From a virus (Duplodnaviria > Caudoviricetes), in the IMG/VR virus record IMGVR_UViG_3300017766_002047, positions 1-45,303 of that record: a DNA stretch of 45,303 nt. The stretch is one strand, 5' to 3'. Below are positions 1 to 45,303 of the stretch, piece after piece. The notes beneath the pieces are model-generated. The model was given only the letters and a program-made list of their open reading frames with translations, had not been told where the DNA came from and searched no databases. The first letter of the stretch is position 1. Every line of letters begins with the position of its first letter. The translations under genes were made by a program, and so were the position numbers.

Positions 1-123
1 ACGGAGATCATTCTGCACGCCGGGCTGATCCGCGAAGAACTGGCGCGCGAGATCAGCAGCGACTTCCCGACGAACACGATCAACGACTACCTCGCGACGC
101 TCTATCTGGGCTGGATCAATCGC
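1..123. repeat. Terminal overlap identical to 45181-45303 (circular assembly overlap)
   Basis: The first 123 nt match the last 123 nt, and an ORF reads in frame through the junction. Confidence 0.95.
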
Positions 124-213
124 GTGGGCTTCACGACGCACAAGAAGCGCAGCGTGCGCTGGCGCTGGAAGCTCGTGTCGTACGTCGTACGCAAATTCGG
201 ACTACTCAGCTAA
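1..213 (+). CDS. 3' part of the origin-spanning hypothetical protein starting at 44863
   Basis: Frame 1 is open from base 1 to TAA at 211-213. Confidence 0.75.
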   Translation, partial: TEIILHAGLIREELAREISSDFPTNTINDYLATLYLGWINRVGFTTHKKRSVRWRWKLVSYVVRKFGLLS

Positions 214-374
214 GAGGGGAGCGTTCCTCCCGCAGCCCGGCTAGGTCACGGGGCGGGCAAACAACGGGCATTATGAAGAAGCGCCTGCACGGCGCGGCGT
301 GCTCCCCCGGCTTAGGCCGCATTTAGCGCGAATAGTGTCAATACCTAGCACTTTGATTTCACAGGAGAACTACC

Positions 375-779
375 ATGAACGAGACAAGCAACACCAAGCG
401 CCCGCAAGTCAACCCGAACGACTTGAGCGAGGCGGAGATCAGGCTGGCGTTCAAGCATCGCCCGCACGGCGTACGACGCTGGACGGCGGAGGAGCGCAAG
501 CTCGTGAAGCGTCTGCGGCGCGGACTGGCAGCGCGCAAGCTCCCGGGCTACGTGCCCCACCCGGCACACTTCGACTACCCCGCCGACGTGAAGCAGCGCC
601 GCGAGTGGCAGAATTTCCTGATCGGCAAGGGTCTGGCGTCGAGCACGACGGACGCGGCCATGCTCTGCACCCCAGCGCTCCGCAAGCCGCGAGGCCGCAG
701 CATGATGCGTGTGCCGTACGGCTGTCAGGTTCCCATGATCGACGTGAAGCGCGGGTTCCTCCACCAGTACACCGGCTGA
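375..779 (+). CDS. Hypothetical protein
   Basis: AGGAG RBS upstream of ATG; 134 aa basic protein. Confidence 0.75.
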   Translation: MNETSNTKRPQVNPNDLSEAEIRLAFKHRPHGVRRWTAEERKLVKRLRRGLAARKLPGYVPHPAHFDYPADVKQRREWQNFLIGKGLASSTTDAAMLCTPALRKPRGRSMMRVPYGCQVPMIDVKRGFLHQYTG

Positions 780-821
780 CGGCACGGGATTTGCACTACA
801 CGAATGGTTCGCGTAGTGTAA
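779..821 (+). promoter_or_regulatory. Overlapping sigma54-like site (779-795) and sigma70-like promoter (TTGCAC-N17-TAGTGT) within an inverted repeat
   Basis: ACGGCACGGGATTTGCA fits GG-N10-GC. TTGCAC 791-796, TAGTGT 814-819. Imperfect palindrome 791-821. Confidence 0.6.
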
Positions 822-836
822 CGCAGAGAGGCAAAC

Positions 837-1379
837 ATGCGTAACGATTTCAAGGGTATAGCACTGGGCGAGAAGGTGCTCGTCGTTGTTACTGGACGGT
901 ACAGCGACGAGGCGCACGCTCACGACGGCGAAGTGGTCAAGATCACACCTAGCGGCCAAGTCACGATCCGCTACAGCAAGATCGACCGACGTTTCGGGGC
1001 CAACGGGCGACCAATTGGCGAGGGCTCCTACTCCTCAACGTCGTACGACGTGGTGCGCGGCGACGCGATCCTGCTCGTACGGCAGCGTGTGGACGCCGAG
1101 AGCGAGGCGCGGAGGCTCTACAACTCCATCCTCACCTGCGCCACCACGATCAAGGACAAGACGCACCAGTCATCGCGCTACAGTCGCCTGAGCGTGCCTG
1201 AGCCCGAATTGGCGAAGATGGTGGACGACGCCGTTGAACTGGTCGCGAAGGACTGGGCGGCGTTCAAGGCCATGACCCGGCGCGTGCGCGGCCTACAACA
1301 ACAGGAGGCCGACGCCGAGCGCACCCGGATCGAGGCGCAGCGCGCGGCGGCGCAGAAAGAAGCCGAGGAGCGCGACTGA
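837..1379 (+). CDS. Hypothetical protein (beta-rich N-terminus, coiled-coil C-terminus)
   Basis: GAGAGG RBS; TGATG coupling to the next gene. Confidence 0.75.
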   Translation: MRNDFKGIALGEKVLVVVTGRYSDEAHAHDGEVVKITPSGQVTIRYSKIDRRFGANGRPIGEGSYSSTSYDVVRGDAILLVRQRVDAESEARRLYNSILTCATTIKDKTHQSSRYSRLSVPEPELAKMVDDAVELVAKDWAAFKAMTRRVRGLQQQEADAERTRIEAQRAAAQKEAEERD

Positions 1380-1972
1380 TGCAGCCCGCACGCGTCATCT
1401 GGAAGTGGCCTATGGGCCGACGCCCCAGACGCCTAGCGCTCGACGCCGTACGACCGTACCGCGACACGGGCACGCTGTTCATCACCGGCTCGCGACTGAT
1501 CGAGGACGAGTATGTCAGGGCCAGCCCAGCCATCGTACGGCTGAAGGCGCGGACGCTCAACGAGGAGCCCGACGGCGCTGGGATCATCACCGTCGGCGGG
1601 TTCATGAGCGCCCAGAAGCGTGGCCTTGGGTTCCCTGCGTGGGTCAAGCGCGTGGTCGTGCTCTGGGACGTGGCAACCCCACCGTTCTACGGCAAGTTCT
1701 GCAAGGCGCTCCGACACTGGCAGACGCAAGGCGTCGCGCTCGTGCTCCAAGCCTCGCTGATGCGGATGGACGCCGACAGGCTATGGACGCTCGCCAAGTT
1801 CGCGGGCGTGCCCAGCCCCAACCTGCGTGTCGTGCGCGAGGTGTACTGCGTGCAGACCCGCTACGGCTGGCGCTATCATGCTGACGTACGACGGCTCACC
1901 CCCGAGGGTATGAAGTGGGCGCTTTTCACACTTGACAAGCTCAAGTGTCCTGAGAAAGAACTGGTCGGATGA
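1379..1972 (+). CDS. Hypothetical protein, possibly a degenerate SNF2-helicase-like lobe
   Basis: Coupled on both sides; LWTLAKF...VYC...YGW resembles the segment after SNF2 motif III; no Walker A. Confidence 0.6.
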   Translation: MQPARVIWKWPMGRRPRRLALDAVRPYRDTGTLFITGSRLIEDEYVRASPAIVRLKARTLNEEPDGAGIITVGGFMSAQKRGLGFPAWVKRVVVLWDVATPPFYGKFCKALRHWQTQGVALVLQASLMRMDADRLWTLAKFAGVPSPNLRVVREVYCVQTRYGWRYHADVRRLTPEGMKWALFTLDKLKCPEKELVG

Positions 1973-2337
1973 CACCCCGCGAAGCCGCCGCCCTGTTCAA
2001 GCTGCCGTACGACGACATGGACGCTGGATGGGGCAGCGACATTCGCGACGCCTACGCCGCGTTCGTGCGCGAGGATCACCCTGACAGCGGCACGGGCACC
2101 GGCGCGAACCTCAAGCGCTACAAGCTGGCGAAGGAAGTGTTGCTCGCCCACTTCACGAAGATGCCCAGTCGTACGAAGTGTTCCGTCTGTGACGGACATG
2201 GCGTGATAGTTGCAGGCGGGTTGAAACCAACCCCATGCCCGAAAGGATGCAAGAATGACCAAGGACCCGTATCTGGAGGCTCTGGAGGAACTGGACGCTT
2301 TGGCGGTCCAATCCGCACAGGAGGAGGCCGCTTTTAA
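1969..2337 (+). CDS. DnaJ-like J-domain protein with zinc-finger remnant
   Basis: IRDAY...EDHPD...AKEVL J-domain signature; CSVCDGHG and CPKGC motifs. Confidence 0.75.
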   Translation: MTPREAAALFKLPYDDMDAGWGSDIRDAYAAFVREDHPDSGTGTGANLKRYKLAKEVLLAHFTKMPSRTKCSVCDGHGVIVAGGLKPTPCPKGCKNDQGPVSGGSGGTGRFGGPIRTGGGRF

Positions 2338-2677
2338 GGAGCGCTGGCGCGAGGACGTGCTCCGCCGTCTGCGCGGCGATATCCGGCGGCTGGAGGAGAA
2401 CCTAAGCCACGCCCAGAAGGGTTTCGAGCTTGCGCTCCGCCAAGGCATCGACCGCCTGTTCATCAAGCATCTCGACACCAGCGACGAGATGAAGTCTGCC
2501 GTACGAAGCTGGGAGCAAATGCGCGACACCATCATGCGCGGCACTCAGGACCGGCTGAAGCTGAAGTTCGACAGCCGAGAGCGGATCGACATTGGCGAGC
2601 GCGTCAACACGTACGAGCTTCGCATGGAGCCGTGGGTTTTTCGCTACATGAACAACGTCCCGCTGCGCCCGTTCTGA
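2255..2677 (+). CDS. Hypothetical protein (coiled-coil)
   Basis: AGGA upstream of ATG; helical, charged composition. Confidence 0.7.
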   Translation: MTKDPYLEALEELDALAVQSAQEEAAFKERWREDVLRRLRGDIRRLEENLSHAQKGFELALRQGIDRLFIKHLDTSDEMKSAVRSWEQMRDTIMRGTQDRLKLKFDSRERIDIGERVNTYELRMEPWVFRYMNNVPLRPF

Positions 2678-2684
2678 GCCGGGG

Positions 2685-2713
2685 TTGACAATCGGCAACC
2701 CTTGAGCGATTTT
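2685..2713 (+). promoter_or_regulatory. Putative sigma70 promoter for the replication operon
   Basis: TTGACA at 2685-2690 in the intergenic gap; weak -10 (GATTTT) at 17 bp. Confidence 0.45.
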
Positions 2714-2738
2714 GCGGCGTGAAGGCACCGGAGCGCAG

Positions 2739-4883
2739 ATGGCATCACTATTCGAGCAAGACCTCGCGCGCTCTGGCATCTCACCCGAGACAGCGTACGC
2801 GGCAGGCATCTACGAAGTAGCAAACGCGAAGGACGAGGTGCTGCCTGAGTTCAAGGCCGTGCCGTCCATCGTGTTCCCATACTTCGACCCTCGCAACCGC
2901 GATGAAGTCATGCGCTTTGAGCGTGACGGTCGTACGGAGGAGTTCGCTCGCGTGCGCTATATGCGCGTGCTGGGCAAGCAGCGCCGGTACGACCAGCCCC
3001 GTCAGTCTGGCATCATGGCCTACTTCCCGCGCATCCTCGACTGGCCCAGCATCATCGCGAACCCCAACGTGCCGATCATCATCACGGAGGGCGAGAAGAA
3101 AGCGCTTTCGCTCTGCGCGGCTGGCTATCCCTGCATCGGGCTGGGCGGCGTGGACAACTTCAAGTCGATGGGCCGTCTGATCGCCAGCCTCGAATGCGTG
3201 AACTGGGGCAAGCGCATCGTCATCATCCTGTTCGACAGCGACCGCGCCGAGAAGCCCCAGATACGCGTGGCCGAGGATCGTCTGGCCCAAGAGCTTTCGA
3301 CCCAGCGCGGCGCGGACATGCGGATCGCGCAACTGCCGCCCGGGCCTGACGGGATCAAGATGGGCGTGGACGACTACCTTGTGGCGTACGGCGTAGGTCC
3401 GCTGCTGGAGATCATCAAGCAAGCCATGCCGATCCGCAAGGTGGACGCTGCCGTACGGTCGCTCAACAGCGAAGTGGCGTGGATCGAGCGCGACGGTTGT
3501 CTGTACGACTATGACGGCGACGACATGCTCAGCAAGTCCAGCTTCGTGGAGGGCTCGCGGCACAGCATCCACAAGATCGCTCAGGCATCGCCCAACAGCA
3601 ACAAGGTCGTCACGGTCAGCGTGGCGAAGGAATGGCTCACACACCCGGAGGCCACGCGCTTCTGGGACGTGGTGTTCGACCCCTCGACAGACGAGCGCGT
3701 GATCCAGCGCGGCAACGGTCTGCCCAACATGAATATGTGGCGCGGCTTCCAACCTATCCCCGGCGACGTGACCCCCTTCCTTGAACTGAATGCCCACATC
3801 ACGCAGAACATGCACCCGGCTCAGCGCGACCTCCCGCTGAAGATCATGGCCTACAAGGCGCAGAACCCGGGCGAGAAGATACCGCTCGCCATCGCATTCG
3901 TCGGCGCGATCCAAGGCTCAGGCAAGTCGCTCTGGTGCGAACTGATGATGGACGCCTTCACGCCGTACGTCACAACCATCACCAGCGACGTGCTGAAGTC
4001 CGAGTTCAACGGCTGGACCGAGCGCAACATGATTACTTTCATTGACGAGGCCAAGCCCGACGAGATGCGGGAGTGCTCCGATAAGGTGAAGCGCCTGATT
4101 TCCGGCAACACCGTGCGGGCCAACGAGAAGTACCGCAAGGCGCGCGACGTACCGAACCACACGCTTGTCCTGATCGCGTCGAACTATCCCGAGATCGCGG
4201 CGACGGAGCGCGGCGACCGCCGGATGGTCATCGTTGCCTGCCCCGGCGCGCGTGAGAAGCCGTTCTATGACCGGATCAAGCACTGGCGTGAGAAAGAGGA
4301 CGGCGGGCTCCGCCTCCTCAACTACCTGCTGACGTACGACCTGCAAGGCTGGGTGCCACCGGCGCGACCGCCCGAGAGCCAAGAGCGGATCATGGCGCGG
4401 CAGGAGAGCCTGACGCCGATCCAGCAGCTTGCCGACACCATGCTCAACTCCGACCGCAACATCATCGCGATGTGGGCCGTGGACGCGCTCCGTACGGCGC
4501 AACAGATGCAGACGAACGACAACCCGTCCATCGCCGCGCATGGCCGCGATGCGTCAGTGTGGCTCAGCGAGATGCGTATCCGCCCCTTCTACACGCCCAA
4601 AGAGATCGCCATGTTGTTCCCTCACTTGGCCGAGACAGTGCTGGGCGGGCGTGGCTTCACGCAGCAACCGGCCAACGTGCTCAGCCGCGAGCTACGGAAG
4701 GCGCAAATCCCCTACCTCCTGTCAGCCGACAACCCCGAGGGCTTCATCTGGCAGGGCAAGCTGGCACAATTCTTGATTGTCACGGAGCACGAGGCGTTTC
4801 GGCGTCCCTATACGCAACACGAGTTCGATGAGATCGTACGGCACGCGCCCCGGCTCGCGGACCTCATAAAAGGATCAGGCTGA
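2739..4883 (+). CDS. Primase-helicase: N-terminal TOPRIM (DUF3854-like) primase plus C-terminal SF3-type helicase
   Basis: IITEGEKKA, FDSD and GVDDYL TOPRIM motifs; Walker A GAIQGSGKS, Walker B FIDE, motif C IASN; GGAG RBS before ATG 2739. Confidence 0.9.
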   Translation: MASLFEQDLARSGISPETAYAAGIYEVANAKDEVLPEFKAVPSIVFPYFDPRNRDEVMRFERDGRTEEFARVRYMRVLGKQRRYDQPRQSGIMAYFPRILDWPSIIANPNVPIIITEGEKKALSLCAAGYPCIGLGGVDNFKSMGRLIASLECVNWGKRIVIILFDSDRAEKPQIRVAEDRLAQELSTQRGADMRIAQLPPGPDGIKMGVDDYLVAYGVGPLLEIIKQAMPIRKVDAAVRSLNSEVAWIERDGCLYDYDGDDMLSKSSFVEGSRHSIHKIAQASPNSNKVVTVSVAKEWLTHPEATRFWDVVFDPSTDERVIQRGNGLPNMNMWRGFQPIPGDVTPFLELNAHITQNMHPAQRDLPLKIMAYKAQNPGEKIPLAIAFVGAIQGSGKSLWCELMMDAFTPYVTTITSDVLKSEFNGWTERNMITFIDEAKPDEMRECSDKVKRLISGNTVRANEKYRKARDVPNHTLVLIASNYPEIAATERGDRRMVIVACPGAREKPFYDRIKHWREKEDGGLRLLNYLLTYDLQGWVPPARPPESQERIMARQESLTPIQQLADTMLNSDRNIIAMWAVDALRTAQQMQTNDNPSIAAHGRDASVWLSEMRIRPFYTPKEIAMLFPHLAETVLGGRGFTQQPANVLSRELRKAQIPYLLSADNPEGFIWQGKLAQFLIVTEHEAFRRPYTQHEFDEIVRHAPRLADLIKGSG

Positions 4884-5311
4884 TGGAAGTCTCACCCGCA
4901 TACCTGCCCGGCGGCGAAATCCCCGAGGCGATGGGCATCGTCGGTGACTTGCTCAAAGAGGTGGAGGAGCTTCGCCTCGCATTCGAGAAGGGCGTGGTCG
5001 AGAAGCTGAAGGCGCGGGAGCATGAGCTTCGGGAGCATCTGATCGCAAATCTGGAGAAGTCCCGCGAAGGCGGCGGCGACACCGGCGCGGTCGGTCGCAA
5101 GTATCGCGTCCAGATCAAGGACAAGGAAGCGCCGCGCGTCCCCAAGGACAACTGGCCGCTGTTCTACGCCTACGTCCAGCGCACCGGCAGGTTCGACTTG
5201 CTACAGAAGCGGCTCAGTGATAAGGCTGTGCTGGAGATGAAGGACGCAGGGCAACTGCCGGATGGCATCGAAGTTGCATTGATCCCGACGATATCGCTCA
5301 CCAAGGTCTGA
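4883..5311 (+). CDS. Phage replication-module hypothetical protein
   Basis: WPLFYAYV...FDLLQKRLS resembles small proteins found next to phage SSB/PolA genes; coupled start. Confidence 0.75.
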   Translation: MEVSPAYLPGGEIPEAMGIVGDLLKEVEELRLAFEKGVVEKLKAREHELREHLIANLEKSREGGGDTGAVGRKYRVQIKDKEAPRVPKDNWPLFYAYVQRTGRFDLLQKRLSDKAVLEMKDAGQLPDGIEVALIPTISLTKV

Positions 5312-5321
5312 GAGGCAACCC

Positions 5322-6113
5322 ATGACCCAACTCCCCGTTACCCAACAGCCCGGCACCGCGCTCGTGAGTGTCGATGACCAGTGGGCCGCGTACGCTCAGC
5401 AGCAGGCGCAATTCATCCCCACGGTCGGCGGCGACTTCCTGTCGATCCGGGGCGGCATGTTCTCGCTGGGCGACGACACGCTGGGCACGCAAATCTGCGT
5501 GGTCATCACGGACGCCGTGATGGAAAACACCTACTACACCGGCAAGTATCAGGAGGGCGTGCAGAACGCGCCCAAGTGCTACGCGTTCGGTCGCGAGGAG
5601 AAGGAGATGGGGCCGCACATCACGATGGCGGATCACCCCCGCTTCTTCGTGCCCCAAGCGGCGGGCTGCGCCGGTTGCCAGCACAACGTCTGGGGCTCTG
5701 CCGAGCAGGGCAAGGGCAAGCGCTGCCAGAACCGCTGGCGTCTCGCCGTCATCCCGGGCGGCATCTATGGGCCGCAGGGCCTGCAACTGTTCAACGACCC
5801 GAACCACTTCCAGACCGAGGACATTCTCTCGCTCAAGGTGCCGGTCACGTCAGGCACGAACTGGAAGAAGTACGTTGCCTCCGTACGGCAGGCTGTGTCC
5901 CGCCCGACGTTCGGCGTCTACACCCGGATGCACCTGACGCCCGACAAGAAGGACCAGTACCACCTGAATTTCGAGATGGTGGACCTCCTGCCCAACGACC
6001 TCATGCTGCCGATTGTCAATCGCGCGCAGAACAGCGAGGACACGCTGGTGCGGGGCTACATGCCGCCCGACGAGTTCCAAGGCAACAACCCCGGCCATCC
6101 CGACCCTCGGTAG
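5322..6113 (+). CDS. Putative ssDNA-binding/annealing protein
   Basis: Position between primase and PolA; PKCY, CAGCQHNVWGS and GKRC Cys pattern; GAGG RBS. Confidence 0.6.
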   Translation: MTQLPVTQQPGTALVSVDDQWAAYAQQQAQFIPTVGGDFLSIRGGMFSLGDDTLGTQICVVITDAVMENTYYTGKYQEGVQNAPKCYAFGREEKEMGPHITMADHPRFFVPQAAGCAGCQHNVWGSAEQGKGKRCQNRWRLAVIPGGIYGPQGLQLFNDPNHFQTEDILSLKVPVTSGTNWKKYVASVRQAVSRPTFGVYTRMHLTPDKKDQYHLNFEMVDLLPNDLMLPIVNRAQNSEDTLVRGYMPPDEFQGNNPGHPDPR

Positions 6114-6123
6114 GACGTACGAC

Positions 6124-6408
6124 ATGAGCGACATTCCGATCATCGGCAAGAAGCCCGACCCCATGCAGGACATTGCTGGGCATCAGGCGGTCATCACCGA
6201 GGCGCTGAAGAAGCGCGAGGCTCTGTTCACGCACGCGGCGCTGGCCTGCATAGGCACGACCGCCATGTGTCTGGAGCAGCACGCCACGGCCAACGGCATC
6301 AAGCCCGAGGTGGCACGGATGATGGGCATGTCCCTTCTACAGCAGTTGCAAGCGATCACCACACGGGCGTTCGCGGAAACTGTTGACGACACGCAGCAGA
6401 TCAACTAG
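6124..6408 (+). CDS. Hypothetical protein
   Basis: ATG 6124 lies within the TAGGACGTACGACATG junction. Confidence 0.7.
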   Translation: MSDIPIIGKKPDPMQDIAGHQAVITEALKKREALFTHAALACIGTTAMCLEQHATANGIKPEVARMMGMSLLQQLQAITTRAFAETVDDTQQIN

Positions 6409-6417
6409 GAGGCCAGC

Positions 6418-6762
6418 ATGGCTATTCAACGACTTCCCGAGCCCGGTCTGGGCCACAACGGCGGACCTCCGATGGAGGGCTCCGACGCGTCCCAAGCGAA
6501 CGCCAACCGGCTGACGCAGCAGGCGAAGGACAACCTCGCGGCGCTGGCCGACCGGATCAAGAACGTCCGCGAGGAGAAGAAAGCGCTGGGCGAGGCCGAG
6601 CGTGAAATCTTCGCGGAGGCCAAGGCGATGGGCTACGACCAGAAGGCACTGCGCGCCGCGCTCGCCCGCCAAGCCGCCGAGGAGAAGGACAAGCAGGCGC
6701 TGGAGGAGCACGAGCAAATCCGCGACCTCTACCTGCTGGTCCTGCAAGAGCAGAGTTCCTGA
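6418..6762 (+). CDS. gapR: GapR-like (DUF2312) DNA-binding protein
   Basis: RIKNVREEKKALGEAEREIFAEAKAMGYDQKALR matches the GapR/DUF2312 signature; GGAGG RBS. Confidence 0.8.
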   Translation: MAIQRLPEPGLGHNGGPPMEGSDASQANANRLTQQAKDNLAALADRIKNVREEKKALGEAEREIFAEAKAMGYDQKALRAALARQAAEEKDKQALEEHEQIRDLYLLVLQEQSS

Positions 6763-6883
6763 GTTTAGAAAAGGGGCCACGGGCTTTCAACGCCGCCTGT
6801 GGTTAAATGACACGGCTTAGTAGTGCGCCCGACTTTTCTAACGTACGACGTGCCTACCCCAACCCGCTCATTAGGAGGCAACC

Positions 6884-7381
6884 TTGAGCCATATCTCTGA
6901 CAAGTACGACACCCTGACCGCTTCGCCCGACGCTCACGTCGAGGGCGTGAAGGAGAACCCGCAGTGGACCGAGGCCGAGATGGCTAAGGCCAAGGACAAC
7001 GCCGCCTCGCAGGGCGAGGAGCGCACCATCAACCGCCTGCCGCCGTTCATCCGCAAGCTGCTGGACGACGCCCTTGCGAAGTCCACCGGGCCGCGCGAAG
7101 AAGTCGTGGAGAACCTGATCGAGCGCTTCAAGGACGGCATCGCCGCCACCGCGCTGCGCGAAGGCCAACCCACCAACGGCGAAGTCTACGCGGCGTTCTA
7201 CGCGCTGCTGGGCGAGTTCCTGTCCGTCGGCCTGCTTGCTCCGTACGGCGCGCTGGAAGAAGTTCCGCTCGTCGGCGGGAAGATCGCGGACGAGATCGAC
7301 CGTGTGGTCGAGGGCATCTACAACCGCAAGCAGTCGGCTCTGCGCGCCAAGTACCGCGCCGAGGACGAACTGGGCGTCTGA
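6884..7381 (+). CDS. Hypothetical protein
   Basis: AGGAGG RBS with TTG start. Confidence 0.75.
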   Translation: MSHISDKYDTLTASPDAHVEGVKENPQWTEAEMAKAKDNAASQGEERTINRLPPFIRKLLDDALAKSTGPREEVVENLIERFKDGIAATALREGQPTNGEVYAAFYALLGEFLSVGLLAPYGALEEVPLVGGKIADEIDRVVEGIYNRKQSALRAKYRAEDELGV

Positions 7382-7734
7382 TGCTGGAGCCGGGGCACCT
7401 CAGTCCTGATCGGGCAGCGCGGTTGCTGACAGCCGCCGCGTTCGCCTACTACCGATGCAGCGAGAGCGTCATATCCGACGCGGAGAACGACGCTCTCGCC
7501 GTGTTCGTTGCCCACAACTGGGACTACCTGTCACCCGAGGTGCAGGAACGGCTCGACAGCGCAGACGCGATACGGGCCACGACGCACCACATCTGGATGA
7601 CCTCGAAAGACTACTTCGGCGCAATCGACTGGGCCTACTCGCTTGGCATAACTCTTGCAGCGCCACCGTTTGTGGCCGAGGCTGAGCAGGACACCCCCAG
7701 CGGTAAGGTCGGACTGATGGGGATCGGCGGATGA
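7381..7734 (+). CDS. Stand-alone NAD-dependent DNA ligase subdomain Ia-like protein
   Basis: AFAYY..SESVISDAENDAL resembles LigA Ia (YY...P.ISD.EYD); no KxDG adenylation motif. Confidence 0.65.
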   Translation: MLEPGHLSPDRAARLLTAAAFAYYRCSESVISDAENDALAVFVAHNWDYLSPEVQERLDSADAIRATTHHIWMTSKDYFGAIDWAYSLGITLAAPPFVAEAEQDTPSGKVGLMGIGG

Positions 7735-7919
7735 CGGCGAAGAACCAATTCCTCACACTGGAGGAGTTCTGTGACCTCCAAGTCGCCGCAGCCCGCGAGG
7801 TGGTGGACAGGCAGAACCCCGACATGCCCGAGGCCGACCGCGCGAAACTCGCCACGCAGGTGGCACACTACTTGCTTGCCGGATGGTCTGAGGCCGACAA
7901 CTTTGGGATGCTGCGATGA
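7731..7919 (+). CDS. Hypothetical protein
   Basis: ATGA-coupled on both sides. Confidence 0.6.
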   Translation: MTAKNQFLTLEEFCDLQVAAAREVVDRQNPDMPEADRAKLATQVAHYLLAGWSEADNFGMLR

Positions 7920-8164
7920 TTATCGAACACGAGGGCAGGCTGTACGTGACGAAGCCGCGCAAGTTCAAGCTCTACCCGCACCAGCGGGAGTTCCTTCGTG
8001 CGCTGGACCCCCGCCACGACTTCCGCCGTACGCCGTGGGCCGGGCAGGAGCGCTACACCTTCTCGCGCGGCCCGGCGGTCTACGGGCTGACCCGCGAGCG
8101 TCGCACGCTCCGCATCGGGAAGTGGCTCTACACATGGATATGGTGGCGAGATGGCGACGCCTAA
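7916..8164 (+). CDS. Hypothetical protein
   Basis: ATGA-coupled; overlaps the polA start. Confidence 0.55.
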   Translation: MIIEHEGRLYVTKPRKFKLYPHQREFLRALDPRHDFRRTPWAGQERYTFSRGPAVYGLTRERRTLRIGKWLYTWIWWRDGDA

Positions 8165-10043
8165 AGTCGTAACGATTGACTACGAGACGGACGCCATTGA
8201 CGACCGGCCCAACTACCCGCCGGAGCCTGTCGGCGTAGCGATCCAGCCGCCCGGCGAGCGTGGCTTCTACATGGCTTGGGGCCACCCCGAGGGCAACAAC
8301 TGCACGAAGCAGGAGGCGTACGACACGCTCCTCAACGTCTGGCGCTCTGGCTACGGCGTCCTGATGCACCACATGAAGTTCGACCTCGCTGTGTCGTACG
8401 AACGCATGGGCTTGCCCAAGCTCGACTGGAGCCGGGCGCACGACACGATGTACCTCAACTACCTGTTGGACCCACACTGCAAGCACGGCGGGCTGAAGGA
8501 ACTGGCCGAGGCCATCCTCAACTGGCCCCCAGACGAGCGCGACGAGGTGCGTGAGTGGGTCTGGCAGAACCGTGAGCGCCTGACAGCCCAGTACGGCGGC
8601 AAGATCACACGCGCGAAGAAAGGCCCCAACAGCGCAGGGGCGTGGATATCGAAGGCCCCGGGCACCGTGGTTGCGCCGTACGCCATAGGCGACGTGCATC
8701 GTACGTCAGGGCTGTTTGAGCACTACTGGCCGCAGATCGAGCGCTGGAGCCTACAGACGGCGTACGACCGCGAGCGGCAGGTGCTGCCCATCTTCATGGA
8801 GAACGAGTGCGTGGGCGTCCGCGTGGACGTGGCGGGCTTGGAGGCCGGGCTGGAGCAGACGCGTCGCGACTTCGCCAAGGCCGAGGACTGGCTCCGCCGG
8901 AGGCTCAACAGCAGCGGGCTCAACTTCGACGCCGATCAGGACGTGGCACAAGAATTGCTTCGCAACGGGGTCGTGCTGGAGGCAGACTTCAAGGAGACGG
9001 CAGGCGGCGACCTGTCCATGTCGAAGGACAACCTTCACCCCCGCGTGTTCCAAGATCAGGAAGTCGCCCGGGCGCTGGGCTATCGCAACCGACTGCTGAC
9101 CGCTATGCGGAATTTCATGGAGCCGTGGCATGAGCAAGCCGTACGACGGGGTGACGGGCACGTATCGACCAACTGGAACCTCACGCGCAACCCGGAAGGT
9201 GGCACGCGTACTGGCCGACCTTCTACGTCGAACCCGAACCTCCTCAACATCTCGAAAGATTTCGAGGGACGGCCTGACGGTTATGAGCATCCCGCCCATC
9301 TCGGGGTTTCTCCCCTGCCCCTCGTGCGTAAGTTCATCCTGCCAGACGAAGGGCATGTGTTCTGCCACCGGGACTTTAACGGTCAGGAGCTACGTGTGTT
9401 CGCGCACTTTGAGCGAGGGAAGCTCTGGCTAGCGTACGACGCAGACCCGTCCATCGACGTTCACGCGATGGTCAAGGACGACATTCTCCGCCTGTTCCCC
9501 GGCATCGCGCTGGACCGCACGAAGGTGAAGATCATCAACTTCCGCACGATCTACGGCTCTGGCGTGCCCGGGCTGGCGCGGTCGCTGATGGTGTCACAGG
9601 GCGAGGCCAAGCTGTTCAAGCGGGCGCACTCACAGGCGCTGCCGGGCATGGCCGACCTCAACGACGGCATCCTCCGCGTCGTACGGCGGGGCGAGCCGAT
9701 CAGGACGTGGGGCGGGCGCATCTACTTCCCCGAGCCGCCCTCCTACTCCAAGAAGTTCAAGAAGATCATGGACTGGGAGTACAAGCTGATGAACTACCTG
9801 ATCCAAGGGAGCGCCGCCGATATCACCAAGCAGGCGATGATCGACTGGGACCAGATACGCGACCCGGCCACGCGTTTTCTCGTGCAGGTGTACGACGAGA
9901 TCAACATCTCCTCGCCTGTCGATATCGCGGGCCGCGAGATGGCGAAGCTGAAGGACGTGATGAACCAGCCCCGGCTCACGGTCCCGATGCTGAGCGAAGG
10001 CAAGTGGGGCTACAACTGGGGCTCTCTGGAGAAAACAGCATGA
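8151..10043 (+). CDS. polA: Family A DNA polymerase (3'-5' exonuclease and polymerase domains)
   Basis: ExoI IDYET, KFDL, TRTGRPST..PNL, motif A DFNGQELR, motif B RTKVKIINFRTIYG, NYLIQGSAAD, motif C VYDE. Confidence 0.95.
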   Translation: MATPKVVTIDYETDAIDDRPNYPPEPVGVAIQPPGERGFYMAWGHPEGNNCTKQEAYDTLLNVWRSGYGVLMHHMKFDLAVSYERMGLPKLDWSRAHDTMYLNYLLDPHCKHGGLKELAEAILNWPPDERDEVREWVWQNRERLTAQYGGKITRAKKGPNSAGAWISKAPGTVVAPYAIGDVHRTSGLFEHYWPQIERWSLQTAYDRERQVLPIFMENECVGVRVDVAGLEAGLEQTRRDFAKAEDWLRRRLNSSGLNFDADQDVAQELLRNGVVLEADFKETAGGDLSMSKDNLHPRVFQDQEVARALGYRNRLLTAMRNFMEPWHEQAVRRGDGHVSTNWNLTRNPEGGTRTGRPSTSNPNLLNISKDFEGRPDGYEHPAHLGVSPLPLVRKFILPDEGHVFCHRDFNGQELRVFAHFERGKLWLAYDADPSIDVHAMVKDDILRLFPGIALDRTKVKIINFRTIYGSGVPGLARSLMVSQGEAKLFKRAHSQALPGMADLNDGILRVVRRGEPIRTWGGRIYFPEPPSYSKKFKKIMDWEYKLMNYLIQGSAADITKQAMIDWDQIRDPATRFLVQVYDEINISSPVDIAGREMAKLKDVMNQPRLTVPMLSEGKWGYNWGSLEKTA

Positions 10044-10168
10044 TTAACAAGATCAAATCCGCGCTTGTGGCGTTCGGCGTACTTGTGCTCTGCCTCGCCC
10101 TTCTGTTCATGATGGGCCTGTCGATGCTGGCACAGATGGGCTTCCGCTGGGGGCCGGGGGCGGCATGA
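10040..10168 (+). CDS. Small membrane protein
   Basis: ATGA overlap with polA; hydrophobic stretch. Confidence 0.5.
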   Translation: MINKIKSALVAFGVLVLCLALLFMMGLSMLAQMGFRWGPGAA

Positions 10169-10228
10169 GACTTGCATATCACATCTGGCTCGCGCTGATG
10201 GTCGGCGCGGTTGTAATGGGAGGTTGAC

Positions 10229-10597
10229 GTGACGGCATCAGCAATACGTTCGGTCGCGAAAGAGATCGCATTCGAGCGCGGCAGGCAGGACGAGAAGTGG
10301 GGCGCGCAGAACCACCGCTCGTTCATCAAGACCGTGCGCGGCTTCCCCGAGGCCGAGGCGCGCAAGATCATCGCAGCCGAGTACGGCATCCCCACCGAGG
10401 AGAAGGCCAAGGCCGCGTGCGATCAGGCGATGAAGGACGGGAAGTGTACGTGGATGCACATTCTGGTCGAGGAAGTCTGCGAAGTCGGCGCGGCGTTCAA
10501 GAACCCCGTGGCGCTCCGCAAGGAACTGATCCAAGTCGCGGCGGTTGCGGCGGCGTGGGCTCAGGCGATTGACGAAGGCCGGGCGGGCGGCTGGTGA
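10229..10597 (+). CDS. MazG-like nucleotide pyrophosphohydrolase-family protein
   Basis: ERGRQDEKWG, ILVEEVCEV and ELIQVAAVAAAW all-alpha NTP-PPase pattern; GGAGG RBS. Confidence 0.7.
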   Translation: MTASAIRSVAKEIAFERGRQDEKWGAQNHRSFIKTVRGFPEAEARKIIAAEYGIPTEEKAKAACDQAMKDGKCTWMHILVEEVCEVGAAFKNPVALRKELIQVAAVAAAWAQAIDEGRAGGW

Positions 10598-10911
10598 GCA
10601 GTCGGCGGGACAAGATCAGGGCGAAGATTTACGCCCGCGTCCGCCTTGAGGCCGGGCCGCTCGACACCCCATGTCACATCTGGACTGGGCCATCGTCGGG
10701 CGACACCGGGCGCGGCAAGGACTACCCCCGCATGAACCTCGACGGCGCGACAGTGGCCGTCCACAAGGCGGCGTGGATCAACGAGCACGGCATGATCCCG
10801 CCCCGGAAACAACTCGATCACTTGTGCAAAAGGCGTCGCTGTGTTAATGAGGCGCACCTTGAGCTTGTTACGCACAAGGAAAACCAGCGGAGGCGCGATC
10901 AATGCAAGTAG
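10594..10911 (+). CDS. HNH endonuclease
   Basis: CHIWTG...DHLCKRRRCVNEAHLELVTHKEN. Confidence 0.9.
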   Translation: MSSRRDKIRAKIYARVRLEAGPLDTPCHIWTGPSSGDTGRGKDYPRMNLDGATVAVHKAAWINEHGMIPPRKQLDHLCKRRRCVNEAHLELVTHKENQRRRDQCK

Positions 10912-11597
10912 GCGGCAACGGCGTCGATGCGTGGAGCTATAGCCGGTACGATATGTACCAGCAGTGCCCCCAGAAGTTCAAGTTCTCGGTGATCGACAAG
11001 CTCGCGACGCCGCCCAGCGACGCTATGGATCGCGGTCGCCAAATCCACAAGCTCGCGGAGAAGCATCTCCTCAATCCCGACCCGGCGGCACCGACCCCGC
11101 CCGAACTCAACCTGTTCACGCCGCTGTTCGACTGGCTCCGTACGTCGAACCTCAACCTCATGGTCGAGCAGCAGTGGGCGTTCACGAAGGACTGGCGCGT
11201 CACCGGCTGGTTCGCGAAGTCGCCGCCGATGAACAAGGCGTGGTATCGCGGCGTGGTGGACGCGGCGGTCAACTACGGCGACGGCGAGATGCTTCTGATT
11301 GACCACAAGACCGGCAAGATGTACGACACGAACGAGGACCAGATCGAACTGTTCGCGATGACTGGCTTCCTCCGCTTCCCCGACGTGAAGAAGGTCGAAG
11401 CCCGGCTCTGGTATCTCGACAGCGGCGATGAAGTCGTACGAAACTACTCGCGCGACAACCTCCCCGCGCAGATCACGAAGTGGGAGACGGCCATAGGACC
11501 CATGTTCAATGACACGATCTTTGCTCCCCGTCCCAACAACCTCTGTAAGTATTGCCCGTTCTCGCGCACTCAAGGCGGACCTTGCAAGGCGGCTTGA
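10902..11597 (+). CDS. PD-(D/E)XK (Cas4/RecB-like) exonuclease
   Basis: WSYSR..YQQCP, GRQIH, VD, IDHKTGK and C-terminal CKYCPF..C. Confidence 0.85.
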   Translation: MQVGGNGVDAWSYSRYDMYQQCPQKFKFSVIDKLATPPSDAMDRGRQIHKLAEKHLLNPDPAAPTPPELNLFTPLFDWLRTSNLNLMVEQQWAFTKDWRVTGWFAKSPPMNKAWYRGVVDAAVNYGDGEMLLIDHKTGKMYDTNEDQIELFAMTGFLRFPDVKKVEARLWYLDSGDEVVRNYSRDNLPAQITKWETAIGPMFNDTIFAPRPNNLCKYCPFSRTQGGPCKAA

Positions 11598-11892
11598 ACT
11601 ACAGACTGAGGCGTACGTCAGAGATCACTGCGTCACGATGGCGGAGGGGCTAGGCGTCCTCCACGAACGGAACCACAAGGGCAAGGGCGCGGCGACAGGA
11701 TACCCAGATGACAAGTTTTACATCGCAGGCGGGAGGCCGTGGATTGTCGAGTTCAAGCGCCCCGGCGAGCGCCCCAAGAAGCGGCAACTCTACATCATCG
11801 GCCAACTCCAAGAAGCTGGTTACGACGTTTCTGTCATCGACCGCATTGACACGTTCTGCACCGAGTTCCTTCAAAGAGTGGGTGCCGTCTGA
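11509..11892 (+). CDS. VRR-NUC domain nuclease (true start uncertain, probably later)
   Basis: GYPD...IVEFKRPGERP..RQ motif; typical position before an SNF2 helicase. Confidence 0.8.
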   Translation: MTRSLLPVPTTSVSIARSRALKADLARRLELQTEAYVRDHCVTMAEGLGVLHERNHKGKGAATGYPDDKFYIAGGRPWIVEFKRPGERPKKRQLYIIGQLQEAGYDVSVIDRIDTFCTEFLQRVGAV

Positions 11893-13942
11893 CGGCCAAC
11901 GCGCCGCCGTCGAGTTCCTTCTCTCTCATAGCTGCGCCGCGCTCTGGGCGGACCCGGGCGCAGGCAAGACCTCCATCACCCTGACGGCCTTCGTGGCGCT
12001 CCAGCAGGCTGGGGTTGCCCGTAAGATGCTGGTGATCGCCCCGCTGCGCGTCTGCCAGCTTACGTGGCGGCAGGAAACGTCGAAGTGGGCTCACACCCGC
12101 CACCTGACCGTCTCGCTGATCCACGGGAACAAGAAGGCCCAAGCCGCCGAGGCCGAGGCCGATATCTACCTCATTAACTACGAAGGCTTGGCTTGGCTGG
12201 AGAAGCACTTCAAGGGTCGTCCGCTGCCGTACGACACAGTGGTGTGCGACGAGATCACGAAGGTCAAGAACGCCCAGTCGAAGCGCTCCAAGTCGCTCCG
12301 CAAGCTCACCGCGCGCACGCCGCGCCGCTGGGGCCTGACCGGCACGCCCGCCCCGAACGGCTATCTGGACCTGTTCGGCCAGTACCTGTGGGTCGATCAG
12401 GGCGCGTCGCTGGGCGGCTTCTACAGCCACTACCGGCAGCGCTTCTTCCAGCCCTCGTTCGACGGCTTCAACTGGGACCTCCAGAAAGGCGCGGAGGAAC
12501 GCATCCACAAGGCCATCGCGGACTGCACGTTCCGCCTGTCCTACACCGACCTCCCGTCGATCCGCGACAACCCGATCTTCATCGAACTCGACGCTGCCTC
12601 GCGTAAGGCGTACGACGAGATGAAGAAGGAGGCCCTGATCGAAACCGAGGACGGTATCGTCACGGCGGCGAACAGTGCGGCGGTCTATTCCAAACTGAAA
12701 CAGATGGCGAACGGCGCGGTCTACGTCTCGGACAACACCGAGGGGAAGCGGCGTACGGTCGCCCACATTCACGATGCCAAGCTCGACGCGCTGGAGGACT
12801 TGGTGGAGGAGTTGAGCGGTCAGCCGCTCCTCGTCGCCTATGAGTTCCAGCACGACCTCGCCCGCATCCAAGCCCGCTTCCCGGGCACGCCGTACCTCGG
12901 ATCGGGCGTGTCGGAGAAGGACGCCGTTCGTATCCAGCGCGAGTGGAATGAGGGCAAAATCAAGATACTAGCCTGTCATCCGGCGTCCGTCGGACACGGG
13001 CTCGACTTCCAAGAGGGCGGCGCGGGCCACCTCGTCTGGTTCTCCGCGAGCTTCGACTTGGAACTATATGAGCAGTTCATCCGCCGCATCCGGCGTCAGG
13101 GCAACCCAAATGAGAGGGTTGTCAACCACCAGCTTATCGTGAGAAACACGATAGACGAAGTTGTGTTCGCGTCCCTCGTGACCAAGGACACCACACAGGC
13201 ACGGCTCTTGCAGGGCATTGCCAGCCTACTACGCAACGAAGATCAAACGGAGGCCCACATGGCTATTCAGAAACTCCCCTTCCAAGGTCAAGCCGGAGCC
13301 CCGCAAGCTCCCGCACCTCAACCCCAGCAGCAGCCGCAGTACGCGCCGCAGCCGCCCCAGTACGCGGCACCTCAACCGCCGCAACAGTACGCCCAACCGC
13401 CGCAGTGCGCACCGCCCCCGCCGCCCCCGGCTCCGCCGCAGCAGCCGGTCAGCAGCTTCGCCCAGCAGGCGCAGCACGCCCCGGTCCACGCCCAGACGCA
13501 GCAGGGCCAGCAGATCGAGGCCGGGCTTACTCAGCAGCCGGTCTACGCTCCCCCGCCGCCTCCGCCTGCCCCGGCAGGCAACGTGCCGCTGGTCGATCCG
13601 GCGCTCATGGCGCGGCTGGCCGGTGCGAACGGCGCTCACGGCGTCGAGGCTCAGCCCCCGGCTCCGCCGCCGCAGCAGCAGTATATCCAGACTGGGAACG
13701 AGCGCCCGCTCCAACCCGACCCCCAACCGGCGAACGTACAAACCGACGCCGGGGCGGAACAGCCGAAGGCCACACGGAGCCGGAGCCGTCGTACGACAGC
13801 TTCTGCTGCTACCGCTGCACCCGGCACCTCCGCCGAACCCTCCGCCGACGATGCCGACAGCGTGGTGAACGTCCACATCTCGTTCTCTGGCACCGACCCG
13901 GCGGCTGTGAAGGCCGCGATCAGGGCGTTCCTCGACGCCTAG
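11708..13942 (+). CDS. SNF2-family helicase with an in-frame Pro/Gln-rich C-terminal extension (start possibly TTG 11846)
   Basis: DPGAGKT, VCDE, LTGTP, HPASVGHGLD and QFIRRIRRQG; no stop before the PQ-rich tail. Confidence 0.9.
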   Translation: MTSFTSQAGGRGLSSSSAPASAPRSGNSTSSANSKKLVTTFLSSTALTRSAPSSFKEWVPSDGQRAAVEFLLSHSCAALWADPGAGKTSITLTAFVALQQAGVARKMLVIAPLRVCQLTWRQETSKWAHTRHLTVSLIHGNKKAQAAEAEADIYLINYEGLAWLEKHFKGRPLPYDTVVCDEITKVKNAQSKRSKSLRKLTARTPRRWGLTGTPAPNGYLDLFGQYLWVDQGASLGGFYSHYRQRFFQPSFDGFNWDLQKGAEERIHKAIADCTFRLSYTDLPSIRDNPIFIELDAASRKAYDEMKKEALIETEDGIVTAANSAAVYSKLKQMANGAVYVSDNTEGKRRTVAHIHDAKLDALEDLVEELSGQPLLVAYEFQHDLARIQARFPGTPYLGSGVSEKDAVRIQREWNEGKIKILACHPASVGHGLDFQEGGAGHLVWFSASFDLELYEQFIRRIRRQGNPNERVVNHQLIVRNTIDEVVFASLVTKDTTQARLLQGIASLLRNEDQTEAHMAIQKLPFQGQAGAPQAPAPQPQQQPQYAPQPPQYAAPQPPQQYAQPPQCAPPPPPPAPPQQPVSSFAQQAQHAPVHAQTQQGQQIEAGLTQQPVYAPPPPPPAPAGNVPLVDPALMARLAGANGAHGVEAQPPAPPPQQQYIQTGNERPLQPDPQPANVQTDAGAEQPKATRSRSRRTTASAATAAPGTSAEPSADDADSVVNVHISFSGTDPAAVKAAIRAFLDA
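13259..13942 (+). CDS. Pro/Gln-rich low-complexity protein from an internal in-frame start
   Basis: GGAGG 13249-13253 then ATG 13259 (MAIQKLP...). Confidence 0.6.
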   Translation: MAIQKLPFQGQAGAPQAPAPQPQQQPQYAPQPPQYAAPQPPQQYAQPPQCAPPPPPPAPPQQPVSSFAQQAQHAPVHAQTQQGQQIEAGLTQQPVYAPPPPPPAPAGNVPLVDPALMARLAGANGAHGVEAQPPAPPPQQQYIQTGNERPLQPDPQPANVQTDAGAEQPKATRSRSRRTTASAATAAPGTSAEPSADDADSVVNVHISFSGTDPAAVKAAIRAFLDA

Positions 13943-13968
13943 ACAGCCCAGCAGCTAAGTGATATGGA
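13940..13968 (+). promoter_or_regulatory. Putative late promoter of the lysis cassette
   Basis: TAGACAGCCCAGCAGCTA is 17/18 identical to the minus-strand element at 39220-39203; weak -10 TATGGA. Confidence 0.45.
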
Positions 13969-13998
13969 GAGGGCTCTGGCAAACACCGGAGCCCTTTC
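13967..13998 (+). terminator. 13-bp stem-loop: terminator and/or RBS-sequestering hairpin before the endolysin
   Basis: GAGAGGGCTCTGG-CAAACA-CCGGAGCCCTTTC. Confidence 0.55.
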
Positions 13999-14001
13999 TG
14001 C

Positions 14002-14439
14002 ATGAAGCTGACCCCTAACTTCTCACTGAGCGAGTTCACCCGCAGCGCTACGGCGAAGCGGCTGGGTATCGTCAACGCCCCAACCGAGGAGCATCTAGCG
14101 AACCTTCGCCTGACTGCACTGGGGATGGAGATGGTCAGGCTGCGGTTGGGCTTGCCCATCAAGGTCACGAGCGGCTACCGCTGCTCGGCGCTCAACAAGG
14201 CCGTCGGCGGCACACCGACGAGCGCCCACGCTGTTGGGCTGGCCTGCGACTTCACGGCCAAGGGCGAGAGCGCGGCCCAGACAGCCAAACGGCTCAAGGG
14301 TATGCTGCCGTACGACCAACTCATTCTGGAAACCTCGCGCGGGGTTGTCCACATCTCGTTCGATCCGCGTCTCAGGATGCAAGCGCTGACGCAGCCGGGC
14401 GGACCCGGCACCCCTATTGAGCAAGGGATCAACCCATGA
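14002..14439 (+). CDS. Endolysin, peptidase M15A family
   Basis: LTPNFSLSEF, TSGYRC..LN..VGG..TSAH..G.ACD, DQLILE and VHISF. Confidence 0.9.
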   Translation: MKLTPNFSLSEFTRSATAKRLGIVNAPTEEHLANLRLTALGMEMVRLRLGLPIKVTSGYRCSALNKAVGGTPTSAHAVGLACDFTAKGESAAQTAKRLKGMLPYDQLILETSRGVVHISFDPRLRMQALTQPGGPGTPIEQGINP

Positions 14440-14696
14440 ACGATATCTGGGCCAAGGTCGGTGTGGGCGCTGTGGGCGTCATCCTCGCTGTGCTGCTGTA
14501 CCTGCGGACGTGGGCCAACGCCAAGCGCGAGGCCACACTGGAGCACCGTATCGAGGACTTGACGAAGATGCGCCAAATCGAGGAGAACTCCAATGCGTCT
14601 GCCACTGCTGCCGAAGATCGCCGCGACCCTGCTGCTGACAGCAACCCTAGCGTCGTGTCTGGGGCCGACCTCCCTGACTGGCTCCGCCGCTCCTGA
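14436..14696 (+). CDS. Putative i-spanin (Rz-like)
   Basis: N-terminal TM helix plus coiled-coil; directly after the endolysin. Confidence 0.65.
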   Translation: MNDIWAKVGVGAVGVILAVLLYLRTWANAKREATLEHRIEDLTKMRQIEENSNASATAAEDRRDPAADSNPSVVSGADLPDWLRRS

Positions 14697-14949
14697 GACG
14701 CTTCTCACCAAGTCGGCGGTCGCCCGCCTGTACCCGCCCATCGGCATAGCGCCGGGCGACGTTCTGACGTACGGCACAGCCTGCCGGATCATCGAGCATG
14801 ACGTGACCTTCTATTGCGAAAACCCCGAGGCAGCGCCCCGGGGTTTCCCTCGTGCTCAACTGTGCGCGGCTGGCGTCAAGCCTTGCGAGCTTTTGCTTTC
14901 GCAGCCGAAGCCGCCTTCGCCGCCTCCACCGCCGGGCTCCCAGATATAA
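14593..14949 (+). CDS. Putative o-spanin lipoprotein (Rz1-like)
   Basis: Overlaps the Rz-like gene in another frame; lipobox LASC; Pro-rich. Confidence 0.65.
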   Translation: MRLPLLPKIAATLLLTATLASCLGPTSLTGSAAPETLLTKSAVARLYPPIGIAPGDVLTYGTACRIIEHDVTFYCENPEAAPRGFPRAQLCAAGVKPCELLLSQPKPPSPPPPPGSQI

Positions 14950-15319
14950 CCGGCGTCACCGGCGTCTCGTAGCCCTCGCGCTCCATCTCCTCCTGTAGCA
15001 TCGCAGCCGCGCGCCAGAGCAGCGCAGCGGAGTGACGCATGACGTACGACACACCGTCGATCACGACGATCTCGGTGCGCCCGCGTTCAAGCAGGTGACG
15101 CCCGATGCAGTCGGCGTGGTCGAGCGACTTGTCACGCGCCCAGTGCAGCGGCTCGCCCGGGTTGTGTTTCAGGTTGCCGACGAACGAGTGCCGGGCACCT
15201 TCCATGATCGCCGCCGGGAAGTAGTCGAGGAAGCCCGTCGTGAGGGGGTACGCCTTCCGTTCGGCGCTGTCTTGCGAGATAATGCCCTTTGAAACGGGCT
15301 GTTTGGTCGATTTCTTCAT
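14876..15319 (-). CDS. dATP/dGTP diphosphohydrolase domain (DUF5664-like) protein
   Basis: GFLDYFPAAI..ARHSFVGNLKHNPGEPLHW.R.KS.DH.DCI.RHL; AGGAGG RBS. Confidence 0.7.
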   Translation of the reverse strand: MKKSTKQPVSKGIISQDSAERKAYPLTTGFLDYFPAAIMEGARHSFVGNLKHNPGEPLHWARDKSLDHADCIGRHLLERGRTEIVVIDGVSYVMRHSAALLWRAAAMLQEEMEREGYETPVTPVISGSPAVEAAKAASAAKAKARKA

Positions 15320-15421
15320 AGATGGGCCTCCTGTGGGCGCTGGTGAGAAAGGGCGGTTTGTGGGACGTGGGTAGCGGGCGTGTCGTCCGAGGCGGCTCCT
15401 GCCTCAAGCCTCGCAGACTTT

Positions 15422-16006
15422 TTAGGCGGCTCGATGCCTTGCCATCTGGGACATGGCGGCGATGGCTCCGAGATAGCGATCCTTCGCCTCGTGCCAGTCC
15501 CACGGCTTGATCTTGATCGGAAGCGGACCCCATTCGTCCCATTCGGCGGGGTAGTCCCAACGCCAGCCGGTCTTGGCGCAAAGCTGGTCCTTCTCGGTGA
15601 GGAACATCTGGGCGTCGAGCTTCTTCGTCTCGGGCCGCACGTACAGGGGCACCGGGATACCGCGCCGGTCGAGCGAGGTGCGGATGGCTAGGTCCATGTC
15701 GTCCTCGATCTGCCGGAACTGCGGCATGATCCGCTTCAGCGGCGTCCGCATGTCGCCCATGTACGCCTCGGGCGCGTCGTGGAACAGGAAGTCGAGGCCG
15801 AGCACGGGGTCGTTCGTGGCGGACAGAATGTGCTGCGCGCCGAGCACCTGATGCTGGGCCACGCTGTAGGGGAACTTCGTCGCCCCGCCGAAGCGGTTCA
15901 CCATCGAGAGGTGATGCGCGATATCCTCCAGCGTGTAGCGGTTCTTGTAGAGGAGTGGGAACTCAAAGGCGATCTTCTCGCCAGTGACCGTCGTGGTGTA
16001 CGCCAT
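15422..16006 (-). CDS. HD-domain phosphohydrolase (YfbR/YfdR-like 5'-deoxynucleotidase)
   Basis: DIAHHLS..NRFGG..YSVAQH...LFHDAPEAYMGD; AGGAGG RBS before ATG 16006. Confidence 0.85.
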   Translation of the reverse strand: MAYTTTVTGEKIAFEFPLLYKNRYTLEDIAHHLSMVNRFGGATKFPYSVAQHQVLGAQHILSATNDPVLGLDFLFHDAPEAYMGDMRTPLKRIMPQFRQIEDDMDLAIRTSLDRRGIPVPLYVRPETKKLDAQMFLTEKDQLCAKTGWRWDYPAEWDEWGPLPIKIKPWDWHEAKDRYLGAIAAMSQMARHRAA

Positions 16007-16032
16007 AGGTTGCCTCCTGTCGTACGGTTGAA

Positions 16033-17862
16033 TTACGCTCGCCACTTGCCCTTGTAGCAGGTGATGATCTGCCGCTTGCCGTTCCGGTGGACGACGATGT
16101 GGCTCTGGGTCCATGAGGACGGAGCGCCCTTGCCGTAGTCCATATCGAGCCGGGCGGTGACACCGGACTGATACGCGCCGTTGTAGATGCCCGCGCTGTG
16201 CGAGTGGCCGATGCAGACCTTGCGGCCCAGTCGGCTCAGGTTCTTGATGGAGCCCCTTGCACCATTCGGGCCACGGTCGCCGTGGAGGGCCATCTCGATC
16301 CCGCCGCTGCTGTCCTTGCAGAGAATGTAGGGCTCGTCGGCGCTCAGCCACTTCGTGTTCTTGAGCTTCACCTCGCGCTCTACGGCCCAGCGCAGGGCGT
16401 TGAACTCCCGGCGGTCGTAGATCGCGTCCACGTACGCCTTCTGGCAGTCAACGTAGAACCGGGCGTTCTTCGTGTCGAAGCGCCAATCGGCTTCCTTCAG
16501 CCACCTTTCGAGGTGGAGGTCATGGTTGCTCTGTACGATGACAGTTCGCGTTCCAGCGCGTCCCGCATCGCGGAGGAAATGAGCGACTTCCCGTACCTCC
16601 TCCCCCACAAGATCACGCCCTTCGACGTGAAGCTGGAGCCTCTTGTGCGGGTCGAGGCGGTTGTGGTGCGAGCGGCTTTCAAAGTCGAGAACGTCGTGCA
16701 TGAACTGGACTTTGGGTCGGAGGGTGTCGATGATTGATCCGCCCACGCGCAGGTGGCCGGGCCGTGCAGCGCCGTCTCCAGTGCCCCAGCAGAGATCGCG
16801 CATTCCGGCTTCAAGCTGGGCGACATGAACATCTCCCCAAACCAGCCCCTCAACCCGTGCGGAACGCTCCACAATTCCAGAGGGGGATACATAGAGGTCG
16901 AGGTCATAGAGGCCACCTTTGCTGTCCACGTTAAGCTGTCGTACGAACCACAGGCCGGTGTGATCGACTTCCACGATCAGCGCGCCGTAGACGTGATCGA
17001 ACTCCGCCTTCTGCCCGGCCTTCTTCTGAATGTAGTTCCGCTGGGTCACGGTCCCGGTCGTGTACTGGAGCTTCGCCGCGTCGGAGCGGATGGTCGGCAC
17101 CGACTGCATGGCGACCTTGGCGTGCGGGAAGATGGACGACGAGCGCCCGTTGTAGCTCTCCATCCCGCTCAGCGGATTGACCGCCGTGGGGAGAATGTTC
17201 ATGTGCCCGTTCCAGATAAGCCCCGGCGCAAGCTGCACCATCTCGTCCACGACGTAGGGCTCGATCCGGCTGTCGTACCAGTCATCGCCGGTGTCCTTCG
17301 ACGTGCCGCGCTTCGCGGAGCCTTGGGCGCTGTGCTTGTAGGAGAAGGTGGCGACCATCACGTCGGCGCAGAAGCTGTTCTCCTGCTCGCCGTAGTGCTC
17401 CGCGAGGGAGTGGACCGCGCGCCATGTGGCGTCGTGCAGCTTCGTCTCGCTCTGGGCCGTGGTGACGAAGTAGCGGGCGATCTTGCCTTCCGGCGGGAGA
17501 GGGAGCACGCGGGCTTTCTTCTCGTCCACCGTGCCGCCGATGCTGGAGACAAGGTTCTCCCGCGCCGCGATCTCAAGCCGCGTGTGGAGTGTGCCGTACG
17601 AAATGCCGAGCTTGCGGGCCGCGCCCTGTTTCGAGCCGACGAGCACATACGCGTCGAGGGCTTCTTGGGCTGGCTGGAGGTCGATTGTCACCTTGCCGAC
17701 GTGGCGCTCGATCTTCTCACCGAAGCGCTGCTCTGCGGTCGTGAGACGTGAGCGTAGCGCGCTGACTGAGATGCCGAGGGACGTAGCGGCTGCGGTGGAC
17801 GACGGGGAGGAGCTATAGACGGCGACCGTCTCGCGAAGCTGCTTGTCCGTAAGTTGGGTCAT
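16033..17862 (-). CDS. T5 A1-like protein: two N-terminal HTH motifs plus a calcineurin-like metallophosphoesterase/nuclease domain
   Basis: GDVH, HDVLD, SNHD, HGD and GHSHS motifs; TTGTVT..NY.QKKAGQKA segment recalled from A1-like proteins; two AA..LGIS..L..RL HTHs. Confidence 0.7.
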   Translation of the reverse strand: MTQLTDKQLRETVAVYSSSPSSTAAATSLGISVSALRSRLTTAEQRFGEKIERHVGKVTIDLQPAQEALDAYVLVGSKQGAARKLGISYGTLHTRLEIAARENLVSSIGGTVDEKKARVLPLPPEGKIARYFVTTAQSETKLHDATWRAVHSLAEHYGEQENSFCADVMVATFSYKHSAQGSAKRGTSKDTGDDWYDSRIEPYVVDEMVQLAPGLIWNGHMNILPTAVNPLSGMESYNGRSSSIFPHAKVAMQSVPTIRSDAAKLQYTTGTVTQRNYIQKKAGQKAEFDHVYGALIVEVDHTGLWFVRQLNVDSKGGLYDLDLYVSPSGIVERSARVEGLVWGDVHVAQLEAGMRDLCWGTGDGAARPGHLRVGGSIIDTLRPKVQFMHDVLDFESRSHHNRLDPHKRLQLHVEGRDLVGEEVREVAHFLRDAGRAGTRTVIVQSNHDLHLERWLKEADWRFDTKNARFYVDCQKAYVDAIYDRREFNALRWAVEREVKLKNTKWLSADEPYILCKDSSGGIEMALHGDRGPNGARGSIKNLSRLGRKVCIGHSHSAGIYNGAYQSGVTARLDMDYGKGAPSSWTQSHIVVHRNGKRQIITCYKGKWRA

Positions 17863-17888
17863 TCGTGGCCTCCATGATGCACCTCAGT

Positions 17889-17917
17889 TCGGTACAGCAA
17901 GAGGCGTGCCGCGTCAA
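17889..17917 (-). promoter_or_regulatory. sigma54-like site (17912-17896) nested in a weak sigma70-like promoter upstream of the A1-like operon
   Basis: Minus strand TTGACGCGGCACGCCTCTTGCTGTACCGA contains GG-N10-GC. Confidence 0.6.
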
Positions 17918-18198
17918 TCGAGCTTGTCCTCGATCCGCGTCGTCTGCTTGTGGACGAGGTGGACTTCGGCACCCGTCGCCTTGGCGATAGCCATCGTGGC
18001 TTGGTGCATCTCAAGCTCGCGCTTGTCCTTGCGGATGGTCGCCCACGCGTGGACGATGAAGCCCAGCACGGCGACGATCATGGACAGGATGACGGCAAGG
18101 TCGGACACAGAGAGCCCCCACATGATGCCGGTAGCGGCAGCGCCACCGTACATCGCGGCCTCACCTGACTTGTCAACGAGGGTCTGGTTCATCTTCAT
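17914..18198 (-). CDS. Putative holin
   Basis: 94 aa, hydrophobic TM segment(s), charged C-terminus; at the end of the structural operon. Confidence 0.6.
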   Translation of the reverse strand: MKMNQTLVDKSGEAAMYGGAAATGIMWGLSVSDLAVILSMIVAVLGFIVHAWATIRKDKRELEMHQATMAIAKATGAEVHLVHKQTTRIEDKLD

Positions 18199-18204
18199 GC
18201 TCCA

Positions 18205-21200
18205 CTAACGCTCAAAGCTCGCGACTTGTTCTGCGGCGAGCGCAGATGACGCACGTTCAATCACGTCCAGTACAGCATCGCGCTGTTTCTGGGTAGCCGT
18301 GAGCCGGTCAAGAAGCTCCGTGACGTATGCGGCATCTTGTCGTACGAACGCACGGGCAAGCTCCTCTGCGGCCTTGTCCGACAGGGTGCGCTTGGATGCC
18401 ACGCTCAGCGCGCGGCGGAGGGCGGCGACGATGTAGCCGGGGCCAGCGCGACCGCCAAGGGCTGCTGCCAGTTCGATGGCGCTGTTGACTTCCGGGGCCA
18501 CGCCGAGGTCTTTCGGATCGCGGGCCGACAGGGTGTACTGGTTCGCTGCGGACTTCTGCTGCGTCGCGCCGATCTGCTCCAGCGTCTGTGCCGTTTTCGT
18601 GTCAGTGACGCTCTCGATCCGGCCCTTGATGCCCGGGGTCTGGAGGTCACGCGCCACGCGGAGGGCGGCGTCGGGCGACTGCTCAGCGGCACCGGCCACA
18701 GCCTCACGGGCCACAGCACCGGCGTTGTTCCGCACGTCAGGAGACGCACCGGACAGGGCGCTGTCGAAGTCTTTCGTCGTACGGCTGAGCACGTTGGCGG
18801 CTGCGTCCACGGCGTCGCGGTTCTTGCCCAGTTGGGACTGGATCGCGGCGATGGTGCGCTTGCCTTCCTCTTGCAGCGCGGCGACCTTCTTCGCGGTCAC
18901 GTCGTTGATGCGGTCGGTCTTGGCCTGTGCAGCCTCACGCACTCGGGCTTTCTGCTGCCGGGCGCTGTCGCTCAGTTCGCGCGTGCGAGCCGTCTGGGCG
19001 TCCGTGGAGCCCTGCTTGGCCTTCAGTGCGTCGGCGTCGATCTTGGCGATCTGGCGCGCGGCGTCGTCCTTGACACCGAGGATGGTGTTGGCCGCAGCCT
19101 CTTTGATCTCGCTGATCTCGCGCTCGATAGCCGCCACGCGCTTCGTCGCACGGGCAGCGGGCTTGAGGATCACGTCGGCAGCATCGCCCAGAGCGGCGCG
19201 CACGGCGTCCTCATTGCGGGCGAGGCGCGCGGCAACTTTCAGGGCTTCGGCTCCGCCCCGGGACTTCTCACCGATGGCGACCAGAGCGCCGTCCAGCGCG
19301 CCTTCGGCACCGGCACCTTCGGCAGTGGCGAGGCGGATATCGGCGGCGGCTGTCGTGGGCTTCGCGCCCAGCACGCCCGCGTTGGCGACCTTGTAGGCGT
19401 CGAGCCCACGCTGGAGGCCACGGTAGCGCTCAAGGAATTGGCCGTACTCAGGCACCTGACGCCCGGCTTCGTCGGCCAGCGTGTCAGCGACTTCGTTGAG
19501 GTTGAACTTGACGTTGTTCGCATCGACAGCATCGCGTGCCGTACGACGCAGAACGTCGATATCGTCAATCGTCAGCTTCGTGCCCTGACCGTCGGACAGC
19601 TTCTCTGCGAGGTCGATCAGGCGCTGCTGTTCGGCGTTGGCGGGCAGAGCGTCGATCCGCGACTTCAGCACCTGCTGGATCGGCTTGAGCGGAAGGTTGC
19701 TCGACACGAACTCGTCGGACAGTTCGATCTCGCGCGAGGCGAGGCCGGTGGCCTTGTCGCGCATCACGTCGTCGCCGTACTTGTCGATAGCCGCCTCGAC
19801 AGCCTTCGCAGACTGGGCGTTGGGCGGGCGTGCAGTGAGTTCTTGAAGCTGGGCCGATAGACGCTCGCCTTCCTTCGCGATGGCCGCTTGCTGGCCCTCG
19901 ACGCGGCGCAGAGCCTGATCCTGAATGGAGCGGGCCGTGGCAGTTGCTTCGCCGGTGATCGCAGCCTGAGCCGCGCCAGCTTGTTCGTCCACCTCGCGGC
20001 GGAAGCCCGTGGCGTCGTCAGCCGCCGCTCGAATGTCGTCGTTCGTCGTCGCCGTGATGTTCTCGATCTTCTGGTTACGGTCGGCGCGCACGTCGCGCTT
20101 GGCGTTCGTGGCGATCTCGTCCACGCGACCGAGGCGCGCTGCGTTCTGGGCGGCGGCGTCAGCAACGTCGGAAGCCGCAAGCTCGTCCAGCGAGGTGCGG
20201 GCTTGGGTCGGCGTAACAGTGTCACCAGTGCGGCGGACGGCTCCAGCAATATCCTCGCCGCGCGTGCGGGCCGCGACTTCTTCGCTCTCGCGGAAGATCG
20301 CGTTCACAGCCGGGCGCTCGACGCCGAGGTTGCGGTACTTGCGGATGGTGGCCGGGTCGGAGATTTCCGCCAGCTTGGGAGCGCGACCGTTCGCGTTCGT
20401 GAAGTTCTCGACGGCTGCGCGGATATCCGCCGCGTCCTCGTCGGTGCGGTTCGCGATCCGGCGGACCAGTTGTTCGTCAATCTCGGAGCCGAGGGCCTTC
20501 TGTCCGCCCGGCAGGAACTTGTTCACGAGCGGGGCCACCACGCGGTCGCCCACACCTTCAAACAGCTTGCCGCCTGCGAAGCCCAGTGCGGCGTCCACAG
20601 CGGCGTCCTCGATACCTTCGCCTTCCAGCAGCGCATGACCGCCAGCCATGATTGCAGCTTCGCCGCCCACGCCGATGTTGACGCCGCGCCGCGCCGCGCC
20701 CTGACGGAGCACAGTGCCAGTACCGCCAAAGCCCATGACTTCCCCGAGGAAGTTGGCGAGCGGTTGATCTTCACGAAGCTGGTCAGCCTGTGCTTCCGAG
20801 CGCTGCACCTTGTCGCCAAACGAGCCGGTGTCCTGTCCGGTGATGGCGTCGCCAGCTTCCGAGATGCCAGCGATCACGTAGTCGTCCAGCGGGCCGAGCA
20901 CGTTCGTCGCGCCGCGTCCCGTGGCTTGCAGAGCCTGTCCCGAGCCTTGAGCGAAGCGACCACGCGCTTCCTCCGCCGACACGTCGGCCTTCGTGAAGCC
21001 AGACGACACGTTCCCGATACCCACGAGGTTCGGGAGGCGGTCGAGGCCGGTGATGAACTTGTCGAGCCCCGACTGAGGGGCGGCGGGGATCGGCTGCTGC
21101 GGCTTAGGGGCGGGCTGAGACGCCTGCGCCGCTTGCTGCTTGGCCTGATATGCCTCCTGCATGACGCGGTTGATCGTCGCTTCATCCGTGTCATCGGGGA

Positions 21201-21243
21201 AGTTGACGACGAGCCCATCAGGTCCGCGAACTGTCTTTGTCAT
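18205..21243 (-). CDS. Large internal virion/DNA ejection protein (P22 gp16-like position)
   Basis: About 1012 aa, Ala-rich and helical; GPDG..VNFPD N-terminal motif; third of three ejection-type genes. Confidence 0.7.
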   Translation of the reverse strand: MTKTVRGPDGLVVNFPDDTDEATINRVMQEAYQAKQQAAQASQPAPKPQQPIPAAPQSGLDKFITGLDRLPNLVGIGNVSSGFTKADVSAEEARGRFAQGSGQALQATGRGATNVLGPLDDYVIAGISEAGDAITGQDTGSFGDKVQRSEAQADQLREDQPLANFLGEVMGFGGTGTVLRQGAARRGVNIGVGGEAAIMAGGHALLEGEGIEDAAVDAALGFAGGKLFEGVGDRVVAPLVNKFLPGGQKALGSEIDEQLVRRIANRTDEDAADIRAAVENFTNANGRAPKLAEISDPATIRKYRNLGVERPAVNAIFRESEEVAARTRGEDIAGAVRRTGDTVTPTQARTSLDELAASDVADAAAQNAARLGRVDEIATNAKRDVRADRNQKIENITATTNDDIRAAADDATGFRREVDEQAGAAQAAITGEATATARSIQDQALRRVEGQQAAIAKEGERLSAQLQELTARPPNAQSAKAVEAAIDKYGDDVMRDKATGLASREIELSDEFVSSNLPLKPIQQVLKSRIDALPANAEQQRLIDLAEKLSDGQGTKLTIDDIDVLRRTARDAVDANNVKFNLNEVADTLADEAGRQVPEYGQFLERYRGLQRGLDAYKVANAGVLGAKPTTAAADIRLATAEGAGAEGALDGALVAIGEKSRGGAEALKVAARLARNEDAVRAALGDAADVILKPAARATKRVAAIEREISEIKEAAANTILGVKDDAARQIAKIDADALKAKQGSTDAQTARTRELSDSARQQKARVREAAQAKTDRINDVTAKKVAALQEEGKRTIAAIQSQLGKNRDAVDAAANVLSRTTKDFDSALSGASPDVRNNAGAVAREAVAGAAEQSPDAALRVARDLQTPGIKGRIESVTDTKTAQTLEQIGATQQKSAANQYTLSARDPKDLGVAPEVNSAIELAAALGGRAGPGYIVAALRRALSVASKRTLSDKAAEELARAFVRQDAAYVTELLDRLTATQKQRDAVLDVIERASSALAAEQVASFER

Positions 21244-22481
21244 TAGTCGGTTCCCGGGGTCCAAGTGTACGAGCCGTCAGACGACGGGGCGAGCTTGCCA
21301 GTGGTGACTTGCGGTGCCGCAGCCGGTGCAGCCGCGCCTTGCGGAGCGAAGCTGCCCGTCAGGTAGCGAGCCTCCAGCGCGTCGAGCGCCGCGAGCATCG
21401 ACTGCACGGTTGCGTCGGGGTTGTTGATCTGTGCCACGAAGCGCTGGTATTCCTTCTCCGTGTCAAGCTGACGCGAAGTGAGGCCAGTGGCGGCAGCGAT
21501 CTGCGACGCGAGGCGGGGGATGACCGCCTTGATGTTGTCGCGGATGGTCTGAGCTTCCGGGTCGGTGAAGCCTTGCACCATCTGGCCGAGGCCGGAGTTG
21601 GCCGCAGCAGCAGCCGCGTTCGTGACCGGATCGCGCTGATCCACGTCTTTGAACACGCCCTTCGCTTTGCCGTCGAGAATGTACTGACGCATCTCCCCGA
21701 TATCGGTGAGCGCCTGATTGCGGGCGGCGGGGTCCGCCACGCCGTTCTCGCCCGGCTTGGGCTGGTTCGCACGGTTCGTGGAGCCGATCTGGGCTTGCAG
21801 AAGCTGACGGCGGAGGTCGGCGTCGGGATCGCGAACCGGAGCGCGCGTGATGCCGAGGTCTTGCGTGGTGCCGTCGTCCATGATGCCAATATCGCGCTCG
21901 TTGCCAGCGCCGTCGCGGCTGGAGCGGATTTGGCTGATCTGTGCGGCCTTGCCGTAGAGCGCGCCCATCCCCGCAAGACCTTCCGGGGTCTGCGAGGCTT
22001 GCATGAGCATGGCGATGGCGCTGTCGTCCAGAAGCGAGCCACCGGCGACCTTCGCCTGCTCGATCAGCGGGGCAATGTCCTGTCCGTCGGCTTGGGCCTT
22101 GCCGAGCTTGAGCGCGAGGTTGCCCATCGCTCCCAGCTTCGTGGCGTCGATACCCTGCTGTCCAGCGAGGTTGGCGATCTTCTGTGCTTCGACTTCAAAC
22201 GGCTGCATCTCTGCGGCGCGGGCTTCCTGCGCGTCGAGGCGCGTGTCCTGCTTGTTGGCGCGGTCGTTGCCTTGCAGGGCGATCATCGTGGTGGCGTCAC
22301 CAGCGCCTACGCCGCGCTCGTCCACGAAGGACTGGCGGGCGTTGTTCACGCGGTTGAGTTCGGCGTCCTTGATCGGGTCCTCGATTGCCCGGCGCGCGTT
22401 CGTGTACTCCTCGTCCCGTCGCGATTTCGCGATGCCGAGGCCAGTCACGATGTTCTGCGTAACGTCATACTTACCGGGCAT
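21243..22481 (-). CDS. Internal virion/DNA ejection protein (gp20-like position)
   Basis: Ala/Gln-rich; synteny; ATG 22481. Confidence 0.65.
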   Translation of the reverse strand: MPGKYDVTQNIVTGLGIAKSRRDEEYTNARRAIEDPIKDAELNRVNNARQSFVDERGVGAGDATTMIALQGNDRANKQDTRLDAQEARAAEMQPFEVEAQKIANLAGQQGIDATKLGAMGNLALKLGKAQADGQDIAPLIEQAKVAGGSLLDDSAIAMLMQASQTPEGLAGMGALYGKAAQISQIRSSRDGAGNERDIGIMDDGTTQDLGITRAPVRDPDADLRRQLLQAQIGSTNRANQPKPGENGVADPAARNQALTDIGEMRQYILDGKAKGVFKDVDQRDPVTNAAAAAANSGLGQMVQGFTDPEAQTIRDNIKAVIPRLASQIAAATGLTSRQLDTEKEYQRFVAQINNPDATVQSMLAALDALEARYLTGSFAPQGAAAPAAAPQVTTGKLAPSSDGSYTWTPGTD

Positions 22482-22492
22482 GTGTGCGATCC

Positions 22493-23197
22493 TTAGCCTG
22501 TCGGGGTCGTGGGAGCGGGCGTGGTCCCGGCGGGCTTGCCCCACACGGACGTGATGCCGGTGGCGACGTTGCCAGCGAAGCCAGAGATGCCCTCACCGAT
22601 AGCGTTGGCGCGGCCTGCGCCCGCCTGCATGTTCGCACCGGCGGCACCGGCGTTCGCGCCAGAGATGCCGGAGATGTTCGACTGCTCCGCCGCGAGGCCC
22701 ATGTTGGCCGCGCTTCCGAGTTGCGAGAGGTAGTTGCCGAAGTACGACGCACCGAGCCCTTGGCCGAAGCGTGCAGCCGCCTTGACGGTCGCGCCGCTGT
22801 TGCGGAGCCCGCGTGCGGAGGCAGACGCGTCAATGGCGTCCACGCCGGATTGAAGCTGCGTGCGGTAGCCAGCGCTGTCGAGGAAGTTCTGGTAGCCCGC
22901 CTGCGGGTTCATCTGCTGGGGCTGGCCTGCGATGGGCTGGCCGGTCGCCGGGTCGATCTGCGGTGCGCCGCCCGTGCCGGGCTGTTGGACACCGAGGAGG
23001 CCCAGAATGTTGTTGTACGCCGCTGCGCCGCCGGGCGCAAACGTCGTGCTGGTCGTGGCGTTGTTGATGTACTTCTTCGTGTCATCGAAGCGCGCTTGCG
23101 CGGCTTGGTTGGCCTTCTTGATGGCCTTAGCCTCTTGGCTTCCGCCGATGATGGAGCCGATACCGCCGATTGCCGCTGCGCCTAGTGCTGCCCACAT
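22493..23197 (-). CDS. DNA ejection/pilot protein (P22 gp7-like)
   Basis: Gly/Ala-rich hydrophobic N-terminus; FLDSAGY...SASARGLRNSGATVKA motif. Confidence 0.75.
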   Translation of the reverse strand: MWAALGAAAIGGIGSIIGGSQEAKAIKKANQAAQARFDDTKKYINNATTSTTFAPGGAAAYNNILGLLGVQQPGTGGAPQIDPATGQPIAGQPQQMNPQAGYQNFLDSAGYRTQLQSGVDAIDASASARGLRNSGATVKAAARFGQGLGASYFGNYLSQLGSAANMGLAAEQSNISGISGANAGAAGANMQAGAGRANAIGEGISGFAGNVATGITSVWGKPAGTTPAPTTPTG

Positions 23198-23267
23198 GGT
23201 GTTCACCTTCGTGTGATATGCTACGTCATGGCTCAGCGAGCGGCGCGCAGAGCGCGAGTTAGTGGTC

Positions 23268-23296
23268 AAAGTACGCCGTATCTATGCAGCCGTCAA
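23268..23296 (-). promoter_or_regulatory. Putative sigma70 promoter for the ejection-protein genes
   Basis: TTGACG-N17-TACTTT on the minus strand. Confidence 0.6.
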
Positions 23297-23797
23297 CCCT
23301 TTTAGCTCCGCTGTCAAGCGTTTCATCGGCTCGATCTGCGGTTTCAGCTTGTCGTGCTTGGGCTCGATATGAACGCGCGAAAGCTCGTGGTGACGCCTTA
23401 TGTCGTACGGTAGATCGGGGTGAACCAGCTTCCATATCCGGTGGGCCTTCGCGCCGTCCCAGAGATCGGTGTGGTCGATGTGGTGGCCCTCGATATTGTC
23501 GAGCGCGGCTTCGTCCGCTGCGGTGATGAAGCCCGGGACGCCGAGGCGGGCGAGGCTGGTGTTCACTTCGTGGGAGGGCCGGTGGATGACGATGATGGGG
23601 CACTTCTGGGCCGCGAGGAAGTCGGGGAAGCGCCAGATGCCGGTGCAGGAAACTGCGTCGTACGTCTTATCCCAGTCGCTGTAATGGGTCCGGTATAACG
23701 GATCGTGGCTGACAACGCATTCCGGCGTCGTCAGCCACACCGAGGCCCATGTGGTGCCCGAACGGGGCAGGCCGGTTATGATAAAGTCGAGGCTCAC
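23282..23797 (-). CDS. Sulfotransferase-like (P-loop/PAPS-binding motif) protein
   Basis: FIITGLPRSGTTW 5'-PSB-like loop, HDP, and IHRP....SL 3'-PB-like motif. Confidence 0.6.
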   Translation of the reverse strand: MSLDFIITGLPRSGTTWASVWLTTPECVVSHDPLYRTHYSDWDKTYDAVSCTGIWRFPDFLAAQKCPIIVIHRPSHEVNTSLARLGVPGFITAADEAALDNIEGHHIDHTDLWDGAKAHRIWKLVHPDLPYDIRRHHELSRVHIEPKHDKLKPQIEPMKRLTAELKGLTAA

Positions 23798-23955
23798 TCG
23801 ACGGGGATGACGACGCCGATCTGCTCGTCAATGACGGCGGGGCATGGCGCGTCCGCCGGGGCGATGACGCCAAGCGCGATCAGGACGCCGGAGAGGGCGG
23901 CGATGACGCCGACGATGACGGTTCGGTTGGACTGTACGACAGATGCAATGCTCAT
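23794..23955 (-). CDS. Small membrane protein (53 aa)
   Basis: MSIASVVQSNRTVIVGVIAALSGVLIALGVIAP...; AGGGG RBS; GTGA overlap with the next gene. Confidence 0.6.
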   Translation of the reverse strand: MSIASVVQSNRTVIVGVIAALSGVLIALGVIAPADAPCPAVIDEQIGVVIPVE

Positions 23956-23998
23956 GGTGGACCCCTTTCAACGGGCTGGGTAGGACGATGGGCTGGTC

Positions 23999-25003
23999 TT
24001 ACACAATCTCTTGCGACATGACAAGCAGGCTTTCGTTCACGTTCTGGGGCAGCGTGTTCTGGAAGGTGCCGAACCACACGCCAACTTGGTCGATGGACGA
24101 CACCCAGCCGCCGGTGGCGACCGTGTAGATCGGGTTGAAGAACTCGCCGTCGGTCGAGATGCTGAAGATGTAGTTGGCTCCCGAGCGCTCCAGACGCATC
24201 CACTGCGGGCGGTCCTCGTACTGGGCGGAGGTGCGGTTGCCCACGCTCACGTCGGCGTTGAAGCTGTCGTACGTCGTCCAGCGCTGGTGCCGGAGCACGA
24301 CTTGACCAGTTGTCGCAGCCACGACACCAAGCTGGAAGCACTCCAGACGCCCGGTCGTATTGTCGCGCACGGCGATGCCCCAACCCATGAACGCGCGCTT
24401 CGACCAGTTGGCGACGCCAAGCACAGTGCAGACCCACGAGGAGCCCGGGGTTGCGGCGTACATGAAGGCGTTGCGGTTCGTCGCGCCGCCGCCAGCCGTC
24501 GTCAGGCGTACGCCACGGCTAACGTCGGTGGCTGTAGTGTTCGTGGAAGCCTGCCCGAGCGTGTAGTCCGCGATCACGGGAGGTGTAGGTTCGGTCGCCC
24601 AGTACGGCGACATGCCGCCTCCACCGCCGCCGGAGATGGCTACCTCGGTCACGTCGGTGACATGCCCTTGGGCGTCAACCGTGATCTGGGCCACGTTAGT
24701 GGCGTCGCCGTAGGTGCCGGGGGTCACGCCGCTGTCTGCGTGGTCGATTGTCACGTCGCCGTCCACGAGCGATCCGCCGCCGTCGAGGGCCACGCCAGCG
24801 ATGATCTGGTTCGCGATTTGGGCTTGAAGCTCCGCCACAGCGGCCTGTAGGTCGGCGTACGTCGCGTCCGTGTTGACGTTGACGTTACGCTGGCTGAGCC
24901 AGTTGCGAAGGAACTCCTCGGTCGGCAGGCCGGTGTCGGGGTAGACAATCGGCACGTCGTACCTGAGCGGGTCGATCTTCCTGCGGCGCGGGGTGAGGAC
25001 CAT
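23999..25003 (-). CDS. Tail needle/fibre-like protein
   Basis: N-terminal PIV...G.PT.EF.R plus coiled-coil; SGVTPGTYG..ITVDAQG repeat; poly-Gly linker; beta-sandwich-like C-terminus. Confidence 0.7.
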   Translation of the reverse strand: MVLTPRRRKIDPLRYDVPIVYPDTGLPTEEFLRNWLSQRNVNVNTDATYADLQAAVAELQAQIANQIIAGVALDGGGSLVDGDVTIDHADSGVTPGTYGDATNVAQITVDAQGHVTDVTEVAISGGGGGGMSPYWATEPTPPVIADYTLGQASTNTTATDVSRGVRLTTAGGGATNRNAFMYAATPGSSWVCTVLGVANWSKRAFMGWGIAVRDNTTGRLECFQLGVVAATTGQVVLRHQRWTTYDSFNADVSVGNRTSAQYEDRPQWMRLERSGANYIFSISTDGEFFNPIYTVATGGWVSSIDQVGVWFGTFQNTLPQNVNESLLVMSQEIV

Positions 25004-25006
25004 AGC

Positions 25007-25831
25007 TTACTCGTTCGGTCGGATGCGAATGTCGGCGCGGTCGATGCGGACAAGCCCTCCCACGTCCTCGATCTCTATCACACGTCCCGGGGCCGTGAAA
25101 GAGCCGAGGGAGAGCCACGAAAGCTCCTGCGTGTAGTTGCCGCTCTCGACGGACAGGGTGTAGTCCGTGCCTTCCACGAACGTCCTGCCGTTGTCGTCGG
25201 AGTACCGGAGCGACACAGTGGCGTCGGCGGTCTGCGGCGCACCGAGGCTGGCCGTCAGATAGAGGCCGTCGAGCGTGAGGTAGCTGCGTCCGCTGGCAGG
25301 GATGATTGCTGTCGTACGACGCGTGATCGGCTTGAAGCTCTCGTCAAGGTCCGTCTCGCCGGTGATCTCCCAAATGTCGGGGTTCTGCTCGTCCGCCGCG
25401 ATGATGCGTCCGTTCCACATGAGGCCGACGTGGGCGTTCCAGTTGTCGTACCCGGCGGTCTGCCAACGGCTCCAGCGGCCTGTCGTGAGGTCGCAGACCC
25501 ACGTTCCACGCTGGCCGAGGTGCAGCACGTAGAAGTGGTGGCCGTCGAACGTGAAGCCCCACGCGCGCGTGCGGAAGTCCTCCACGGCACCTGTTCCCCA
25601 GACGCCGAGGGCGAACAGTTGGGAGGTGCCGGGGAAGCCGTTCTGGCTAAGCTGCGGTTCCGTCTCAACGACGGCGAGGGCGAATAGCTGAGAGGTCGAA
25701 GCGAAGTCACTCACGGGCTCACCATCTGTCACGGCCAGCGCAAACAGTTGGCTGGTCTTTGCTGAGTTGTTCGTGCCGTCGCTCTCGATAACCGCGAGGG
25801 CGAAAGCCTGTGGGCTACGCGAGTAAGGCAT
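25007..25831 (-). CDS. Tail stabilisation protein, P22 gp10-like C-terminal part
   Basis: FTFDGHHFYVL..TWVCDLTTGRW and LRYSDDNGRTF..G.Y...W..LGSF. Confidence 0.7.
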   Translation of the reverse strand: MPYSRSPQAFALAVIESDGTNNSAKTSQLFALAVTDGEPVSDFASTSQLFALAVVETEPQLSQNGFPGTSQLFALGVWGTGAVEDFRTRAWGFTFDGHHFYVLHLGQRGTWVCDLTTGRWSRWQTAGYDNWNAHVGLMWNGRIIAADEQNPDIWEITGETDLDESFKPITRRTTAIIPASGRSYLTLDGLYLTASLGAPQTADATVSLRYSDDNGRTFVEGTDYTLSVESGNYTQELSWLSLGSFTAPGRVIEIEDVGGLVRIDRADIRIRPNE

Positions 25832-25843
25832 GGTGTCGCTCCC

Positions 25844-28012
25844 TTATGCCGTACGCGCGAGCCTGATCCTTCCGACCAGAACCGATTGCGGAGTGAGCCC
25901 GGCTGTCGTGTCGGGGTCCTCCTCGATCACGTCGAACCTGTAGGTGGGCGTGACAGTCAGCGGGTTGTCGTTGCCGAGGGCTGCGTCGCCGTCCACCACG
26001 AACGATTTGCGGAGGCTGGCGTTGTCCACGTCCACGAACGAGCGGTCCATCAGGATCAGCGCGCGGAGGCCGGTGGCTTCGATGGGGAGGGCGTCGAGGC
26101 CGTACTCCACAGGGTCGGGAATGTTCACGCCGCCGTCGAGCGTCGTGTCAGTCCACGAGCCGTCAACCGCAGTCGTGGTCGAGACGATGGCGTTGCCCGC
26201 CGTACCGGCAACGAGGGCCGTGGCCGTGAGTTGGAACTCCACGTCGGGGCCAAGGGCGGCGCTAGCCGACGCGTTCTGCGCGGTGCCTGTGCCGTACGTC
26301 GTACCTTCGCCCGGGCCGTTGTTGATCGCGTTCTGGAGGTTGAGGAGCGTGGCCGCAACGTCAGCGCCGATCAGGACGGAGCCAGCGGCCCCGAGCACGG
26401 TGTTGAAGGTGTAGACCGATGCGCCCAGCGTGACCGTTTCGGTATCCGCCGGGAGCGCGTCGAGGCGGAACACGCCCGAGGCTTCTTGGAACGGGCTTTC
26501 GAGGAAGCGGTCGTCGTACGGCACATACTGATCGACGGTGTAGAACGAGAACGCGCCGTCGTCAGGGACGAGGCGGGCTGCGCCGCCGCGCGCCGTCAGG
26601 GTGCGTGCGAAGTTGGAGAGGTCCGCGATGCTTTCGTCAAAGCCCGCGAGGAGCACAACGTCAGCAAAGTCGGGATCGCCGCCGAGCACAGAGCGCGGGA
26701 AGATGGTGGTCGGCGGGGTGAAGTTCGTCGTGTAGCGGCCCACGCCGTTCGTGATGCGGACTTCATCGAACATGCCGTTGAGCGCGTTGACGACGGTGTT
26801 GGCCGTGTTGAGCGAGCCGCCGACGCCGAAGGGCGAGGACGCGTCGAAGTAGTCGTTCGCATCGGCGTAGTCCACGCCAAGCTGAATACCGTCGATGAAG
26901 ATGCGCGTGACGCCGGAGTTCCGGCTGACAGCGATGTGATACCAGTGACCGATGGCCGGGCTCCACTGAAGCTCGAAAACCGACACAGCGGACCCGAGGG
27001 TGCCGTCGGGCGAGACTTGAAGCTGGAGCGAGCCGTCGTTCACGTCAGGGCCGTTGAGCACGAGCCGGTAGCTGTGCTCGTCGCTGGTGGGGTTCCACTT
27101 GGCGAACAGCGTCTGCACCTGCGTCGTGGTCGGGCGCACGCTCCAGCGGAACGAGCCCTCCAGTGTGTAGTCGCCTGTCGTGAGGTCGAAGTCAGTCGAT
27201 TGCGCGGCGGACAGGCACTCGGGGCCGGTGTCGAAGGCCGGGGCGACCGAGCGGTTGTCGAACACGCCGATGCCGAAGCGTTCGTACGGACGGGGCGTGA
27301 AGTTGTCCTCCTCCGTCACTTCGTTCGGCCACAGGGTCGTGACGCCCGAGATGTTCGGCCAGTCGTCGTTGTACGTGCCCGTGAGCGAGTACGGCACGAA
27401 GAAGTCGGTGTAGTAGCCGCCTGCGCCAGACGAGGACGAGTTGTCGATCTGCTGCGCGACGATGCCGATGGAGCCGGGCATGACGAGGTTTTCGCTGTTG
27501 ACGCCGGAGGCACCGCCGATCTTGGCGACGCCATCCACGCGGACTTCGACTTCGCCAAGCGTGGCGTGCATCGTGAACTGGGCTTGGATTTTGTGCGCCG
27601 TGTTGAGCACGATGCAGGGAACGACGGTCTGGGCGACGACGGTGCCGACGTTGTTGATGACTTGGAGGTTGCCCGCCGGAGTGATCTGGATACGCGCGAG
27701 AAGGTCTTGCACGTTGCTGCGAAGCTCCACGAGGGAGGTGACGCGGACGTTGTTCGTCGGCATGGCGACCATGTAGATGCGCGTGGCGAAGCCGATGGCG
27801 CTCAGCACACCGGCGGGGAGCACGCGGCTCCAGCCCGTGCCGCGACCGAACACACGCATCCAATACTTGCCGGGGTCGAAGGCTACGAGTTCGGGCCTGC
27901 TCTCCGCGTAGCCGACGCTGAAGGCAGAGCCGAGCGTCAGGTACAGACCCTGCTGCATCTTGGCGTTTTCACCGCCGAAGTAGTCGTAATTGTCGGCCCA
28001 CTGGATCGTCAT
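25844..28012 (-). CDS. Virion protein with a LamG/concanavalin A-like domain (putative receptor-binding)
   Basis: GDYTLEG, WYHIAVSRNSGVTRIFIDG and NGMFDEVRITNGVGRYTTNFTPP. Confidence 0.8.
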   Translation of the reverse strand: MTIQWADNYDYFGGENAKMQQGLYLTLGSAFSVGYAESRPELVAFDPGKYWMRVFGRGTGWSRVLPAGVLSAIGFATRIYMVAMPTNNVRVTSLVELRSNVQDLLARIQITPAGNLQVINNVGTVVAQTVVPCIVLNTAHKIQAQFTMHATLGEVEVRVDGVAKIGGASGVNSENLVMPGSIGIVAQQIDNSSSSGAGGYYTDFFVPYSLTGTYNDDWPNISGVTTLWPNEVTEEDNFTPRPYERFGIGVFDNRSVAPAFDTGPECLSAAQSTDFDLTTGDYTLEGSFRWSVRPTTTQVQTLFAKWNPTSDEHSYRLVLNGPDVNDGSLQLQVSPDGTLGSAVSVFELQWSPAIGHWYHIAVSRNSGVTRIFIDGIQLGVDYADANDYFDASSPFGVGGSLNTANTVVNALNGMFDEVRITNGVGRYTTNFTPPTTIFPRSVLGGDPDFADVVLLAGFDESIADLSNFARTLTARGGAARLVPDDGAFSFYTVDQYVPYDDRFLESPFQEASGVFRLDALPADTETVTLGASVYTFNTVLGAAGSVLIGADVAATLLNLQNAINNGPGEGTTYGTGTAQNASASAALGPDVEFQLTATALVAGTAGNAIVSTTTAVDGSWTDTTLDGGVNIPDPVEYGLDALPIEATGLRALILMDRSFVDVDNASLRKSFVVDGDAALGNDNPLTVTPTYRFDVIEEDPDTTAGLTPQSVLVGRIRLARTA

Positions 28013-29244
28013 GGAGCGGCCCTTTCGTCTTTGCGAGCGAGCCGGATACGCTCCTCGATACCGTGATTGGAGATGCGCTGTTGCCCACCTGCGACTGCAT
28101 ACACCACATTGTCATTCCCCACAAGGATGACCTGATCGTTGAGGAGCACGACGGTGCCCTCCAGTGCGCCCTTGCTGAAGCTGCGGCCCTGATAGCGGGC
28201 GATGGGGAAGTCGGAGTTGTCCGCGAGGTAGTAAGCGTCGGTCGATTGCGAGCCGAAGAACCACACCTGATCGCCCACGGTCATGGCTTGGATGATCTCG
28301 TCGGGGATGCTCTCCGCCTCGAATACGTCGAGCGGGTCGATCAGGAACTTGCCGGGGCGGATGAAGTAGACGCGTTGGCTCTGGGCGGCGACGCAGAACA
28401 CGAAGCCGTCGAGTACCGCGATGGACACGATGCCCACGTCGTCGGGGGTTGGGATACCGTTGAGCGTGTCGGCGGCTCCGCCGGAGAGCGTGGCCGCGTC
28501 GAACGAGAGGTCCGCGCCAGTCTCGGTCGTGGTGTAGGCGTTGCCAGTCGTGCCGCCGATGGTCGCGTAGAACGTCAGGATCGTGTCCGTGAGTTCCACC
28601 TGCGGGAAGGTCGCGTTGACGAACGGGTTGATCTCGGTGTTGAGCGCATAGTTAATGCCGATGGTTTCCGGCTGGGCGTTCACGGCGTCCGCGAGGTTCT
28701 GAAGCGTCTCGTCCAGCGTGGTGCCGATCTGCACGTCGTACGCCGCAGCCATCGTGTTCTTGAAGGTGTAGACGATGCCTTGGAGCGTGACCGTATCGCC
28801 GTCCGTGACCACGCCGGTGGACGTGTCGATGCGAAGGATGCCGGTCGCGCGTGCGCCGTCCTCGTTGAGCATCAGGAGCGCTTCGCCGGTGGAGATGTAG
28901 AGCCGGTCCTCGACGCCGCCGAACACGGGCGTGGAGGGCGAGTTGCCGACGAAGCCCGTCACTTCCGTGCGGGTATTGTCCTTGTCGAAGTAGAACAGCG
29001 TCTCGTTCGACACGACGAACAGCGCACCGGCGAACGTGCCGTCCTGCGTGAACGTGCCCCGGAGCGGGCCAGCGCCTGCCGCCGCGTAGCGGGAGGTAGC
29101 CGGTCGCGACAGGAGCGACACGAAGTCCACCATGTTCGTGGGGTTTTCTTCAAAGAAGCGGTTGAAGCACTCGATCTCGGGCTCTCTGCCGTACGTCCGC
29201 TCGTACGCGCCCTGCGAGAGCGGGAGCGGGGTCGTGTCAGACAT
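28009..29244 (-). CDS. Tail stabilisation protein, P22 gp10-like N-terminal part
   Basis: NRFFE, GPLRG, LDG.F, DPLD.FEAESIPD and VWFFGSQST beta-propeller motifs; ATG 29244. Confidence 0.75.
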   Translation of the reverse strand: MSDTTPLPLSQGAYERTYGREPEIECFNRFFEENPTNMVDFVSLLSRPATSRYAAAGAGPLRGTFTQDGTFAGALFVVSNETLFYFDKDNTRTEVTGFVGNSPSTPVFGGVEDRLYISTGEALLMLNEDGARATGILRIDTSTGVVTDGDTVTLQGIVYTFKNTMAAAYDVQIGTTLDETLQNLADAVNAQPETIGINYALNTEINPFVNATFPQVELTDTILTFYATIGGTTGNAYTTTETGADLSFDAATLSGGAADTLNGIPTPDDVGIVSIAVLDGFVFCVAAQSQRVYFIRPGKFLIDPLDVFEAESIPDEIIQAMTVGDQVWFFGSQSTDAYYLADNSDFPIARYQGRSFSKGALEGTVVLLNDQVILVGNDNVVYAVAGGQQRISNHGIEERIRLARKDERAAP

Positions 29245-30007
29245 TGCCGAAGCTCCCGCCTTGCGTCCACCAGCTTCCTGCGAAGGACTGGTAGGAGTTG
29301 AACCGCGCGCTGTCGGGGAAGTTGGCCGTCGGCACGTATTGCAGGTAGCGGTCGCGGATGGCGATCTGGCCGTAGCGCGCGATGGCTCCCGTCGTCTCGT
29401 GGACCGTCTTTCCGTACACCGGCGCGAGGCGCGCGGCGAGGGAGGCCACGAAGAAGTCGTCAAAGTCCTCTGGGAACGGCAGCGGGTCCGTCAGGGTCAT
29501 CGGAGCCATGATCCGCCATTCGCCAAGGTCGGCGCGGTAGAACCAGCGGGTCGGGGAGGTGAAGGTGCCGTCGAGGGTGATGCTCGCCGCGCCGTCGATC
29601 CCGCGCCCGTTGGCGTTGATCGTCAGGGGGAACGTGTCGTACGACGAACCGAGGTTGACGACCGCCATACGCGCGCCGTCGCTCGGGTTCTGGGGCAGGT
29701 AGATCGTGTACGCCTCAGTCAGCCGCGTGATGACGCGGGAGTTCTGGGGCGGGTATGGCATGGATGCCAGCGGGACGTGCTGCGGGGCCGGATACAGCGG
29801 CCAGCGTGCGTTGATCGGCGCGGTCGCGAGGATCGGCACCGGCCAGTCACCGAACAGTTCCCCGATCACGTAGCCGTAGAGGCTCGCGATATACGAGTTG
29901 AGGTAGCCCAGAGCTTCGGCCTGTTCGGCGTCAGTCGGGGCTACCCCAGCTTGTTTGAGGTTGTTCTCGCGGAAGCACCGCGTGATGATATCACTCGCCG
30001 TCGCCAT
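29237..30007 (-). CDS. Head-tail adaptor (P22 gp4-like)
   Basis: TASDII...L...G..PT......AL..LN and LAARLAP.YG. Confidence 0.7.
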   Translation of the reverse strand: MATASDIITRCFRENNLKQAGVAPTDAEQAEALGYLNSYIASLYGYVIGELFGDWPVPILATAPINARWPLYPAPQHVPLASMPYPPQNSRVITRLTEAYTIYLPQNPSDGARMAVVNLGSSYDTFPLTINANGRGIDGAASITLDGTFTSPTRWFYRADLGEWRIMAPMTLTDPLPFPEDFDDFFVASLAARLAPVYGKTVHETTGAIARYGQIAIRDRYLQYVPTANFPDSARFNSYQSFAGSWWTQGGSFGNV

Positions 30008-30380
30008 CTTTTTCGAGCCCTTTCAGAGCGGTTTCGATTTCCGCGTCCGAGGTGTCGGGATCGACGGCGAAGCCAGCGTCCTCAAGGGCCTTGATGGCGG
30101 CGGCGCGGTCGAACACCGGCTTCTCGACTTCCTTGGGCTCGTCGGCCTTGGCCTTGGAGCCCTTGGCGGCTTTCGCCGTGGCGGCGTCGGTGGCAGCGGA
30201 AGCTGCGGCCTTGGCTGCGTCGCGGCGGCTGGGGGCGGCGGGAGCCGCTTCGGCGGGCTTGATCTTGGACGGGTGATCGACCCAGCCTTCCTTGGCCGGG
30301 ATTTCGTCAGCGGAATTGAAGATGCGACCCTTGGGGTTCGCTTCGTTGTACCGCCATGCGGGGAACTCGTGATGCGCCAT
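29991..30380 (-). CDS. Hypothetical virion-associated protein
   Basis: AGGAGG RBS, ATG 30380; FPAWRY...GWVDHPSK; Ala/Lys-rich linker. Confidence 0.7.
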   Translation of the reverse strand: MAHHEFPAWRYNEANPKGRIFNSADEIPAKEGWVDHPSKIKPAEAAPAAPSRRDAAKAAASAATDAATAKAAKGSKAKADEPKEVEKPVFDRAAAIKALEDAGFAVDPDTSDAEIETALKGLEKDGDGE

Positions 30381-30413
30381 ATCGGCCTCCTGTGTGTGAA
30401 CCAGAACGATAGC

Positions 30414-30433
30414 TGACGGGCCGAAGCCCGTCA
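30414..30433 (-). terminator. UUCG-tetraloop hairpin (terminator or mRNA stabiliser)
   Basis: Minus strand TGACGGGC-TTCG-GCCCGTCA; no clear U-tract. Confidence 0.5.
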
Positions 30434-30445
30434 AGCCGTATCGTC

Positions 30446-30886
30446 TTAGACCGGCACGAACGCGGGGTTCTGTCGGACTTGCTGGAGGACCGAGACGAGG
30501 CCACCGGCGGTCGCTTGGGCACCGAGGGTGACGCCAAGGATGGCGCGGTCGGTGGCCGCTGCGGCGGAGACGGTGCCGCCCGCGTCGGTGGCGACTTCGA
30601 CACCTTCGGTGATGGCGGCGGTCGCGCGGAGGTTCACGACGCCTTGCTGGACGACGACGGCGAACGTGTCACCGGCGGTGTACGGCGCGGTGGCCGACTT
30701 GCCCGGGGTCGCGTTGTAGAAGGTGTCCGCGTCGCCCACGAAAAGGTGCGGGGCTCCGTTGACGCCAGCGATGGTCGCGGTCGGAATGTCGCCAACGGTC
30801 GTGTTGGACAGGGTGTAGACGGAGTTTGCGACAAGCGCGGCTGCGGGCTTGACGAAAACGGTGATGGGCAGGGGAGCTACGCTCAT
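30446..30886 (-). CDS. Putative capsid decoration protein
   Basis: Follows the coat gene; small, beta-rich; AAITEGVEVATDAGG resembles DUF2190-like cement proteins. Confidence 0.6.
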   Translation of the reverse strand: MSVAPLPITVFVKPAAALVANSVYTLSNTTVGDIPTATIAGVNGAPHLFVGDADTFYNATPGKSATAPYTAGDTFAVVVQQGVVNLRATAAITEGVEVATDAGGTVSAAAATDRAILGVTLGAQATAGGLVSVLQQVRQNPAFVPV

Positions 30887-30931
30887 GGCTGTGGCCTTTC
30901 AGGGCAAGTAGTCGGCGGCAGGAAACGGCTT

Positions 30932-30954
30932 GGGGCGGAGGGTCACTCCGCCCC
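30932..30954 (-). terminator. GC-rich hairpin after the major capsid gene
   Basis: GGGGCGGAG-N5-CTCCGCCCC immediately after the stop codon. Confidence 0.5.
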
Positions 30955-30960
30955 TTGTCG

Positions 30961-32265
30961 TTACGTCAGGGCGAGGCCGGAGAACCGGGTGCCCAGTTGG
31001 CGATCCACGACGGCACCGCCGTAGATCATGTCCCAACGGTGGACGTGGTTCCCGGTGTTGATATCCGATCCGCGCCAGTAGCGGATGGAGATACCCGTCT
31101 CGGGGTCGTTGGCGAAGCTCGACACGCCGGTCATCGGCTTGATAAGCTGCGCCGACACCAGTTGGATGGCCGACTTGTGCCACGCGGCGCGCTGTGCGAA
31201 GGCGGACGAAGCCGCCCCGGCCCAGATGATCGCCGCGTCGTTGGCCGGAGCCGCAGACGCCGTGCCGAACACGGTGTTCTGGCGCTGGACGGCAGTGGAG
31301 CCGCCGGTGCCGGGAACGATGATCGGCGGAGCGATGGAGACAGTGACCGCACCTGCGCCGTCAGCAACCGCGTCCGCGAGGACGACGAACTGCATGAGTT
31401 CGGCAGCGCCCGTGGCGTCCGTGATGACCTGCTGCGTGCGCGGGTTGATACGGAACACGTTGGCGATGGTGAAGGTGTCGCCCGCCTTGATCGTCGCGTT
31501 GTTGCCAACGGTTTCGAGGATCAGGTTCTGCGAGTTCGTGTCCTTCACGTCGGCGTAGTTGACGTTCTGGTTCGCGCCGTTGACTTGGCCTGCGCCGGTC
31601 GAGGTGCGCGTGCCGGTCACGAGGATCGACGGCGCTTGCGTCCGGTAGTAGTCAATGTCCGACAGCATCGGGACCTTGGCGCGTTTCATCGCGTTGACGG
31701 CCTCGGTCGTCATGAACTTGTCGATCAGGCTGGCTTGGACACCGGCGCTGTCGTTGATGGTCATGAAGCCGACGCGGCTGGAGGCCGGAACTGCCATGTT
31801 GCCAAGGCGGGACCAGACCGGGATTTCCTGCTGCGGCGAGGCCAGCGGGAGGTCGGCGGCACCGGCAGCAGCCGGGGCGTTGACCCACGACGGGAACTCC
31901 TTGATGAAGCCGTGCAGATAGCTGTCGAGGCCCTGCGCCAGCGTGCTGGCGGCGGACTTCATCGTCTCGGAGCGCATGAGCGCGTTGTACGACTGCACGT
32001 ACTGGAGATCGGTCAGCGAGAGGTGGACGCCGCTGTACTGATCGACCGAGATCGGCGTGGAGCCGGTCACGATATCCTGCGTGTCCAGCGTCGGGCCGGA
32101 GGTCATCGTGAAGCGCGGAGGACGCTTGACGAAGATTTGCAGGCCGTTCTTGTCCGTGACCTGATTGGTGAACTTGGTGTCCACGAGCTTGCCCATGACA
32201 AGATCGTTTTTCACCAGAAAGAGCATGACGTTCGCATACTCTTGATCGTTAAGAAACTGGTTCAT
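30961..32265 (-). CDS. Major capsid protein (P22 gp5 coat-like)
   Basis: 434 aa; N.L.M...V, KRPPRF, KAGDTFTIANV..INP and RWDMIYG; synteny after the scaffold gene. Confidence 0.9.
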   Translation of the reverse strand: MNQFLNDQEYANVMLFLVKNDLVMGKLVDTKFTNQVTDKNGLQIFVKRPPRFTMTSGPTLDTQDIVTGSTPISVDQYSGVHLSLTDLQYVQSYNALMRSETMKSAASTLAQGLDSYLHGFIKEFPSWVNAPAAAGAADLPLASPQQEIPVWSRLGNMAVPASSRVGFMTINDSAGVQASLIDKFMTTEAVNAMKRAKVPMLSDIDYYRTQAPSILVTGTRTSTGAGQVNGANQNVNYADVKDTNSQNLILETVGNNATIKAGDTFTIANVFRINPRTQQVITDATGAAELMQFVVLADAVADGAGAVTVSIAPPIIVPGTGGSTAVQRQNTVFGTASAAPANDAAIIWAGAASSAFAQRAAWHKSAIQLVSAQLIKPMTGVSSFANDPETGISIRYWRGSDINTGNHVHRWDMIYGGAVVDRQLGTRFSGLALT

Positions 32266-32271
32266 GGCTGG

Positions 32272-33402
32272 TTAGCCCTTCTGTTGCGCGTTGACCATCG
32301 CCTCGAATGCGGCGAAGTCTTGGGTGTTTGACCTAACTCGTGCCCCGCCTCGGGTGCCCCGTGTCCGCTGCTGCGGCGGTTCGGGAGCGTTCGTACCCTT
32401 GACTTTGGGCGGCTCGTCTTTCTCGTCTTTCCCGGTCGTGTCGGTCGGTCGCGAGAACCGTGCGTCAAGTTTAGCCAACGCCGCGCCCTGTCGGACTGGA
32501 GGCATTGCTGCGATCTTGTTCGCCTCATCGGGGTTGTCCGCGAGGTAGAACATGATCTCTGCGGAAGTCTCGTAATCGAGCACGAGTTCCGCCATCGGCT
32601 GCGTAAAGCTCCACGGACCTTTGGCGCTTTTCAGCACCACGTCCTCAAAGCCTTCGATCTCAGCGACACCACGGGCCAGCGCGGTATCGGCCTTCCGCTT
32701 CGTTTCGGCCATCTGATTGGCCTCGGCCTGCGCTTGCCGGTCGCCCTGAAGGTCGGCTTTGACCTTCTTGACGATTTGTTCTTCACGCCATGTATCCATG
32801 TCGCGAGTGAATGCCGTGTCAAACTCGCCAAATTTGTATTTGGCCGGGTCAGGCCGTCCGTCGTCCGTCGGCGCTTCGCGGCGCTGCTCGGGCTCGGTAC
32901 GGGCCGGTGCAGGGGCTTCCTGCCGGGCGTTGAGCTTCGCGCGGAGGTCCGCCAGTTCGGCGTCCTTCTCGGCTTCGCGGCGCGCGGCCTCGTGCTTCTC
33001 GCGGGTCAGTTGCCCGATGCGGTCGCGGGCTCGGCCACGCCACTTCTTCGGCTGGCCGGGCACGTCCTTGTGTTCGTCGTCGCCGTCCGCCGGTGCGTCG
33101 GCCTTGGCGGGCTTGTCGTCTTTCGCCTCGACAGGCTGGCCGTCGGCATCGACTTCCTCGTCGCCGTCGTCCTGATCCTGATCGTCGTCCTCCCCGTCCT
33201 CGTCGTCAGGGTTCGGGGCGGCTGCGGAGGCAGCGTCCGTCGGCTGGGGCGGCTCGTCAAGCGCGCCTGCGCCAGCACCCTTTTCGAGTTCGGCGGTCGC
33301 GGCCTTCTCGAAATCCGCGAAGGACGAGAACGCCTTCTGGACTTCCTTGGGGTCCGCCGCCGCTTGGGCGGTTTCGTCAACTGTCTGTGCTTTGATCGTC
33401 AT
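32272..33402 (-). CDS. Scaffolding protein
   Basis: Acidic N-terminus, RIGQLTREKHEA coiled-coil, FYLADNPDEA; lies between portal and coat. Confidence 0.8.
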   Translation of the reverse strand: MTIKAQTVDETAQAAADPKEVQKAFSSFADFEKAATAELEKGAGAGALDEPPQPTDAASAAAPNPDDEDGEDDDQDQDDGDEEVDADGQPVEAKDDKPAKADAPADGDDEHKDVPGQPKKWRGRARDRIGQLTREKHEAARREAEKDAELADLRAKLNARQEAPAPARTEPEQRREAPTDDGRPDPAKYKFGEFDTAFTRDMDTWREEQIVKKVKADLQGDRQAQAEANQMAETKRKADTALARGVAEIEGFEDVVLKSAKGPWSFTQPMAELVLDYETSAEIMFYLADNPDEANKIAAMPPVRQGAALAKLDARFSRPTDTTGKDEKDEPPKVKGTNAPEPPQQRTRGTRGGARVRSNTQDFAAFEAMVNAQQKG

Positions 33403-35566
33403 CGTCTGTCTCCTCTGGGGCGTTCAGTTCATCGAGCGTCCGCGCAATTTCCATTTGCGTGCGTGCCTCGTCCATCTCGACACCGGCGGCAGTCGCTTCC
33501 GCGTCCGCGATGTTTTTGACGGCGGCGGAGCGTGCCTGTTGGGCACGAGCATCGTGCTCCGCCGTTTGCGCGCGTAGGCGTGCAATCTCTGCGTCTTTCT
33601 TCGCCAGTTCAAGCTCCATGTCCTTCATGGACAGAGCTTCCATCATCTGCGCCTTCTGGGCGGCTTGGGCGGCGAATTGCTTTTCTTCGTCGGTCATGTC
33701 CTCGGGATCGGTCTGCGCGATGCCGGGCGGCAGCGACGCTTTCAGGCGCTTGGCGACCTTCTCGGCTCCCGGCCAGTCCATGTTTTCGACCATGATATCG
33801 GCGGCGTTCGCCATGATGTTCGGCATGTTGTTCGACATAGCCATCATGCTCTCGACGGCCTCGACGCGCTTCGTCGTGTAGCTCGGGCCGGTCGTGACGG
33901 AGATGCCGTACTTGCCGATCAGGATATCGACGCCGCCCTCTTGGTTGATCTTCTGGAGGTCGGCTGCGCCGTCCGGTCCAAGCGTCGTGATCGTGCGCGC
34001 TGTGTCGTACGTCTCAGGGATCAGTTCGTTGATCGTACGACCGCATTCCTCAATCGAGTTGTTGAGGTTGCTGAAGTAGATCACGGTGCCCAGTTCGCTG
34101 ACGCGCTGGCGGCGGTCGAGCGCCTTGCCCGACACCTCGTTGGAGGTCATCCCGAGGGACGCCTCGTGCATGTTGAGCACGTCCTTGATATCCTGCGTAG
34201 CCATGTTGGCTTCCTGAATGAGCGCGGGCTCAATCTGGGCCGGTTTGACTTCCTGCGGGGCTTGGCCGCTCTCGCCGTTCCAGATCAGGAGCGGGTCGTC
34301 GGTCAGGTGGCTGTTGCGCCACTTGTTCTCTTGGCCTTGGACGGCTTCCTTGGACGCGATCCACTTCGCCTTCGGCGTCTGCATCAGCTTCTCAACGATG
34401 ATCGAGCGCCAGTAGTTGTGGACGCGCTGCGGGTCCTTCGCGAAGCGGATCAGGCCGAACCGATGGCGGTCCTCACCGATGAAGATTTCCCAGCCCGGGA
34501 CGCGGAACACCGGCACGCGGCTGATCGGGAGCTTGTACGGCCCCTCCAGAATGTTCATGGCCGTGAGCGTATACATCTCGGCGTACGGCTTCTTGGCGAT
34601 GCGGAAGTAGGGCGTGCCGTCGGCGCGCTTCGCCGCAAGCTGGGCGATTTGCTGCGGCGTGGTGCCGCCAGCGATCATGTCGGTCACGTCCACGACCTTG
34701 CCCGTCATGCCGTCGAGCATGATGGCGCGATCTTCGGAGCGCATCCGCCAGTAGGACACGATACGCACGGTGTCCTCGGTGATCCAGCCGGTCATCGTCA
34801 GTTGCTGGTAGTAGCTCGCGTCGCCGCCGAACTCGGTCGGGCTGGCGTCGGGATATTTCTCTTTGAACAGCTTGCGGGACATGCGCTCCTCAACGAACAC
34901 ATGGCGCGCGTCGCGGCCAGTCGCTTCGATGGAGAGGTGGTCCCAGACGACCGCGCACGGGTCGGGAAGCTGGATCACGCGGATATCCTGCTCGAATACG
35001 TCGTACGTCGCATAGTCCAGTTCCAGCGCGAAGTTGCCCAGACCGCCGATGACGCTGTTTTTCAGCGCTGTGTCGTACGCGTCGCTCGCGCGGCTGACTT
35101 TCTCGATGTTGCGGATCAGGCCCTCGCGGACGCGGGCCACGGCCTTCGTTCCGTCCTTGTCGGGCACGACTTTGATGACGGTTTCGTTGAGGAGGCGGTT
35201 GCCGACGACCTGTGCGACGAAGGCGGGGAGGCGGTTGATGGTCAGGACGGGCTTCTGGGCACCAAGGCGCTGCGCGCGTTGCGTCGCGTCCCACTGGTCG
35301 CCCACCATGAAGCGGAAATCGTCCACCATCGCCTCGGTATTGAGGAGGTCGGCGGTCACGTCGTTGTTATAGAACTCCACGGCGTCTTTGACGAACGAAT
35401 ACTCGTCGTCATAGTCATCGGGGAGCGTGAAAGTGGCTTTTTCTTCGACTTGGGCGTCGCTGTCGTCTTGTTCGCCCGCGTATGGGTCCGCGCCGGTCGA
35501 GCCTTGCTCTTTGCCGGGGTCTTTTACGCGGCGATCCGCTCGTTCGTCCTCAAGATAGGGTTGCAT
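33377..35566 (-). CDS. Portal protein (P22 gp1-like)
   Basis: GDQW, P.LTINRL, GLIRFAKDPQR..NYW and SGKAL..RQ; 729 aa. Confidence 0.92.
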   Translation of the reverse strand: MQPYLEDERADRRVKDPGKEQGSTGADPYAGEQDDSDAQVEEKATFTLPDDYDDEYSFVKDAVEFYNNDVTADLLNTEAMVDDFRFMVGDQWDATQRAQRLGAQKPVLTINRLPAFVAQVVGNRLLNETVIKVVPDKDGTKAVARVREGLIRNIEKVSRASDAYDTALKNSVIGGLGNFALELDYATYDVFEQDIRVIQLPDPCAVVWDHLSIEATGRDARHVFVEERMSRKLFKEKYPDASPTEFGGDASYYQQLTMTGWITEDTVRIVSYWRMRSEDRAIMLDGMTGKVVDVTDMIAGGTTPQQIAQLAAKRADGTPYFRIAKKPYAEMYTLTAMNILEGPYKLPISRVPVFRVPGWEIFIGEDRHRFGLIRFAKDPQRVHNYWRSIIVEKLMQTPKAKWIASKEAVQGQENKWRNSHLTDDPLLIWNGESGQAPQEVKPAQIEPALIQEANMATQDIKDVLNMHEASLGMTSNEVSGKALDRRQRVSELGTVIYFSNLNNSIEECGRTINELIPETYDTARTITTLGPDGAADLQKINQEGGVDILIGKYGISVTTGPSYTTKRVEAVESMMAMSNNMPNIMANAADIMVENMDWPGAEKVAKRLKASLPPGIAQTDPEDMTDEEKQFAAQAAQKAQMMEALSMKDMELELAKKDAEIARLRAQTAEHDARAQQARSAAVKNIADAEATAAGVEMDEARTQMEIARTLDELNAPEETDDDDQSTDS

Positions 35567-35574
35567 GTTCTACC

Positions 35575-37245
35575 TCAACGTCCCATCCAGCCGTTCGGGG
35601 CTGCGGTGCCCCCTTGGGACAGCGTAGTTTGCGAATGTACCTCCATCGGGGGTGCCCTGTCAATCATATCGAACGAGGGTTTGGGCGGAGGCTTCTTCCA
35701 GTCACCGATATACACAAGATCAGCGAACGTCAAGGCGCACGCGTCGCCCATATCGGGGCTGCGCTGCCCTTTCGAGCGCATTTCCTGCTTCGACACCAGT
35801 TGGAGGTCGTTCGTGAGGGTCGGTTTGATGAGCGCGGACAGCAGATCGGCGTGGAGATCGTCCTGATCGGGGATTTCGACGCCTTCTTCGCTGTCGAGCC
35901 ACCTTTTCAGGCGCTCCCACATCTCCGCCCGGCGGTTGACCGGGCCAGCGACGAGCGGGCGAGCGTTCTTGTGCTGCGATTTCGAGCCGAAGTTGACGGC
36001 GCGCACGCGGTCGCCGTAGCGCGGCCCCTTGGCACGCAGGAAGCCGATGATGTAGCGCCCGGGACCGCCGCTGTCGATGAACACAATGGCCGGGTCGTAC
36101 GTGTCGATCAGGCTGATGATCCAGTCGAGCGCTTCCGGCTCGGTCAGCTTCTGCCGTACGAGCACCTTCTCGATCTTATGCCCGCGACGAAACGCCACAC
36201 AGAAGCGGTCGCCGTTCTTGACGCCCGCCTCGATACCGTCGCCGCCCGGGTCCACGCCCAGAATGAGCGGGCCGGAGGGCTCCAGCTTGCGTTTGCGGGC
36301 TTTCAGGATCGACAGAGCGGAGATCAGGGCCGCTTTCTCCGCCGATTGGAACGCCTCGTCGGGCGTGGCCGGGTATTCCTGCTTGAAAGCGCCGGGGCCA
36401 CCAAGCTCCTGCATCTTCATGCGCCGCCAGTACATCTGGCCCATGTCGAGGCCGAACATTTCGGCGTACTCGGCGTCCGAATAGTCGCCGTCCACGGGGG
36501 TGGCGTCGAGTTCAAAGCCCGGCGGGGGCTCGCGGCGGTATTCCGGCGTCCAGAACCACGGGATGAACACCGCGATGTAGTCGCCAATGCCGCGCACGGC
36601 GTCCTGCCACTTCTCGTAGAACTGGCCCTCGGGTCCGTTGGCCGTGCTTTCGAGGAAGATTTCCGTGCCCGGCAGGAGCGGGACGGCCTGCACGGACGCC
36701 TTGAAGTGGTCGGTGTCGTTCTTCCAGAAGCCCACCTCGGAGCCGTGGAAGATCGTGATCGTCGTGCCCCGGCCTGACGCCTTCGACCCGGCGGTCGCCA
36801 CGGTGTACTTCGACTTCAGCCGCTCGAATGAGAGTTCCTTCACGTTCGACTTGCCCGTCGTCGGGGCAACCGGGTTGTGAAGGTGGTAGCGCTCGGCCAT
36901 CGCGAAGATGCCTTCGGCGGATTTCTGCTCGTGCGACAAAATGTACGCGTGGACGTTGGGCCACAGGGAGGTGCGCCAGTAGAACCGACCCTCAACGTAG
37001 GTCGAGATGCCCTGCTGTCGGCCCTTCAGGACCAGCACGCGGACGAAGCCCTTCTCGCGGCGCTGCTGCTCGACACGGTTGTGGAGGTACATCTGCGGGG
37101 CGTTGAGCGTGAACGGCACGAGGTTGCCGCCCTTGTCGAGCACCTTCAGGTTCTGCTCCGCGAACTTGGGGAACTCTCCGCGCCACCGGCGGATTTGCTC
37201 CTTGGCCTGCATGAGCTTGGGGTCGTTTACGCGATGGACTGCCAA
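35575..37245 (-). CDS. terL: Terminase large subunit
   Basis: LKGRQQGIST Walker A, HGSEVGFW, ESTANG, GVDPG and SPDMGDA nuclease motifs. Confidence 0.95.
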   Translation of the reverse strand: MAVHRVNDPKLMQAKEQIRRWRGEFPKFAEQNLKVLDKGGNLVPFTLNAPQMYLHNRVEQQRREKGFVRVLVLKGRQQGISTYVEGRFYWRTSLWPNVHAYILSHEQKSAEGIFAMAERYHLHNPVAPTTGKSNVKELSFERLKSKYTVATAGSKASGRGTTITIFHGSEVGFWKNDTDHFKASVQAVPLLPGTEIFLESTANGPEGQFYEKWQDAVRGIGDYIAVFIPWFWTPEYRREPPPGFELDATPVDGDYSDAEYAEMFGLDMGQMYWRRMKMQELGGPGAFKQEYPATPDEAFQSAEKAALISALSILKARKRKLEPSGPLILGVDPGGDGIEAGVKNGDRFCVAFRRGHKIEKVLVRQKLTEPEALDWIISLIDTYDPAIVFIDSGGPGRYIIGFLRAKGPRYGDRVRAVNFGSKSQHKNARPLVAGPVNRRAEMWERLKRWLDSEEGVEIPDQDDLHADLLSALIKPTLTNDLQLVSKQEMRSKGQRSPDMGDACALTFADLVYIGDWKKPPPKPSFDMIDRAPPMEVHSQTTLSQGGTAAPNGWMGR

Positions 37246-37535
37246 AACACCACTCCGAACTCAGCGCCCTTGGGCAACTTCTTGATTTCGCTCACGTTTG
37301 TCAGACCTTCCAGCTTGCGCGTGTCGATCATCAGCAGGCTGGCGGCGACCGACCAGTTGCCCGAGAAGGCGTACCACTGGCAGCGCTTGGACTTGTCGTT
37401 CGGATCGACCGGCACGGGCACCGGGGTCTTGGCGAACTCGGCTGCTACCCGGGCGAGCGGGTCGGGCAGTTCGCCCCAGCTTGTCTCGTCAAGCGGGTCG
37501 TAATCTTTGGGGTTCGCGTTACGCCACAGGTCCAT
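37227..37535 (-). CDS. Hypothetical protein
   Basis: GGAGG RBS before ATG 37535. Confidence 0.65.
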   Translation of the reverse strand: MDLWRNANPKDYDPLDETSWGELPDPLARVAAEFAKTPVPVPVDPNDKSKRCQWYAFSGNWSVAASLLMIDTRKLEGLTNVSEIKKLPKGAEFGVVFWQSIA

Positions 37536-37618
37536 GTGCTGCCTCCAAATGGACGGCGGGCTGACCCCGGAGGCATGAGGGCCAGCCCGCCAAGGGTCGC
37601 GTCGCCGCAACCCCATTT

Positions 37619-37990
37619 CTACGCGGGTTCATAATCCACGTCAATCGCATCTTCTTCGTCAACGCCGAAAATAACATCTTCGATGCTGCGCCGGTCATCG
37701 ACCTCGACGTGGCGGGGCAGGAGCTTGGGCAGGAGCTTGGTGTAGAACTCGCCCCGGTTCTTGTCCGCCCAGACGGCGAGGGCCGCGTGCCCGCCGATGC
37801 TCTCGTAGGCGAAGGCGATCCCGGCCTGCATGTGCTTCCGGTCGATACGTGCCAGTAGCTGCTGATTGTCGCCGCGCAGGGCGATGGGCAGGTTGTCGTA
37901 AGCAGCCGCCAGTTCCTTAGCCGCGTCGTTCTGACGGACTTCGATCTGGGCCTCTGGGGGCGGGGGAGGGGGTACGGTGAGTTCGGTCAT
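37619..37990 (-). CDS. Putative terminase small subunit
   Basis: GG..ALA.WA..N..EFY.KLLPKLLP motif; upstream of terL. Confidence 0.6.
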   Translation of the reverse strand: MTELTVPPPPPPEAQIEVRQNDAAKELAAAYDNLPIALRGDNQQLLARIDRKHMQAGIAFAYESIGGHAALAVWADKNRGEFYTKLLPKLLPRHVEVDDRRSIEDVIFGVDEEDAIDVDYEPA

Positions 37991-37996
37991 GAGAAG

Positions 37997-38025
37997 TATT
38001 TACACTCTGCCGTACGGAGCGTCAA
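37997..38025 (-). promoter_or_regulatory. Putative sigma70 promoter giving a leaderless terS mRNA
   Basis: TTGACG-N17-TAAATA; ATG begins 7 nt after the -10 box; no SD. Confidence 0.55.
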
Positions 38026-38411
38026 CTGTCGTCGTCGGAAAATTCGTTAACTGCGTCGTCCACGCCCCACGGTGCGTTCCGCTTCAGCCAGTGGCTGAGC
38101 CCGCCCGGGGTCAGGTCCATGCCGCGCGCTATGTCTCGATCCGTCATGCCCGCCTTGCGCCCGGCCTGCACGAGACGCAGCCGGAACACGATGATCTCGG
38201 CTGCTATGCCGCCCTGCTTGGTGCGTGTCCGCTTCCGGTTGTCGCGTAGGAGGGCCAGCACGTCCTCGGCCTCTGGGTGCCGGTGCATCCACTGGTTGAG
38301 GGCGGGCGCGCTGAGCTTCAACCGCTCGGCTGCTTCGGCCCCGTTGAGCCCTTCGGCGGCGAGCGCGACGAGCGCCTTGAGCCGGGCCTTGTTGCGATCT
38401 TCTCGGTTCAT
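38022..38411 (-). CDS. Double helix-turn-helix DNA-binding protein
   Basis: GLNGAEAAERLKLSAPALNQW and GMTDRDIARGMDLTPGGLSHW; ATGA overlap at 38411. Confidence 0.7.
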   Translation of the reverse strand: MNREDRNKARLKALVALAAEGLNGAEAAERLKLSAPALNQWMHRHPEAEDVLALLRDNRKRTRTKQGGIAAEIIVFRLRLVQAGRKAGMTDRDIARGMDLTPGGLSHWLKRNAPWGVDDAVNEFSDDDS

Positions 38412-38854
38412 CCGCGCGACCCCGGCAGTGCGACGAAGTTGCAGCCCCCGCCGGTGTTGCGGTCGTGCTTCGCGGCGCACGAGATGGCCTGCCGGGCGGA
38501 GGCTCCGAACTGCATGGCCCCGAGGGCGTACTCCGCACCGGAGCCGATGGCGAAGAACTTGCCCTCGATCTTGTAGCCGCCGAAGCGGTCGTGGAACTCG
38601 ACGGTGCCGTCGGGTCGTACGATCAGCACGTCGATATCGTCGTCGGGGTTCGACCCCATGTGCGGCTTGAAGCCCTGCTCCCCGTTGAGGAACCACGTCG
38701 TGTACCGATGCAGGAGCGAGTTCACGCCGCACCCGCCGATCAGCGCGCCGTCCTTGCGCTTGTGGACCTTGCGGAAGCGGTAGCTCGAAAGCTCGCCTGC
38801 CGTTGCCTGCCTGTCACCCGCGAGGATGCCGTCCCGGTACGCGATGGTGGTCAT
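38408..38854 (-). CDS. HslV/proteasome beta-subunit-like Ntn peptidase
   Basis: N-terminal (M)TTIA, AGDRQ.T, K, AIGSG..YALGAM and D..TGG. Confidence 0.8.
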   Translation of the reverse strand: MTTIAYRDGILAGDRQATAGELSSYRFRKVHKRKDGALIGGCGVNSLLHRYTTWFLNGEQGFKPHMGSNPDDDIDVLIVRPDGTVEFHDRFGGYKIEGKFFAIGSGAEYALGAMQFGASARQAISCAAKHDRNTGGGCNFVALPGSRG

Positions 38855-38857
38855 GGC

Positions 38858-39073
38858 TCACCGCTTCGGCTTGGTGGTCTTGGCCTTGGCAGCAGCAGCG
38901 TTCTGGCGGGCGATGGCCTCCGCGATGGCCTTCTGCACCGCCGGGTCCTTGGACCGCTCGATGCTCGGGCCTGCGACCTTGCCGGTCACGACCGTCTTGG
39001 GGTCGGGCTTCGGCGGCGGGGGCTTGGGCTTCCCGCTCATTGCGTCGCTCAGGGTTTTGTACGGATCGGCCAT
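38858..39073 (-). CDS. Small basic hypothetical protein (first late gene)
   Basis: AAGGAGG RBS. Confidence 0.7.
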   Translation of the reverse strand: MADPYKTLSDAMSGKPKPPPPKPDPKTVVTGKVAGPSIERSKDPAVQKAIAEAIARQNAAAAKAKTTKPKR

Positions 39074-39202
39074 GTGTGCCTCCTTCGATTGGACCTAAGC
39101 ATCATACCGACCGCTACGCCGAATGGCAAGCTCAGAACCAGCCAGCCCAGCAGAAATTCCATGAGGCACCTCGTGTGAAAATTTTGTGGAATTTTTGCGG
39201 TA

Positions 39203-39220
39203 TAGCTGCTGGGCTGTCAA
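39203..39220 (-). promoter_or_regulatory. Putative late-operon promoter element TTGACAGCCCAGCAGCTA
   Basis: Perfect -35 box; near-identical copy before the lysis genes. Confidence 0.5.
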
Positions 39221-39351
39221 GTCTATGAGGAGTGTAAATGCTTCGCTGCTGGGCGTCTTAGCACCCCTAAAATTGGTGGTATAGTTTATGCCTCGACATT
39301 AGCGAAGCCTCCCGCTCTCCCCCCGAACCACCCCCCGGGTCATTTGGTTAA

Positions 39352-39595
39352 TTGGCACGCGTCTTGCTTAGCAGCCCAGCCAGCCTAGCCGCTATGACTT
39401 GGCACGCGTATTGCATTAGCACTGTCCATGCCATCGCTGCTTGGCACGCTTCTTGCGTTGTCATGCAATGTGCCAAGCCGCTTGGCATGATCCTTGCCCA
39501 CGCAACCCTTGTGCCGTACGTCATGACCACACAGCAGCTAAGGGCTTGGCCGCTTGGCAACTTGGCATGGTTCTTGTCGGCAAGGATCGTGCCAC
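39352..39595. promoter_or_regulatory. Array of sigma54 (RpoN) -24/-12 consensus sites in both orientations
   Basis: Plus strand starts: 39352, 39399, 39441, 39482 and near-match 39562. Minus strand starts: 39434, 39517, 39595 and near-match 39476. Confidence 0.85.
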
Positions 39596-40034
39596 CTACC
39601 CAGAACAAAACATGAAAACGCTCCAGATCGCGAAGTCGAGAGGCTCGGCTACCCTAGCAGCCCAGACCGCTAACGCTTATGGGTGACGCTCTAATAGCGA
39701 TTGAGAGGGGGTGCATATTTTGCCGCTTGGCCGCCGGGCGGGCGGGGGTGAGCCGTACGGCGGGAGGAGGCGGGGTCACGCGTACGCGTTCTGTGGGGGA
39801 TGGAAGTCTGTAATTACAAGCGAGGATATAGAGAGGGGTTTATATATCAGCAGGTGTAATAACAGTGTTGGTAGGGTCACAAGGGGGAGAGTTGCCCAGC
39901 AGCCCAGCAGCCTAGAAAGATAATGGCGATTACAGCAAAAAAGATGCAGCTTTATCGTTTAGCGATATGTACTCTGCTAATCCTTCCTGTATGGTTGGCT
40001 TATCGAAAGACGGACACACAAGGAACTGGCGACC

Positions 40035-40331
40035 ATGACCGAACAAGGAATGCTGCAAAAGCTCATTCGCACCTGCAAGGCAAACGGGGCAACTCTGTTT
40101 CGTATCCATGAGGGTGAGGACTGGGCTTGTGAGCCGACCTCCAATGAGCGGCAGCTTATGGACGCCGCTAACTCAACCGGCGAGGACAACCTTTACTGTT
40201 ATGACGCCGACGGCACGCGTCTGGGCCGCTTCTATCTGGTCTGGGGCAATGACCCCAGCGGCGAGGAGTTGATCGCGGACTACGGTATCACCCCGTTCAC
40301 TGAGGCGGTTGACGCCGCTATGCGAGCCTGA
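40035..40331 (+). CDS. Early hypothetical protein
   Basis: AAGGA RBS; first gene of the rightward early cluster. Confidence 0.75.
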   Translation: MTEQGMLQKLIRTCKANGATLFRIHEGEDWACEPTSNERQLMDAANSTGEDNLYCYDADGTRLGRFYLVWGNDPSGEELIADYGITPFTEAVDAAMRA

Positions 40332-40333
40332 CA

Positions 40334-40363
40334 ACCCCGGGAGGGGGCAACCCCTCCCAACCC
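40334..40363 (+). repeat. 30-bp intergenic direct repeat, copy 1 (GNRA hairpin)
   Basis: ACCCCGGGAGGGGGCAACCCCTCCCAACCC, identical to 41170-41199. Confidence 0.9.
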
Positions 40364-40380
40364 TTTCAAGGATCACGACA

Positions 40381-41163
40381 ATGCTGCAACCTGACCTCCC
40401 TGTTTACCCCGTGCCCGCGCTTGTGCCCCCGTGCCCGGCGATCATTGCCAAAGCGCCGCGCGGCCCAGACCGCCCGACGGAGGAGCAATACGGCGACTTT
40501 CAAGCGGCGTACGACTTCTTTAACCGGGAGTTGTTTGAGGGGCGCTTGCCGCAATGCCTCATAACGCTGGTCCGCTCGCGACGCTTTCGCGGCTACTTCC
40601 TGACGGAAGGCTTTGCGTCGGCTGACGGCGAGGGGCGCAAAACGGACGAGATCGCCATGAACCCGGAGAGCTTCGCCGGTCGCACGGATAAGGCGATCCT
40701 CTCTACGCTAGTGCATGAGATGACACACCTTGAGCAATACCATTTCGGCAAGCCTTCGCCGGGCGGGTATCATAACAAGGAATGGGGCACGCTCATGAAG
40801 CGCGTCGGGCTCTACCCGTCCAACACTGGCGCGCTTATGGGCAAGGAAACGGGCGTCCAGATGACGCATTACATTCTGGAAAAGGAAGCCTTTTGCGTCG
40901 CGGCTGACAAGCTGATCGCGTCGGGCTGGTCTATCCGCTGGCGCACCCCGTCCGACCTCCTCTTGGCCGCTGCGGGCGGTCTGTCCAGCTTCGTGCCCCC
41001 GTCCATGCCCCAACTGACGGGCAAGCGCGCCGTAGCCAAGCGCGCCAGCAAAACCCGCTACACCTGCCCAGTGAGCGGCGCTAACGCTTGGGGCAAGCCC
41101 GGGCTGACGCTATACACTGCGGAGGGCGCTGCAACGCTGCAACCCATGCGAGAGGAGGACTAG
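40381..41163 (+). CDS. SprT-like zinc metalloprotease
   Basis: AYDFFNRELF, EIAMNP, STLVHEMTH and YHNKEW. Confidence 0.85.
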   Translation: MLQPDLPVYPVPALVPPCPAIIAKAPRGPDRPTEEQYGDFQAAYDFFNRELFEGRLPQCLITLVRSRRFRGYFLTEGFASADGEGRKTDEIAMNPESFAGRTDKAILSTLVHEMTHLEQYHFGKPSPGGYHNKEWGTLMKRVGLYPSNTGALMGKETGVQMTHYILEKEAFCVAADKLIASGWSIRWRTPSDLLLAAAGGLSSFVPPSMPQLTGKRAVAKRASKTRYTCPVSGANAWGKPGLTLYTAEGAATLQPMREED

Positions 41164-41169
41164 ACCGCC

Positions 41170-41199
41170 ACCCCGGGAGGGGGCAACCCCTCCCAACCC
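41170..41199 (+). repeat. 30-bp intergenic direct repeat, copy 2
   Basis: Identical to 40334-40363. Confidence 0.9.
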
Positions 41200-41229
41200 C
41201 TCAACCGTACGACACAAGGAACTAGACCC

Positions 41230-41445
41230 ATGACCCGACCCACTGCAATTCCCGAGCGCTCAACGTGGCGCGTAGAGTATCGCGACGCCAACACGGGCAA
41301 CGCGTGGCGCGACTGGGGATGCCCCCTCATGACCGAGCGCGGATGCCGCGCAATGGTCAAGCACCGCGAGACGGTATCCGCCCAGCTTGCCGCGCCGTTC
41401 GTCTTTCGAGCGTACGACACAGCAGCCGCACGCGTGGAGGCTTAA
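41230..41445 (+). CDS. Early hypothetical protein
   Basis: AAGGA RBS. Confidence 0.65.
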   Translation: MTRPTAIPERSTWRVEYRDANTGNAWRDWGCPLMTERGCRAMVKHRETVSAQLAAPFVFRAYDTAAARVEA

Positions 41446-41448
41446 CGC

Positions 41449-41661
41449 ATGGGTATCGTTTCACCCTTCCGACCCGGCGACCGCGTACGCGTCGCCAGCA
41501 TGAACCCGGGGGAGCGCTGGTATATGGCGCGCATAGTGACCCCGCACGCCAACGGCCAAGCGTCCATCCAACGCGAGGACAACGGCACGCGCGGCCTAGT
41601 CGCTAACCGAGACTGCACCCTTTCACCTGACGCGCCGCACGGCGCAACCTGCAAGGCTTGA
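41449..41661 (+). CDS. Early hypothetical protein (SH3/KOW-like)
   Basis: GGAGG RBS; FRPGDRVRV. Confidence 0.6.
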   Translation: MGIVSPFRPGDRVRVASMNPGERWYMARIVTPHANGQASIQREDNGTRGLVANRDCTLSPDAPHGATCKA

Positions 41662-41663
41662 CC

Positions 41664-41906
41664 ATGACCCGCGACACTGAAAAGACCATTGCGAAGGCGC
41701 ACGGGCTCCGCGTGTTTGAATGCACGGACATGGGGCCGGATGACGGCAACCGCTTCTTCGTTGAGACGTACGACACGCACTACAGCGCCTCTGTCCTTTG
41801 CGCCTATTGCGAGGGCGAGCTTGACGGCGGATCGCGTGGCGTGAAGCGCCTGACCGCCGCGCAAGTGTCGTGGCTCCAAGAGATCGACGGAGGGCTTGAC
41901 CAGTGA
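41664..41906 (+). CDS. Early hypothetical protein
   Basis: Tightly packed ORF. Confidence 0.6.
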   Translation: MTRDTEKTIAKAHGLRVFECTDMGPDDGNRFFVETYDTHYSASVLCAYCEGELDGGSRGVKRLTAAQVSWLQEIDGGLDQ

Positions 41907-42097
41907 ACCAATTCAACCGCCGACCCGAGCCCGTGGCGTGCGAGATACGCGCCATATTTGCCCCAGTGCAGCGCCGCCTAGCAGCCGAGTTGCGGGAGAA
42001 CCAATACGACCAAGCCGACCTCGTGCGCCGTACGACAGAGGACTGGCGCGACTTCGTGGCTAACCTTGACCGAGCCGCCGCGCACCTAGACGACTAA
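41903..42097 (+). CDS. Early hypothetical protein
   Basis: GTGA overlap; GGAGG upstream. Confidence 0.55.
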   Translation: MNQFNRRPEPVACEIRAIFAPVQRRLAAELRENQYDQADLVRRTTEDWRDFVANLDRAAAHLDD

Positions 42098-42102
42098 GAC
42101 AC

Positions 42103-42119
42103 GCGGCACGACAATTGCA
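42103..42119 (+). promoter_or_regulatory. Solo sigma54-like promoter
   Basis: GCGGCACGACAATTGCA in the intergenic gap, 30 nt before ATG 42149. Confidence 0.6.
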
Positions 42120-42148
42120 AAGCAGCATAGCAGCTAAGGACCGAGACA

Positions 42149-42415
42149 ATGCAAAAGCGTCACTTTGAACTGATCGCGCGGACAATCCGCTTCCGTGCTG
42201 ACTGGCAACGGCGAAACATCGCAGAGGCTGGGCAAAGCGTGGACCCCCACGGCGTGCTGATCGCGTCCGAGAACAAGCTGCACGCGTTGCGAGAGATCGC
42301 CTCAGACATGCGCGACGCACTGGCGCGTGAGAACCCCCGTTTCGATGCGGACAAGTTCATGGCCGCGTGTGGCGTGGACCCGGCGGCGTTCGGCCAACCC
42401 GACAACCAACTGTAG
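42149..42415 (+). CDS. Early hypothetical protein
   Basis: KRHFELIA...NPRFDADKFMAACG; AAGGA RBS. Confidence 0.75.
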   Translation: MQKRHFELIARTIRFRADWQRRNIAEAGQSVDPHGVLIASENKLHALREIASDMRDALARENPRFDADKFMAACGVDPAAFGQPDNQL

Positions 42416-42425
42416 GACGTACGAC

Positions 42426-42554
42426 ATGCGCGGCGCACTGGCAGCACTTGAACTAGGCGCGACGGTTGCCGTCTGCATTGGCGCGGCGTCGCTGGTAGGT
42501 TTCACGGCAGGGGCGCTGATCCTTTGCCTTTTCGGAGGACTGACGAATGCCTGA
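42426..42554 (+). CDS. Small membrane protein
   Basis: Start in a TAGGACGTACGACATG junction; hydrophobic. Confidence 0.55.
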   Translation: MRGALAALELGATVAVCIGAASLVGFTAGALILCLFGGLTNA

Positions 42555-42723
42555 CGTTGACCAGATCATGCGCTATGAGGCGGGCGAGATGGGCGAGGAG
42601 GAGATGGTTTCCATGTTCCAAGGGCTCATAGACACCGGCATGGCGTGGCGCTTGCAGGGTCACTATGGCCGCGCCGCCCAAGCGCTGATCGAGAACGGCT
42701 ACTGCACACCCCGCGCCGCGTAA
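42547..42723 (+). CDS. Small phage hypothetical protein (58 aa)
   Basis: GGAGG RBS; FQGLIDTGMAWRLQGHYGRAA motif. Confidence 0.7.
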   Translation: MPDVDQIMRYEAGEMGEEEMVSMFQGLIDTGMAWRLQGHYGRAAQALIENGYCTPRAA

Positions 42724-42750
42724 GGCGTACGACACAAACGAGGATCGACA

Positions 42751-43233
42751 ATGGACAAGCAATTCAAGGGCTGGGATCAAGGCTTCAACGTGATGGTTCT
42801 GCGGATGGCAGAGCTTACCAACCCCACCGGCTACGATATCGGGCCAGACGCGCCGACCTCACTGGAAGCGCTGAACGAGCACATCGTACGACACAAGCGC
42901 ATCAAGGTGAGCGACGCATACTCCGACCTCACGATCTTTGGCGACCCGGAAGTCAACTATGCTTGCCGGGCGTGGCACGACTGGACGCACTGGCGCTATC
43001 AAATCCCCTTCACCCTTGCGGGCGAGCACGAGGCTTTCGCGCGGCAGGTTGAGGACATGCTGAAAGTCTACGGCCACGACGCCCAGAGCGCGCGATGGAT
43101 CGAGATGTTGAAGGCCGATATCATCGGGCAGAGCGAGTACGAGGCGCGCAACGGCTCCTTCCCGGTCGATCAATTCGCGTTCAACCGGGCTTTCATGCTC
43201 AACCCCGAGGCAGCGCTGAGCGCGCAATTCTAG
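42751..43233 (+). CDS. Early hypothetical protein
   Basis: GAGGA RBS; N...RAWHD..H....F...GE motif. Confidence 0.75.
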   Translation: MDKQFKGWDQGFNVMVLRMAELTNPTGYDIGPDAPTSLEALNEHIVRHKRIKVSDAYSDLTIFGDPEVNYACRAWHDWTHWRYQIPFTLAGEHEAFARQVEDMLKVYGHDAQSARWIEMLKADIIGQSEYEARNGSFPVDQFAFNRAFMLNPEAALSAQF

Positions 43234-43243
43234 GACGTACGAC

Positions 43244-43459
43244 ATGCCCAGACAGCACGGACCAGATGACGACGGCCTGACCCTTGAACTGTGGCACAAT
43301 CGCCCGGGCGGGACCGATATCCTACTCACGCGCACCTTCACTGAGGACGAGCGCGACCTCGCAGCCGATACCGCCCGCACGCTTGCCGAGGGGCTAGCCA
43401 AGGGTTTCGGCGTCACTATCACCGAGCGCAAGCTCACAAGCTGGCATGGAGAACGCTAA
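43244..43459 (+). CDS. Early hypothetical protein
   Basis: Start in a TAGGACGTACGACATG junction. Confidence 0.65.
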   Translation: MPRQHGPDDDGLTLELWHNRPGGTDILLTRTFTEDERDLAADTARTLAEGLAKGFGVTITERKLTSWHGER

Positions 43460-43716
43460 TGCAGACGACACGCGACAAGCTGGAGATCACGATCCGGTTT
43501 CCCCAACCTGACTTCGGCGTCATCATGATCGGCGGGGAAGCCGTCATGTCGTACGACTACGAGGAGGCGCGGTATCATCTGCCCACCCCGACCTCAATCG
43601 AGCAGGCAATGCGGACGTACGGCGCGGGCCTGATCCGTGGCCTGCATCTGGGCCGGTCGCTGGCAATCAAGGCGCTGCAAGACAACGCGCCGTGGCACAG
43701 CGGCAAGCTGGGCTGA
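43459..43716 (+). CDS. Early hypothetical protein
   Basis: TAATG coupling; GGAG RBS. Confidence 0.65.
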   Translation: MQTTRDKLEITIRFPQPDFGVIMIGGEAVMSYDYEEARYHLPTPTSIEQAMRTYGAGLIRGLHLGRSLAIKALQDNAPWHSGKLG

Positions 43717-44014
43717 TGGAGATCATAGCGGCGGGTTTGTTGCTGGGGCTCGTGTATGTTTTCCCGGCGAGTGATGCGCGGCGCAGACGTACGACGCGCC
43801 TGAGACGAGAACGCGAAGCGCGCAACCGCGCCAAGCTGGACAACGGAGGCTGACTTGAAAATCGCGAGCCTGCTATTCATGGCGGCAATCCTGCTGGGGC
43901 TGGCAGTGCTCATATCGAGCGACTACCGCCCGCTCATGAGCGAGGACGACACCCCGCCGCACCTGCGGGCGGACTACGTGCCCTGCAACTGCCTGCTGGA
44001 CGAGGACGACTGAC

Positions 44015-44245
44015 ATGGCGACGACGTACGGCATCGACTACACACTGGAGCGCGAGACTGAGGACGAAACGCTCCACTTCCCGCTGAGCCTGACGTACGG
44101 CACATACGAGGCCGAGCCTGACGTGGGCATCATGACGTGGGGGATCGAGTGGGTCGGCGCGACGTACGACGGACTACATTTCCCCTTGACAGACGCCGAG
44201 GAAAGCTACTTGCTGGATTGGATACGAGAGAGGCACGAACCATGA
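44015..44245 (+). CDS. Acidic early hypothetical protein
   Basis: GAGGA RBS; ATGA overlap with the next gene. Confidence 0.65.
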   Translation: MATTYGIDYTLERETEDETLHFPLSLTYGTYEAEPDVGIMTWGIEWVGATYDGLHFPLTDAEESYLLDWIRERHEP

Positions 44246-44841
44246 GCGTGAAATATCCGAAGTTCCCGGCGGAGATACTGCCGAGCGTGGACTGGCTCAT
44301 TGCGTGGGCCAACGCACAAGCGCCCGAGGGAGCGCGCCGCCTTGGGACCGAGCTAGCGCTGCTGACCTTGCGCGCGGCGTTCAAGGAGCGCATGGCCGAG
44401 ATCGCACCAGCCGAGCAGCAAGACGGTCGTACGACTGCCTACTCTGTGCGCCTTGTGCTGCACAACGAGGCCAACGAGATCGAATGGATCAGCCGCTGGC
44501 AGCATGGCCTGCAAGGGCTGGGGAGCGTGTGGCGCTATGTCGAGGGCTCTGTGCCCTACATGCACCAATCGCGCGGCCTGACCGCTCCTCCCGCCGAACT
44601 GACGTACGACGCACTGTCCAAGCGCGAGAACACTGCGCGCGTGAGCATGTCGCGCAAGCAAAACGGCGTAGCAGCCGTGCGCGTGCCTCATGTGACGATG
44701 ACAGGTGGCGTGAGATTTGCAGCTACAGATGTGGGCCTGCCTCAGAAGTGGATACTGAGGATCGACGTGGGGCCGCAGGAACATGGCGTTGCGCTGGATC
44801 AAGCAGAGCGCGCCGCGAAATCACCGCTCGTTGTGAGCTAG
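44242..44841 (+). CDS. Early hypothetical protein
   Basis: GAGG RBS, ATG 44242. Confidence 0.65.
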   Translation: MSVKYPKFPAEILPSVDWLIAWANAQAPEGARRLGTELALLTLRAAFKERMAEIAPAEQQDGRTTAYSVRLVLHNEANEIEWISRWQHGLQGLGSVWRYVEGSVPYMHQSRGLTAPPAELTYDALSKRENTARVSMSRKQNGVAAVRVPHVTMTGGVRFAATDVGLPQKWILRIDVGPQEHGVALDQAERAAKSPLVVS

Positions 44842-44862
44842 GACGTACGACAGGAGCAGACG

Positions 44863-45303
44863 ATGGACAACCTTAGCCAGATCACCCTCGCGTGGCCTGT
44901 CAGCAATGCGAGGGGCGCACCCCATAGACGCCCCACGAAGGGCCTGCACCGCAGCGGCTACAACGGCGCTATCGTGCTGGTCAGCATCCCGCTGGACGAC
45001 CGGGGCCTTGACCCGGGCGGCGCGTTCTGGGGCTCGCAGGAGCCTCTGTGGGGCTTCTACACCCCCGATATGGGCACGCGCGGCTATGTGCGCTCCGCCA
45101 ATGAGCAGGAGGCGTGGAAGGCCGTACGGCAGATGTTCCCCCAAGCCAAGCGCAGCGTGAGCAACGCGCTCGCCAGCGGCACGGAGATCATTCTGCACGC
45201 CGGGCTGATCCGCGAAGAACTGGCGCGCGAGATCAGCAGCGACTTCCCGACGAACACGATCAACGACTACCTCGCGACGCTCTATCTGGGCTGGATCAAT
45301 CGC
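44863..45303 (+). CDS. Hypothetical early protein, 5' part; wraps across the origin and ends at TAA 211-213
   Basis: AGGAG RBS then ATG 44863. The frame MDNLSQ...LDPGGAFWGSQEPLW... stays open to the window end and continues at 124-213. Confidence 0.8.
   Translation, partial: MDNLSQITLAWPVSNARGAPHRRPTKGLHRSGYNGAIVLVSIPLDDRGLDPGGAFWGSQEPLWGFYTPDMGTRGYVRSANEQEAWKAVRQMFPQAKRSVSNALASGTEIILHAGLIREELAREISSDFPTNTINDYLATLYLGWINR
45181..45303. repeat. Terminal overlap identical to 1-123
   Basis: Direct sequence identity. Confidence 0.95.

What the first reader, a model, noticed from the sequence alone, without database searches (positions are those of the whole stretch)
39352..39595. Phased, bidirectional array of sigma54 (RpoN) binding sites: candidate RpoN-holoenzyme decoy or docking platform
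Seen: nine 17-mers in about 245 bp of non-coding DNA. Plus strand: TTGGCACGCGTCTTGCT (39352), TTGGCACGCGTATTGCA (39399), TTGGCACGCTTCTTGCG (39441), TTGGCATGATCCTTGCC (39482) and near-match TTGGCATGGTTCTTGTC (39562). Minus strand: ATGGCATGGACAGTGCT (39434-39418), ACGGCACAAGGGTTGCG (39517-39501), GTGGCACGATCCTTGCC (39595-39579) and near-match TTGGCACATTGCATGAC (39476-39460). Seven keep exact GG-N10-GC spacing while the central bases vary, which suggests selection for the motif rather than simple tandem duplication. Same-strand spacings are 47/42/41/80 and 42/41/78 bp, about 4 or 8 helical turns, with head-to-head pairs. Established: TGGCACG-N4-TTGC is the sigma54 -24/-12 consensus, and sigma54-RNAP forms stable closed complexes that open only with an AAA+ enhancer-binding protein. 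No GAFTGA-type activator is visible here, and no gene lies close to the array. Inference: the array may be a DNA-encoded sponge that titrates host RpoN and so shuts down flagellum, pilus or nitrogen regulons. Alternatively it may be a protein-coated platform near the genome end that protects or ratchets incoming DNA, since it sits in the divergent early/late gap where a terminus or origin is likely.
Basis: partly seen in the sequence, partly recalled or inferred. Interest (0 to 1): 0.92.

Follow-up and report, generated by a model that had tools for sequence, protein, structure and literature searches.

The report
Phage genome-end sigma-54 landing pad
An uncultured freshwater phage packs nine copies of the DNA motif read by the bacterial sigma-54 transcription factor, mostly face to face, just upstream of its DNA-packaging genes, and places thirteen more single copies along its early and replication genes, so it likely uses this host protein both as a silent coat on the end of its incoming DNA and, separately, as a promoter-recognition factor.

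Summary
Confirmed: nine sigma-54 (-24/-12) boxes at 39352-39595, eight in head-to-head pairs, in the gene-free gap between the terminase operon and the early genes of a complete 45.2-kb podophage. Helical phasing is only partly true. The layout recurs in about 150-850 viral stretches (by pattern), against 4 for a wrong-spacing control and 3 in 185,579 prokaryote genomes; the pair gap peaks at 4 bp. Arrays lie upstream of a terminase gene in 19 of 43 loci. In cultured phages with mapped ends, boxes lie in the terminal repeat (Adele 6 of 12; Psa315 one pair) but not always (PseuGes_254), and two PAK_P3 boxes give no listed transcription start. Best reading (0.45): a non-firing host sigma-54/RNAP landing pad that anchors or shields the entering DNA end. 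New here: 13 sense and 0 antisense single boxes on the early/replication arm, 7-8 at promoter distance from start codons, plus one heading a T5-A1 operon, with no activator gene. Binding, genome ends and function are untested. The scan noted such arrays, and such promoter sets, before on other DNA; my ten literature searches found neither described.

The parts
39352..39595 (.). Array of nine sigma-54 boxes: + at 39352, 39399, 39441, 39482, 39562; - ending at 39434, 39476, 39517, 39595; four head-to-head pairs (gaps 4, 4, 4, 2 bp)
39277..39292 (+). Weaker tenth box (12.4 bits) overlapping the -10 hexamer of a sigma-70-like site
39258..39285 (+). Sigma-70-like site (9 of 12, extended -10) pointing into the array and the early arm; consensus match only
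39101..39129 (-). Sigma-70-like promoter (10 of 12) facing the HslV-HTH-terminase-structural arm
35575..37245 (-). Terminase large subunit, transcribed away from the array (2.1 kb away)
   Evidence: PHROG 2, E 3e-33
38022..38411 (-). Orphan double-HTH protein; no sign that it is the ligand
42104..42119 (+). Single box, intergenic, predicted start 19 nt before ATG 42149
42641..42656 (+). Single weaker box, 84 nt before ATG 42751
44706..44721 (+). Single box in the 3' part of an early gene
780..795 (+). Single box, intergenic, 31 nt before ATG 837
2199..2214 (+). Single box, 30 nt before ATG 2255, ahead of the primase-helicase
4762..4777 (+). Single box in the primase 3' end, 95 nt before ATG 4883
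5263..5278 (+). Single box, 33 nt before ATG 5322
7644..7659 (+). Single box, 61 nt before ATG 7731
7861..7876 (+). Single perfect box, 29 nt before ATG 7916, ahead of DNA polymerase A
8944..8959 (+). Single perfect box inside DNA polymerase, no start codon near (1259 nt)
10161..10176 (+). Single box, 42 nt before GTG 10229 (nuclease/helicase block)
13197..13212 (+). Single box inside the SNF2 helicase, 36 nt before an in-frame internal ATG (13259) with its own ribosome-binding site; that Met is kept in 90% or more of 18 homologs
17896..17911 (-). Single box, intergenic, 23 nt before the ATG of a T5 A1 homolog heading a nucleotide-salvage operon; the only promoter-placed box on the late strand
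6418..6762 (+). GapR-like nucleoid protein, pointing to an alphaproteobacterial host (inference)
   Evidence: PF10073 E 7e-14

Best explanation
The array is a cluster of nine sigma-54 consensus boxes that likely captures host sigma-54, probably as closed RNA-polymerase complexes, on what is inferred to be the end region of the phage chromosome, where it would act as a non-firing protein coat that anchors or shields the DNA during and just after entry. Shown: boxes, geometry, position upstream of the terminase operon, recurrence in unrelated lytic-type phages, location inside mapped terminal repeats of two cultured phages, no phage sigma-54 or activator. Established: sigma-54 holoenzyme binds such boxes in a stable, inactive state without an activator. 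Inferred: head-to-head pairing puts each box over the melting region of its partner and so keeps the sites silent; this genome's physical end lies near the array; bound protein prevents back-slip or slows end-loading nucleases. The 14 single boxes are a separate use, most likely middle-mode promoters opened by a host activator or an unrecognised phage factor (my odds 0.6).
For: Spacing control: about 310 against 4 viral stretches. Three-box pattern: about 150 viral stretches against 3 in 185,579 prokaryote genomes. Pair gap, searched over 0-30 bp: 37 of 93 sequence groups at 4 bp, 71 of 93 at 3-7, none at 0-2; the two spacers of a pair are not complementary (0-1 of 4 alike in 66 of 93), so not hairpins or inverted copies. 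Terminase gene within 3 kb and reading away from the array in 19 of 43 loci scanned (128 of 251 ORFs submitted; some loci are kin). Adele: 6 of 12 boxes inside the 1165-bp PhageTerm repeat, P 4e-9, 4 of the 6 inside annotated CDSs, so not merely free space. Psa315: a head-to-head pair at 108-140 of a 529-bp repeat. SYP: a box inside a 351-bp end repeat. G029: six inward boxes within 330 bp of each inverted-repeat end. T5-like Vibrio phage D419: boxes interleaved with DnaA, LexA and CRP motifs beside the A1/A2 genes. PAK_P3: no listed TSS between 48439 and 51049 although boxes lie at 50797(-) and 50946(+). No Sigma54_DBD in 0 of 31 records and no convincing activator (1 weak 25-residue hit in 31, none in this genome). 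A strain variant has 5 substitutions in the array, none at a conserved box position (by hand P about 0.05-0.1). Inactive holoenzyme binding in vivo: PMC4591121.
Against: The ends of this genome are not mapped: the contig is a circular assembly (123-nt overlap), only contigs were available, and the nearest cultured terminases are 36-39% identical, one beside a P22-type small terminase, so headful packaging without fixed ends is possible. The array is dispensable within the terminase group: L002 (61% TerL identity) has none in 8.3 kb upstream. PseuGes_254 has no box near either record end; T5, YuA and Bas95 have no exact box; PAK_P3's boxes are not in the stretch I took for its likely repeat. 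Pakpunavirus-type phages also keep a second cluster about 11 kb from the end. G029 encodes a polymerase of the protein-primed type by genome layout (inference), whose ends should already be capped. No cultured phage examined has a dense 8-9 box array. RecBCD is known to evict bound RNA polymerase (recalled, not checked). No binding or phenotype was tested.
Confidence: 0.45

Rival explanations
1. Transcriptional control element: the boxes are activator-dependent early promoters, or a loading zone feeding the 14 single boxes, or bound sigma-54 represses the sigma-70-like promoter that points into the array.
For: This genome has 13 sense and 0 antisense boxes on the early arm, 7 of 13 at 15-65 nt from an annotated start (P 3e-5). 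The five + boxes face the early arm; a weak box overlaps the -10 of a sigma-70-like site. Activators lacking a DNA-binding domain can open any closed complex (PMC3844500). G013 and G029 have tandem same-direction boxes.
Against: Six other whole records (G002, G009, G011, G012, G013, G017) have the array with almost no dispersed boxes, so the array does not need a promoter set. Pairs overlap each other's melting regions. No TSS listed at PAK_P3's boxes. Single intragenic sites did not act as roadblocks in E. coli (PMC4591121).
Confidence: 0.2
2. DNA sponge: replicated genomes titrate host sigma-54 and silence its regulon (Psp, flagella, pili, nitrogen).
For: High-consensus sites, no activator, near absence from cellular genomes, which fits a cost to the host. 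Decoy roles are named as a possibility for silent sites in PMC4591121.
Against: Nine sites against more than 250 chromosomal sites (PMC4591121) matter only after replication. A sponge needs neither end location nor a fixed 4-bp pair gap. This phage appears to need sigma-54 for its own genes and encodes an A1 homolog linked to host DNA degradation.
Confidence: 0.13
3. Packaging or replication landmark: bound sigma-54/RNAP marks the site for terminase, or blocks forks during terminal-repeat duplication, as IHF serves lambda cos and the T4 late sigma serves packaging (both recalled).
For: 19 of 43 loci lie upstream of a terminase gene; boxes in mapped repeats; a two-way array suits a two-way barrier.
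Against: The neighbouring terminases belong to several PHROG families (2, 38, 979); a 61% relative lacks the array; inverted-repeat and T5-like genomes use the boxes away from terminase cut sites.
Confidence: 0.14
4. The motif is read by a phage protein (the 38022-38411 HTH, small terminase or a dimeric repressor), and the likeness to sigma-54 is incidental.
For: The palindromic pair with a preferred gap looks like a dimer site; an HTH gene is 940 bp away.
Against: The same 16-bp consensus, with strict spacing, occurs in 59 unrelated array groups that share no HTH homolog (0 of 30) and no sigma-54-like domain; the HTH is an orphan with generic matches.
Confidence: 0.05

Closest known systems
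Bacterial sigma-54 (RpoN) -24/-12 sites, including silent and intragenic ones (E. coli ChIP-seq, PMC4591121; Salmonella, PMC3844500)
   Same: Same consensus and strict spacing; bound as inactive holoenzyme; intragenic sites lean to the sense strand (58 of 85 in E. coli).
   Different: Bacterial sites are single; the three-box alternating pattern was found 3 times in 185,579 genomes. Here nine boxes sit in 245 bp in overlapping pairs, with no enhancer or activator gene found.
T5 injection-stop region with its DnaA-box array (Davison, bioRxiv 10.1101/866236; in silico model)
   Same: Non-coding cluster of host-protein binding sites in first-entering DNA of a lytic phage, proposed to anchor it; a T5-like Vibrio phage mixes DnaA, LexA, CRP and sigma-54 boxes; this phage has an A1 homolog.
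   Different: Ligand is sigma-54, not DnaA; T5 itself has no exact sigma-54 box; this is a 45-kb P22-type podophage without a known two-step entry; the preprint passages I saw do not mention sigma factors.
Sigma-54-like promoter of Pseudomonas phage YuA (P015; PMC10914365, citing Ceyssens 2008, which I did not see)
   Same: A lytic phage said to use host sigma-54.
   Different: One promoter; YuA has no exact box and one 1-mismatch site; no array, no genome-wide set.
Protein end-protection and Chi strategies against RecBCD (Mu Gam, T4 gp2, lambda Gam; recalled; need stated in 10.1101/866236)
   Same: Would solve the same problem: a free end exposed before phage proteins are made.
   Different: Here the cap would be a host transcription complex recruited by sequence, needing no phage protein.

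Membership tests
sigma-54 binding site | -24 GG and -12 GC elements with exact spacing | tested here: met
   7 of 9 exact; shuffles and wrong-spacing control
sigma-54 binding site | Physical binding of sigma-54 or its holoenzyme | not testable with these tools
   needs EMSA, footprint or ChIP
sigma-54 binding site | Host encodes RpoN | tested here: inconclusive
   host unknown; GapR-like gene suggests Alphaproteobacteria; Caulobacter control rings for PF04552
Enhancer-dependent sigma-54 promoter (array boxes) | Gene start shortly downstream in the same direction | tested here: not met
   334-656 nt to the next co-directional start
Enhancer-dependent sigma-54 promoter (single boxes) | Gene start shortly downstream in the same direction | tested here: met
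   13 sense, 0 antisense; 7 of 13 within 15-65 nt, P 3e-5; plus 17911 at 23 nt
Enhancer-dependent sigma-54 promoter (single boxes) | Upstream enhancer or IHF site | tested here: not met
   best shared word in 6 of 13 upstream regions, no more than random sets (5-11); no IHF-like match in 13
Enhancer-dependent sigma-54 promoter | Cognate AAA+ activator with GAFTGA | tested here: not met
   none in this genome; a host activator was not testable
Enhancer-dependent sigma-54 promoter | Transcription start about 12 nt past the GC | not testable with these tools
   no RNA run listed; PAK_P3 boxes show no TSS
T5-type injection-stop region | Ordered DnaA-box array in a long terminal repeat | tested here: not met
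   one 1-mismatch DnaA-like match in the 961-bp gap
T5-type injection-stop region | A1 and A2 genes in first-step DNA | tested here: inconclusive
   A1 homolog present (37%) but 21 kb from the array; A2 not searched for specifically, no PHROG hit among 68 ORFs
Terminal repeat or pac region | Physical DNA end at or near the element | not testable with these tools
   only assembled contigs available
CRISPR, tandem repeat or structured RNA | Near-identical repeat units or a known RNA family | tested here: not met
   units 13-28 of 42 alike; one Rfam hit at 18 bits against a cut-off of 45; DNA fold z -2.1, explained by the paired motifs

The most novel reading that the evidence does not exclude
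Many unrelated lytic phages build a sequence-encoded cap on their incoming DNA from host sigma-54 RNA polymerase locked in face-to-face closed complexes, and this phage also runs its replication and host-DNA-degradation genes from sigma-54 promoters opened without any recognisable enhancer-binding protein, which would imply an unknown, non-GAFTGA activator or bypass factor among its small early proteins.
Probability: 0.2. Interest if true: 0.92.

Novelty: new variant of a known kind. Interest (0 to 1): 0.74.

Why it matters
How linear phage DNA survives and finishes entering before any phage protein is made is an open question. A cap made of a host sigma factor would be a new answer, and it can be tested now: Pakpunavirus and Otagovirus phages, some used in therapy and biocontrol work, carry these boxes in mapped terminal repeats and their hosts have rpoN mutants. 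The conserved 4-bp head-to-head geometry has almost no counterpart in bacterial genomes and asks whether two sigma-54 molecules can share such a pair. The promoter-placed single boxes point to a phage middle-gene programme on sigma-54 with no visible activator, which would tie phage growth to host activator state or reveal a new way to open sigma-54 complexes.

Tried and rejected
Genome ends from reads: only contigs are held; no RNA holder listed. A 96%-identical strain has depth 66-75 over 39009-40410 against 0-33 elsewhere in three runs of one study; rejected as terminal-repeat evidence because contig depth is flat, the ends carry amplification-tag-like tails and the region is AT-richer. BLAST of the array or gap against cultured phages gave only E 0.3-3 hits; I used some as leads, so Kat, UAVern, SYP and D419 are a biased pick. 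Close whole-genome relatives were not found; 80 helicase-related loci at 36-50% identity show about one box per 10 kb and no clear promoter set (L431 and L432 lean to +), so conservation of the single boxes is untested. Among 29 other array loci of 8 kb or more, most have 0-4 single boxes (one has 10, mixed orientation); my sense/antisense labels there came from a crude ORF caller and mislabelled the window itself, so I dropped them. Same-strand periods of 39-49 bp were imposed by my search pattern and are not used. DnaA boxes are five times denser near arrays (15 in 42 kb against 29 in 410 kb; 7 of 29 loci), but intergenic AT bias was not controlled. No shared enhancer word. A1 homolog in only 2 of 30 array records, so not a partner of arrays. 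Melting-region AT content does not separate array from single boxes. No structure prediction or complex job was run. Packaging mode of the nearest terminases was not found in PMC11990801.

Full report
Setting. The window is one complete phage contig with a 123-nt assembly overlap (45,180 bp unique), 64% GC, held by a freshwater metagenome that may be its source. A P22-type virion arm (terminase, portal, coat, ejection proteins) reads leftward from 39073; an early and replication arm (primase-helicase, GapR-like protein, family A polymerase, exonuclease, SNF2 helicase, endolysin) reads rightward from 40035 through the junction to 14696. No integrase or RNA polymerase was hit among 68 ORFs scanned. 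GapR suggests an alphaproteobacterial host (inference). Nearest cultured terminases and polymerases are under 40% identical.

Observation. The nine boxes are as described. Twelve sites in the genome are within one mismatch of the consensus against 0.75 in shuffles; the gap holds ten matrix hits against 0.15 per strand. Eight boxes form four head-to-head pairs with 4, 4, 4 and 2 bp between the -12 elements. Helical phasing holds for the 41-42 bp steps only. A strain variant seen in three runs of one study has five substitutions in the array: two in box spacers, three between boxes.

The layout is widespread in phages and nearly absent from cells. Two same-strand boxes 24-34 bp apart: about 310 viral stretches (estimate from 26 of 64 parts); the same pattern with one extra base in each box: 4. 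Head-to-head pairs: about 850 stretches (10 of 64 parts); after grouping 124 loci into 93 sequence groups the gap is 4 bp in 37, 3-7 bp in 71 and never 0-2, and the two spacers of a pair are no more complementary than chance. A three-box alternating pattern: about 150 viral stretches against 3 contigs in 185,579 prokaryote genomes, all in metagenome bins. The scan had noted this recurrence on other DNA; I had stated my reading before that look-up.

Where arrays sit. Of 43 loci whose larger ORFs I scanned (128 of 251 ORFs from 45 loci), 19 have a terminase gene within 3 kb, always reading away from the array; several others end at the array. The terminases belong to different families. In 30 whole records the exact boxes are mostly confined to one cluster (150 of 223 matches listed). 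In cultured phages: Adele has 6 of 12 boxes (at most 1 mismatch) in its 1165-bp repeat, mapped by PhageTerm per PMC12846349 (passages; P 4e-9), and three perfect boxes including a head-to-head pair 11 kb inside; Psa315 has a pair at 108-140 in its 529-bp repeat; SYP has one box in a 351-bp end repeat. Against: PseuGes_254 (628-bp repeat per PMC11512268, passages) has none near either record end; T5, YuA and Bas95 have no exact box; AXL3, PW916 and H6/1 show only background; L002, with a 61% identical terminase, has no array. The T5-like Vibrio phage D419 mixes sigma-54 boxes with DnaA, LexA and CRP motifs (recalled consensus) next to A1 and A2, which links the feature to the DnaA-box model of T5 entry (10.1101/866236; part 1 of 6 and passages).

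Are array boxes promoters? No co-directional start lies within 330 nt, and each paired box covers the region its partner would melt (geometry; inference). In PAK_P3 the published start list has nothing between 48439 and 51049 although consensus boxes lie at 50797(-) and 50946(+) (PMC10914365 supplement, part 3 of 15 and term searches); that is two boxes in one phage, not a pair. In E. coli most sigma-54 is bound as inactive holoenzyme (PMC4591121, passages and section 10).

What is special here. Outside the gap, the 19.8-kb early arm has 13 matrix hits on the sense strand and none on the other, against 1.3 per strand; the 24.4-kb late arm has background levels. Seven of the 13 put a predicted start 19-61 nt before an annotated start codon (P 3e-5 given my gene list); an eighth precedes an in-frame internal ATG of the helicase whose Met is conserved. 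The one promoter-placed box on the late strand heads the only block there with a non-structural job: a T5 A1 homolog (E 6e-94) and two nucleotide-salvage enzymes. One perfect box (8944) has no start near it. No activator is encoded: no PF00158 match, P-loops only in the helicase, the primase and one antisense frame, no GAFTGA in a plausible frame; no shared enhancer word or IHF site. Activators without a DNA-binding domain can open any closed complex (PMC3844500, passages), so a host route exists. Six other whole array-bearing records lack such a dispersed set, and distant helicase relatives lack it too, so array and promoter set are separable. Earlier scan notes report promoter sets in other phages (not checked by me); I saw none that reports both in one genome, but I saw only a few lines of each.

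Mechanism. Steps shown: motif, geometry, context, spread, absence of phage sigma-54 and activator. Steps from established knowledge: stable activator-dependent closed complexes. Steps inferred: binding in this host, silence of paired boxes, closeness to the physical end, and a benefit through anchoring or shielding. I give that reading 0.45, a transcriptional role 0.2, a packaging or replication landmark 0.14, a sponge 0.13 and a phage ligand 0.05 (HTH orphan). The weakest link is that this genome's ends are unmapped and its terminase may be of the headful type.

Novelty. Ten full-text searches (listings and abstract starts) returned no paper on sigma-54 box arrays, head-to-head pairs or their place in phage terminal repeats; the library lacks most subscription papers and bioRxiv supplements were closed, and I did not see Ceyssens 2008. 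The parts are known (sigma-54 boxes; host-protein box clusters in T5 entry DNA), the arrangement and use are not. I file it as a new variant of a known kind, with a 0.2 chance that it is a new cap-plus-activator system. Interest 0.74.

Noticed in passing
window 13197-13942 (+): Nested isoform: a sigma-54 box, ribosome-binding site and in-frame ATG (13259) inside the SNF2 helicase could give a separate 227-aa Pro/Gln-rich protein with a short conserved C-terminal tail; the Met is kept in 90% or more of 18 homologs.
   Followed up: partly
window 14876-17862 (-): T5 A1 homolog (37% over 492 aa) with extra N-terminal HTH repeats, followed by an HD 5'-deoxynucleotidase and a dATP/dGTP diphosphohydrolase; no PurZ hit among the 68 ORFs scanned.
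   Followed up: partly
window 40334-40363 and 41170-41199: Identical 30-nt hairpin directly after the stop codons of the first two early genes; could be a processing site or terminator.
   Followed up: no
window 39143-39910: A 10-nt word recurs at 39370, 39656 and 39898, with looser copies at 39143, 39205 and 39245, only in the gap; candidate phage-protein or terminase site.
   Followed up: partly
window 38408-38854 (-) and 40381-41163 (+): An HslV-family peptidase and an SprT-like metalloprotease flank the gap; substrates unknown.
   Followed up: no
L381 11900-12050, L382 11340-11450, L390 4800-4900: Kat, UAVern and PAK_P3 share a short GC-rich, hairpin-like element next to their inner sigma-54 boxes and between sigma-70 promoters; seen by eye, possibly a small RNA.
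   Followed up: no
Kat, PaP1, PAK_P1, Adele, UAVern, SYP: Sigma-54 boxes bracket an 11-12 kb block of small early genes on both sides, recalling the size of T5's first-step DNA.
   Followed up: partly
L383 (OZ195672 106345-107607) and L385 (T5 6121-6213, 9411-9510): LexA motifs lie beside the DnaA boxes in both T5 and Vibrio phage D419; D419 adds CRP and sigma-54 motifs.
   Followed up: partly
L020 2915-3700: A 147-kb viral contig has 26 boxes in one cluster and 42 in 6.7 kb, arranged in same-strand runs.
   Followed up: no
PMC10914365 supplement, YuA P015: The 50 bases upstream of the YuA start labelled sigma54 show, by eye, a sigma-70-like -35/-10 pair and no -24/-12 consensus.
   Followed up: no
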